A stretch of DNA of 64,000 nt from assembly GCA_964106915.2 (NCBI GenBank), contig OZ066915.1, one strand, 5' to 3'. Below, piece by piece: positions 1 through 64,000 of this stretch; within the stretch, counting starts at the first letter, position 1; the number at the start of each line of letters is the position of its first letter. The translations under genes were made by a program, and so were the position numbers. The notes beneath the pieces were generated by a model that was not told the DNA's origin, ran no database searches, and worked only from the letters and a program-made list of their open reading frames with translations. The DNA is from Podarcis gaigeae (lineage: Eukaryota).

Positions 1-1726
1 GACCTGCTTTGAAGTACAGGCATCATACAGGTATGTTTGTCAGTGGGCCAAGATTGACTGCAGCCCCACAAATTGTATGTTTGTTGGCAAACCTGGGTTA
101 ATGTGGGAAATGGCTCTCAATGAGCAGTACAGTACTGAACATAACCAATCAATTACTAAATAGGCTTGGTTGAAAATGAATGTTTAGACTCCAGGCTATC
201 TTATGCTAGGTGTGCTTTCACCCATCTTGACAAATCTTTAGAAGATGTTGAGTTCCAGGCTGTGGTAACCAGGAACGCAGAGTCAGATTTCATAACACCA
301 CCATCTCTTTCTGCAGAAAAATGACATAGAACACGCATGATTGTTATGTCTTGTCCATTTCAACAGTTGTCCTGTGTGCCTTTGATATTTGCTTTCCCAT
401 GTCTGAGGTTTATTGTGGAGCAGCTGCATGTTTCTCTGGCATTTTTGCAAGTTCCATACCTGCAGAGTAGCATTCTCCAATGTGGGGTCAGACAGTCTAT
501 GGAAGAATTAGGAAAAACTGAGGGACATTCTGGTGGTTTCATCCTGTTTGAAACCTGGGCAAGGTAAAGGCAGCACAAACTTAGTTTAAAAGGGTGGCTA
601 GAACAAAACATCAGGATTCCATATCTCAAAGTACCAGAGTGGATCTTGGGAAGATGGCTGTTAGAATGTGTGGGGAATTTATTCACATTAATTTCAGAAA
701 CTCTTTGGGTTACCTCCTGAAACATATAGGCAGCAGATTAGACAAATGAAAAACCTGCTTCACACACACAAAAATCCCTACACTATTATATTATAGATTG
801 CTTTCTAAAGGAAATAAACAAATGATAAATACACTGAGGAACTTCCATATTTAAGAAGAGTGTACCACAGATGATTGTTTACTAACAACACAGAATGGAT
901 GTTCTGCTTCTGAACTTTTTTAGCTTTTGACTGGCCACTTTTAGACAAAATGCTGAATTAGGTAGACTATTGATTTCAGCCAGCACTGCAATTCTTGTGT
1001 CCCAAATCTTGATTGGGGCAGTGTTCCTAACAATTATCATCTGCTTTAGAGACCAATAATTTAATGCATCTCTATGGGGGCAACTTGCGATTTGCTAAAA
1101 TGTCTTCATTTTAAACACAGTGGCTTGGGAGCAAGGGCATTCTGCTGCATGAAAGCAATTGGGGGCATGGGAATTCCAAGCTAACAGTATATTATTGGAC
1201 CACTGTCTCGCAATAAATGTTTGTCTAGATACATCCCAAAATAGAGGAGCAAGAGATGGATCTGATTGTTTCATGGTGAGTTAATTAGTTCTGCAAGGAT
1301 CCCAACACCAGAGTCCAGAACAGACAGAAGGGCTTCTTCTGCATCTGCAAATGATGCACTTGCTGTTTAAGTTAGCAATTGCTGGCTCACTCCCCTGTAA
1401 AAACTTAAAATGCCAATCAGAAACATGACAGCACCATGATTTAGCCCATCTGGTGTACTACAGAGTAGATATTATCTGACAGTTTCAGCTTGCATATGCC
1501 GAAAAGTTAAGTATGTAAATGTAGGAGCCTGCAGGGTTATTTACTTTTGCCACATTTGTGGAAATATGTTGAATAACTAGCTCTACTGGAGTAATATAGG
1601 GGTCTGTGAAGAAAGAATAGTTGACGGCTGAATTGCCTTATGTTGAATGTGGGTTTATCTCCATTTGATTACTGGCTGGTTACAAGGGTAGCAATCACTC
1701 AGCCACTCTGTCTTCTGAATTTCTAG

Positions 1727-3581
1727 GAACATGCACCAATTCCAGTATATCACCCAACGCCCAGCCAGGCACGTCTTGCCACACAACTAACAGAAGAGGA
1801 GCAGATCCGTATAGCTCAGAGGATTGGGCTGATTCAACATCTTCCCAAAGGAATATTTGATCCAGGCACAGAGCCATCGGAAAAGAAAATCAAAGAGTAT
1901 GTTTTCCATGTGCAATGCTTTGTGTTTATCCAGTTCACTGAGACTATTTGCTAGTAGATGCATATATAGCCTTTATATCCCACTGACAGTGTGTAGCAAT
2001 TCCCTTTCCAAAATGGAATATGGGTATATTGTACTGTCCAATTCTTGGTTTTAAAAAATGATGACATTCTTGGTTTTAAAAAATGATGACATAAAAAGAT
2101 TGACTATCCCTGGTCTGATTCCTGGTCAATCACTACCTGTTCAGACCGCATTACGTTACATTTATTTGCTCGTTCTCTCGATTTGGAGAAGTTCTTATAG
2201 AGCTTTTCACAATCCCTTTATGATTTAATCACCCTGAACAACTTAGTGTCATGAGCAAACTTGGCCACCTAACTGGTCTAGCTTGTTTTTTTTTAATAGA
2301 AAAAAAGTACAGGTCCCAATACTAATTCTTGTGGGACTCCACTTTCTGTCTGCTTTAGTAAGGTTTGTTCTTCTATATGCTTGGTCATTTTATCCTTAAC
2401 AATACTTTCTACCAGTTTTTTCAGGACAGGTGTTAAGCTAACCAGCCTGTAATTTCTAGGATTCCCCCTGGATCCCATTTTAAAAATTAGTGTCACATTG
2501 GCTACTTTCACCTTCAGGTGTGGAGGTTGATCTTTGGGACAATATACAGTGGTACCTCAGGTTACAGACACTTCAGGTTACAGATGCTTCAGGTTACAGA
2601 CTCCGCTAACCCAGAAATAATACCTTGGGTTAAGAACTTTGCTTCAAGATGAGAAGAGAAATTGCATGGTGGCGGGAGGCCCAATTAGCTAAAGTGGTAC
2701 CTCAGGTTAAGAACAGTTTCAGGTTAAGAATGGACCTCTGGAACGAATTAAGTTCTTAACCCGAGGTACCACTGTACATATTTTTATTAAGTCAGAAACT
2801 TCATATTTGAGTTGAGATCTCTTAAGTAGATTCAGACCCCAATTTGCCTCAATTCCTCAGACTTCATACAAAAGTTAATTTAGGCAAAAGTTAGTTCCCC
2901 ACCATCATTTTTCCAACAGAGCAATATTTTCCCCAACTATATAACACAAGGTGAAATTAACATGCATCATATTTAAAATGAAATATTGTTCTCTTCAGCC
3001 TCTGCATCCATCTAACCTTAAAGAGTTCTTTGTTATGACGACAGTGTGTATTTAAAAACATCCAATAAAATATGAATATACAACACCAACCTTCAGCTGG
3101 GGTAATGTCCATGTTTTGGAATAGATGTAGGTGGAGGGTCATCCTTGAGCCTTGGAAGTCAGAAGCAAACTATTAAAGATAGAGCGCTCTGTGTGTAACA
3201 GGCTTGCATGCTTTCCAGCACCACAACCAGTATTGGACACTGTTAAGAATGGAATAGTGAGACTAAATGACTTGCCAGCAAGTAGTTCTTTACTGGGATA
3301 CCTAAACTTACCATGTGGTGACAAATTGGGCAGGGAATGCGAAAGAGAAGTATTAGAAGACATTTTAGTGTCTTTAATAACATTTCCTTTTCTCTCTGCC
3401 CGATTTCAGGTGTGTGATCTGCATGCTGGATTTTGTATACGGAGATCCTATCCGGTTCTTGCCCTGCCTGCACATCTACCACGTTCACTGCATTGACGAC
3501 TGGCTGATGCGATCATTCACCTGCCCTTCTTGCATGGAGCCAGTTGACGCTGCTCTTCTGTCCTCCTACGAGACTAACTGA
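1727..3581 (+). CDS. RNF11: RING finger protein 11-like (RING-H2 E3 ligase), last two coding exons; exon 1 not found, presumably upstream of the window
   Basis: Exon 1727-1896 (ttctag|GAA...AAAGA|gtatgt, 170 nt) encodes EHAPIPVYHPTPSQARLATQLTEEEQIRIAQRIGLIQHLPKGIFDPGTEPSEKKIKE. Exon 3410-3581 (ttcag|G, 172 nt, TGA 3579-3581) encodes CVICMLDFVYGDPIRFLPCLHIYHVHCIDDWLMRSFTCPSCMEPVDAALLSSYETN*. RING-H2 pattern and the RNF11-type C-terminus are present and phases are compatible. Probably a paralogue rather than the orthologue (see findings). Confidence 0.92.
2200..2830 (-). mobile_element. CR1 LINE ORF2 (RT) fragment, interrupted by a MITE
   Basis: Minus-strand translation ANVTLIFKMGSRGNPRNYRLVSLT...KLVESIVKD and GVPQELVLGPVLF are degenerate CR1 RT motifs. 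Boundaries approximate. Confidence 0.8.
2547..2774. mobile_element. Non-autonomous Tc1/mariner (Tigger-like) MITE
   Basis: TIRs CAGTGGTACCTC...GAGGTACCACTG flanked by TA on both sides; related copies at 31622, 40756 and 53389. Confidence 0.88.
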
Positions 3582-4824
3582 GGTGGCTCGGTGCCCTGCT
3601 CTTGTTAATGCTTCCAGGCTCTGGCTGTGTGGGGGGCTGGGATGTGGCACACTCTTTTATTTGCACACTTCTGGGATACACCAAAGATCCTATGGCAGAG
3701 AATCTGATCCCAGGCCTTGATGACAACACAGAACCATTCTAGCTTGGCTGGCTGTGCTAAAGGCTGACTTGTGCCATATTTGAGAATTGTAACCAGAGTA
3801 GGTGGAGACTGGGGGCAAAATGGCAAAGCAAGAATTGTCCTTTCACTCCACCCACAAATGCTGTTTTTTTCTTTTCTTTTTAAGAAGATCAAGATTGTTC
3901 CTTAGGACTATTCTTACCCACATACCTGTTTAAATCCCCACTGAGTTATCAAGTACAGGTCTGGGGTGTTACATGGGAGGGGACTGCAACTCTTTGACCG
4001 AAAAGAGAGAGTTGTTTAAAGCTGGCACTGGTTGCAAAGATCTTGTAATTTCAAATCCAGAAAAGGAGTTTTAGCATTGTCACATCAACTCTGGTTGGTT
4101 TGTGGCAGAATCTGGAGTTTTGAGAAGTGTTTTTTTTTTTTTTAAAGCATTTCTCCGTTACCCCACAAATGCTTCTTTTAACCAGGTGGGAAACAAGCGT
4201 CTTTAAAAGCTTGGCCACTATTGAAATCTTACCCAGTAGCACTTGTGCTACAATGCACAAAACAAGTCTAAGGGGTTTGTCTCAGTTCTTTGTGGGGGCA
4301 ATTTGGAGCAGTGACCTTGGCGGGGACTTGAGCTTGATTTCTGTAGTTGGAGTCGGGGTGCTTCTGTTTAAAAGGTTCATGTTTCAACTAAGAATGAACG
4401 ATACATACTTTTCACTTCCTCTCTTCTGCCTGTAAAGATTTCAAGATGCTTTTAAGGTGAAGGAGACAGAAGAGTTATTTGTTAAATAACAGCTTTTTAG
4501 TAAGTTAGTGATGAAGTACAAAAGCCTCCTCTACAGATGGTGGGTTAAGGCATTCAAGTGCACTATTGTAAAGGGTAAAGAAACTGTTTGTTTGCCCAAT
4601 GTTTACTCTGTTTGCCTTACACAAAATGAAGACTCTTGTCCCATAAGAAACTGCTAGCGATTAATGCCATGCAGCAAGCCCACTGTTTGGAAAGGCTTCC
4701 CTTAGTCATGCTGTTTATTGCCTTGCAAGTGGAGAGGCGTGAAAGTGCTTTTCTGATTATGCATTGTCCTTAACAAGGATCTAGCACTTGAAAGTAAAAC
4801 TGATGTGTGTTGCATTCAAATGGA

Positions 4825-4830
4825 AATAAA
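4825..4830 (+). promoter_or_regulatory. Candidate poly(A) signal of the RNF11-like gene
   Basis: AATAAA about 1.25 kb after the stop codon; use not demonstrated. Confidence 0.5.
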
Positions 4831-5580
4831 ATAGATTGCATATAATCCCTTGTAGAAATAAGTATTTGGGCAAAGCGGACTGCTCATATCCCTTTTCTTC
4901 CATCACTCTTTCCAGCTAAGATGAATGTCAGCAGCACTTGACAAGGAGAATTCTTCTACTGGTCAATAATCATCAGTGTTTCTTTTCTGTACTACCTTTT
5001 GTCTTTTGCAAAAGATGAATTTGGTGTTTAGTCCATTTTTGATCAGGCATAATTTTAGAGTTGCAAGGTCCATGCTGAGACTTGGCCCTTCCTCTTTCCT
5101 TATTGTCCCAGGAAAGGAATAGCAGCAGCTGCTTTCTAAGCTACACCACAAGCCACTTTTCAATAGCAGGATCCCAAGGGTGGTGAGCAGAGAAGCAGCT
5201 GCAGCCCAGTTCCCTAGAGAGCTTTCTTGCCTTGAAGGAACAGCAACAACTAATAAGGAGCAGTGTAGTTGTTGTCTTAAAGGGATGACAGGAGATGGGA
5301 AATGGAGTAGAGCAGTAGATAAGATTCAAACTATGTTCCTGAAGGCTGCTTCTCCTGCAGTCACATCAGGGCCTGATTTGTAGCTGGTTTGCTACAAGTT
5401 TCATATTTACCTTTGCAACTGTCATCTTAAGTATAAAGTGAGAAATACTTTCAACGCATGCTTGCACCAAATAGCAGGGGAGAGAGGAATGTAGAAGTAG
5501 AAAAAATAATAATGGCAGGGATGACATTTTTAAAAACTCATATTGTCTCCCCAAAGGTGGAGAGGCATCTCTAATTCAAT

Positions 5581-5917
5581 GGTAAAGGTAAAGGGACCCC
5601 TGACCGTAAAGTCCAGTCACAAACGACTCTGGGGTTGCAGCGCTCATCTCGCTTTACTGGCCAAGGGAGCTGGCATTTGTCCGCAGGCAGCTTCCGGGTC
5701 ATGTGGCCAGCTTGACTAAGCTGCTTCCGGCAAACCAGAGCAGCGCACAGAAACGCCGTTTACCTTCCCACTGGAGCAGTACCTATTTATCTATTTGCAC
5801 TTTGACATGCTTTCGAACTGCTAGGTTGGCAGGAGCTGGGACCGAGCAACGGGAGCTCATCCCGTCGTGGGGATTCGAACCGCCGACCTTCTGATTGGCA
5901 GGCCCTAGGCTCTGTGG
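5581..5917 (-). mobile_element. Sauria SINE
   Basis: (ACCTTT)n tail on the minus strand, Bov-B-like 3' end, B-box GGTTCGAATCCC; highly similar to 40188-40538. Confidence 0.88.
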
Positions 5918-6754
5918 TACCACCCAGTGGTACAGTTAAGTAATTTTCGATTCTGAACTTAATGGTCTTATGCGGGCTCCACTCTTTAGATGGTAAAGCA
6001 CATTACTTACCTATTTTAAAATGTGGCAAACCAGCTGTACTACATTTGGGTGGATTCCTGCCCCCAAATCCTCCTGGGGCAGCACCACTACACTAATGAA
6101 AAGTATCAACTACTGGTGAAGACCTCTGCCCAAATCTCTGAGGAACCACTATCAGTCAGACAGTACTGAACAACACATGCTACTAGCCTGACTGTATAAG
6201 GCAGCTTCATATGTAAAGATGGTTGACTGTGGAGTGAGCAACAGCACCCTGAGTTCCATTTGGCCTGATACACAAACTAGCATCAATCAAAGGGATGTCT
6301 AATGCACATCTCCATGCACATCTGAAGACTGGCTGGAGTGGAAACAAAGTTGTTCTGCTGGCAACTGGGTATAGGGCCTCAAGCAACTGAAAAGAGGTAA
6401 GTGATCAAAGTTCTGGCTGGGGCAATATAACCAGGCCAGAACAACATCTAGCAGAAATGATACTTTTCAAATAAATTTTCACAGTGAACAAAAATATACT
6501 GTATGGGTTATCTATCATTGGGTTTTGAAAAGAACAAGCAGCAACACCTAGAAATAAAGATGAATATATCAAGCAACTGTTGTAACTGCAATGAATGTGT
6601 TTTCATACCCCTGCTATTATTAGCTCATTCTTTAACCACATATTTTCCAGAATAGTGAATGAACAGTCTATGAATCTTGCCCTCTGGAAATGTTCCCTAG
6701 CAAAGTGCAATTGCACCTTCACCAGATGCATAAAGTTATCCTAAGCTAAAAAAT

Positions 6755-6945
6755 ATGTTTATATCCTGTATTTACTGTGAAGAGTTCAAGGAGTGAACTC
6801 CCCCATTTTATCCTTGTAGCCCGTTAAGCTGAAAGAAAGTGATTGGCCCATGGTCATCCAATGAGTTTCATGGTCAAATGGGGATTTGAATGTTTATCTT
6901 CCAAGCCCCAGGTCCAGCACTCTCAACCACTACATCACATTGGAT
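6755..6945 (-). mobile_element. Degenerate tRNA-derived SINE (Squam3/MIR-like)
   Basis: Minus strand begins ccaatgtgatgtagtggttgagagtgctggac...ttcaaatcccc, followed by a core-like body and L2-type tail. Boundaries approximate. Confidence 0.55.
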
Positions 6946-9699
6946 TCCACATGTGATAGGAGAGGGAGAACCATTAGCAGTGTAGTTAGTCTAGTTTGTG
7001 CCTTTTAGAATTTCCTATGTTAAAACTTAAATACATAAAAATCATTAGTGAATATTCACAAAGCAGTGATGAGTCACTAATGATTTTACATATATTAACA
7101 AAATTTTTAATGTCTCTTGCATTTTATATCCTCCTAACCCCACTACCAATGTCTGTGTATAAAATTTAAAAGATGAGATAACACTTCTTGCATATGATCA
7201 AGTACTTTAGTCCACAAATGCAGACCGCTAATATATTTGTTAAGTCTTCAAGGTGCCACATATTTACTGTTTTTGCTGCAACAGAGTAGCATGATTACCT
7301 CTGAAAGGTACTTACCCAGCCATAGGTTATACAGGCAACTCCCCATTAGCGCTGGGGTTGCGTTCTTGGCATTTGCACACTTCAGAGAAGTGCGCATCAG
7401 CCCACCCTGTCCCCATTCCACCCTCCACTGGATCGAAAACAACCCATCTGCTGGCCGTCACTTTTCAAATGACTACACGCAAAATGGTCACTACCTGTAT
7501 AAGTAAAAATACCTTTTATCATAAAAAAGAAATAGAAATGAAACAAGGCAAAGCTAGCGAATCAATATCCACAACAGAATTTTATTTTAAAAAGCTAGTA
7601 GTAAGAATGATTATCAGTGCTCTAAGCCAGGTTGTGGAGGTCAAAAGCAATAAAGGAGTCTGATCTAGTGTAGAACAAGGAAGCAAACTGCCACCACTTT
7701 ATAACAGGTGTGTAACCAGATACCAGTGAAATATTTGGCCCTTCCAAGTTACTTCAGGCTTTAAACAGTAAAGTCTCATATATGACCACCCCGAGCTCCT
7801 TTCAGACACTACCTCAAACTGAATACAGCAGGTGGTGATGTCTTCCAGCCCTTTCCCCAATCTCTACCTATTCAGGTCTGAAATAGTGTTTGACATGCAT
7901 ACGGTCATATGTATGAAAGTTTCTGCCACATGATTAGGTTTCCTAATCACACTGAAGAGCCTACACACATATAGATGTACACACCCCTCTAGATCTTCTG
8001 CTGAATAAAGGTCTGAACAGGACTCAAGTCGGCTGAGATTCCAGCAAGTGTACATAACTACTTAAACAAGAGTGTTGGGTTGAACCCAACAGAATCATTG
8101 TATTAGCAGAATGACTTCTGCTCACACCATGGAACTTCTACTCCCTTTCCTGCCTCCACCTCCCAAAATCTGCTTTGAGATTTCCCCCAAACATCCAAAG
8201 CAGATTTGGGGGTTGCAGACAGGATTCAATCCAGTATTTCCTCCACTTCCCATGTCCTACACAACCGTCAGAGTGTTCTGATTGGTAGAAAGCAGTGCCT
8301 TCCGCAGAGAGGGCATTTATATATAAAACATTTGGCCTAAAGGCTGTTCAATAACATAACACACACCCTTTAGGCCTCTCCTAGATGAGAATATAAAACT
8401 TCAGCTGGTTTTCCTTCAGCTTAAAAATCTTCTGCAAGTATGTTTTGCATTGAGCAGAAGTTGGATATTTCATATCTGCTCTCTGACACAAAGCGCCTGT
8501 TCCATGAAAAGGAAATGGCACAAATAAAGAGTAAGATTCAAACATAAGCCCAACTGCACCCTCAACACAAAAATTGGGGGCTATAAATTATCCTAGAAAA
8601 GGTCTTGTTTGTATTCTCATTTCTTGACATTCCAACTGCTAAGAATGTACCCAAGGCCTTTCTATGAAGTCATCCCCAGTTACTCTCAGTGACAGAACTC
8701 ACATCACTGCAGAAACTATCTGAGTTTCAGCTTTAGTACACTACTTCACTGAAAGTATAAGGAGTCTAAATGGAGAATAAAAAAAGAGAAACATAGGCTC
8801 CCATGCACACAGCAAACAACTGCTAGACAAACAGCCTTTCTCAAAGAACTCTGGCCACAAAGCCCAGGACTGGAACAGGGGGGCTAGTCAAAGGCTAGAA
8901 TCATGATATCTGGAAATTCCATTTGTCCCAGAGCACGTTTGTTGTAATTTTAGCCAATTTTTCTCCTAATATTGGGTTTAAGTGCAGACCAAGTTTCTAC
9001 CTTCTTAGCTAGCAGATAGGCACAACATAATCCGCAGTGCTAAATTGGAGCATGCATAGCAGAAGGCAAGGAATGAGCTTAATCAGCAGCAACTGGAATT
9101 CAGAATAAAACCACATAACACACTGTATTGTACAGTGAAATGGTGAGGAAAAAACAGAAGCAGAAATGCACCCACAGAATTGTCAGATACTAAGCATACC
9201 AAGGAACTCAGCACTGGTCACCTTTTCATCAATGTGTTCTGGAATTACTGTTGTCTGCAATGCGGATTTGGAAATTGTGACCACATGTTAAGTTCATCTT
9301 CAACAGAAGCAGATAACGCATTTGGCAAAATGGATCCATTTAGCTTATCCCATTGTGGAAACTTGAGGAGTACTGGAAGGGTTAAGCAAAGGTTTAATGC
9401 TAAAGATTTGGTGGGCATGGTATGTTGCCTGGTGATTCAGGGAAAGACATATCAGACCAATTCCACTATTTTGGGGATTACAAATTAAAAAATCCTGCAA
9501 CTAAGTCAAAGTTCTTAGTTCTCAGAAGAAAGAAGATAACAATAAATGAACCAATGAAGGAGGCTCTAAATTCCCAGATATAAAAGCATGGCAAGTCACC
9601 TGCTGCCGTGGCAGCATTCAGTCTGTGGGGCAGAGCTACTCTCCTTTGACGTTTTAAATAATTATGTACATCAGAGAAAGTCCAAGCTGGAGATGAGAG

Positions 9700-12600
9700 T
9701 TATTTCACCAAAGGTCGGGTTTTATCATCATCACTGCACTGGTGGGCTTTGTATTTTTTCACTTCAGCCATATATTTGGCCCATGCATCACCTTTACTTG
9801 TCAAAACCTACAAACAAAACAGGAGAGGCAAAAATGAAATGTTACATATCTCAAATTATTTTATTCTGAAGCATACCATATACAGAAAACATTAACTCTC
9901 AAAAAACAATGGCATAAACCTAACCATCTAACTAGGAGTCTGGGTTGTATTGTACTAGGGAGCCCCAGGTTCAAATTCTTGCTCAGCTATAAACCTCACA
10001 GTATGACACTGGGGTAGTCAACATCTCTTTAGTGTAACCTATCACATAATATTGTGAAGACAAAAGGAAGATAACCCCAGGTACTTGATCTGCCATTATC
10101 TCATTGGAATTAAAAGCACTGGGTTATAGGCAATGCTGGTGTAACAGACATTCCCATATTCTCCTTTCCAGCCCTCACAAGGACCCTCTGCAGCAGATTT
10201 TGAAGGTGCATGCGAGAAGGATGGAAGTCCTATTATGCAAGAGGAACTCTGTACATGCAGCATTTGAAACAACCCTGTTTACAGAAATGAAATAGACAGG
10301 AAAGCTTAACACTTAACTAGGAAATAACAGTTCTTCATTTCACTTGACATGCACCTTTCCCACTAAGGAAGAACACAAGCTTCCAGCTTCATTGCTGTTA
10401 TCACAACTGAAGCAGGAACAAGAAATAAAGTACTCTTCTGCTGCTCCTGTAGACCTATATAGCAGTTTTTTATTGAAGGGCGGCCACTGCCGTTAATGCA
10501 GAGTTCATATTCTTTCAGTGTGTTGTCTCTTTCTCTCTCCCTCCCCTCACATACACAAATTAAAGCAACCTGCCCCTGAGATTCTAGCAGAGGCCAAAAA
10601 TCATTGTTCAGTTCTCCTAGAAATTTTCTCACACTCCAAAGATGGCCATTTCCCTAAAGATGGAAGGTCAACATCAGTGCCAAACTTAGATAGCATGAGG
10701 GAGAAGAATATTAGCTTCAACTTCCCATTCCTGCTGAAATGGAAGCAAAAGCATTGCTGCCCCATGGGCTGTCAAGCTAACTTACCTCATCCTCTGTCTT
10801 TTGTTTCTTGGCTACCACTCCTGTCTTCAGGGCTAGCTTGCTGCCCCCTCTCCGCTTGCCCACCTGGGTGAAGGGACAGAAGACTGCAACCGTTATACGA
10901 GCCTGGGAGCTGCAAGGGGAATGTTGCCCACTATATAACGGTATAGGGAGTCCTTCAATTAGATCATCTTAGCTCGCCATCACACCTGTCAGTCAGTACA
11001 GAGCTGCCGAGCGTTACCTACACCGTTGTGCTAGGAGGGTAAAAGGGCACCTTAGCAGTGTTCACCAATACATCTGTACAGATTAGCCCAAACATTAAAA
11101 GACACATTTTATAAAAAAGTGAAGTATTCTGAATGCTTTCCAGGCTCAATGTCCATTAGAAAATAGGATCAACACTGAACTTCCACTCACATTCCCCTAA
11201 AACATCACAACATACATGAAACTGTTTGATTTCCTAATAATTACAAGGACAATCAAGTTGGCAGAGTCAGTCTTATTCCTGTCTAGGGAGGGGATGTGTG
11301 CTACTGTCATTCTATAAATCTGTATAATCTCCATAAAACAAAAAAATGGATTTCTAAGAGCAGCTCGAGGCTTAAAATATGAAATGTCAGCTTTCATTTT
11401 GAAAAAAACAAGCTTGAAAACAGATGGGGTCCTTCTGATAAAAACTATGGGGTCCTTCTGATAAAAACTAAGGAACGAGAGCAGGGTTTCAATGTCCACT
11501 ATCAGACCCTGCTCACATCATGAAATTCCTGCAGTACATGCCCCTTATGCTCTTCCTATTCATAGCGCCAGTAATGCCATATGCCCAAACGTATGCTCCA
11601 TCTCCAAGAATCCTCTATCTAGAGACTCCAGGTTTCATAAGCCTGAAAGGGAAAAAATACTAATTTTCTTACTCGTAGGCTGCAATTCCATACACAATAC
11701 CCTGGTATTAATTCCCACTGAACTCAACAGCTTATTTTTTAGTAAACACAGAGCACCTTGTTGTTATTCTATTCTGAGTAGCCTCCCCTTTTCTATAACA
11801 GGCTATGTTATTAATGCTGAACCAATAGAGAATACATTGCATTCTTCTCTATCCAGCTGCGAACCAAATAGCAGCTTATTTCAGAATTATCACACCAATA
11901 CGGATGTTGAACGGATTTCATTCTGTTGTAAGCATGATACTATCTATGCAGAAAAACTTCCATATGCTAGACAAAAGCCCCATTTACTTGCAACAGCTGT
12001 TTAAAGCAGGGGAAACTCCTGGTTTGCTTTAAGAAAAAGGGCCTAGTTTATCTTAATACACCTCAGTTCCTTTGTTTTCATATAATGTCTGTATCAGTCT
12101 CTATCAGATGGTTCTCCAAAACACAGCTAAATCAAAGAACTATGTTGTGGTATTTTACTTGCAGTTCACAGGATGGCCTTCTAGATCTACTACTTCCAAT
12201 TTGAATCTATATTACACACATCAGGATTGACACTTTTAGTTTCTCAGAAGGAGGCAGAAAAGAGAATGTTTATCCAATTATTTATTTTGCACCTTGCACT
12301 CCCAAGTTAAGATTCAGTAGGTTTTTTAAAAAAAAAAATGTCATAATTTTGGTGGATTATTTTGGCTGTGGCTACTGAATGGCTTTGATTTTTAGAAATG
12401 CACAGCAGCAGGTAGTTCTGTCATGGGCAGGATTATTAAGAACCCCAAAAGGCAAGCTTGGAACTTGAAGCTCACCCACTTGGAAATAAGGCACACTGAA
12501 ATTAATGAGTTTTTGAGCAAATATGTTTATGGTCAGAAAATAAAAAGGATTTTGATGGTTACTTTATAGACTTAGGACTAGTTAAGTAAAAATAGCCTCC

Positions 12601-13449
12601 CAACATTTATTGGGGACAGCACTTACAGAAGTATTCCAGAACTGCCTACTTTCAAGTCCACAATCAATATGAACAAACCCAGTAAAACATTAACTTGCAC
12701 AGCAATGACAGATGTCGACTATAGTATGCAACCACTGTCAACAGACGTTTTAAAAAATTGCTTGCTGCATACACCTATGCTATATATTACCGGGGCGAGG
12801 GATATCAGCACTAAATATTCATGCCCATCGGACTTAAATTCATAACGTGAATTAAAGTGAGCTTTGAAAATCTTTGTCGAGAGCTCGGAGGAAGAAGAGA
12901 ATTTAACAGTGCTCCTGGTAACATTATTCCGCTACCGTAACAGAAATACTGGGGGGAGGGGAAGAGAGAACATTTTACAGGGGTGAGGAAGTGCTTCACC
13001 CGTTGAACTTCTGCCTGCCAAGCACCTATTAAGGGCACACGCGACCATGTCAGGAAAGGAGATGAAAACGGGCAGGCAGAAGGCGGCAGCCAGCGCCTCG
13101 GTCCTTTGGGGTCTGGGGAGGGCGGAGGCAGAAAGCGAAGTGGAGTAAGCCAAGGGAAAGGGGAGGAGGGGGTGTCAGGGCCCGGATCCCTTACGAAGCT
13201 GAGGGCGCTCCCGCTCCGCTTCTTTTCCGGCGGCTCCTGTTCCCCGGGCGGCTCCGGCCGAGACTCGGTCTCTCTCTGCTTTTCGGCCCCCGCTTTCCCC
13301 GCTCCCGGTCCGCTCCTCCCTCCCGCGGCGGCGGCCTCTTCCATGCGCCGCTTGAAGAGCTCTAGGAAGGAGCCGTCGTTGGCGAACACGTTCACTCCGC
13401 CCGGCCCGGCCGCCTCGGAGCCTGGGCCCCTGCCTTGCGCCGCCGCCAT
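9700..13449 (-). CDS. TRIR: Telomerase RNA component interacting RNase (C19orf43), 3 coding exons, 146 aa
   Basis: Exon 13449-13195: MAAAQGRG...VNVFANDGSFLELFKRRMEE...GSALSF|gtaag. Exon 10863-10786: cag|VGKRRGGSKLALKTGVVAKKQKTEDE|gtaag. Exon 9807-9700: tag|VLTSKGDAWAKYMAEVKKYKAHQCSDDDKTRPLVK*. All introns are phase 0 GT-AG; the FANDGSFLE motif and C-terminus match TRIR. Confidence 0.96.
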
Positions 13450-14290
13450 CTTGCGCCGCCCTCCCTGCCTTGAGCGTACGCGCCCTGGAGCACGATGGGG
13501 AGCGGTGACGACGCCGGCGCCGCAAAGCACGACGGGAGAGGCGACGTTGCTAGGCTGCCCACGCACGTCAAAAAAAAGGAGAAGTATCGCCGACCGACAG
13601 GGCGCGTCCGCCCTGCGGGATACTGACAGGCCTTCTGAGCCAATCAAAAAAGGCTACGGGCCGCAGCCCGCGGGGAAATCGATGATGGAGTGAGCATTTT
13701 ACCAAACAGAAACAGCGGAAGGCGGGCGTTTGGGGTGGGTGGGAGCTCCTTCAGAAAGGGGTTCAGGAGCCAATCAAGAAAGGAAGCTGCCGGCCAATAG
13801 GCTGAGATAAGACAAGTGTGGGCAAGACCATATCAGCCAACTAGGAAGGGGTGCAATTGCTGTGTTACTCTACCTTTTTGTGACGCACCGGTTTGAGCAC
13901 CTTGTGTGATTGAAGGATTTGAAGAGCAGACCGAGGTCGGGAAGAGTACTTGCGCGCCTTGCTTCCTGTTAATCAGCGAAGGCGCTGAGCGGGGACAACC
14001 AACCTGAATCTCCCTACAAGATGGTGTAGCTCTGCATCTTGTCACGTGATTTTGGTTTCAAGATGGCGGCGGCGGCGGCATCTGGGTTGGCGACTGAGGC
14101 GGATGAGTTCGAGGACGCACCTGACGTGGAGCCGCTGGAGCCGACACTGAGCAACATTATCGAGCAGCGGAGCCTGAAATGGATTTTCGTCGGAGGGAAG
14201 GGTGGCGTTGGCAAGACCACCTGCAGGTGAGTTGGTCGGGGAGATGTCGTTGGGAGGGATGGCAGACATTGCTGCCTCCGCCTTTCTCTC
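13040..14290. promoter_or_regulatory. CpG island / bidirectional promoter shared by TRIR (-) and GET3 (+)
   Basis: Sharp rise in GC and CpG against a CpG-depleted background. Divergent ATGs at 13449 and 14063. Three CCAAT boxes (~13638, ~13768, ~13793), ETS-like CGGAAG/CTTCCTG (~13714, ~13962), E-box GTCACGTGA at 14041-14049, and YY1-type AAGATGGCGGC over both start codons. Confidence 0.9.
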
Positions 14291-17200
14291 TCCTTGGCAG
14301 CTGCTGCTGTGCCTTTTTAGGAGCTGTGTGACAGGCAGAAACCCAGCAAACGCAGCTTTCATATCGCTGAACCTTTGCTGGCAAAAGCTCTACCTGTTGA
14401 ACGTCCGCATCTCATTAAGCTATGGAGAATAGTGTCTTATTAGGCAAGCGAATTGTATGCAACTTCATGCCACTGTACGTAAATATCATGGGATTTGGGG
14501 CACCCTGCTTCAGATGCGAGACTGGATGAAACTAAGTAGAAGCATAGGGGTTGGGTGCCTTCCTTTTTCAGATTCATATTTTGACAGTCATTTATGCCTT
14601 CTTAATCTCAAGGCTAAGTATTTGAAGCTGCTTTTATGTGTGGTTGTCCTTGATGACTGAAAGCTTCATTTAGAGCAGAATGCACTTTCAGACAAATTCT
14701 GAAGAATGTAATTGTTCTGGTACTTGGACTGAGAACACTCATTGCCTTCCAGGTATAGCTTTATCTTGTAAACCCCCAAATGGCTTGGATTAACTTAATT
14801 TGTAGCTTGCCTACTTCCTTGTGCAACTCTGCCAACAATACCTTCTTGATTATATTAGCCTTGCTGTTGTGGAATAACCTTGCAGTGGTAGGTTTCCCAT
14901 TGTGCAATGCCTTTTCTTCATAAAGATTTTTAAAATTGTAGATCAGAACTTAGAACACAAGTATTAGAGGCTATTAAATTTTGGCTGGTGTGTGTTGGAT
15001 TTTGATGTCTAGGGTTAAACCTTTTAACGTGTGGGCTTTCAATATATTCTAGATTTACTTTGTGGTGACTCATAAGAAACTCATTAATATATTATTTGGC
15101 CTGGTTTTTTTGCGGGGTGGGGGGGTGGAGGTAACCTGTCTTGAAAGAGAGGGGTATCACAAGTTAAATAGCTGAAGCTGTCATTTACTCAGGAGTGAGC
15201 TGTTTTGCTAAGCTAATGTGCATATGATTTGGCTGCTTCTGAGTAGCTGCTTGTCTGTGACAAGTAAGCACCTCCATAGAGGAGCAAAGTTGGAAGTCTT
15301 TGGATCATAATCTCTTAAGGTAGACAAATCCGAACAGACCTATTAAGAGTGTGATAGCTGAAGAGCTTATGTTCTATGTTTGTATGTATTTCCTTTTGTG
15401 ATGTTAATAACTGCACATTGCTTTACTTCCTGAATCTAGCTGCAGCCTGGCTGTGCAGCTGTCCAAAGTGCGGGAGAGTGTCCTCATCATCTCCACCGAT
15501 CCTGCTCATAACATATCAGATGCTTTCGACCAGAAATTTTCAAAAGTCCCCACCAAAGTAAAGGGCTATGATAACCTTTTTGCCATGGTGAGTGTTCCTC
15601 TGAAGGGACTGGGTAGTATTGAGCAAAAAAATATGGTTCTTATTACATATAGGAAAAGATCAGGCAGGGGTGAAAACATTCTTTTTTCTGACCTTGCTCT
15701 TTCACACTGAATAGATTATGATATGTAGCAATAAGGCAAGTAAACCAACTGAATTTTTCCTCCAAAATTTCTGTGTCCTGGACTGTGAGGAGATGATGGT
15801 ATATTTTGTTTAACTGGTTTCTCTTCACTGTATTTTAAGAGATGTGACTAATGTAGTGGTTTGTAACCTCGAGAATTTATCTGTAACTGTTTAAAGCAGT
15901 TTTTTAGAATGGCTGAATGACTTTGTTTTTGCTTTATGAAAAGTGGTGCTGATCCTTCTATTTATTTCACAGGAGATTGATCCCAGCCTAGGTGTGGCTG
16001 AACTTCCAGATGAGTTCTTTGAGGAGGATAACATGCTGAGTATGGGCAAGAAGATGATGCAAGAGGCTATGAGTGCCTTTCCTGGCATTGATGAGGCCAT
16101 GAGCTATGCAGAAGTTATGCGGTAAGAACTGTGGCCTGGATCATCAAGCCTTCTAACCTTTTCTAGCCTGTGGGAGGCTTATTTATTTATTATTTCATAA
16201 AATTTATACACTGCTTGACTGTGGGTTAAAAAACAAACAAACCTTAAAGCGGTTTTTGGGTTAAGAAGCAGAAGGACCAGACTTCAAAGGTATTTTACTG
16301 GGTTCACCATTATGAAGTTTGGGTTAGCCAGAGGTATCCCAATCCGAATGGTTTAGCCATTAGGATAGTCCAGCATAGTAACTGAGTATGTTTTGCACAA
16401 GGTTATTGTATTATTTGTGGTTTGTATCCAATTAAGTAGGCTCCCTGTAGTAGTAGTAATAATAATAATAATAATTAATAATAATAATTTTATTTATTTA
16501 TTTATATGCTGTCCATCTGACTTGGGTTACCCCAGCCACTCTGGGTGGCTTCCAACAAATAGAAAAGCGCAATAAAACATTAAATACTTTACTATACAGG
16601 GTCAGTGTTAGAAACAGAGATATGAAAGCTAGGAGCTAAATGGCACCTTAAACCTAGGTTATGGGCGCAAAAACAGAATGTGTGATACCTTCAGGTACAG
16701 GGCGGTATAGAAAATAAATAATAATAATACTACACTTTTTAAATAACAGAAATACAAATCTGAAAATGAATGAACTGCAGCTGAAGTATTATGTTCATTT
16801 TTCACATGATCTAGTCCTTCCCCTGCCCATCCCTCTAATATTCTTAAGAGGGTCTCTTCTCAAGTCTTCAAAGAGTAGCTGGAAGTGGGGAGGCAGAAAA
16901 AGGTCCTCCTTTCCTTCTACTCTGTAGTTTTAATCTGAAATCTTAGGCACAGTATTGTGCCCAGATCTCAGAAACTGCTCACCCTAATGAAATTCCCTGT
17001 CGCAAAATGTGCCTAGAACAATGGGAGTTCTGAACACTGTACGGGGCTGACTTCAGTTGTTGTTTAAATAAGTAGGCTCACCTAAGCTAGCCATGACCAT
17101 TAATTTCAATGACTCTAATCTGAGTATGGCTAATATTGGATTCAACCTTTTGTGATTTATGCATCATTTATTGCACTGGACAAATTTGTGCACCAAAGTA

Positions 17201-20200
17201 CCATAACATCTGTTGTTGCACGACATGGATTCCACATACAAAGTTTTCTTTCACAGAGCAAAGAAAGCACTAGCATTAAGTGAACCTTAAAGTGTATATG
17301 TATACTGGGGAAGGTCAGTATAAAGAAAGAGGTGACTATTTATAACTGCTCCAGCTGATGGTTCTTTCTCTGGCCTGCACAGGTTGGTGAAAGGGATGAA
17401 TTTCTCCGTGGTAGTGTTTGACACAGCACCCACTGGGCACACACTACGGTTGCTCAATTTCCCCACCATCGTGGAGCGGGGGCTAGGCCGCTTGATGCAG
17501 ATAAAGAACCAGATCAGTCCCTTCATATCGCAGGTAAAATGGGAGAGGAGCCAGAAAAATGAGGCGTTCCTGGAAAGAAGACCATGCCAGACATCTTTTT
17601 TAAAAAAATTCCACCGTGTGGCATTTTGCAAGCTTTTGCATGGACCCTACTATTATTCTTGCAACACTCGGAAGCAACATGAAATAATCGATTTGATTTG
17701 TTGGGTTGCTTGCAGGACACAGTAGCACATATTGCCCTTGGAGTATTGGCTTTGTCACTCTGAGTTGAGCTGATAAGCAAGTTTTGCTTATTCCCTCCTC
17801 TGTTGCATGCAGGACATGTAGGGGTGACTTGTTGTCTGTTAATAGAAATCTCTCATTGCAACTCCCTCTCTGTTGTTCACTAGATGTGCAACATGCTTGG
17901 CCTGGGAGACATGAATGCTGACCAGCTGGCCTCCAAGCTGGAGGAGACCCTTCCTGTCATCCGCTCAGTCAGTGAGCAGTTCAAGGATCCGGCAAGTATT
18001 CTGCAAAGATGAGGGGTTTGGGGGGGTGATACTTCACTCTTGGCAAAGGTGAATTTGGAATGTATAGTAAGATGAAACATGCTTACATTTGTGACCGCTT
18101 CACTAGATTTAACATTAATTCAGTTAGCTATATTTATATACTTGTTTTTTATAATTTTGCAAAACTTTTAAAATTGTCTTCTCAAATGTAATATTCATTT
18201 TCAGTCCATTCAATAGTTGCAGTCTTCCAGATGATATTAGTTCATTAGAATGATCAGGCTAAAGATGACTTCTCTCATAGCATAATATTCTATCAAGTAA
18301 TGAAAAAGAACACTGAAATGTAACTCATTAATGTTTGGAAGTAGCTAGAGATCAATTTCTGCTTAGTTTATTCCATGAAACAGCAACAAGGTCAGGTCAG
18401 GTCAAAATGAATGCTATTTAAATCTAGACAGGGGCCATGTTTGCATGTAATGATAAGCCAGACTTTCTTCCATTCTGTGCGCACGATAATCAGATTGAAT
18501 ACTTGGCTTCTTTCCTACATCTGAACCAGGAATCATGGTTTGTTGCTCTCTAATAAGCCATGAGTCATGGTTTGTTGCTCTCTAATATGCCATGATCAGC
18601 AAGTCAACAACAAACTATGTTCCATGATAGGGTGACTTCAGTTTCTCTCACACAGGCTGGGCATATTTGTGTTCCAGTCATGACAAGAAGGAAACAAACA
18701 AACAGAGTTCACCCATTACTACAGAATCTCATCCTTTGTATTTATAGAATCATATAATTGTAGAGCTGGAAGGGATCCTGAGTCATCCAGTCCAACGTCC
18801 TGCAATGCAGGAATTTCTTCTAAAGCATCCATGACAGATGACTGTCCAACCTCTGTTTTAAAACCTCCAGTGAAGGAGAGTCCACCACCTTCCAGTGGAA
18901 AGTTCTTCCTGATGTTTAGTCGGAATCTCCTTTCTTGTAACTTGAATTCATTGCTCCATCTTCCATGTGACAGCCCTTTACATATTTGAAGATATAAATG
19001 ATATTATGATATATGGTAGTATGTCTCCGGTGCTAAATTTATCTAGAGGCCTCTGTGTTGCCACCCACAACTATTCTGTGGGAGAGTTTGCTCATTTGGC
19101 GATTTCTGGCTTTTTGGACTCTATGCCCTCTTTAAATGTGCAGAGCATGACCACTTCCAGTATACCCTTTCCTGTCCTCCTTATAGAATTTGAATTCTAA
19201 GATAACCACATCTCACTGGTTATCTCCATTCAACCAGGTTTCCATTATTCCAACAGCACATATGCTCTCTCTTTAAGATCGAGCACTCAAGCTCACAAAT
19301 CTTGGCTCTTCCTGCAAGGAGCTTGTAATACAATTTTGACAGTAGGGGGAGTCCGTGGATGACTGCAAGCACATGTAGTAAACTTAAGTTTTATTTGTAG
19401 AGCAGGGTTATCGCTTGGTAATCCTTATTTACTGTCATTGTCCATTTGGCGTGTAGTTTGCTTGCCTCCAAAGTTCAGATGTCACAATAACCTAGGTTCT
19501 GGCTTATTTTGCAGCAGGAGCAGGGAAGGTGTGGAGCAATAAATATGCATGCTGCATATTTTAATTAAACCATAGTTTGTTCTAATATAATGTTCAAACC
19601 AGGCCAGGGCATCCAGATACTTTTCCTGATCTTTCCAACTGTAGCAGCGATCAGTTTGAAAATAGAATCTTCCAGTTATAGTGAAGTTGCTACGTGCCGA
19701 AAAGAATGAGACCTCAAGTGGGGATTTTCTGACCCAACTTGGATTGGGGCTGGATCAGGAAGACCTTGGGGGGGGGGGCAAGCATGTCACATACACAAGT
19801 CTCCATAGCACTGACAAGTCTACATTTTGCAAGTGTTTTCCATTCATGGCAGCTACTCTGCTAATGTACATTTACACTGACAGGAAACAGCTGGTACTGG
19901 CTGGAGTGATTTTTGGAATTGGTGGGGTGAGGAGTTCAACTCTGGTACAGTTGTACCTCAGAGGTCGAACGCCTTGCGAGATGAACATTTTGGCTCCCGA
20001 ACTCTGCAAACCCAGAAATGATTGTTCCAGTTTGCGAATGTTCTTTGGAACCCAAACGTCCGGCACGGCTTCTGATTGGCTGCCGGAGCTTCCTGCAGCC
20101 AATCGGACGGAAGCCATACCTTGATTCCAGTACATTTTGAAAGTCAAACGGACTTCCAGAACGGATTTCGTTCGACTTCCAAGGTACGACTGTATTAGCA

Positions 20201-23200
20201 TATTAGTTTATTCTTTATTAAGCCCACAGTGTGCTTCATTCAGATCCTGGGAGACCAACTAATATGTCTAAGCCAGTCAGTCACCCTGGTGGTATTTCTT
20301 TTTTTGCAGGGTTTGTGCTTTGTTTTCCTGAGTATTGGCTGTAGTTTCAGCGGGAAACCTAAAGAGATAGAAACATAAATCTTAAACAGTTGTTCAACTT
20401 GTGAATCTCAGCTAGTGGAAGCTATTGCATACTATTACTACACTGGTTCTTGTGCATTCTTATGTGACCAATGTGCTCCACGGCTGCTATAACAGCTGAT
20501 ATGGTAAAGGAGCAGGAATGAAGGGATTGCATGCCTCCTGGCTCTCTTTTTGCCCCAAAGGCATAGAAGAACATTGTGTTTCTCTTGCAAAATGTTGCAA
20601 ATCTCATTGTGTTGTAAACTGCTCTAGTTATACCCCTGTGAACGTTACACTTTCTTACTAGACTCTTGCTCAGAGTAATTTATTTTTTTAAATTAAACTT
20701 TATAACATTTAATAAAGGAAGTGAAGTAAAAAATCGTGACAAAATGAGAAGCGGTGGGTAGCGGGGTCCCACCAGCTCACATTTTTTCTAGCTTAGAGGA
20801 ATAATAATAATAAAGCTTTGTCTCCCAGCTGTTAGCTGAACAAACTTTCACCATTGGCCATATGGGCAGGTAGGGAGTTGTCGACAACAGATGAGTTATT
20901 TGATGCAGGAATGCTGCATTGGATCTTCATGTTTTGACTGAAGGATAGAATAGGCCAGCAGGCATCTCTAGTAATAGAAGCATTCCTTAACTTTTGAAAA
21001 CATTATTTGCAAATCCAGGTGTGGCTATAATTGTCAGGACTTTTGCCTGCTACCCACCCTGTTTCTAATTGCTTGGAATGTATCTTGTAAAGATGGGCAA
21101 GGGTTTTGAAGGTAACAGGATGGGACATGACTTTAGGGAGCTATTTGTAGGGCACTGAGGTGGGCATGTCAGCCTTGTCCTTTGTATTGTTTGCATGTTA
21201 GAGTAGTTAAAGGCTGGGTTTCTGCATTTAATTGTCCATTTTGCTATGAATTATGCAAGTGTGGGTGTTCCTTAGGCAAAGTAAGTCTAGCAACAATCGG
21301 GCAGAGACAAAGAATTTAACCGTGCATCTAGCCACTTCGCTGGTCACCTCAAGTGAGCGATTGCCTTAAATGGCCAGGTGAATTTCCAGTCTTCTACTGG
21401 AGACTGGGGGCAGGATTCAGCTAATAAGTCCCACAAGTGGAAGCCCTAACAAATATTTGCCCTAATTCAACAGGGCTCCCCCCCCCTTGCAGCCCCAGAA
21501 TTGCACATGGGGTGGAGAGAGGGGATTGTTCTGTCTGGCAGGCTGAAATGCTTGAGCTGGCAAAACATTTGCCATAGAGCTGCGTCGAATTCCTCCCTGT
21601 GTGCTATGGGTTGCTCCTGCCTTTAAGCTAAAACTCTTAAGGCTGGAAGAAGAGGCAGCCTCATAAACATATTCTAGTCACTCTTCGTTCCTTTCTGTCC
21701 TTCTAGTATGACGGAGTCCTGCCGTCATTAGATGGTGCTTAGCATAGAAAAAAGACACAATGAGGCAGCGAGTATTTTCATGAATGGTAAGAGCAGCTCC
21801 TTTCTCTGCCCTCTCCCGATTTATTCTCCTTTGTTCTCCCAGCCGCATGGCCGTTTGCCAATGTCTCACGTTACCTCATCCAGTCAAGGCTTTTATTACA
21901 CCCATCACCATATAGGGAAACACTGCCCAGAGGAAACACAACTCCATTTAGGGTCAATACATCCTAATACATTGTAAGGCACAGAGTGCTGGTCAGCCGA
22001 GGTCAGGGGGCACCCTGCGGTATTTACAAGCCTCTGCCTTGGCTTTATGACTCCCACACTAGTAGGTGGAGGAACTGAAAGAATATGGGGGCTAGCAGCC
22101 TCTTTGGGTGCTTTCCCCCTTTGTCTGGTTCCTGGTGGAGCTACACTGGCTCCCAGTGGAGTACAGGATCAGGTTTAAGGTGCTGTTTTTAACCCTTAAA
22201 TCCCTATACGGCCTAGGACCCTTGTACCTACGGGACCATCTCTCCTGGTATGTCCCACAGAGGACCTTACGGTCTGTAAATAACAACACCCTGAAGATTC
22301 TGGGCCCCAGGGAAATTAGACTGGCCTCGACCAGAGCCAGGGCCTTTTGGCCTGTGGCCTCGGCCTAGTGGGACGCTCTCACAAGAGACCAGGGCCCTGC
22401 AAGATTTGACATCCTTCCGCAGGGCCTGCAAGATGGAGCTGTTCCACCAGGCCTTTGGTCAGGGTTCAGTCTGACTCATTTTCTCTTTGTATAAGAACAA
22501 GCATGAAGGAGGTTTCCCAGCCCGCTCACAGGTCCTTATAATATCAGTAGAAACAGTTGGTCCTGGCGAGTATTAACCGCTTTCAGTTTTAACCTGAGGA
22601 TTGTCATTTGTCCAGTTTTAATTTTAATTTATTTGAATTAATTTTGGGATGCATTTTAATCAATTGATTGCTTGTTTTTATGCATATTGTATTATTTATA
22701 TGATGTTAGCTGCTCTGAGCCCGGCTCTAGCCGGGGAGGGCGGGGTACAAATAAAAAGTTGTTATTATTGTTGTTATCTGAGCTAAGAAACAAGGCAGGG
22801 TGCATAAGTGCTGTGTTTCCTTTTTCTGTGCCTATCCTAGATAAGCAAGGAAGTTACCAGCTGCCCAAGTGCCCTACACTAAACACTGCAGCCATTCTTC
22901 TCGACCATGCTGGTGAAAGGATAGTTCCAGATTCTGTAGACGTGATCTGTGTGCCTTCTGAACTTAACTGGAAAAGATGGGATTGCAATGGCTGATCCCC
23001 TGTACCCAGAGATAGACGTGACACATGGTGTGGACTATGTGAACAGGTGTTCAGGTGGCAGATAACCTGAGGACAAGTGGCCATATTGCTTCCTGAGGGG
23101 CAACAGCTTTTGTTGCTTTGCCCTCTGGCCTTATTCCTCTAAAAAAACCATGGTGGTGGAAGGAATGTAGAAGCTGAGAATTTAAGGTGGAAACAGGGAC

Positions 23201-24837
23201 TGTGGGGGAGACAGCAGCACACAGGTGACTCCCAGGGATGGGAGACCAGCTCCTACAATTTTATTTGCATTTGTGAACTAATGGCACTTTATCCCCTCCC
23301 CAGGAACAAACAACATTCATCTGTGTTTGTATTGCTGAGTTCCTGTCCCTGTATGAAACAGAGCGGCTCATCCAGGAGTTGGCCAAGTGCAAGATCGACA
23401 CGCACAATATCATAGTCAATCAGTTGGTCTTCCCTGACCCAGAGAAGCCCTGCAAGATGTGTGAGGCCCGGCACAAAATCCAGTCCAAATACCTTGACCA
23501 GGTATGGCTAGAGACTGTTCAGATTTTTCAGTGTCCATTTTGGGGAAGTGGCAGCAGTCAGGCACCAATCTAAGCCTGGGGATCTGCTTTACATTGATTT
23601 AGCCCACTGGTCCATCTTGTCTGGTCCTAATATTGTCTACTTGGACTGTTAAGGTCTCTGAGTTGCATACCTAACTTTATAACTCCCAGCCCTTTTGGTC
23701 AATATTACTTTAAACTTCTGAATGGTTGAAGTTTGCTATTCTACTTTTACCTTCAGCTTCAGAATTCCTGTCTCCCAGCATTCCCCTTTCCATTGCCACG
23801 GCAAGTGTTTAGCTTTTCTAGAGGGGTGCAAATATCCAGGTGAACAGTAGCCACTGGCAGTTTAAGAAATGGGTCCTGCAACTGTCTTGCTGTAGAAGGC
23901 AGGAAGCGGGTCTCCTCCATATGTGCTGCTCTTTGTGGAATCTGGCCTTCAGGTGGAAATGTGGAATTTTCCTCTTCTATAACTTTTATCTCTGTTCAGT
24001 CCAACCTCACTATTATTATTCTTTGAAAATGAAAGGGAATGTTTACTAGTAAACTGAGTAGTTTTTGTCCAGGGAAAATATGCAGACCTTCCCCAATGCC
24101 TCCACAGACAGGCTTCACTTTTCTCTGCCATTTTGTTGCTTCTGCTTCTTCTGTATTCCATTTTGCTTTTTCTACACTCTCCTCTTCTTTCCCTTTGAAT
24201 GATTTTTGCAGCCTTTGTATCCATCCACCTCTTTCTAATCATGGTATCCTTTTTCTGTGACTTCCACCCTTGCCATCTCTTCATTCATTACTCAGCCTGA
24301 AAAGTTGTGGGGAAGTTTTACACATTTTTCTTGGGCCAAAACCTCCATCTCCCACTCCAGTTGTCCTATCGCCTCTTCAGTACTATGTACTCTGTTTTTC
24401 TTTCTGCCACTTGTGCCTTTTCCATGTGTCCTTCCTTCACTCAGTAAACCAAGGGATGGTTAATCTGTACCAGGTCTTCCAAGGGCCCAGCTGTAAAGCT
24501 GTTCAAAATTAGTTTAAGATTGCCATTAGACAGCAAGAGGATTACTTTTCTTAGTGCTGTTGCAAAGAGGGTCTTCCAAAGTCAACAGAGCACACTTTCC
24601 AACCAAGCAGGGAACTGCTGCTGAGATTCTTCCATCTTGATTCCCAAGAAGAAGTTTGTAATAGTCAGATGCTCCTTTTGATTTGTCTTTCTTTTCCTCC
24701 TCCAGATGGAAGACCTCTATGAAGACTTTCACATTGTAAAGCTGCCACTCTTGCCCCATGAAGTGCGAGGGGCTGATAAAGTCAACACCTTTTCAAGTCT
24801 GCTACTGGAGCCCTACAAGCCACCCAGTGCAAAATGA
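14063..24837 (+). CDS. GET3: ATPase GET3/ASNA1 (TRC40), tail-anchored protein targeting factor, 7 coding exons, 349 aa
   Basis: Exons 14063-14226, 15440-15587, 15973-16121, 17383-17533, 17884-17991 (GC donor), 23304-23501 and 24706-24837 (TGA) sum to 1050 nt in frame. Deviant Walker [11 protein letters not shown], switch I STDPAH, switch II DTAPTGH, CKMC zinc motif; ends [11 protein letters not shown]. Confidence 0.98.
16603..17039. mobile_element. Non-autonomous hAT-like DNA transposon in GET3 intron 3
   Basis: Imperfect TIRs CAGTGTTAGAAAC / GTTCTGAACACTG; degenerate 8-bp TSD tacagggt / tacggggc. Confidence 0.6.
18743..18990 (-). mobile_element. CR1 LINE 3' end fragment
   Basis: atagaatcatataattgtagagctggaaggg...tccaacctctg...gagagtccaccacct is the reverse complement of a CR1 3' terminus. 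Confidence 0.7.
19948..20192. mobile_element. Tc1/mariner-type MITE (CAGTYGTACC subfamily)
   Basis: TA|CAGTTGTACC...GGTACGACTG|TA with a central palindrome; inverted relative to the copy at 25844-26084. Confidence 0.8.
22135..22777 (+). mobile_element. L2-clade LINE 3' fragment
   Basis: Encodes [16 protein letters not shown]...[11 protein letters not shown]...RARAF (L2 ORF2 C-terminus), then a 3' UTR ending gggcggggtacaaataaaaag and a (TTA/TTG)n tail. Confidence 0.82.
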
Positions 24838-25252
24838 AACCCCTATGGACTGGCTCCCACTGATATCCCCTCTGTACCATTCCGTGCTTCCTCTTTCCCA
24901 CCCCTTATCTGCTGGAACTCCTCCCCTTCCAGCAGCCTCTCTTCTACAGAAATTGTGTGGTTGAGAGGCTTGTGGTGGGGTTGGAAGAGGCAGAATTTGG
25001 TGTTCCCACTTGTTTCTGCCCTAATCCTGTTACTTAACATCTTGGAACATCCCAAAAGTGATCTACACCTTCCATCCCTTCTCCTCACATAACCAGCTAG
25101 CTAAATTAAACTTGGGTCACTTTTTGTTTCTCTTCCACTCTGACTTCTCCTTGGATCATGTCTCCAGCCATTCTGGCTGGAGTCCTAAGTCAGGTGCTAT
25201 GATGACACAGAGACTGACATTCTTGCAGCACTAAGGCCATGGGAAGTATGTA

Positions 25253-25258
25253 AATAAA
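25253..25258 (+). promoter_or_regulatory. Candidate poly(A) signal of GET3
   Basis: AATAAA about 415 nt after the stop, followed by a T/GT-rich tract (gtttgctgttttt). Confidence 0.6.
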
Positions 25259-25607
25259 CTGTAAGGGAAAGTAGTTTGCTGTTTTTCGTCTATCAGGCTG
25301 CCACTTTAATTTATGCTGGGGAATTTTCAGCAGGGGACAATTTCAAGTTCTGCAAGGGAAACTAAGAAGCATCTTGAAAATCTCCTGCTTAAGGTTGTGA
25401 AATGGGTCCAGAATGAAGATACTGTCTCACAAACAGGGATTGGAATAGAGATGTGGCGGTTGAAAAATATGCCCCCCTATGCTTTCTGAGCATATATATA
25501 CATTCTAGTCCCCTGGAGTGTCAGTACTATCATAGCATATATGGTCCACAGTATGTGTATGTGTGTATATAGAGCAGTCTATGGCAGAGACAAAATTCTC
25601 CTAAGGG

Positions 25608-25795
25608 AAGGACTGTGACTCAATAGGAGAGCATCATTTTTGCATGGAGAAAGTACTAGGTTCGTTCCCCAGTATCCCCAGGTTTGGTTGGAAGATCTCT
25701 CTGAAATCCTAGAGAGCCACTGTCTGTCAGTGTAGACGGTCCTGAGCTAGATGGGCCAATAGTCTGACTCAGTATAAGGCAGCTTCCTGTGTTCC
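25608..25795 (+). mobile_element. tRNA-derived SINE with CR1-type tail (Squam2/LF-SINE-like)
   Basis: tRNA-like head, then gtcagtgtagac...gagctagatgggccaatagtctgactcagtataaggcagcttcctgtgttcc. Related copies at ~6120-6215, 27435-27630, 28812-28985 (-), 33241-33407 and 40731-41425 (-). Family name tentative. Confidence 0.7.
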
Positions 25796-25843
25796 CAACT
25801 GCTGTTCATTGAACTGTTGTTGGGTTTTCTTTTTTCAAAAGTA

Positions 25844-26084
25844 CAAGCGTACCTTGGAAGTAGAACAGAATCTGTTCCGGAAGTCTGTTCGACTTCCAAA
25901 ATATTCAGAAACCAAAGTGCGGCTTCTGATTGGCTGCAGGAGCTTCCTGCAGCCAATCAGAAGCCCCGTTGGATGTTCAGCTTCCAAAAATAGTTCGCAA
26001 ACCAGAACACTCACTTCCGGGTTTGCTGCATTCGGGAGCCGAAACGTTGGAGAACTAAGCTGTTCGAAAACCAAGGTAAAACTG
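25844..26084. mobile_element. Tc1/mariner-type MITE with perfect internal hairpin
   Basis: TA-flanked, degenerate TIRs; 21-bp perfect inverted repeat at 25921-25965. Confidence 0.8.
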
Positions 26085-28007
26085 TATCCCATTGTATGAT
26101 CAAATGGATGGGAGCAAGCCTGACTGCCTGTTCTCATTTTAGAGGAAACTGGAAAATAAACTTGACTTAAAAATGCAATGGACCATTTAATGGGAGTATT
26201 ATATGACCATGGGCAATGAGGTGGGTGAGCTAGCAAAGCATGGGCATGATCCACCATAACTACTTTGGTGCTTGGGGTGGCAGGCTCCCATTGCACCCTT
26301 GAATATTAGGCCTTCCTTAGCATGGCTGAACTCAGAGTAAATTGATTACCAGATAAGTAAAAGCTTTTCAACTCTGCATCTCAACATTCTAGGAATCTTA
26401 AAAAAATCACAACAAGTAGAGGCAGCTGAATTCTTTGGTACTCTAAGTTTTTCGTGGGAAATGGCATATGTGGGTACATCGACTGTGCTGCACTGACTTT
26501 GTATTATGTGTGGTTTTCAAAATGCCAGGGAATTAGGAAACTGGTGCAGGTGTTTAAAGATACTTTGTTTTAATTTATGTAAAAGCATTTCTAAACCAAT
26601 TAAATATTTAAAAAATCTCTAAGCAGTATACAAAAATCCAACATTAAAAGTGTGTAAACCAGTATTATAAAAAGGATACCTATTTTAATTAGGCCTATTA
26701 TTCATTTTCTGGCTCCCTTTTTTATTAATCAGGGTATGACAGTGAAATTGGAAGGTCTAGAGAGAGTCCCAGTTTTCCCACAGAACCTCAGCAGCAGCAT
26801 CTGGTTCTCTCTGCCTTTATTTCTTTGCCTGTGGGAGGGATAAGCATAGAAGCACTTTTCATTGACAGTGTCTCAGCTTTGTAATTGTAGGAGTTGTGGA
26901 ACAAATGCTTGTTGCATAGCTAATACATGAAAAAAGTAGCTTGTAGAATGAGAGTTACGGTTACTGAATAAACCCAAGGTCTCTCTGGATGGCAGGATCT
27001 GCCTAACCAGCCCAGTCAGAACAGCCCTGCACTTCAGATTGTGCCACAGGGCTTCCTTTGCTCCCCCCTCGTGCCCCCCGCAATTGGCTATTGGGAGGAG
27101 GGTTGGCATAACCCACAGAACAGCCCATGGGGGGCAGAGAGGAGACTTCCATCTGGCAAACTGCAATGCTTGTGCAGACAGAACAGCTGGAAGAGCATGT
27201 CAAAAACACCGCCGAAATCCTTGCAAGTCTTTCAGTCCTACTGTAAACCAAGGCATGAATGAATTCGCAATTCTGCACAGTATTTGAGGGCTGCATCACA
27301 TGCAGTCTGGAGAGATTAACAGTTTGTATGAAGGTGGGATCCTAGAAGCATGTAATTTACCGAGTACAGAACTTTGCCTGTTGAGTGGAAACAACTTTAA
27401 TCTTCTGGGAAATAAAACTTTGAATAGTAGGGTTGTACCATAGCTCAGAGGTAGACTGCATGATTAGCTTGCTTGCATAAGGTCCCTAGTTAAACCTGGC
27501 ATGCCCATTTAGAAGGATCAGGCAGCTGATAATGGGAAAGACTTCTTGCCTAAAGACCCTGGAGAGTCAGAGTGGGCAATATTTGGCTAGGTGAGCAAAT
27601 AGTCTGACCTGGTTCAAGGCAGCTTCCTTGGTGGAATATGTTGGCTATAATGTCAATTGCATATTAGCACAAGTGTGTCTAGTTTACTGTTCTACCAAGA
27701 GAGAGTTTACATGTTTTCCTCCATGTATATACTAAGAACTAATGTGAAGTTGTGTCTCCAAGAAGGTATATGGACCCTTCCACAACTGCACATTCTTAAA
27801 ACAGTAGGATGTTAAAGTGAGCGGGCAGACGATGTACATAAACTCTCAGGTTTCCATACCTTGAAAGGTAGCTGGCCAGAGTTTGGCAGAGGAGCTGGAC
27901 TGTTAGAGTCTTCTTATGTTTGACATTTCAGGGCTATATTTTTCCTGAATTTAAGACAGAATAGGGAGGTGGGAACCTACAATGTCACCCAATGCTGTCA
28001 TGATTTT

Positions 28008-28149
28008 TTGTTGTTTGCTGTTTAGCCGTTTAGTCGTGTCTGACACTTCGTGACCCCATGAACCAGAGCACGCCAGGCACTCCTGTCTTCCACTGCCTCC
28101 CGCAGTTTGGTCAAACTCATGTTAGTAGCTTCGAGAACACTGTCCAACA
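28008..28149 (-). mobile_element. RTE/Bov-B LINE 3' end
   Basis: Reverse complement of the copy at 50147-50333 (gtttagtcgtgtctgacacttcgtgaccccatgaaccagagcacgcc...). Confidence 0.85.
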
Positions 28150-28811
28150 ATGAGGCAGAAAACTACAAAAGGAGGAGTAGCTTGATATTGGATATTAAAG
28201 GCATGCTATTTTGGATTGCAAGCTAGTATGTCTCTGGGGCAGGATACTCTAGCCAGTCTTCCATAAATCATACATCCTATCCAAAGTAGAAACGTTTCTC
28301 AAATGTTTTAGTAATGTAAACATTTCAAGCATGAGGTAATTCAGTTGACTTGTGTTTTCATAACATCCTGGCTAACTGACTTTCGTTTACTAATGTCCCA
28401 ATAACCATTAACAACTTGATGCGGGATACAGACCTGCCCTTTTTTGCTCCTGCCCCATTCTTGCCAGAGGACTGAAATGGGATCATCATTTATAGCAAGG
28501 ACACCAGTAATAGATTTTAAAATGACAGCCAGCCAGCTTTTGCTTCTGCCAACAGGATCTCACTGGGAGCCCCAGCCAAGGACAGGAGCTGAGCAGGAGT
28601 GGGATGCAAGTCCTTGTTCTAGAGTGTGGTATTAAGTTAAAAAGTGGATGTCACTGAGATATACCTTTTGTTTGCTTTCCTGCTTTGGATCTAACTGGGA
28701 AGTCCAGATGTTTAGAAAGCCTTGTTTTTTTTCCATAAACTACTAAGTATTCCACTTCCCTACACTGTTGAAATAGGTGCTGGAGAAAGGCTTGGAGGCG
28801 TCAGTGAATCC

Positions 28812-28985
28812 AGGGAGCTGCCTTATACCTTTGGTCAATCTTGAGCTTAGTATTGTCCACACTGAATGACAGCAGCTCTCCAGGATTTTTAGGCTGTGAA
28901 TCTTTTCCAGTCCTATCTGGAGGTGCCGAATCTGAGACCTTCTGTGTGCAAAGCAGATGCTCCTCCACTGCGCTACAGCCCTTCC
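28812..28985 (-). mobile_element. tRNA-derived SINE (Squam2/LF-SINE-like)
   Basis: Minus strand gggctgtagcgcagtggaggagcatctgctttgcacacagaaggtc...ataaggcagctccc; same family as 25608. Confidence 0.7.
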
Positions 28986-30254
28986 CCATAAAACTTCCAG
29001 GAGGCTGGAGTATTTAAATTTCAGTCTGGGTGAAAATGTAGATAAACTAGCACCAGCCACTGTAGCATCTGTGGGATAAGATTTATTGGCCTCTCTGTTC
29101 TATAGAATGCTTACAGATGGAACTTTCCTGCTTGAAGTCTTGAGGCTGATACTCCTTTTCTGTAGCCTTCTAGTTTCCACATCAGGATAGGGAGCTGGCT
29201 TTTAAAAGCTCCTGGTTCTCAAGCTCACTTTAAAGCAGTGAGCCATACTGAGACCAGAAATATCCCCCCTCCCCCAAAAGGGTAGAGCCTAGGGATGAAA
29301 CATTCTACCCCAACACTGGAAAAAAGTGCTGGGCTTCTGGCAACAGAAGGGCTCAAAATCTAGATACGTAGCACCCACGCCCCTGCCCTTGCCTCTATAT
29401 TTCATCTTCTCAAAATGTGTTAAAATCATACCTTGCATATTCTCCAGAATCACCTGTCTGATTGGGTTGTTTTTTTAAAAACCCTTTTTATGAAGCTAAC
29501 AAATTTGCTAGTTATACAGCAGGATCTGAAACTTTATAAAAGTGGACTTAGAAGTATTCCTGTATGACACATTGAAGAATGTACAAATTTGTGTGGGTCC
29601 CAAAATGTAGAAAAAAGTATTTCTGGAATGGGAGACTAAGGAAGTGGATTCCTTTGGAATTGCTTTTATCTTCTTGCTCTCTTGCATAAGTAAAAGCAGC
29701 TGTTCCTATTTTTAATCTGGCAAATGCTAGATAATGATAATATGCATCGGCAGGTGAACAAGGACAATTTTTTTCAAGGGTTGTTTTTAAACCTCAAAGC
29801 CCAGGGGGTAAGCCTCCCTCCCTCCCTCCCTCCCTTCTTGGGTAACCACAATGTTTGGCAGCGGCTGCAGATTCATTTCTTTCCCCTTTCAGTACTGTGT
29901 GCCAGCTTAGCCCTGTTCCTTCCCCACCCTCTCCCGGAACTGGCTGCCATTAGTATGTGAACCACATTATGAAACATAGCGTCTTGTAGGTGTGTGCAAC
30001 GGCTTTATATGTGTGTTGTTCAGCTCAGACGGATGCCCGGGGTGGTGGTGGTGGCAGCAGCAGCATTACGTAAGCTGCTCCTTTGGTCCTGTCTAGAACT
30101 CGGCGTCTGCCCCAGCAAGAGGTTGGGGAGCTCATTAGCACCAGCTGCTTAGCCAAGCAACCCAAAACATCCCAGCATGGCTACAGCTGTACTCTGAGAG
30201 GAAAATGCTGCCTTCCATCAAGCAAAAACACTACAGATTTGTCAATGACCACAC

Positions 30255-30258
<4 letters not shown>

Positions 30259-30339
<81 letters not shown>
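30259..30339. repeat. Compound microsatellite (GT)23 + (CTGC)n
   Basis: Directly visible. Confidence 0.95.
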
Positions 30340-30341
<2 letters not shown>

Positions 30342-31621
30342 TCTGTCTCTGTGTGTATGGCTTAGGTGAACAAACATGTTGACTCCTAAACCTGAGGCTC
30401 AACATTCTTGAGCATCTTCATAATTGGAGTCAACTGTGGTTTTAATTGTTAAATAAGATGGTTATATATGTTATGTAACTATACTGATAGCATCATTCAA
30501 ACTTTCCCCCACCACCACCACCACTGTGGGAAAATGAGAGACTTTCCCATTATTTATTGTTAATTTCCTTCATCCTTCCCCCACCCAAAAATATGCAGAA
30601 CAATACAACCCACACAAAAAATATAGTGGTTTCTTTTCCATAAAAAGCCAGGGTTGAATTGTGAAGACCTCCGTTTTGGATTCCTGCTTGGGCATGTGGT
30701 TTTGGGCAAATCACTGTATCTCTGCCAAACCTCCCTCAAAGTGTGTGTTCTGACGATGAAATGGGAATAATTCCATCTCCTAAGATATTTGGAAGAAGTC
30801 TAGGATTACATGTGTGATGATAAATGTATAATATAATCAGTAGCTCCTGTCCCTCATGTTGTCTTTCTTCAAACAAAATTTGATTTTGGATACACCAAGT
30901 GATGTGTCCTACACCTTGTAAAAACAGCGGGTGAGGATCTTTAACTTCCATCTGCAGAAATTTTAAACAGGCAGGTCTTGAAGCCTTGTCTCAAAATAAT
31001 ATGCAAAGATGTAAGATATTATCAGAATAATTGGCCTGAGTTCATTATTTGGGGACTCCTTTATTACTGTACTCTGAAACATGTTTTCTGGTCATTTGGC
31101 ATGGTAGCCTTTAAAATAGAGTGAGAAGCCTGTTGCCCTCCTGTTACTGAAACCTCAATTCCTGTCAGCCCCAGCTAGGCCAGGTCAGGGATGGTAGGAG
31201 TTGTAGTCCAGCAACAGCTGGAGGCCACCAGGCTTCTTCCCACAGTTGCTTTGAAATTTAATCAGTGACAAATATATGGTAAGTACAGACCACAAGTCTT
31301 GAAGGAATTCTGCTGAGGACACTTAAAAGTGGTGTAACTCCCAGCAGTCATGACTGGAATTTTGAACATGAAATGTACATAGCAGCTTTCTTATAATTTA
31401 TAGCTGGGGTATTTTGTTAAACACAGAAAGAAAAGCAAATTTTATGCATAGGCACCAGTCAGCCATCCTATCCTGCTACCTAGAAACCTGGTTGAAGTTA
31501 GTGCCAAGCCAGAGAGTGATACTTTGAAGGCAATTATTGAGCTGGTGCAGGTTCATTGGAGTGTAAGTGGTCATTCAAGTAACCATGTCTTAAACTTTCA
31601 TAACTTAAAACTTTAGAGATA

Positions 31622-31862
31622 TAGTGGTACCTCGGTTTATGAACTTAATCCGTTCCTGAAGTCCGTTCTTAAACCAAATTCGTTCTTAAACCCATGTGTG
31701 CTTTCCCTAATGAGTTCTCTTGCCGCTGGTGCCCTTCCACAATTCAGATTCCGTTCTTAGACCAAGGTAAAGTTCGCAAACCGGAACACTACTTCTGGTT
31801 TTGTGGAGTTCGTAAACCGAATCATTCGTAAACAGGACTGTTCTTAAACCGAGGTATCACTG
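31622..31862. mobile_element. Tc1/mariner-type MITE
   Basis: TAGTGGTACCTCGG...CCGAGGTATCACTG|TA; inverse orientation to the copy at 53389. Confidence 0.82.
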
Positions 31863-33240
31863 TACAAATGGGTGGCCATTGTAGCTGATGCAGAGTTGCT
31901 GCTAGGCCCCATAAGTATTTCAGCAACTGGGATTTTGCACATGCTGAAGTATGTACAGTATATGTATATAATTTGCCTAAACTACTAAAAGGCGCTAGTG
32001 ACTGTTGTAGCCTGCAATTCCACTGATAATACTGAGTCAGGGAGTACTCCAATATGCATCGGATTCTTCAGCCCTCTCTAAAAGCAGTTGCAAACCTCCA
32101 TCCAAAGAAGCAATCTTCCCAAGCAACTTTACCTTGTTCATACCAGGATTAAGTTTCCACTTCTTTCCTCTCATTCATCCTGGAACTGTTCCCAGGTATA
32201 TGCTCATCATTTCCACTGCATCCCTGGAATTAATTGATGGAAACAAGCAGCAGAGCTTTGTGGTCTGCATTCAGTGACACCTTTGTCCAAAGCTCCAAAT
32301 AATTTCACCCAACTGTTTACTTTAAATCAGAAGTGACAAACCTGTGGCTCTCCAAATGTTGCTGGACTCCAACTCGCATCGGCCGAAGCCAGTGTTCAAC
32401 AGCCAGCAACAGGTGGATGGCCTCAGGTTAGCCTCTGTTGTAAAAAGTTTGAAAGTACGGGACACAGGCTGGTAGCTTGGGGCAGTTTGGGGTAAAGCAA
32501 TAGTTCTAATACAAATGCAAAGCAAGAAGCAATTACAGATAGTCACAAAGTGTAGAAAAAACACCACAATATATCAAAGGCAGGCTAAAATCGATCACTA
32601 GTTCATTAATCTACCAAAGGGAGTGAAAAATATTTGAACAAGAGAGGAGAGTAAGTTATTTCATTTGTGTTTTGTAGGAAAAAATGGTTTGTAATATCCC
32701 ATATCTGTGTTAAAGTTTCATATTCTAAACCTATTTGTCTTGGACCCTGAAACTATGCTATAACTGAATAGGCAATGCATTCTTTATCCAGATATACACA
32801 CTGCTAATATGGACATGTCATTGAGAGTATCAGAACTGGGCTTCAACAATGGTCCTTCCAGCACAGAAATCTGTATTGGGCTGCCATCTGGATAATGCAG
32901 ATTCAGTAACCGAACAGACAGCGCCACAACACAGAAGCACATACACCCATAAGCATTTCCACACACATAATTGTACATATGTTCACACAAACACACACTG
33001 TTGATAGGTTGTGATGTTGCCTAGTTTCAGGCCCATCAAGGACAAGTCACGTGAGGATTCAAACAGATCTGGTGATGACAGAAGAGAGCATCTTATTGTG
33101 AAATGGAAAACCTTGGCACTTAACCTGAGATTGACTCCAAGTAATGTTTTGCTCCAGGAGGAGAGTGGGCTAACAAGCTAGAACAGGCAGCCCAAAGCCA
33201 AAACTGCTGACTTAGATGGCAAACTTTGGCTGAGAAAAAA

Positions 33241-33407
33241 ATCAGTGGTAGAGCACCTGCCTTGAATGCAGAAGATGCCTGGGACCTCCACATAGGGATG
33301 GGAGAGAACCTCGTTTGAAACCCTGGACAGCTACCACCAGTAAGTGTAGATGATACTGAGCTGGGTGGACCAATGGTCTGTCTCAGGATAAAGCAGTTTC
33401 CTATGTT
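33241..33407 (+). mobile_element. tRNA-derived SINE (Squam2/LF-SINE-like)
   Basis: tcagtggtagagcacctgccttgaatgcagaag...gtgtagatgatactgagctgggtggaccaatggtctg...gcagtttcctatgtt. Confidence 0.68.
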
Positions 33408-36400
33408 GCCATCATTTATGTAGTACCCTGGCTGAACTCTAACCCCAAAGTTTACACAGATCAAGGTATAGGAGCCTAGTAATGGATGATGTCAAGCAAA
33501 ATCTTATCTTGTCCTAGTGGATGTAACTGCAGGTGCTGTGTAAAAACCCACCCACTACTTTCTACCTCCACTCACTCACTCTGTATTGTTCTTGATATGA
33601 CTTCTGACTTGCCAGGAAAAGCCTGTACAGTTGAGTGCCTAGCAGAACTAAGCCAGGGCCGGGCAGAAGGCAGATTTCGGCAAGTCTCTCTGACTCTCAA
33701 TTGTCTAACAATAGCAACCATTAAGAAGCTGTTGTGCTTCAAATTAGGTTTCCTGTAAGAATGGGGGAACATCAGGAGTGGATTTTTGTTTGAAGGCACT
33801 TTGAGCTTGATTATTAAGTTTGCACTTGCCTCTGAGTGCCCCTCCATATTACCTGTTTATTGAATATTTATCCCAATTTGCAAGCTGACAGAGGTGAAAC
33901 TGCATCCTAGCTTTACTAAGCAGTCCTTCTGATTTGTTTGTCAGGAAGGACAGTTATACGATAATGAGCATTTATCTTGCATTCATTCTGATTTGCTTAT
34001 CTTCCTGTTAGTCATTTGTTCATCCCACACTTTCCAATGCATTTTCTTGTTACTATCACAAACCTTAATAAGTTATATTCCTTTTTAAAGTTGATATATT
34101 ACACTAAGGCAACAGAGTCCTTTAACCCACTAAACACATAAATCTAAAGTTCCAGCATGGATATGAATCATTCCCATGAAAAAGTGACAGTCTGGAAGCA
34201 CCCAGATTGGTGGGCTTCAGGGTTCCTGGAGAAACCAGTAGATTCTGCAAGCTTGAAGCCTGCCCACCCCTTGTGTAACCCACCAAGTCTTGGGCTGTGT
34301 ACACACTCATATTTACTCTGCATCCAGTGTGCTCCTACCATTGGTTTGTGAAGCATTGTACACACATTAGTCACAATCCGTATCTATCCTTTATCTATCA
34401 TGATGTTACTTAGGAAACAGTGCATTTTGATGTATCTCCCTGCAAACCAGCTTTTATCTCAATTCAGAAAAGAGGTGGACCTAGCTCCTTTTAAGCCAGT
34501 AACATGAACATGTCCTAAACAACATAAGTGGATTTTACCCTTGTTCTTCTCTCCTAATTTTCTTTGTAATTCTTGCCAGATAGTTCTCCTTTTCTTGGTT
34601 CTCTCCTAGCACAGTTCTTTCTTATTGTGGGTTAGGAATACATGCTATGGACGTGTTATAAGCATCTTTAGAATCTTGCATGCATTTTTTTAAGGTCAAA
34701 TCCTAGTGCCTAGCCTCAAAAATGAAAGGTTGTCATGCTGGCTTGATCACTTAAAAGAGTACTTATCTGGAGTTTGCATCCACTTAGCAGCTAGGGTTGG
34801 GCTCTAGCAGGTATCTGCCCAATTTATAGTACACCCAGTTAAAGCAGCATAGGTTCTCACAGCAGACGGAAAGCAGGAGTCGCTGCATGCAGATGCATCT
34901 CTAGGAGTTTCTGCAAGGTTTGGAATTGACTCTGGGGTTTGCATTGGGTTCAAGGGGGCTGCAGAGTAGTAGGAAGGGTCTGGGCTGCTGCTTACTGTTG
35001 CCTAGATAGATAGGGATGCTGAATTGTGGCACTTAAGTGGTAGGTGTTGATCAAATAGGAGGTGCAGCTGGGAGTGTCACAATCATGTCAATAAAGTAAT
35101 GGATTGATGTTGGTGAGATGCAAGGAAAAGAGAATTCACTTTAGATTGCTGCAAATGCAAGCTCTAACTCACCTGTGGGGGAATTTTGCATCCTCCTGAC
35201 CAAGACAACCACTCCCTCTGTGCTTCAGTTCCTTGTTTTCAAAACGGGAATAACAGTGATTTATCACTAACGGTAGAGGAGAATAAATAAGGATTTCAGA
35301 TACTAAGAATTACACTTCCATATAGGCCAGTGGAAACTAATGTGGTGTTCTGGAGGTGTTGTAGACTCCAAATCCCAGTGGTCAGGGATTATGAAAATGA
35401 ACAACTTCTGGAGGGCACCATGTTAACTACCCTTAGTTAGTCCCTAGAATCTCAGGGAAAGGCTTGCTGTCATCCTTCTCCTCCTCAGCCTGGTGTGCAG
35501 TGGCCTTCTGCCCTCTTGCCAACAGAGAACTTAGGCAACAGGGAGCCACGTCCAAAGTGTGGCTTCATGTAGGCAGCCATGCTTTTCTTGCTTTGTCCCT
35601 CTTTCCAGGCTCTCACCCATGGCATCTTGCTTCTCAAAGGGGCTATTTGTGGGCAGCATGGGTGGGTGCCAGCTCCTTATACAAGTATGTGGTGTGTTTG
35701 TCATCAGTACAAGCTGGGTAGAAATACGATTTAATATGGCGGATTGATTACCACCAAGGAGCATGGTTGGTTGCAGCTCTGTATCCAGCAGCTGGTCAGG
35801 GAGAAGGCGGAAATTGTGGTTTCCTCGATCATCCCTTTCTAATCACAAGGTACGCACACCCTCCATTTTAGAGCTGAGGAAAGAACTCAGCCTTTCATGT
35901 GTGTAGACCCTGGCAGTTTCTCAGTTTGAGACTGGTGGGGGAAAGAAAAGTTATCCTTCCCTTTCTCTTTCTCTTTCTCTCTCTCTCTCCCCTCTCAACT
36001 AGTTTCTTCTGCATCAAGGCTGTTTGCTTGGTTCATCCCTGTTCCAGAAGGCAAACCCTGTGGGTGTTGACTTGTCAAACATTGGAAGAGAACTAGGCCC
36101 AGTGAGGAGAGTGGTTCCATCAGGTTTCCAGAGAAGAAGGGCTGTTTGTTTGCTTTTTAATGTGTGTGTGTTTTTAAGGATTTGGATTCAGCACAGGATT
36201 TCTTGAAGAGGTGCAAGAGTTAGCAGAGTAAGAAACTGCACAGAAGGGAGCAGGTCCTGAATATCACAAATTCATGCACCAAACTCATAATTAGGCTGAA
36301 GTTCCCAAGCCAAGCCTTGAAGGCACACATTAGTTTTGGATATTTGGTATGGTGTGCATTTTAAAATTGTAACCTGCATTGAGCCCTTGGGGAGGGTAGG

Positions 36401-36473
36401 CTAGAAAAACAAATGATGACTAATCAGACTCCTGACAAGGAGCCCTCACTTTCTATACATGAGCTCTTATCTT

Positions 36474-36613
36474 TAGGTTCCTGTGGCCAAACTTGGCCCT
36501 CCAGATGTTTTGGGACTACAACTCCCATCATCCCTAGCTAACAGGACCAGTGGTCAGAGATGATGGGAATTGTAGTCCCAAAACATCTGGAGGGCTAAGT
36601 TTGGCCATGCCTG
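36474..36613. mobile_element. Palindromic hAT-like MITE
   Basis: Long fold-back ccctccagatgttttgggactacaactcccatcatc / gatgatgggaattgtagtcccaaaacatctggaggg; near-identical to 42253-42388. Confidence 0.8.
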
Positions 36614-38792
36614 GTTACAGCATTGTGTTTGGTTTGTTTCTGTGCTGAGTGGTAAGTGCTGGTCATTGGACCAGGGAATTTAAAGCATCACCCGCTTGAA
36701 TTTGTTCAACCAGTGAGATCCTCAGCAGAGACGCTGCACCATATCCTGCCACCATCGGGGGGGGGGGGGTTGGATGGGTGGATTAACATAGGGCAAGGCC
36801 TTTTGGGGAGGCCTTAGCGCAGCAGTCAGGCTTTAGAGCTCCCTCCTCCAGGACACTCCTCTCATTTTTGTGTAGGACACTTTCTGCCCACCTCTCTACA
36901 AATTCCCTACTGAAATAAACCCTTTTTCTTCTCACAAGCTTGAGTGACGCCCCAATGCTCTTGCTAATGCTGCAATGCCTATATAATGCTTATATGGGAA
37001 TGCGGTAAATTTAATATAACTCACTTGGACTTATTTCTGAGCAGGCACAACATACAGGTTATGCTGCAAGGGCTTCCAAACCTTCCCTTTTTGTTTCCCA
37101 ACCTTTCACATTTTACCTTTCATCCGCACTTCTTCTGCTTCTACATTATTTCAGTCACTTTCCCGGACTGTTCTATCTCAGGTCCTTTGAGTTGCCATGC
37201 TGCATGTTACATTTACTTCCTTTCCCCTGACAATTAGGAGGGAATGCGACTGCAAGCACCCTTCAGCCAGCCCAACCTCTCACCCCTCCCATCTCACCCC
37301 TCCCTCCAGCTTCTAATGCCAAGCAATCAAAGAAGAGTCTACCTTTAGGAGAGATGTAAAAGGTCAGCACAGAGGCACTTCGGTATTTAGAAACCTGTAG
37401 GGGCTGTCAGAGCAGCCTTCTCTTCTCTTCTCTTCACCTTGCCTAAGAGCTGCTTCCCAGGTGGAATTTGGGGAGAATTGCTAAGGGAGTCTGTGCTCTT
37501 TGGATTGCTTCTCCCCTGCAATTGCCCTCACTGAGGGCGAAGCCAAATCAACTGATAACCTTTTGCACAGGTTAGTGTTAAAAACCGGTTAAATTGTGCC
37601 CTGCTCCTGCATCCACTTTCTGTTCTGCTTGTGAAATTTTGGTTTCATGGATGTTGCAAAACTCTGTCTTCTTTAACTATTCTTTCCTATGAAAATAGAC
37701 AATCAGAAATGTTTTGCTTACAGTGAAATCTGCTTTGTGGTGTAGTTTGCCTGCATGAAGGTCTGGAAAGGAGAAGTGGAACTTGATTTCTCCTCTTTAA
37801 AGATTAATATGTGATCAAGGTGACAGAAAACCAGAGGTGTTTTGCCCCAATGAATTGTTTGGAGGTGTGGGCTTTCTATGTCATTGCAGTCCACCAAACA
37901 GAAATCTGGTCCAAAATCCTATCTCATCAATGGACTTGCTAGATAACCATGAGTGTCATCCTCTGTCCACCCTCAGCTGTCTAGTCATACAATGAAATAT
38001 TTATAGCCACCTCTGGGATGTTGTGATGAATGAAATAATAAAAGCCATCCTATAAATGGGCAGGCATAATTTAATCAAGACTGTACTGTAATCTTTTAAT
38101 TTTTTAAAAAAATTATGGAAGTACATAGAATAACTAATTATCAAACTACCCTGGACTGGTAGGGGTGCAAATGATGATTTGCAACCCAATTCTATACATG
38201 TGCAATCATATATTTAAAGTGCAATCCTAAACATGTCTATATAGAAAATGCTTGTTAAATGTATATAGGATTACTGCCTTATAACTTGTTATTTAATAAG
38301 TAATTATTTAATCAGTTCTGCAGCATCTTGGAGTCTCCCACATAGCTCCCTGTTGTTCGTGCTATAACAGACTTAGCACAGGTACCCCACAGGGCTTTGT
38401 TCAGTAAATTGTGTTTCTTTGTGTAACAATATGGGAACATGTATAAACTTTGTCCCAGGTGGACAGACCTTTGTAACAGAAGCCAGGCATTAACAGCTGT
38501 AATCCTTTAACAGTTGCTTTTAATGTTATGTAACAGCAAACAGGTTAATAAAGTAAACTTTTTATTAAAAAACCGAATGTGTTGAAACTGGGTGTGGGAA
38601 TCTGAACTTTTTAAAAGATGGTTACTAGGGTGTATTGAGGGTCAAGGCTCTGCTCCTGGCATTGCGAGGAGACTTTTAGGGAAGCAAAGAAAGGCTAATA
38701 GTTCCTTAGCAGGAGCATGTCTTAAAAAAAAAAAGGACTTCCCACAACTGTGGGTCTTTTTTTAAAGCTATGTATGTGTGACTAGACTAAAT

Positions 38793-38936
38793 GCGATCCA
38801 CCTGGAGAACGAACTGGCAAACCACTCCAGTATTTTGCCAAGAAAACTCCATGGACATAAAAAAGGAGACTCTTTGAGAAGAAAGTGAGAGTTTCCAAGG
38901 CATGCTCTGGTTCATGGGGTCACAACTAAACAACAA
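38793..38936 (+). mobile_element. Internally deleted Bov-B derivative (Bov-A-like structure)
   Basis: ctggagaacgaactggcaaaccactccagtattttgccaagaaaactccatggac joined to the Bov-B 3' end ctctggttcatggggtcac...actaaacaacaa. Confidence 0.6.
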
Positions 38937-40187
38937 TGTGTGATCACTTTTTAAAAAACATGTGCATTGCATATCAATTTGGATCTCCCATTCTCTGATG
39001 CTCTATACAGAACTCTTACCTGCAACTAGGATGCTGTTTTCACTCTGATTCGAGTCCTAGAATCATCTGGAGTCTCTTCTCCTGAGAAAGTTTTGGGACT
39101 CCAATATGATTGCTTGACAAGCAAGCCTGTTGGCTGAAGTGCTACCTCAGTTCCAGCTCTAAGTACTTAAGGGCCATCTCATCTTCTAAAAGTAGTGTTT
39201 TGGCTCGAAGACACTTTTCTCCCACACATAGTTATACTGTATTCTCCTTCACACACCCCTCCTTATTTTTCTTCTTCTTCCCCCTGGTAGTTGCTCTGCT
39301 TGCACGGAAAGTCAAACAAAATATTTGGGCATTTGTTGTCAGCCGAACCTCTGTCAGTGGTCACAGCCAGCCTTAGATCTTGGACGGGGGGGAGGGGCTC
39401 CCAGCATTACTCATTAATGAAAGAGCTCATTTAGATAGCCTGGGAAGTGGGTCTCTTTCAAAGGCCTTGCCTAGCATTGTTAAGCCAGGAGAGTTTGATT
39501 GCAGTTTGCACAGCAGGGGATTTGATTTCTCAATTCACCTTGGAAAAATAAGCAGCAGCAAAGAATCTCTCAATGGAATGCACCAGATTAAAAATTGTTA
39601 CTAGGCCATGCCTGGTGAGGATATGCCACTAACTGGATTACGGTGTGGGTGGGTGTTTGGGAATGGTTGGCCTCCATTAAAGTACATTTTGGCAAGCCCT
39701 TAATGGTCGAGTGGACTGTTGTGCAATCTCCAAGGAGTGACTAGTTTCCCCAGGAAATAAAGCAAAGAGGCAATGCCTCTAATCTAATGTTGCCCACCAC
39801 CCCAGTCTCCAAGCAGTGCAACATTCCAGGGGTTCCAGGCACTTACCCAGAGCTCAGTTTCCTTGGAATGAGGGATAGCAGAGACTTTGGTGTCTTTATG
39901 ATATATGGTTTATTTACTCATATATACAACCTGAGCCTATGATGGAGGAGCTCATAGCATTAATACCCCAAGAGGGTCATGCTTTTCCCATAGCCACAGC
40001 CTTGGATCCCAGCAGAAATCAGGCATGGCTCTGTCTCTTAGCTGCCCAGTCTGCTTCCTCCTCCTAGCTTCTAGCTCACACACACAACTCTGACTTTTGT
40101 CTTTCTAACTAACAGTTAAGGGAGGGGGCCTCATCCATCTTCTATCTGGCACAGAGCCATTTCCTTTGCTGCCTTTAGGATCCATTA

Positions 40188-40538
40188 AAAAGGTAAAGGT
40201 ACCCCTGACCATTAGGTCCAGTTGCGGATGACTCTGGGGTTGCGCGCTCATCTGGCTCTATAGGCCGAGGGAGCCAGCATTTGTCCACAGACAGCATGTT
40301 GCCAGCATGACTAAGCCGGTTCTGGTGAACCAGACAGTGCATGGAAACGGCGTTTACCTTCCCGCCGGAGCGGTACCTATTTATCTACTTGCACTTTGGC
40401 GTGCTTTCGAACTGCTAGGTTGGCAGGAGCTGGGACTGAGCAATGGGAGCTCACCCCGTCGCGGGGATTCAAACCTCTGACCTTCTGATCAGCAAGTCCT
40501 AGGCTCTGTGGTTTAGACCACAGTGCCACCCGTGTCCC
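40188..40538 (-). mobile_element. Full-length Sauria SINE with target-site duplication
   Basis: tRNA-like head GGGACACGGGTGGCACTGTGG..., ACCTTT tail, and a 14-bp TSD tttagga(t/c)ccatta at 40174-40187 and 40539-40552. Confidence 0.9.
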
Positions 40539-40755
40539 TTTAGGACCCATTACCAAGGGCCATTACCCATAAACTTGTCCGGCTATTCCAGCATTTAGAT
40601 CCTTGTTGGATTCAAGAATTAGAAGGGATTCAGGCATACAAACTACCCCCCCCCCAAAAAAAAACAATAACATGTCACAACAATAACATTCTTCCGAAGT
40701 CTCAGTTACCATTCAAAATGGGTTGGTAGTTAGGAACATATGAAGTTTCCTTATA

Positions 40756-41258
40756 CAGTGGTACCTCAGGTTACATAAGCTTCAGGTTGCCTACGCTTCA
40801 GGTTACAGACTCCGCTAACCAGAAATAGTACCTCGGGTTAAGAACTTTGCTTCAGGATGAGAACAGAAATCGTGCTCCGGTGGTGGGGCAGCAGCGGGAG
40901 GCCCCATTGGCTAAAGTGGTGCTTCAGGTTAAGAACAGTTTCAGGTTAAGAACGGACTTCCAGAACGAATTACCGTGTTTTTTGCTCTATAAGACTCACT
41001 TTTTCCCTCCTAAAAAGTAAGGGGGTGTGTGTGTGTGTCTTATGGAGCGAATGCAGGCTGCGCAGCTATCCCAGAAGCCAGAACAGCAAGAGGGATCGCT
41101 GCTTTCGCTGCGCAGCAATCCCTCTTGCTGTTCTGGCTTCTGAGATTCAGAATATTTTTTTTCTTGTTTTCCTCCTCCAAAAACTAGGTGCATCTTGTGG
41201 TCTGGTGCGTCTTATAGAGCAAAAAAATATGGTAAATACTTAACCCGAGGTACCACTG
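40756..41258. mobile_element. Tc1/mariner MITE containing a second MITE (40973-41232), itself inserted in a SINE (40731-41425)
   Basis: Outer TIRs CAGTGGTACCTC/GAGGTACCACTG with TA duplication. Inner TIRs CCGTGTTTTTTGCTCTATAAGAC / GTCTTATAGAGCAAAAAAATATGG with TA duplication. Confidence 0.88.
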
Positions 41259-42252
41259 TACTGAGTCAAACCCATTGGCCCATCTAGCTTAATAGTGTCT
41301 ACACTATTGACTGGGGAATGACTCCCCAATGTTTCCAACCAGCAGTCTTTCCCAGCCTTACATGAAGATACCCGGGATTGAATCTGGGATCTTCCACACA
41401 TGCTCTGTCACTGAACAACAGCCCTTTCCTTATATCTGTGGAAACTACAGCAAACGCCTTTGAGAGATACTACGACTCAAAGCTTTTGCATAAGATTTGC
41501 TTGACTGCAGCTTATTTTATGAGATGTAACACTGTTATTGGCAAAAACTCATACTACAATAAGCCATGCAAGATACTTAAATCAATTTAGAGGATTTCTT
41601 AGAAGCATGCTGACCCACTACCAGCTAGCTGCACACTTGATCCCTCTGATCTGAAGCAGTAGCTGAAAAATTGGCAGGGTCCCCACAGTCAAAACAAGGG
41701 TCTGTTATGGAAGACTCCACAGTTATACACTTTTTGTGTGTATAGCTGTACTGCTTTCCGTTCATTCAGCCAAGTCCTAATCATACAACCAGGAGTGTGG
41801 GAAACATTTCATCAAACACTCCTAAAGTTTCAGTATTCTCAAAGTCCCACAAAAAGTGAAGGTAGCTTTGTTGACTCATAAGAAAGAAATTAAAAATCTA
41901 TGTTAGGGCAATAGTTTTCTTAGGCGAACCAAAATGTCACAGAACATTGTGCAAACTTTACCATTTAGCCAGAGAACTCAAAGGCTGGCCACTATGTTGT
42001 GGCATATCAGTTGGCTAATATGGATCTTGGGATGTTCAATATAATAATGTTTAATATAATAACTACTTACTTTGTAACTTGGTAATCTGCTCTTTGAAGG
42101 GAATGTTTAGTGTTGTAACAACGCACTACAGCAATTACAGTTATATTTTGACTGTGAAAGTTCTCAAACTCTAAAACGGAGGTCATTCCAGTACTTACAC
42201 TGTTGTGCAGGAGGGCTGGAATAATACAAAATGTTTGAGAGTCAGTTGATAT

Positions 42253-42388
42253 CAGGCATAGGCAAACTCAGCCCTCCAGATGTTTTGGGACTACAACTCT
42301 CATCATCCCTAGCTAACAGGACCAGTGATCAGGGGTGGTGGGAGTTGTAGTCACAAAAAATCTGGAGGGCTGAGTTTGCCTATGCCTG
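42253..42388. mobile_element. Palindromic hAT-like MITE
   Basis: TIRs CAGGCATAGGCAAACTCAGCCCTCCAGA / TCTGGAGGGCTGAGTTTGCCTATGCCTG; the whole element folds back. Confidence 0.85.
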
Positions 42389-42500
42389 GTTTAGAGGCTA
42401 GGTATGCTACATGCAGTATGGTGTTTTTTTTGCAAATTTTGAGGCAGCACCTGATTCCTGCCACGGTCACCCAACCATGGAATAGAAGCTTTCTACACAC

Positions 42501-42504
<4 letters not shown>

Positions 42505-42560
<56 letters not shown>
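42505..42560. repeat. (AG)28 microsatellite
   Basis: Directly visible. Confidence 0.95.
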
Positions 42561-42563
<3 letters not shown>

Positions 42564-43201
42564 CCACAGGAGACAAGAGTTCCCTTCTGTCAGTAGTGCT
42601 GTCAAGGCAGCACTTTGAGGTGGATATCTAGAGCTTCACGCAGCAGAATGAAGGGGAGCTCCCCCTGCCCTAGTGCAGCACGTCCAGTTTACCACGTTTT
42701 GAAGTAAATCAAGTAGTACACATTGTCATCTAAAAGCCCCATGCACACACACAAGAACATTAAGTCCAAAGTCTAAGATTACCTAACTGCACCGCTACCT
42801 TTTGTGAAGAACATACAAGATAGATGACCCCCTTATCTGTGGGAAGGAGTGCTGGATGAAGAGGGAGTTCATGCATGATCTCACTCCTGGGGTTGTTGAA
42901 GCACCCATAAGCTTTCTACAAGGCAAGCTGTGAGGCTACATTATGTACACTGCATTTAAAGCACATGCCATCCCCCCCAGAATCCTGGGAACTGTAGCTT
43001 ATCACCCACAGAGCTACAATTCTTGGCATCCTTATCAAACTATGGTTTCCAGGATTCTTGGGGGCGGGGTATTGCTTTAAATATATGGTGTGTTCGCAGC
43101 CAGAGACGGTGCTGCTGATGTAGATATTTGAAATGATTGAAACTCTAATTCTGCACCTCCCCACACTGCAGACCCACTGTGTCTCTCTGCCTGGCTGCAC
43201 C

Positions 43202-46200
43202 ATGACTGTCACATACACAGCCCGCGTGGCCAACGCTCGCTTCGGTGGCTTCTACAAACTACTGACCCTCTGGCGTGGAAGCATCTACAAGCTGCTCTAC
43301 AAGGAGTTCTTGGTCTTCTCTCTTTCGTACCTGGGACTTAGTGTTACATATCGGTAAGTGGGAACGTGGAAGAACAGTCTCATATCTACCCTAAATGACC
43401 TTTGGTGTGTCAAGCACGCGCCACCAAAATTCAGGGCTCTTCAAATAGTTACCACTTGGATCCACTCTCTAGAAATTCACTAATTTTCTAAGACAAGGCA
43501 TTGTTTTCCCTTAGCGGTGTCTTTAAATTAGAAACCTCATAGAATAATTGTTTGTTCAGGAGCATGCCTTTATTTGGCGGGATGGAGGACAGTGTTTGGC
43601 ATTTTGATTGGCAACCTGTTTTGGGGGTTTTTTAAATTTTGCACAGCCCTTGTAACAAACTTGGTCTAACCAGCCAAAGTTGAAACTTAACACACTGGAG
43701 TGGGATGGGCAGGATATATATAAATATGGCATTGCCCAGCCTCACCCCCTTTCACAACTGTAATTATGCTGTAGAACCCACTCTTTCTGGGTTCTGCTGG
43801 CTGCACACTTCCTCCTCTCCAAGTTCAAATTGCACTTCTCCACTTCTCAACCCCAGATCAGGGTGACTGATTTGCTACTTTTGAAACCCTTGCTTTGTTT
43901 TGGGCACTTTGCTATCCTGCTGACGACTAGAGAGGACCTCCTGTGAGCAGCAAATCTGGAGTGGCATCAATTCAGCTCGCAGTTTGGGCAGTCACCTTAT
44001 CACACACACCACTCACTTATAGCAGAAGTGTGTGTGTGTGTGTGTGTGTGTGTGATATACAACCACCCCTTTATGTGAGTCAGCCTAGCTCGTTGCATAT
44101 ATTATGTATGATACAGAAGTCCTCAGCTCCCAGCAGTTGTGTGATTCTAGCACTCTGGTGCAGTCTTTGCCAACTCGGTTGTCCCCCATATGTCTGAGAC
44201 CAGCTGGAGCTGATGGAAGTTGCAGACTCCAAATGTTTTGGAGACAACCAGGTTGGCGAAGGCTGGTCTGATGTATAAAGTTGCCCCAGGATTTACTGTA
44301 TGTCCTGTCCAATCATAACATTTTAAAAACAGCCCTCACTTGCCCTTCAGAATGCATTTAGATTGTCCCCTTACAAGAGTGCAAGCAGGTGGCTCTCAGC
44401 AAATGTGTTGCCAACCCCCTTGGGAAATATGCATCCTTCTTAATCCTTCTCTCATTCTTATTCCCACCTCTAGCTTCGTCTTAAGTGAGACTCAGAAAAG
44501 GGACTTCGAAAAGGTGGTGATTTACTGTGACAACTATGCCAATCTCATCCCTGTCTCCTTTGTCCTGGGTGAGATGCTTGAACGCCAGCTCCTTTCCTAA
44601 AGGAGCAATGCTCTTTCCTTATCCATGTGCCCATCCCAACCTTGGCTTCCAGGGCACAACCTTCATCCATGCCTAGTCCAATTTACTGCTTGCCCTTTGC
44701 GTACTGCAAGGGTGTCAGACTATAATACAGGCTCAGCAATAGATATGCTTCTGGTTTAGACTTGGGTGTGACTCCCCCTCCCCCCCAGTCTATCAAAGTA
44801 AGAGTATGGTGATAATAGGGTATTATGGGCTTTAATTACTTCATCTGGAAACTGGGTAGAGTATGGGTGACTTGTGCATGTTATACTCGGCAGCTAACTT
44901 CCACAATTAGGTCTGGTGGAGCTCAGAGCTCTCTGAAAGCCAGGAAGAGCAGCCCGGAACACTCCATGCCCTTGATCCTGAACATATTGGCAATGAGAGA
45001 AAGGAACTCTGCACATGCTCAGGGTAATGTCATGTGTACTGGCAGCAAGCAAACTCCCTTCTCGGAGCAATAGTCCTTATATGTAGCCAAAATGGCACCA
45101 CCCATACACAGAATAGGGGAGGTATCAAGCAGGCATGCTGAAGTACAGAATGGAAACCTTGGAGGAGGGGACATCCTAAAATGGCCCAGTGAAGACTGAG
45201 CATGCCCAGTGGGTATTGAATGCTGAGGGGGATTCAAAAAACGACACAGTGGGCATGGAATGCTGTCTGCCTGTTGTGGGGTATTTGTTTGGGTGGGGAT
45301 ATACGAAAATCAGTGGGGAGAATAGAATGGAGGGACTGGAAAGCTGAACAGAGGTATTCCATGCTGCAATGTTTTGTGGCCAGTTTCTCTTGCACTTACT
45401 GTCTAATGTTGCCAGAACCGAGCTCTGTCTTTCATAATTTGTGTTCTCAGTCCTGGTTCAAGTGAAGCATTCCTGTTTTATCTCAGAGTGAGGCTGCCTG
45501 ACTTAGCAACATGCCATGGGACAGAATTCTAATGCAACCCCTCCCCATCTCCTGGGTTCATTTAGGGTTCTATGTGACATTGGTGGTGAACCGCTGGTGG
45601 AGTCAGTACACCTGCATGCCTATGCCAGACCGCCTGATGTGTGCCATCTCTGGGAATGTGCACGGCACTGACGAGAAGGGGCGCCTTTACCGGCGAACTC
45701 TCATGCGGTACTGCAGCCTTTCTGCTGTCTTGATTCTTCGCTCAGTCAGCATCGCTGTGTTCAAGCGTTTCCCCACTATAGACCATGTGGTGGAGGCAGG
45801 TGAGTGCAGAAGGGAGACCATATTTCCCACTAAGCCAGTGGTTTTCAACCAGTGTGCCGTGGCACCCTGGGGTGCCTTGAATGATGGTTGGGGTGCCATG
45901 GGCAACACTGGCCTCCCTCCTTCTTTCCTTCCCTCCCTCTTCTGGTGCCCTATTGCGTTTCTGCCTCTCAAAGGTTTGCACAGCTGTTTATTGCAGAAGC
46001 CCTGGCTACAAGCTCCTCAGATGAATGATGCCTCTGGGGCTGGCCAGGGGGTGCTCTCCAGGACCCTGTGGGGCAGTGGGAGGAGGCACCTCTCTTTGGG
46101 GCAGAGGGGGCAGCTCAGAGACCAGGGACGGCAGCAGCAGCTGCCCAGAGGACTCCCAAGGAGAGAGGGGAGAGGAGGCTGAGGGAACATTCCACATGGG

Positions 46201-49200
46201 AAGGTGTTTGAAAAAGGATGAGAGACTGCCAGCTCTCAAGCAAGGGCAAGGTGACATAACTAGGCTCCTGAGCCCCACAGAATGAATGTTGTTGGTCAAG
46301 GGACTCATGGACTCAAAAGGTTGAAAGCCTCTGCACTAAGCTTATAAAGCTTATAAGGATGAGAGGACTGTGGGAAAGCCTGCAAGAGGTAGGTGTCCCC
46401 CTGCCCTTGCCCATTTGTTAGAATGAAATTAGGAAATTTTAAAGTTTTTTTTTAAAAGCAATGATAGGCATAACTTTTAATCTAGAATATGTTATTTCGG
46501 AATGCCACAATTATGCAGCTTATAAAGTGGACCGCCTGTAAGCAGAGCATATTGCATTTAGTGTGAGTTTTACTACATATCTTGTGTCCTTCTTCAAGGC
46601 TTCTTCAAAAGCCTATAGCCTTTCAGAGTGCAGTTCTTCAGTGTAAGATTGCACTCTGGACCTTCTAAATAGAGTACTATTGGCTGCATAACCTCTGTTG
46701 CATCTAACAGGGTTCATGACTCGTGAGGAGCGCAAGAAATACGAGAACCTGAACACTTCCTACAACAGATACTGGGTCCCCTGTGTCTGGTTTACCAACT
46801 TAGCTGCACAGGCACGCAAAGAAGGCCGCATACGTGATAACTGTGCTCTCAAGTTACTCATGGAGGTGAGGTGGTAAATCCTTGTCCCCCAGACTATAGA
46901 TATAATAGTTATTCTTTGACACCTGAGACGTGTGTTTTCAGGGCCCACCCTATTCCTGCGATCATAATATGATTTAACTGTTTTTAATTTTAAGCTGTTC
47001 ACCTGCGAGTCAAGGGTGGGTTATAAATTTGATGATGATAGGCGTACCTCCAGAACAAGATCCTTTAGTGCAAGGTTTCTTTTGTGACCCATGCTCCCTG
47101 TTAGCTTACATAAAAATCTAACCCCTTCCTGTAAAGCCTGGCTCCTCTAATTGTTTTATTAAAATTTACAAATGGATTTCTATACTGGTGAGCTCAGTCA
47201 CCTAAAAAAGAAAAAAAATCCCAGAAGTGTTCAAGAGCAAACATTACCAGTTTTAGCTCTCATGTTTTGCAACAGGCAAAATGGAGGCTTGTATTGTGTA
47301 TGTGGCAATATTGAATCATTTTGTTCTAATGTTTAATACTAGGCTATTGTGCAAGAGTAATATTTACTTTAATTTATAAAACTTACGCAAGATATAGCAG
47401 GTGTTGCATATGTGTGTTTATATATTTAAAAGAAGCTTGGTACGTGTACTGTGATTAGTTTCCAAGGTAATCCCTCATATGTACTGGGTGGAGATCTTGA
47501 GAACAGCTACCGTTGCTGAATTTGGAATATGCCTTCATCATGTGGCAACTGGAAATAAGCACACACATGTCATTTCTGCTGCCAGGAAAAAACTCATGTG
47601 ACAAACTATGCCACACCCCACCCCAAAAATTAATGAGTTTTCTCACCAGGGGTGATTGTGGATATATAATTGGTTATTATAGTCTGAAGAGAAAATCCAG
47701 ATTAAATAATAATAAAAAAAGGATGGGCTTGCATTTTGATAATAGTGGACATCTTGTGGACCCAGTGAAAAACATATGTGCATGAGCAGTACCAATTGCA
47801 TAATAAACTCTCTTGTGACTGCAGCCTAAATTTCAGTTTATTGGCCTTCACTCAGCCCATTACCAATTCAAGACACCAGTTCAGCACTTTCACTGCTTCA
47901 TGTGACTCAGGTGAAAATTAGACTAGAGTTGGGTGTCATCTGCATATTGATGACACCCCACCCATAATCTTCATATGACCTCTCCCAATAGATACAGATG
48001 GTGAAATGCATGGTATACAAGGTGGAATTCTTGGGGACCTTACAACATAAATGCCATGGGGTCTCCCAGGATCACCTTCTGGAAGTGACCTTCCAAGTAG
48101 GAATGGAACCACTGGGACATCATACTTCCAGTCCCCAACCCTGATAACCTATTCAGAAGGATACCACCATAGTCAATGGTATAAAAGGTCCAGGAGAAAT
48201 TAGCAGGGTCGTATTCCTTCTGTGCTTCTCCCAGCATAGATCATCCATCAGGACAACCAAAGCTGTTTCTGAGCTGAAACCAGGTCTGAAGATGGACTGA
48301 AAAGTTCTAGTTAGGCAGAAGTTTCAGTGCTTAGCCCTTAGAGATGGCTGTTTTCTTCTTTCAGGAACTGAACCTTTTCCGCGGAAACTGCAGCATGCTC
48401 TACCACTATGACTGGATCAGTGTACCACTAGTCTACACTCAGGTGAGTTAAGGACCCAAAGCAGTCAGAAAGCCCAACTACATCCATTTGGGCTCATATG
48501 ATGAACCACCCGCTTCCAAACGTTGATAGTTATTTCACCCAAAGGCATGCATAGAGTCAAAAGCACTGAAGCCACTGAACAAGCACATCATATACTGTAT
48601 CAGGGAATTTTCATCCCAGCTAAGTTTAACACAGCCCAACATGGCATGTCTAGCCCAGCAGTTAGCCCAGCCCCACCCCAGAAACTTCATCACACCATGG
48701 AACAAGCCTTATATGTAGAGCAGCAATGCACAGATCCTAATGTTATATGAGAACAGCTGAGGTTTACCTATTCTAAAGCACATTTTGAGGATCTCATGCT
48801 AGATTCATCCAGAGCAGCCTCTAGTTGTGTGCCTACAATCACTATTTCAAGGAATGTACTCAGGATCATTAAAACAAAAACAAAAACCCAGTTATCTGGC
48901 TTTGGCACACACTAAATGCCTTTCTATAGTCACATTTAGGATGATTAAAGAGGAATAACATGTTTCTTCTCCTTCAGTATGTTTATATGGGAAGTAGTGG
49001 TACTAATTCACACTAGTAAACTGAGTATTGTGTGAAGGATCTTAACTCATTCCTATCTATTCAAGAATGAAAAGCTGCTGAAAATTAGAAACTCTACCCT
49101 ATTTAATACAAACATACATTAGGACAAGGTTGAACCTCTTATATTACTGCTGCTTAGCATCTCTGATTCCATGTACAGAGGATAAATTATTAGGGATTAA

Positions 49201-51543
49201 ATCACAGATGAATTGTTTGGTCCTCAGTAAACAGCCCATAAGATTGAACTAGGTCTAAAAACAGGGCTCCTAAATTCTGCAACTCACCCCCCTCCAGCCT
49301 CTCTACCTGCTTTTTCTTGCTCTGCTCTGACAGGTGGTTACCATTGCTGTGTACAGCTTCTTCGTTTCTTGTCTGATTGGGCGGCAGTTCCTTGACCCAG
49401 GCCAGGGCTACAAAGGACATGACCTGGATCTGTGGGTCCCTGTTTTTACCCTGCTGCAATTCTTCTTCTATGTTGGGTGGCTAAAGGTATGGCAGACAGG
49501 AGGTAGTTTAAGATGTGTAAGGACAGTCATTATGGGACACCTTCCTACAGATTAGAAAATGAATCAGGGGCAGAGGGATGGTCCATGAATCAGCTGCTGG
49601 GTGATTTAACAAGTGTCTGGAAGGAAGGAAAAGGGAATGTTTAATACTGCACACCTTTGCCATGTCTGTTACCATATTGATGGCAACAACTAAGGAGGCT
49701 GGGCACATGTATGCCTCTCTTTTTACTGTGCCTCTAAATACCCTACAGGTGGCTGAGCAGCTCATCAACCCTTTTGGGGAGGACGATGACGACTTTGAAA
49801 CCAACCTGCTGATTGACAGGAATTTCCAGGTAACTCTGCCCTCCCCTTTTCTGCTGAATAAAGCAACACTTGTAAAACAGATCAAGGTTGCTTCCAGACT
49901 TGGGCGACTTAGCAGCACCTGATTATTGCTTTTGTAGTTAACAGTGGGAATTGAATAGCAAATCAGCATTTAGACACCTAGTACGTGGGCATTCTGCCTT
50001 CCTCGTGGATTCAGATGTTGGAACAATATTTTTTATTATTGGTTAAACATTCCCTTGCCCTCATTGAACTCCCAGTCATGTGAAGGATTACCTTCCTGTT
50101 GGAAATCTAAAACTAGGCCCTAAATGTCAGATTTCCATATTGGTGCTGGAGGAGAAAGATTGAGGGCACAAGGAAAAGGGGACGACAGAGGACGAGATGG
50201 TTGGACAGTGTTCTCGAAGCTACCAGCATGAGTTTGACAAAACTGCGGGAGGCAGTGGAAGACAGGAGTGCTTGGCGTGCTCTGGTTCATGGGGTCACGA
50301 AGAGTCGAACACAACTAAACGACTAAACAACAAGCATGCATACACCTAGGCTAGTATTCACTTACTTTGGTGGTGACTCCCTTCCTTTGCAGGTCTCCAT
50401 GATGGCAGTGGACGAGATGTATGGGGACCTGCCTCTTCTGGAGAAGGATCGGTACTGGGATGCCTCCAACCCCCGCGCCCCGTATACCGCAGCCACCGTT
50501 TTCCTCTTGCAACAGCCATCGTTCCAGGGTTCCACTTTTGACATGACGTAAGCCAAACTTCTCATTCTGTGGCAAGGAAAGGGAATGACGGTGGTCCTGG
50601 TTGGGTAGAGGGTTGGGGAGAGAAGGAGGGATTTCGTCGGTGGGAGCAGTTTTCAGTCTGTGAAACTGGAGCTTGCTTTCTCCTTTTGGCCATTCCTCCC
50701 TGCTCATTTGGGGTAGGGCGAGGGCTCTTCTTCCAGTGCACATGGAGCCCCTGCTGGTTGCACAAATTCAGATCCCCATTTATACTACGCCATAGATATC
50801 CCCTCTCATTCCAGAGCGCTAGTGTGGTGTCTGAGGGCAATAAGGAAGATCCCTGCACCAAAAAGCAAGCTCTTTTGCAACTTGCGGTGTGAAGCTACTC
50901 CCTTTAACTACTCCCCTCCTCGATTTCCAGCCTAGCCAAGGAAGACATGCAGTTCCAGCCCCTAGAGGACATCGCAGAGGGCTATGAACACAGCCGCCAT
51001 GTCCCTGCACACCTCTTGAACCGCCTGCTATCCACAGCCCCCGCGCCTGGCGGCTTTGGACGTCGGCTGTCTCTGCTGAGGCGCAAGAACAGCTGTGTTT
51101 CCGAAGCATCCACTACCTACAGCTGCCTCTGTCAGGATACACAGACCACAGACTGTACCTGTGGGCCTCCTGGGCAGTCTGTGCCCATCAACAGCATTCA
51201 CTTCAGCTCTGAGGGGGAGGGAGACCTTGGGCCTGATGCCACTGGCCTGGGCACGGAGACACACAAGGACCTCTCTGAGGATCCCGCCGGCGAGCCCAGT
51301 GGCCCAGCTCAGACCTCGCTAGGCCATGATAGTGCTGTGGCCAACCCCCAGGATCCAGTGCCCCTTGTGGACATGTCTATCCCTGCAGCAACAGATACCG
51401 ACTCGTCTCAGCCTCTCCTAGACCACGGCTCTTCAGATGCCCCCTTCTTTCACAGCTCAAAGGAGGCCTCCAGCAAGGGTCTTCCGCCAGCCAATTACCC
51501 CCACTGGCTCCAGAGCCCTATTGAGGAGGAGAATGTGGCATAA
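43202..51543 (+). CDS. BEST2: Bestrophin-2 Ca2+-activated anion channel, 9 coding exons, 571 aa
   Basis: Coding exons 43202-43353 (acceptor ends 43171), 44474-44568, 45566-45799, 46711-46865, 48365-48442, 49334-49486, 49749-49829, 50393-50547 and 50931-51543 sum to 1716 nt, all GT-AG. Starts [17 protein letters not shown]; has the RFP motif (FKRFPT), the Ca-clasp [11 protein letters not shown], and a BEST2-type tail [18 protein letters not shown]...[12 protein letters not shown]. Position between GET3 and HOOK2 fits BEST2. Confidence 0.97.
44028..44053. repeat. (GT)n microsatellite
   Basis: Directly visible. Confidence 0.9.
45836..46333. mobile_element. Non-autonomous hAT DNA transposon (498 bp) in a BEST2 intron
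   Basis: TIRs CAGTGGTTTTCAACC / GGTTGAAAGCCTCTG; perfect 8-bp TSD CACTAAGC at 45828-45835 and 46334-46341. Confidence 0.9.
47880..48310 (-). mobile_element. L2-clade LINE RT fragment
   Basis: Minus-strand degenerate RT motifs [14 protein letters not shown]...WFHSYLEG...QKV, and CHQYADD (tgtcatctgcatattgatgac on +). Confidence 0.72.
50147..50333 (+). mobile_element. RTE/Bov-B LINE 3' end
   Basis: Encodes [56 protein letters not shown], followed by a (CAA)n tail. Confidence 0.88.
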
Positions 51544-53388
51544 GCTATTACTTCAGCCTCCACAGGGTTGAGTGGAGCCATTACGAAGGGTGGCCCGTGG
51601 CACGGTTCAATCTTAGGCCTCAGGACAGGAAATCAGTGAAAACTGATAGTCCTTGCAGCTGCTAAAGGGGAATTTGAATTGGTGGCCCCTGCTAGACACC
51701 TGGTTTTTAATGACACATTGTAATGTTGGGCCACTTCATAAGGAGTCAGGAGGATTCTGTTAATCAGGCCTCTATTTCTGTCCCCCCCCCGCCCACCTCC
51801 CCTTTCCCGCCCACCTCCCCTTTCCCCCCGTGTTCTTGACTTGGATCTGCAACCCCTAACTGAACGTGCAGGGGCAATCATGGACACTGAGCTACTTCTG
51901 AAGGTACTATTCTGTCCTATATTTACCCAAAGCTGCAGCTGGTTATTGCATCTCATTCCTTTCTGTAATCGTCAGATGGTGAACATGAAAGGAGGTAATC
52001 ACTTCTGCGCTTACTACCCAAATGCCTCAGTGTGGATCTACTATGTTTAAAATTCATGCTTTTATAGTATTGTATTAAATGGTATTTTGTTTAGAGTAAT
52101 GTTTTGTGGCCTGCCCTTTAAACCTCCAATGTATATGTCCAGTCATACTGAATACTATTAAGAGTTCTATAGGTCTAGAAGTGAATTCCAAGAGGCACAA
52201 ATTAACTTGCGTGGATCAGACCAATGTTCTATCTGGCTGATTAGATGTATGTTTTGGTTTTACATGTGAACCCAGCATCCTCAGCCATGCTTTGTTCAGC
52301 CACTCCACCCAAAATACTCACCCAGCCAACAAATTGTACAAGGCAAGAGCAGATAGGAACTGTATTCCAATAGCTTCTGGAGACTAGATTGGGGAGCCCC
52401 AGGCAACTATGGCCATGCTGGTTAGGGCTCTAGTCACGGCCGTCACATCCTCCCTGAAGCCCATAAAAGGCAAGGGAACCTGACTGAGCAGCTACCTCTT
52501 TGCCACGGCTTACACACTTGGAGCAGCAGGGAGAAAAAGGGATAATGGGGAAAGGAAATTAAAACCTCCCTGAAATTTCCCCACCCACTGCGCAACTCAG
52601 CTGCTCAGAAGAGAGTTGCAGTGACAAACAGTGGTTCTCTGTGCACTAAAAAGGTACCTGCTCCCTTCAAATGAAGAGGGATGGAAACAGGTCTGTGGCC
52701 AGAGAGGGGGAGCTGGGTATACCTGCTCCAGGCCTCGGAGGGCTAGTCGGCGGGGGGGTTATGCCAGGGGCCTGCCAGACTTGCGCTGTCATGCCAAGAA
52801 TGCCCTAGGTCTCCCAGTCAACTGGGGAGAGCCTCAGACAAGCTGTACATGGGCCTGGAGGGCAATGTTGGGAGCTGCCGATTCAGTCAAGAGATCAGTC
52901 TATCCATAGCATCAGATCCTTTGGATTCCTCTTAGTGCACAGAGAAAAAGGGCTCTTATGCCGAGTATTGTTATCCTACCTGATTCTGTGTTGTGTTAAC
53001 TGGTACCTCAGTATACTAGGGAAGAAAGTTGCTTGTAGTTCAAGCCTTCAGTATGTACTGCAGAGGATAGTGAGACTAAATTTAATGGTGGATCACATTC
53101 TAAGAACCTTTAAACCATCTTTTATGGTAGTATTTAGCTAGGAGCTAGGAGCAACAGGAGACATTCCCCTTAAGGCTGGATGCCTGCTGTGAAGCCTGAG
53201 GGGACCTCTAACTCTAAAAACTCCATCAGCAACAGGGACAACCACATGACGATGTACAGAGGATGTGCTTCTTTAACAGATGCTCTATTGCTGCTCTTAT
53301 GATTGCTTCCCAATTGAAAATGCTCCCTTTTGATAAATAAATCAACTGCCACTGTGCCAGCCTTTGTAGCAATCCTAAATGCAAAGTA

Positions 53389-53607
53389 CAGTGGTACCTC
53401 GGTTTAAGAACAGTCCTGTTTATGAAGGATTCAGTTTACGAACTACGCAAAACTGGAAGTAGTGTCCTGGTTTGCGAACTTTACCTCTAAGAACGGAATC
53501 CAAACGGTAGAAGGGCACCGGCAGCGGGAGGCCCCATTAGGGAAAGCATGCCTCAGTTTAAGAACTGACTTCTGGAACGGATTAAGTTTGTAAATCAAGG
53601 TACCACG
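53389..53607. mobile_element. Tc1/mariner-type MITE
   Basis: TA|CAGTGGTACCTCGG...CAAGGTACCACG; same family as 31622. Confidence 0.8.
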
Positions 53608-53933
53608 TTACTCTTGACCATCAATAATTTTCTTTCAGTTTTAACTGCTATCAGCTCACCAAGTAGGTCAAATCAACTAAGGACAATGACACCAAAATGT
53701 ATCTTCTTCCAAGGCCCAATAGGGAACTGCAGTTGATTGGTCTACTAAACTTCGAAGAGAGGAAACTCCCATCTCAGAATCAATGGGAAGCCTGAACTAC
53801 AGCTGGCCCATCACAAAGGTACTGCAAAGAACTACTAACAGCTACAGCTGGTCCTCCCAGAGGAAGGCTATTGCCTAACCGTAATAGTTGTTGCTACTAG
53901 AGGAATGAGGATACAGAAAAGATTTTATAACAT

Positions 53934-53939
53934 TTTATT
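53934..53939 (-). promoter_or_regulatory. Candidate poly(A) signal of HOOK2
   Basis: TTTATT on + (AATAAA on -), about 1.1 kb past the HOOK2 stop, at the end of an AT-rich UTR-like segment. Confidence 0.55.
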
Positions 53940-55032
53940 TGTAGTGTAAAGATTCTATAGACACATCCCACCCTCCCACATTGCATGTCAGGCTTCTGTC
54001 CAATAGAAAAATAAAGAGGCAGAGATACAAGATAGCTTTACAAAATGTATAATTTACAGCATTAAAACTATGAACTTTACTTTAAAAAAAAAAAGAATCA
54101 AAATTTGGAGAACATATTTTTAAAAGGATACTGCATCTTGCAATGTCTCTGAATATGATACTAACAGGGAGGGGAGAAAAAGAGTAGCACTTTAAAAAAA
54201 AACAAAACACCAGGCACTAAATATTGCCGTGAAGACAACACAGTTACAGATGTGCACACAAACTAGTTGGGCAGGACTGCAGGCTCTCTTCACCCCTAGG
54301 GTCTAAAGTCAATTTAGTGTTCATACGTTTTCATCAAATGGGGCTTTTTTGTACCAAGGCCCTGCCCCTTCTTAGAAGGGATTCTTAAGTCACTAAGAAA
54401 AGCTGTGCCATAATGTGCCTCAGGCAATGCAATCTGGCTCCTGAGGAACCAATGCTAGCTTTTTCAAGGAGTCAAAACTCCAAATGCAGGGCCACTATCA
54501 AAGCAGCCATCTCATCCTTATGCATTCATCACCACAAAAAATACCCAAGACTGAGGCCGATACCATAAGGGGCGATGTGAATGGCAGTAAAAATATTCCC
54601 TCCATACCCTCTGCAGATGACATCATTAGGTAAAGAACATTTTTAATTGGTGGGGAACAGGGCTATACAGAAACTATGTACAAAAGCAGAATTTTAAGAG
54701 GAAAGGTGGGTAAGGAACATGGTTGAAGGATACCTCTCCATCACCCAGGGTACTGCCATGCAACAGCTCCCAACTGCGGTGGAAGAGGGAACATGTAGGT
54801 CTGCAATGAATAGGGAAGATCCAGCTCCTTGCTGCTCAAGATTCCTCATTTTTTTAAAAACAAGCACTACAGTTGGGCATAGGAATAATCTTTAGTATCA
54901 GAGAATGAATTTCAACAATAAGGATAAAACGGGGGTTTCCAGAGGAAGTACCACTGCATAACAGGTATTCCGATTTCACTCCCCCCGGGAAGTGAGCATT
55001 CTCTAGAAGATCCACAGGACAGCTTTTCCAGA

Positions 55033-58000
55033 TCAGGACAACTGAGGTTTGTCTGTACCAACGTATCGAAGCAGCAAGGGTTGAGCTCGGTTCAGGTGGC
55101 CCCGTCGAGTATTGGTGGCCAATCTTTGCTGGGCCAAGAAGGACTGGACTGGTGTAGAGGTGGATGACCGCTCCTCTGTAGCTCGCTGGTGCAGCGCCAG
55201 GCCCTGCAGTGGGAAAGAAAAGAAACATTTGGCTTGTGCCAGCAGACTCTTGGATGGAGATGGAGGGTCTTCACTGTTCTTCCTCCATAGGGCTCTAACC
55301 AGGACAGTATGTGTCAGAAGACACAAAGGTCTGAATTCAAGAAGGCCATGTTCTGTGATCCAGACATATACAGGATCATCAAAATGATCTACTGTAAAGA
55401 GCCCAACTTCAGACATTTTACTCAGCAGTGTTTAGCAGCTGCAAAAGGTGTCTGGTACCAAAATAGTTAGAAAAAGTAAGAGATTCTCAGGATGTAAAGC
55501 TCCACAGCAGTTATTCATACTGTTCTCCTGCAAAGCAATGTGCCAACCTTCCCTCACACCCCTGCATCAGTACATGCACCTCTCTTTATGCCTAGTCCAA
55601 TTCAAACTCACCATGTTATACCAAGCAGTGATGATGAGTTTCTCTTCTTGTTCCTGCTGAGATTTTGTCTTCTCAAAATCCGACTAATGAGATGAAGCAC
55701 AGAGAGGAAAAAGGAGGTAAGTGGTCATGCTGCTAAACCCCAAGGCTGTGTGTGTTGGGGGGGATTATGGAAAACCCCAAGCTTATGCTGCCTAGGCCAA
55801 CCAAAACAGAGGGGAGATGAGAAGTGTACCTCTTCCTTTTATAGCTGTGCAGGTCCTCAGTCTACCAATTTGATCCCAAGTGAAAGCAAACAGAAAGAAA
55901 CTACCTGAGCTGCTAACAGGGTGGTCGAAACAGGCAACGCATGGCAAACCACTCATCTGAAATAATTTATATTGACTTTGGGAAGATACGGAATTAATGC
56001 ATTATACCCAGGACACCTGTAGCTTATGGGTAAGAGGGCTGCAGTGCGCACATCCTTGTTAATTTTGGAAACTTGTTATAATAAGTATTGCCCTGCTGGA
56101 TCAGGCCAGTGGCCCACCAGATGCCCTTGGGAAGCTGTGAGCAGGACCAGAGCACAACGTCAGTGTCCCTTCCTGCAGCTTCCAGCAACTGGTATTCAGA
56201 AGCGCATTCCTTCTACAGTGGAAGTAATTCATAGCCATCATGGTTAGTAACCGCTGATAGCCTAGTCCTCATTTAAAGCCATCAATGTTTGGTGGCCATT
56301 ACTGCCTCTCAATGGAGCAAATTCCATTGTTTAACTAGAGGGGCCTTTGGCCTAATCAGGCAGGCTCTTATGTAAAAAGCTGCAACCCTCATTCTCGGAC
56401 GAGGAAGAGGAGCTCACCTCCAGGTGGTTGATTTTCTTATCCTTTTCCTGCAGCTGGTTTTTCAAAGCCTGGATCTCCAGTGGAACTCCATGAGGCTGTT
56501 GCTTGGGATCCAGTTTCTTGATGACCTGTGAAAGAATAAAGAGAGATCTTCCATAATCACTTAGCTTTGGGAGGCCAAGACCATTTAGCTACTAGAGAGG
56601 CCCTGAAGCAACATTGCTGACTGAATCACATTGACCGCAGAAAAGTGTGTATGATCTACAAAGCCATTTAGTGAGGCTTTGTCAAAGTATGCCAATGCAG
56701 TGGCAAAAGGCACTGGAAAGATTTGACTTACTGTGCAGGCTTTGTCCATATAACGCTTGTATCGTTCCTCCATGGCTCTCATATCTTCATCTTTCTTCTT
56801 CAAAGACTGCTGCAGTTCATCAATCTTCTTGGCAGCTGTTGAGAAAGGCGGGGACATCAATGCTGTCCGGACCCCGAAATGTGGACGGGGGACAGATGGA
56901 GTAGCAAGAATCTTCACTCAATGCTCTACAAGGTCTTCTGATTTCTGGGTAGCCCATCCCATCCCATTCTGGTACCCAGCAAAGACTGGGCTTAGTCGAG
57001 ACTCCTAAAGCAATGGATCTGTCATCCACCCACTTACTGTTGCTGTCCACTTTTGGCTCCAATTCATCAAGGCATTCCTTCTTCTTCTGAAGCTCTGCAT
57101 GGGCCTCATGCAATTTCTCTCTGACCAGGAAACAGAAAGAGAAACAGAAGCTAGGCATGCAGGTGTCTTGAAGAATAAGGACCAGAAACCTGAAGGGCGT
57201 GGAACCAAAGCCCTGCTGTGTATTGTGTGACAGCATCAATATGTTGCTAAGTAGCACAGCTGGACCCATAACAACCCCAGATATGCATTCATCAAATGCA
57301 ACAAAGAAAACCAAGTGAGCTTTAGCCCTTTCCAACCCTGTCCCTCAAACTGAATTGAATCACTTACAGGTGCTCCTCCAGCTTCTTTTGTAGGAGAGAA
57401 GACTAAAAAAAGAGAGAAATGACTGCTTAGGATTTTTATTTTGTTTGCAGATCAATTAGCTAAGCTGCTGTTGTTATCATCTGACCACTAGAGTGAGTTG
57501 GTGCTATGTTCAGTATATTTTACACAGAATACTAAAACCTGTGTAGCTGTAGTGTACCCTGTACTCCTGAAGACCTCCTGCACTCAGGTTATGCATAAAT
57601 TTGCTGGTTTTGAAGGATTCATTCTGGGGGCACTAGGAGTTCAAGGTTTCAGTTCAGATTTGTCTTCAGGAGCTAGGAAAGTTAAACTGGGATGCTGCTG
57701 ACTCAGAAGCACTCTTAAAATGGAACAGAGAATCCCATTCAGTTCTGCAAACATGGTTGTCTATGCTGGCATGACAGGGGAGATAAAAATATCCAGTATA
57801 CAGTAAGTGAACTGAACACAGCCAGTGGCTCAACTCTACGGTCAATCCTACTGTCAATTAACAAGGCTGCAGTCTAAAAAAACAAAAGGTCTTTCTATAC
57901 TAGTTACTAATCCATTCATGCATTCAAACATCACACCCATCTTTTGCAGTAAAAGCCAAAGTCCCCTCCCTCCACCTGAGACCATTCAGGGTCTGTCACT

Positions 58001-61000
58001 CAAGTAGCATCAATAGATGTGTGCAATGCAAACGCATTTACTTTTCAAGATTTACTACAGCTTTTACTAGGTGTGCAAATGTTGGTTTACATTGCTCAAT
58101 GTCACTTCAACAGCATTTCTCTTTCACTTCCAGCTTAAAGGCTCTCAACCATTAGGAAGTTTTTCCTCTACTTCCTTTTCAATTATCCCAGTAGGGAAGC
58201 AACCTCCCTTTGGAAAATACTGAACCATAATTGTTTACAGACTTACTAATATACAAGACTCAAAGGGCAGTATCATGAACAGTTACTGATTGTGTACGAG
58301 ACAGCACATCTCCTAAGAGATGCTGGTACAGTTAACTACTTTGCACCAATTCAGAAACAAATCTAGACTGCTCCTACCTATTCAGATTATCAGAATGCCG
58401 TTTGGAACAGAAATTACCAATTCAAAACAGCACCTATGATTCCCAGCTTCCCTTATGCACTAAGAAAACTGAACTTGTGCTCCTCTAACTAAACCTTCAG
58501 AATACGCAGGCCCCTTAGCAGCTCTTGGCAGGTGAACCCAGAGCAGCCCCTTGTCTTTGACGCACCAAGAACGAAGCAAAGACAGAAGAGAAGCAACAAT
58601 GAGTTTGCAGTGGAGTAGGTTAGATGGTGGAAGCAACACAGAATGTGAAAGTACTTACAATGGCCTGGGCAGGACAGCCAGCAAGTCAGAAGGGAGAAAG
58701 AGAGGGCTGTTAGCATAGTGAGATTAGGGAAGTGAGGAGGAAAAGAGGTCTGGGCAGAAGGTAATGGTGATCATTAGAACAGGCCACAGGAGAGGGGACA
58801 CAAGGCTCTCAAACTGGGGCAAGACTACACTTACAGCCTGCGAGTTCTTGCCCTCCCTCCCCCAATAGGCAACAAGCCCATAAACCTGAGAAAAAAGGTT
58901 CTTAGCCAAATAGCACACCTTTCTCCAGCATAGCTACCATAAACTGCAATTTAGCAGCTCCTAAGACCCACAAGTGTAGCCTTATCGTGGAATTTGTATG
59001 TTCAAGGAATCTCTATCACCCACATTATAGCAATCCTGTCAAGCAGTAGTCAGTATCTGGGGATTAGCCCCACTTCTTTTTCATTGTTTCGAGCCCCAAG
59101 GTAATTTGGGAGGCTAAAAACTGCCTCTATACAGGCAGAGTTCCCCCACTTGGTACATAGAGAGCACACAATCCTAGACTAGATACTGCAACAAAGATCT
59201 CATGCAGCCCAGCACCTTTGTTTTGTCTTGGTTTTAAGTCTCCATTGCGAAACTGACAGGTGGGTTTATGCCACCAGTTCCCATTACTGCCACCCTGTAA
59301 GGAGGTCCGGATTCAGGCTGAGAGTAGAGACCACCAGCCCCTGTGAAAATCCACTTCAAAACCTCCCTGTGAGCCTGACTCTGACAAGGCCTCACACAAC
59401 CCTCTTTTCTCAAGCAAACTCACATCTTCTGCTTTGCTTCCTTGCTCCTGGAGGGCCCGTTGCAGCTCCTCTACTTGCACCTTGAGCTCAGTGATCTGTT
59501 GCTGGCTCAGTCTGGATAGAGAGAAGGGCAAATCTAATTAAAACAGGCAAGAGAAACCCAGCTGCAAGCAGCAACAAAGCCCACAGGACTGTCAGTACAG
59601 ATGGTGCCTAGAAAAAGGTACTGTAGTACACCTTCAAATGGCTCTGTTTATTTCTGAGCCAGGGCAATGAGAGGAGAAGGGAGCTTGCCCCTCACTAGTT
59701 AACAAAGATAAGCTAGGACAAAATTCTATTTTTAAAAATTGTTAGTTTAACATTCCTAGTAGATGATGCAAACAGTGTCTGAGCTCAAGGACACTCCCCA
59801 GTTGACCATGCAAACATGGTTTCACTTGATGGGCCAACAGTAAGAGTTTCCTCACTGGTTTTTAGAACAGGAGGTAGAATATTGCCTACCAGATAAGAGG
59901 AAGAACAGTGAATAAAAATAATCCAAATTACGGTAGAACTGCACATTTATTAGCTGGTCAAAGGTTAAGAGGGACTGGAGAAGGCAGGTTGGATCTCCTA
60001 AGACCAGTGGGGACAAACTGCAAACTTTCCAGCTTATTGGATACCTTTGCTGTGCCTCTAGCTGGTTCTTAGTACGGTTAGATTCCTCCAGCAGCCCCTG
60101 CAATTCAGTCTGCTGCAGCCGATAGGACAGCTCTTGTGCACATAACATCTTGTTCTCATGCTGCAGCCGCACAATGGTCTCCCTGGCCGCAACAAACACA
60201 GAATGTTACGATTATTAGCTGGGGCATTATCCAATGTTGTGGACCACCACCACTTCCCAGCCCAAACCCACCCACCCCCTGCTTCATGTGGGCCCATTCC
60301 TGACTCTTTCCCCCACTCCCAACCCTACAAGCTGTACTAAAAGGCTGAACAGCTCATAGAGAGTATCTGAAGAAGTGTGCATGCACACGAAAGCTCATAC
60401 CAAGAACTAACTTAGTTGGTCTTTAAGGTGCTACTGGAAGGAATTTTGTTTTGTTTTGACTATGGCAGACCAACATGGCTACCTATTTGTAGCTCATAGA
60501 GAGGATGCAATCTCTAGAACTGGGGGCCAAAGCAGAGCAATGCATATTGGGATAGACAGTATTCATAGAGATTACCGTGCTGTATTATCTAGCATATACA
60601 TTAGGAGGATTCACTTAGAGCCTGACCTTTTAAAGAATTCATCTCATGACTGTATAAAGCAGAAAACTGGGGTACAGGCTTAAGCAAACAAGCTGAAGTT
60701 GATCTTGGGATGACACCTGTTTCATCTACAATATCAGAAAAATAAATCCAGGATAGCACCCCACCACCACCACTTTCTCTTTATCACCAAAAGGACACCA
60801 GGGTAACATTGACTCCAACTTCTGGCTGATGGAAGTAATCAAGTATAATTATGAATAACAGCAAGTCCCCAATTTCAAATAGGCCCCATAGGCTTTTGCC
60901 TTTCTTCCTCCAAGACAGGATCCTCAAGGGGGCAAACTTTACTTGAGTTCTGCTGGCATGATCTCAGCTGCTAAGTTATCCACAGGAGAAGCAATTTCTT

Positions 61001-63823
61001 CTAGTATGGTATCTGCAGGGGGGGGGGGGGGAGAAACAGAAGGTACATTTATTTTTACTCTGGCTTTCTACGCAAAGGTGCAGGTGTTGTTGGAGGAGAG
61101 GAGCCGATCGGTCCCAAATACTACCTTGCTATAAAGCACAACCCTCTAAGATGGGATCACTCAAGCTTTTGGTGTCACTTGACCTAGCCAGGGCTGGACA
61201 ACTCATCTACCCTGAGTTGGAGCAATAAAAGTGCAGTTATGGGTCCCAGAAGTATTAAGCAAAACATGGTCCACACTGGCATCTATCACATCAGGAGAAA
61301 TGCATTTAAACAGGAGAAGAATGAAGGCTGAGAAAAGCCACACAAAGATGGGAGGTGAAACTGGTAACCTCACTTCAGGCAGCAGCCAACCATAATACAA
61401 TTCCCCTACAAGCTGGTTCAGGCAACCGAATGACAGACCAAGCACACACACTGGCTGTAGGCAAAGCTCTTGGAGACAGGTGTGTGAGATCCTATCAGGC
61501 TTAGCCTAAAATTTAATTTATATAATTTCTTTACCACCCTTCATTAAAAGAGATCCTAGGGTGATTTACATATCAGAACAATTAAGATCCCAAATCACAT
61601 AATAAACATTAATTAAAATAAAACAGTAAGAAAAGTTGTTCCGTATAGCTGCTCATAGAACTGTAGAGCTGGAAGGGACCACAAGGGTCATCTAGTTCAA
61701 CCCCTGCAATGCAGGAATCTTTTGCCCAACGTAGGGCTCAAATTCATGACCCTGAGATTAAGAGTCTCGTGCTCTACCGACGTGAGCTATCCATCCAGCT
61801 TATAAAAACAGTCCAATCCATTAAAATCCTACCCTCTCAGCCCTCCTGTGGCTTCCAAGGAAGCTAACAGATAAGGGAATCCCCCTGTCCGTGCCTGTAG
61901 AAAGTTCTTAAAAATGAAAACGACAGCATTTAATTCATTTATTTTTACTGCACCCTTCCATCCCAAATGGAATCTTCAGGTGTAAATAATCATAGTAAAA
62001 AATATAAAATACATTTGCAAAAAACAGCCATAACAACCAAAAAGGAATCGCAAAAATAGAAGCACAATGCTCAATCAGCAACTAAATCAAATTAAAGGAC
62101 ATTTCAATAAAATAAATGTCCAAACAATATGCTCTTAAATCAACACCTAAATGCACAAAGAAGGGACTAGTTGGTTTTCCTGCAACAAAAAATTATGGGC
62201 ACCAACACTGAGGTGGCCCTAGCCCCCCCCCCCCAGTTCATTTCAGATGGAACAAATCTCCTCTAGTGATTGCAGCAAGCAGGCAGCTCACTGTGGCTCT
62301 TCGGGTATTAACAAATGTTAAATGTAGTTGACTGCTAGTTCACTGTAACTCGAGTGCACTTGGCCCTGTCAACACAAAGACGTGTTCCTTTTCTCCTTAA
62401 CTTCCAATCTTTGTTCTGAGGCAGACTTTATTGGATTTCACTGGGGTGGGGAAGACTTCTGATACTCACCTGCTTGGTTTAGGAATTTCTGCTGCACCTG
62501 AGCACATCGCAGTTCTTCATTGGCTTCCCGTAAGGCATCCCGCTCTTCAATCAGCCTCTAAGGAAAAAGGGTCAGGAATCACTCCAAGGAAAGGACCACT
62601 TAAGCTATGGTGGGCTGATGCCTTATTGTATACTACATTGTCCAAGTAACAGAAACTAGATGCTACTCCTGCCAGATTTCCCTATTCTTGCCACAAGACT
62701 AGGAGTAGAGAATCTCAGGCCAAATGCAGCCTTCAAGGCTCTCTGACATTTGGGACTCGCCCCACATGCTCTCCAGGCCTGCTCTGTGCCCTCCTTTACC
62801 AGGCTGGAATGAGCCATTGAACTGTGATAATGGATGGGTAGATAAGTGGTGCATTTGTGTGCATATATAAAAAATCTGTATGGACAAACCTATATCTATA
62901 TACACCCACCCACCACCAAGCTTGAGCTTTTGCGCAGCCAGAATGTAGCCCTTTCAATGAAGAGAGAAGTCACATCCATTGCTTCACCCACTTCCCCCTT
63001 TGGCCCCTCCCACACTTGCATGCAACCTCCACAAGGCTGCCCATCAGAGGATGGGTCCTCAAGCTGAAAAAGCTGCCTCACTCCTGGACTAGGCCTTCAC
63101 CTGCAAGCCAAAGGAAAGACTCATCATCATCTTGTGGTACAAGTTCTGCATTACCTCTTTTTCTTTTACCAGGGCCTCAAACTTCTCCTTGAGGTTCTTG
63201 AACTCAAACTGCCATTTCTCCGCCTTCAAAGCCTCATCTGCATGTTTGCTGTGGAGCTCTTGCACCTGGAAGAGGGAAGAGTAGGAGTAGGGGTTTGCTG
63301 TGCTTATGATCTTTGCCCTCCTCTCCTGCTGCAAAGCAATCAGCAATGTTGCTTTTCATTACAGGTTGTCTTGAATCTATGTTTAGTATTGACGTCCTCC
63401 CAAACACCAAGAGTACAAGACTGTTTGAGACAACAGTTCTGCCTGCACAGCCACAGCACAGCTACAGCTACCAGGTCAATCCTGGTCAAATGGGTTTTGC
63501 CTTTCTGGCTCCAATGGTGCTCCAATCTGTCTTTAGGATTCCTTCAGGACAGAGTATTATTGCAAGTGCATTCTGAAGGCTGCAGTCTGCTCAAATGCAT
63601 TCTCTATTAACATCAACTCACCTGTCTCTTATGTGCCTCCAGCTGCACACGGACAGCATTCGCACGCCGAAGCTCCTCCTCCAGCTCACAAGTGCGCTGC
63701 ATGTAGACGGTGTTTCTTTCCTCAAGCAGCCGGACCTGCCGCCGCAGGTCACCCAGGTCTTCCAGCTTCTTCTTGTAGGAATCCACCATAGCCTCCAGCC
63801 GTCCCACCTTGTCTGAGGAGTGA
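55033..63823 (-). CDS. HOOK2: Protein Hook homolog 2, 3' coding exons (gene continues beyond the window end)
   Basis: Exons in transcript order: 63823-63622, 63265-63155, 62557-62470, 61012-60943, 60182-60045, 59511-59424, [58664-58659 microexon], 57402-57368, 57120-57038, 56835-56732, 56525-56418, 55683-55612, 55203-55033 (TGA). All phases are consistent. Coiled-coil peptides plus Hook motifs NLAAEIMPAEL, MEERYKRY, EEKLIITAWYNMG and QSFLAQQRLATNTRRG. Confidence 0.96.
58659..58664 (-). CDS. HOOK2: 6-nt in-frame microexon (GCC ATT = Ala-Ile) of HOOK2
   Basis: Minus strand reads gctaac...ctctctttctcccttctgacttgctggctgtcctgcccag|GCCATT|gtaagtac, inside a phase-0 intron between ...KAED and SSLLQKK... 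Confidence 0.85.
60363..60400 (+). ncRNA. Minimal type-I hammerhead ribozyme motif (putative)
   Basis: GUAU-CUGAAGA-A-[GUGUGC AU GCACAC]-GAAA-GC-UC^AUAC: conserved core boxes, stem I GUAU/AUAC, palindromic stem II and stem III. Confidence 0.65.
60364..60490 (+). mobile_element. Penelope-like element terminal fragment carrying a minimal hammerhead motif
   Basis: 127-bp insert flanked by a perfect 13-bp duplication AGCTCATAGAGAG (60351-60363, 60491-60503). Sequence ctgaagaagtgtgcatgcacacgaaagctca...ttagttggtctttaaggtgctac...cagaccaacatggctacc resembles reptile Penelope termini. Confidence 0.78.
61653..61796 (-). mobile_element. tRNA-Lys(CTT)-derived SINE with CR1 3' tail
   Basis: Minus-strand head gatagctcacgtcggtagagcacgagactcttaatctcagggtcatgaatttgagccctacgttgggc resembles tRNA-Lys-CTT and is fused to the CR1 terminus (ggtcccttccagctctacagttctatga). 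Confidence 0.82.
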
Positions 63824-64000
63824 CTGCAGAACAGAAGGATATAGATATAAGTATAGGTATCTTTTGCAACTTTTAATGTCAGGTAACTCTGACTTTATTC
63901 GATAAAAAGTGGAGGGACAGAAAGTAACTCTACTAGCTATAGAAAACTACTGTGTAAACAGGAATTGCTGCAGCAAGGTCAAAGGGTGCCAAAAACTGAA

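What the first reader, a model, noticed from the sequence alone, without database searches (positions are those of the whole stretch)
1727..3581. RNF11 paralogue next to TRIR: a possible 2R ohnologue missing from the mammalian locus
Seen: two intact exons (170 and 172 nt) with canonical splice sites, an intact RING-H2 and the terminal SSYETN*, so this is not a processed pseudogene. Established: human RNF11 lies at 1p32, while TRIR-GET3-BEST2-HOOK2 lies at 19p13 with TNPO2 beside TRIR; these regions are paralogous (HOOK1/HOOK2, BEST4/BEST2, JUN/JUNB, PRDX1/PRDX2). The peptide differs from the strongly conserved RNF11 as I recall it (GIFDPGTEPSEKKIKE vs GVYDPGRDGSEKKIRE; CLHIYHVHC vs CMHIYHLDC). 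Inference: a whole-genome-duplication sister of RNF11, kept in squamates and lost in mammals, i.e. a second and little-studied RNF11-type ubiquitin adaptor.
Basis: partly seen in the sequence, partly recalled or inferred. Interest (0 to 1): 0.7.

Follow-up and report, generated by a model that had tools for sequence, protein, structure and literature searches.

The report
Ancient RNF11 twin missing from placentals
This lizard gene is an intact, spliced second copy of the ubiquitin regulator RNF11, the counterpart of zebrafish rnf11a; it likely arose in the second vertebrate genome duplication, is kept from sharks to marsupials, and was likely lost only in placental mammals, an ordinary kind of gene loss.

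Summary
The exons are 170 and 172 nt with AG/GT sites and an intact RING-H2. Exon 1 lies about 0.9 kb upstream of the window, and RNA reads splice both introns. The 157-aa protein keeps Gly2, Cys4, both dileucine signals and PPPY. The genome holds a second, canonical RNF11 on C15 beside TTC39, with JUN, HOOK and BEST paralogues on the same contig. The window gene lies between a transportin gene and TRIR in the GET3-BEST2-HOOK2-JUNB block, which Lamb 2021 gives as the 2R sister of the C15-type block. Trees place it with shark and teleost rnf11a and Xenopus rnf11.2, and reject grouping it with RNF11 (p 1.5e-5). No named placental, monotreme or neognath copy appeared among the listed hits, but their genomes could not be searched. 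Databases already name it rnf11a or 'RNF11-like', and ten literature searches found no paper on its origin. Differential ohnologue loss is common. One unexpected point: PPxY is missing in 7 of 9 marsupial and 14 of 15 shark or ray copies. Interest 0.3.

The parts
1..1726 (+). 3' part of intron 1 (2516 nt in all, GT..AG, phase 0). Coding exon 1 lies outside the window, about 790-920 nt before its first base (G000:C2:45507079-45507210 = L011:9079-9210): 132 nt, 44 codons, with Gly2, Cys4, Ser6, D11-D12-x-x-L15-L16 and PPPY 40-43, donor GTAGCG, in a CpG island.
   Evidence: splice reads
1727..1896 (+). Coding exon 2, 170 nt, residues 45-101 (linker with the putative UIM and the paralogue-specific GIFDPGTEPSEKKIKE segment)
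1897..3409 (+). Intron 2, 1513 nt, GT..AG, phase 2. It holds a high-copy short repeat at about 2545-2776 and a retroelement-like fragment at about 2296-2556 (repeat classes recalled, not tested).
3410..3581 (+). Coding exon 3, 172 nt with the stop: RING-H2, T138 (equivalent of human T135), DAALL 147-151, SSYETN*
3582..4830 (+). 3' UTR. Reads cover it to at least 3900. The first AATAAA is at 4825; two transcript contigs are long enough to end near 4840-4890 (inferred from their lengths).
13192..13449 (-). Neighbour: first exon of TRIR (name from a weak Atlas lead, score 0.84, plus recall; no Pfam hit)
15411..23570 (+). Neighbour: GET3/ASNA1 exons (ArsA_ATPase hits at 15411-15707 and 17336-17722)
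43202..51540 (+). Neighbour: bestrophin gene (BEST2 by position); a paralogue lies on C15 at 51.93 Mb
56588..63894 (-). Neighbour: HOOK gene exons (HOOK2 by position); paralogues on C15 at 59.58 Mb and C30 at 11.19 Mb

Best explanation
This is an intact, spliced lizard orthologue of zebrafish rnf11a and Xenopus rnf11.2, a sister gene of RNF11 that likely arose in the second (jawed-vertebrate) genome duplication and was likely lost in placental mammals, and whose protein is predicted to work like RNF11 as a membrane-anchored ubiquitin adaptor. Shown: gene structure, splicing, a second RNF11 locus, paralogous neighbourhoods, orthology to rnf11a, and presence in sharks, bony fish, amphibians, squamates, turtles, crocodilians, palaeognath birds and marsupials. 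Inferred from motif conservation against what is known for human RNF11 (PMC7697665): myristoylation at Gly2 and palmitoylation at Cys4 would anchor it to membranes; the acidic dileucine signals would route it through GGA and AP-2 to endosomes; PPPY would bind WW domains of NEDD4-family HECT ligases (ITCH, SMURF, WWP); and the RING-H2 would bind E2~ubiquitin such as UBC13 and damp chain formation. It would thus be partly redundant with RNF11, which is the likely reason it could be lost.
For: Two RNF11-type loci in the genome, with the same 170 and 172 nt exons and the same intron phases. 122 of 154 aligned residues identical; synonymous sites saturated (pS 0.75; 0.83 in exons 2-3) while pN is 0.13 (0.06 in exons 2-3). 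C15 locus: TTC39 about 22 kb downstream, Jun 59.26 Mb, HOOK 59.58 Mb, BEST 51.93 Mb; C2 locus: BEST, HOOK and Jun within about 115 kb. Lamb 2021 lists JUN/HOOK1/NFIA as quad C and JUNB/HOOK2/NFIX as quad D of paralogon 8, with (A,B) split from (C,D) at 1R. Trees: the window gene lies in a starred rnf11a group from sharks to marsupials (98/98; 99/94); window+RNF11 rejected, p 1.5e-5; marsupials+RNF11 rejected, p 3.5e-5; gnathostome rnf11a+RNF11 against cyclostomes 95/88. Spliced, stranded RNA reads; the four coding differences I checked from those reads are all synonymous. All RNF11 sorting and binding motifs are kept.
Against: The gene tree alone does not fix 2R: with ten invertebrate outgroups under the mixture model it was unresolved and the rnf11a group was one side of a branch in only 19% of bootstrap trees. 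The resolved tree came after I dropped the two longest outgroups and used LG+G4, and it does not reject cyclostomes joining either paralogue (p 0.115). Loss in placentals is a negative from protein searches of which only the best 120 of 340, 120 of 1024 and 22 of 22 hits were listed; the N-terminal search missed a known marsupial cluster, so it has limited reach. No placental, monotreme or neognath genome could be searched. No biochemical function was tested. PPxY is absent in most shark and marsupial copies, so the adaptor role is not universal for this paralogue.
Confidence: 0.85

Rival explanations
1. The two genes are ohnologues that split at the first genome duplication (1R), and the single cyclostome gene is the orthologue of one of them.
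For: AU tests do not reject cyclostomes grouping with RNF11 or with rnf11a (both p 0.115). The mixture-model tree with outgroups is unresolved.
Against: The best tree puts cyclostomes outside both paralogues (95/88). The two neighbourhoods are quads C and D, and Lamb 2021 supports the (A,B)|(C,D) split by chromosome fusions, independently of trees. No RNF11-type match was found on the other two Jun-bearing contigs, C30 and C31, beyond unrelated RING domains at 50% identity or less.
Confidence: 0.07
2. The gene survives in placentals (or left a recognisable remnant at human 19p13), so the loss is an annotation gap and not a real loss.
For: Placental genomes were not searched, and only part of each hit list was shown. 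Genes in this paralogon quad sit on avian dot chromosomes and are often hard to find (PMC12954441, passages).
Against: No named placental protein among the listed hits carries the rnf11a signature in a crude classification. The four named placental RNF11 or RNF11-like records put in the tree fall on the RNF11 side. The RNF11 review never uses the word paralog. I recall TNPO2 and TRIR as direct neighbours in human.
Confidence: 0.05
3. A small-scale duplication in the jawed-vertebrate stem put a copy by chance into the TNPO2-TRIR region.
For: The immediate neighbours differ: TTC39 beside RNF11, a transportin gene and TRIR beside the window gene. No third or fourth copy exists to show a 1:4 pattern.
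Against: Three neighbouring families (Jun, HOOK, bestrophin) have members on both contigs. The age matches 2R. Both introns are kept in the same positions.
Confidence: 0.03
4. This is the lizard's only RNF11, moved from its usual place.
For: None found.
Against: A canonical RNF11 (154 aa) lies on C15 beside TTC39. Grouping the window gene with RNF11 is rejected, p 1.5e-5.
Confidence: 0

Closest known systems
Zebrafish rnf11a (NP_957315.1), Xenopus tropicalis rnf11.2 (NP_001006833.1), and NCBI 'rnf11a' of coelacanth and sharks
   Same: Same orthologue group. Bony-vertebrate members share the N-terminal type MGxCLSSQ..DDLSLLN and the DPG[ST]EPS[ED]KK[IV]KE linker type.
   Different: The lizard copy has Gly at position 3 and a longer proline run (157 aa against 146). 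The a/b names suggest a teleost duplication, but the pair is also present in sharks and tetrapods. A 2012 paper on zebrafish 'Rnf11-like' in NF-kB signalling exists (PMID 22609198; title seen in a reference list only; not held); I could not tell which paralogue it studied.
RNF11 (human 1p32; fish and shark rnf11b)
   Same: Three coding exons with the same phases, Gly2/Cys4, D11-D12-x-x-L15-L16, PPPY, RING-H2 with Met after the last Cys, the T135-equivalent and DAALL; 122 of 154 residues identical to the lizard's own RNF11.
   Different: Exon 1 is diverged (pN 0.33), Lys6 is replaced by Ser, the linker before the RING differs, and the gene lies in the JUNB/HOOK2 block. It evolves faster, and PPxY is missing in some lineages, against 29 of 29 hand-picked full-length RNF11 proteins that keep it.
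'Elusive' ohnologues of Hara et al. 2018 (PMC5901865), e.g. FoxG2
   Same: A 2R-type paralogue kept in reptiles, faster evolving than its widely kept sister, in a gene-dense block.
   Different: Elusive genes are defined as absent from the mammal or bird assemblies used; this gene is present in marsupials and palaeognath birds. RNF11 does not occur by name in their Table S10.

Membership tests
RNF11 family | C-terminal RING-H2 (C3H2C3) | tested here: met
   C102, C105, C120, H122, H125, C128, C139, C142; Pfam zf-RING_2 and zf-RING_11 above cut-off
RNF11 family | Gly2 and Cys4 for double acylation | tested here: met
   Exon 1 starts MGGC. The longest 5' transcript contig begins about 77 nt upstream and holds no earlier ATG. 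Acylation itself not tested.
RNF11 family | Acidic dileucine signals (D11/D12..L15-L16 and C-terminal DAALL) | tested here: met
   DDLSLL at 11-16 and DAALL at 147-151; reference positions from PMC7697665
RNF11 family | PPxY motif upstream of the RING | tested here: met
   PPPY at 40-43
RNF11 family | Binds WW domains of NEDD4-family ligases and UBC13; endosomal localisation | not testable with these tools
   Needs bench work; no complex prediction was run
rnf11a orthologue group | Groups with zebrafish rnf11a to the exclusion of RNF11/rnf11b | tested here: met
   Starred groups; window+RNF11 rejected, p 1.5e-5. Unresolved.
rnf11a orthologue group | Same neighbours (TNPO2, TRIR, GET3) in fish, frog and marsupial | not testable with these tools
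   Only the window's own vertebrate genome is searchable
2R ohnologue pair | Both copies present, in blocks that share other paralogous families | tested here: met
   Jun, HOOK and bestrophin members on both C2 and C15
2R ohnologue pair | Duplication older than the shark/bony-fish split | tested here: met
   Shark and ray proteins fall in the rnf11a group; Callorhinchus and Cetorhinus also have an RNF11-type record. Synonymous sites saturated.
2R ohnologue pair | Duplication younger than the cyclostome split (2R, not 1R) | tested here: inconclusive
   Best tree 95/88 but alternatives p 0.115; unresolved. The 2R assignment rests mainly on Lamb 2021's pairing of the blocks.
Processed pseudogene or retrocopy | No introns, or disabling changes | tested here: not met
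   Two introns at the same positions as in RNF11, open 474-nt frame, spliced reads
'Elusive' gene (Hara 2018) | Absent from mammals and birds | tested here: not met
   Nine marsupial and three palaeognath species carry it
Placental-lost gene | No intact copy in placental genomes | tested here: inconclusive
   None among the listed hits; genomes not searchable

The most novel reading that the evidence does not exclude
rnf11a is an unrecognised 2R twin of RNF11 that has repeatedly shed its PPxY motif: in 14 of 15 shark and ray copies, in several marsupial lineages (7 of 9 copies, by different changes) and in medaka and pufferfish. These would be natural PY-less RNF11 proteins that keep membrane anchoring and an intact RING but no longer recruit NEDD4-family ligases, separating RNF11's HECT-adaptor role from its E2-sequestering role. 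The marsupial copies would be a snapshot of the decay that ended in loss in placentals.
Probability: 0.35. Interest if true: 0.5.

Novelty: new member of a known kind. Interest (0 to 1): 0.3.

Why it matters
Modestly. It adds one well-supported case to the many ohnologues kept outside placentals. It shows that zebrafish rnf11a and rnf11b are not co-orthologues of human RNF11 from the teleost duplication: only rnf11b-type genes correspond to the human gene, which matters for reading fish and frog experiments. It also offers natural variants lacking PPxY for dissecting RNF11 function. It does not reveal a new mechanism.

Tried and rejected
Translocated single RNF11 and processed pseudogene: rejected. 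'Squamate-only' and 'lost in all mammals': rejected. Rooting with ten invertebrate sequences under the mixture model gave no resolution; I then dropped the two longest rows (P0342, P0323) and changed the model, so the 95/88 support is model-dependent. dN/dS between the paralogues cannot be computed because dS is saturated; no orthologous DNA set was available for a codon model. No solved structure of RNF11 is among the 41 PDB matches, and no fold or complex was predicted. Four Jun proteins were read but no Jun tree was built. Expression was not compared with canonical RNF11. The run search listed no holder on record as RNA; raw-read runs were laid instead. Literature searches found no paper on the origin or distribution of this paralogue. 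RNF11 was absent from the supplements searched: Hara 2018 (13 of 19 files; six PDFs not searched, one large file unreadable), Lamb 2021 (file cut when stored; pairs are excluded by design), PMC12954441 (one file; the study only covers genes with human orthologues) and PMC13450315 (one short file; the ohnologue database itself could not be seen and may list this pair). Earlier scan findings: none returned.

Full report
1. Observation. The two exons are as described: 1727-1896 (170 nt) and 3410-3581 (172 nt with stop), with AG/GT sites, reading through to SSYETN*. The window is G000:C2:45508001-45572000. A motif scan of 80 kb of upstream DNA found the missing first exon at C2:45507079-45507210, in a CpG island, with a phase-0 GT donor. 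The three exons give a 474-nt frame and 157 aa, identical to a public Podarcis lilfordi protein and contained in a 233-aa Podarcis model, so the organism is likely a wall lizard.

2. It is transcribed. Raw reads of two bulk RNA runs and contigs of two further runs were laid on L037:301-5400. Intron 1 is skipped by 66 and 61 reads and intron 2 by 59 and 71 reads; almost all first mates lie on the minus strand, as expected for a plus-strand RNA in most stranded libraries. The runs differ from the window at several places, so they are of another individual, strain or close species. The four coding differences I checked (three rows of the difference table, which shows only part of its rows, and one at the exon 3 junction) are all synonymous. 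The longest 5' contig starts about 77 nt before the MGGC start and holds no earlier ATG. The 76-residue extension of the 233-aa database model is therefore probably wrong; it would hide Gly2.

3. A second locus exists. Both exons find one close match elsewhere, on C15 (93% and 82% identity); other matches are unrelated RING domains at 50% or less. That gene has the same exon 2 and exon 3 lengths and intron phases and encodes a canonical 154-aa RNF11. The two proteins share 122 of 154 aligned residues. Synonymous sites are saturated (pS 0.75) while pN is 0.13 overall, 0.06 in exons 2-3 and 0.33 in exon 1: an ancient split under strong constraint.

4. The neighbourhoods are paralogous. On C2 the order is a transportin gene (minus; exons match PDB transportin-1, E 4e-19; TNPO2 by position and recall), the gene, TRIR (weak Atlas lead and recall), GET3, a bestrophin, a HOOK gene and a Jun gene at 45.62 Mb. 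On C15, TTC39 lies about 22 kb past RNF11, with a bestrophin at 51.93 Mb, Jun at 59.26 Mb and HOOK at 59.58 Mb. In Lamb 2021 (PMC8040251; passages and supplement rows seen), JUN/HOOK1/NFIA are quad C and JUNB/HOOK2/NFIX quad D of paralogon 8, and (A,B) split from (C,D) at 1R on evidence independent of trees. C and D are thus the 2R pair. Naming the lizard Jun and HOOK copies as JUNB/JUN and HOOK2/HOOK1 rests on position and recall.

5. Distribution. Three protein searches and cluster look-ups show this paralogue in sharks and rays, sturgeon, teleosts (rnf11a), coelacanth (rnf11a), frogs and a newt (Xenopus rnf11.2), squamates, turtles, two alligators, emu, ostrich and kiwi, and nine marsupials (koala, wombat, brushtail possum, sugar glider, tammar, devil, antechinus, Dromiciops, Gracilinanus). 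Teleosts also show a second RNF11-type copy, so their own duplication is separate. No named placental, monotreme or neognath protein of this type was among the listed hits (crude signature; it also mislabels hagfish). Only 120 of 340, 120 of 1024 and 22 of 22 hits were listed, and some cluster members were not shown. Placental loss is therefore likely but untested on genomes; monotremes and neognaths are open. The block lies on chicken chromosome 30, a dot chromosome, where real loss and assembly gaps are both common (PMC12954441, passages).

6. Trees. With 44 vertebrate rows and 154 columns, the window gene sits in a 28-row group of shark to marsupial rnf11a (98/98). Adding ten invertebrates under the mixture model left the tree unresolved. 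After dropping the two longest invertebrates and using LG+G4, rnf11a is one group (99/94) and all jawed-vertebrate copies exclude hagfish and lamprey (95/88). Forcing the window gene or the marsupial copies onto RNF11 is rejected (p 1.5e-5 and 3.5e-5). Forcing cyclostomes onto either paralogue is not rejected (p 0.115). Orthology is firm; the 2R date leans on synteny. The placental RNF11 row is an unnamed record that I labelled by recall, and most invertebrate outgroups are unnamed records.

7. How it most likely works. Human RNF11 is myristoylated at Gly2 and palmitoylated at Cys4, sorted by D11/D12..L15-L16 and DAALL, binds NEDD4-family WW domains through PPPY, and binds UBC13~Ub without building chains (PMC7697665, passages). 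The lizard paralogue keeps every one of these motifs, the N-terminal ones in the same register. I infer a second endosomal adaptor and E2 damper with overlapping function, differing mainly in the disordered N-terminus and the linker before the RING. None of this was tested. Redundancy with RNF11 is the likely reason it could be lost.

8. Unexpected pattern. Among hand-picked listed proteins with an N-terminus, PPxY is present in 22 of 24 squamate, 8 of 9 turtle, 1 of 1 alligator, 3 of 3 palaeognath, 18 of 19 amphibian and 26 of 28 ray-finned fish or coelacanth copies. It is present in only 2 of 9 marsupial and 1 of 15 shark or ray copies; the RING-H2 is intact in all 24 of those. Marsupials differ in how it is lost (PPPC, PPPQ, PPPH, PPPS, or the whole segment missing), only 4 of 9 keep DxxLL, and an insertion moves the signal away from the N-terminus. 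RNF11 itself keeps PPxY in 29 of 29 and cyclostomes in 5 of 5; I left three placental RNF11 or RNF11-like records of likely retrocopy origin (P0263-P0265), which lack it, out of that count. These are gene models, and proline-rich GC-rich exons are error-prone.

9. What is known. NCBI already names the coelacanth and shark genes rnf11a and most tetrapod copies 'RING finger protein 11-like'. Ten literature searches found no paper on the pair's origin or loss. Hara 2018 (abstract, section 9 and supplements searched) reports 469 'elusive' reptile genes, 263 of them with a WGD-age paralogue, and does not list RNF11 by name. Huang 2023 (PMC9974502, passages) and the 2026 ohnologue database paper (PMC13450315, passages and one supplement) gave nothing specific; the database itself could not be seen. 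A 2012 zebrafish 'Rnf11-like' paper was seen only as a title.

10. Verdict. It is a new member of a well-known kind, already implicit in database names. Interest 0.3. The most novel reading, repeated loss of PPxY giving a functionally split or decaying paralogue, has probability about 0.35 and would deserve 0.5.

Noticed in passing
G000:C30:11105241-11108738 (L036) and C30 11.19 Mb: A fourth Jun-family gene lies about 90 kb from a HOOK gene, matching Lamb's quad A ([JUNE], HOOK3). The lizard keeps four Jun-family genes (C15, C2, C31, C30).
   Followed up: partly
L037:502-578 (just upstream of exon 1): Public Podarcis models (233 aa) start 76 codons upstream of the MGGC start, but the longest RNA contig begins only about 77 nt upstream and holds no ATG; the models are probably over-extended.
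   Followed up: partly
window 2545-2776: A short high-copy repeat in intron 2 draws hundreds of reads on both strands in RNA runs (SINE-like by recall).
   Followed up: no
window 2296-2556 (-) and L011:5331-6746 (+): Retroelement-like open frames: a CR1-like fragment in intron 2 and a 472-codon L1-like fragment between the transportin gene and exon 1 (classes recalled; no Pfam hit).
   Followed up: no
L011:1864-2103 to L011:9079: The gene is head-to-head with the transportin gene; their CpG islands are about 4 kb apart.
   Followed up: no
window 1142-1896 (L037:2642-3396): One transcript contig (run X1) begins about 585 nt inside intron 1 and runs into exon 2, suggesting partial intron retention or an alternative start; raw reads of X23 and X24 do not show it.
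   Followed up: no
G000:C16 45.27 Mb and C30 25.3 and 33.2 Mb: Three further TTC39-family loci; the C16 one shows long matches that may reflect fewer introns.
   Followed up: no
protein P0340 (Prolemur simus): A strongly diverged 146-aa RNF11-derived placental protein with an intact-looking RING, probably a retrocopy of RNF11; not placed in a tree.
   Followed up: no
proteins P0224 and P0229: Alligator and emu rnf11a have long branches (0.20 and 0.12) compared with turtles, kiwi and ostrich, hinting at faster evolution in some archosaurs.
   Followed up: partly
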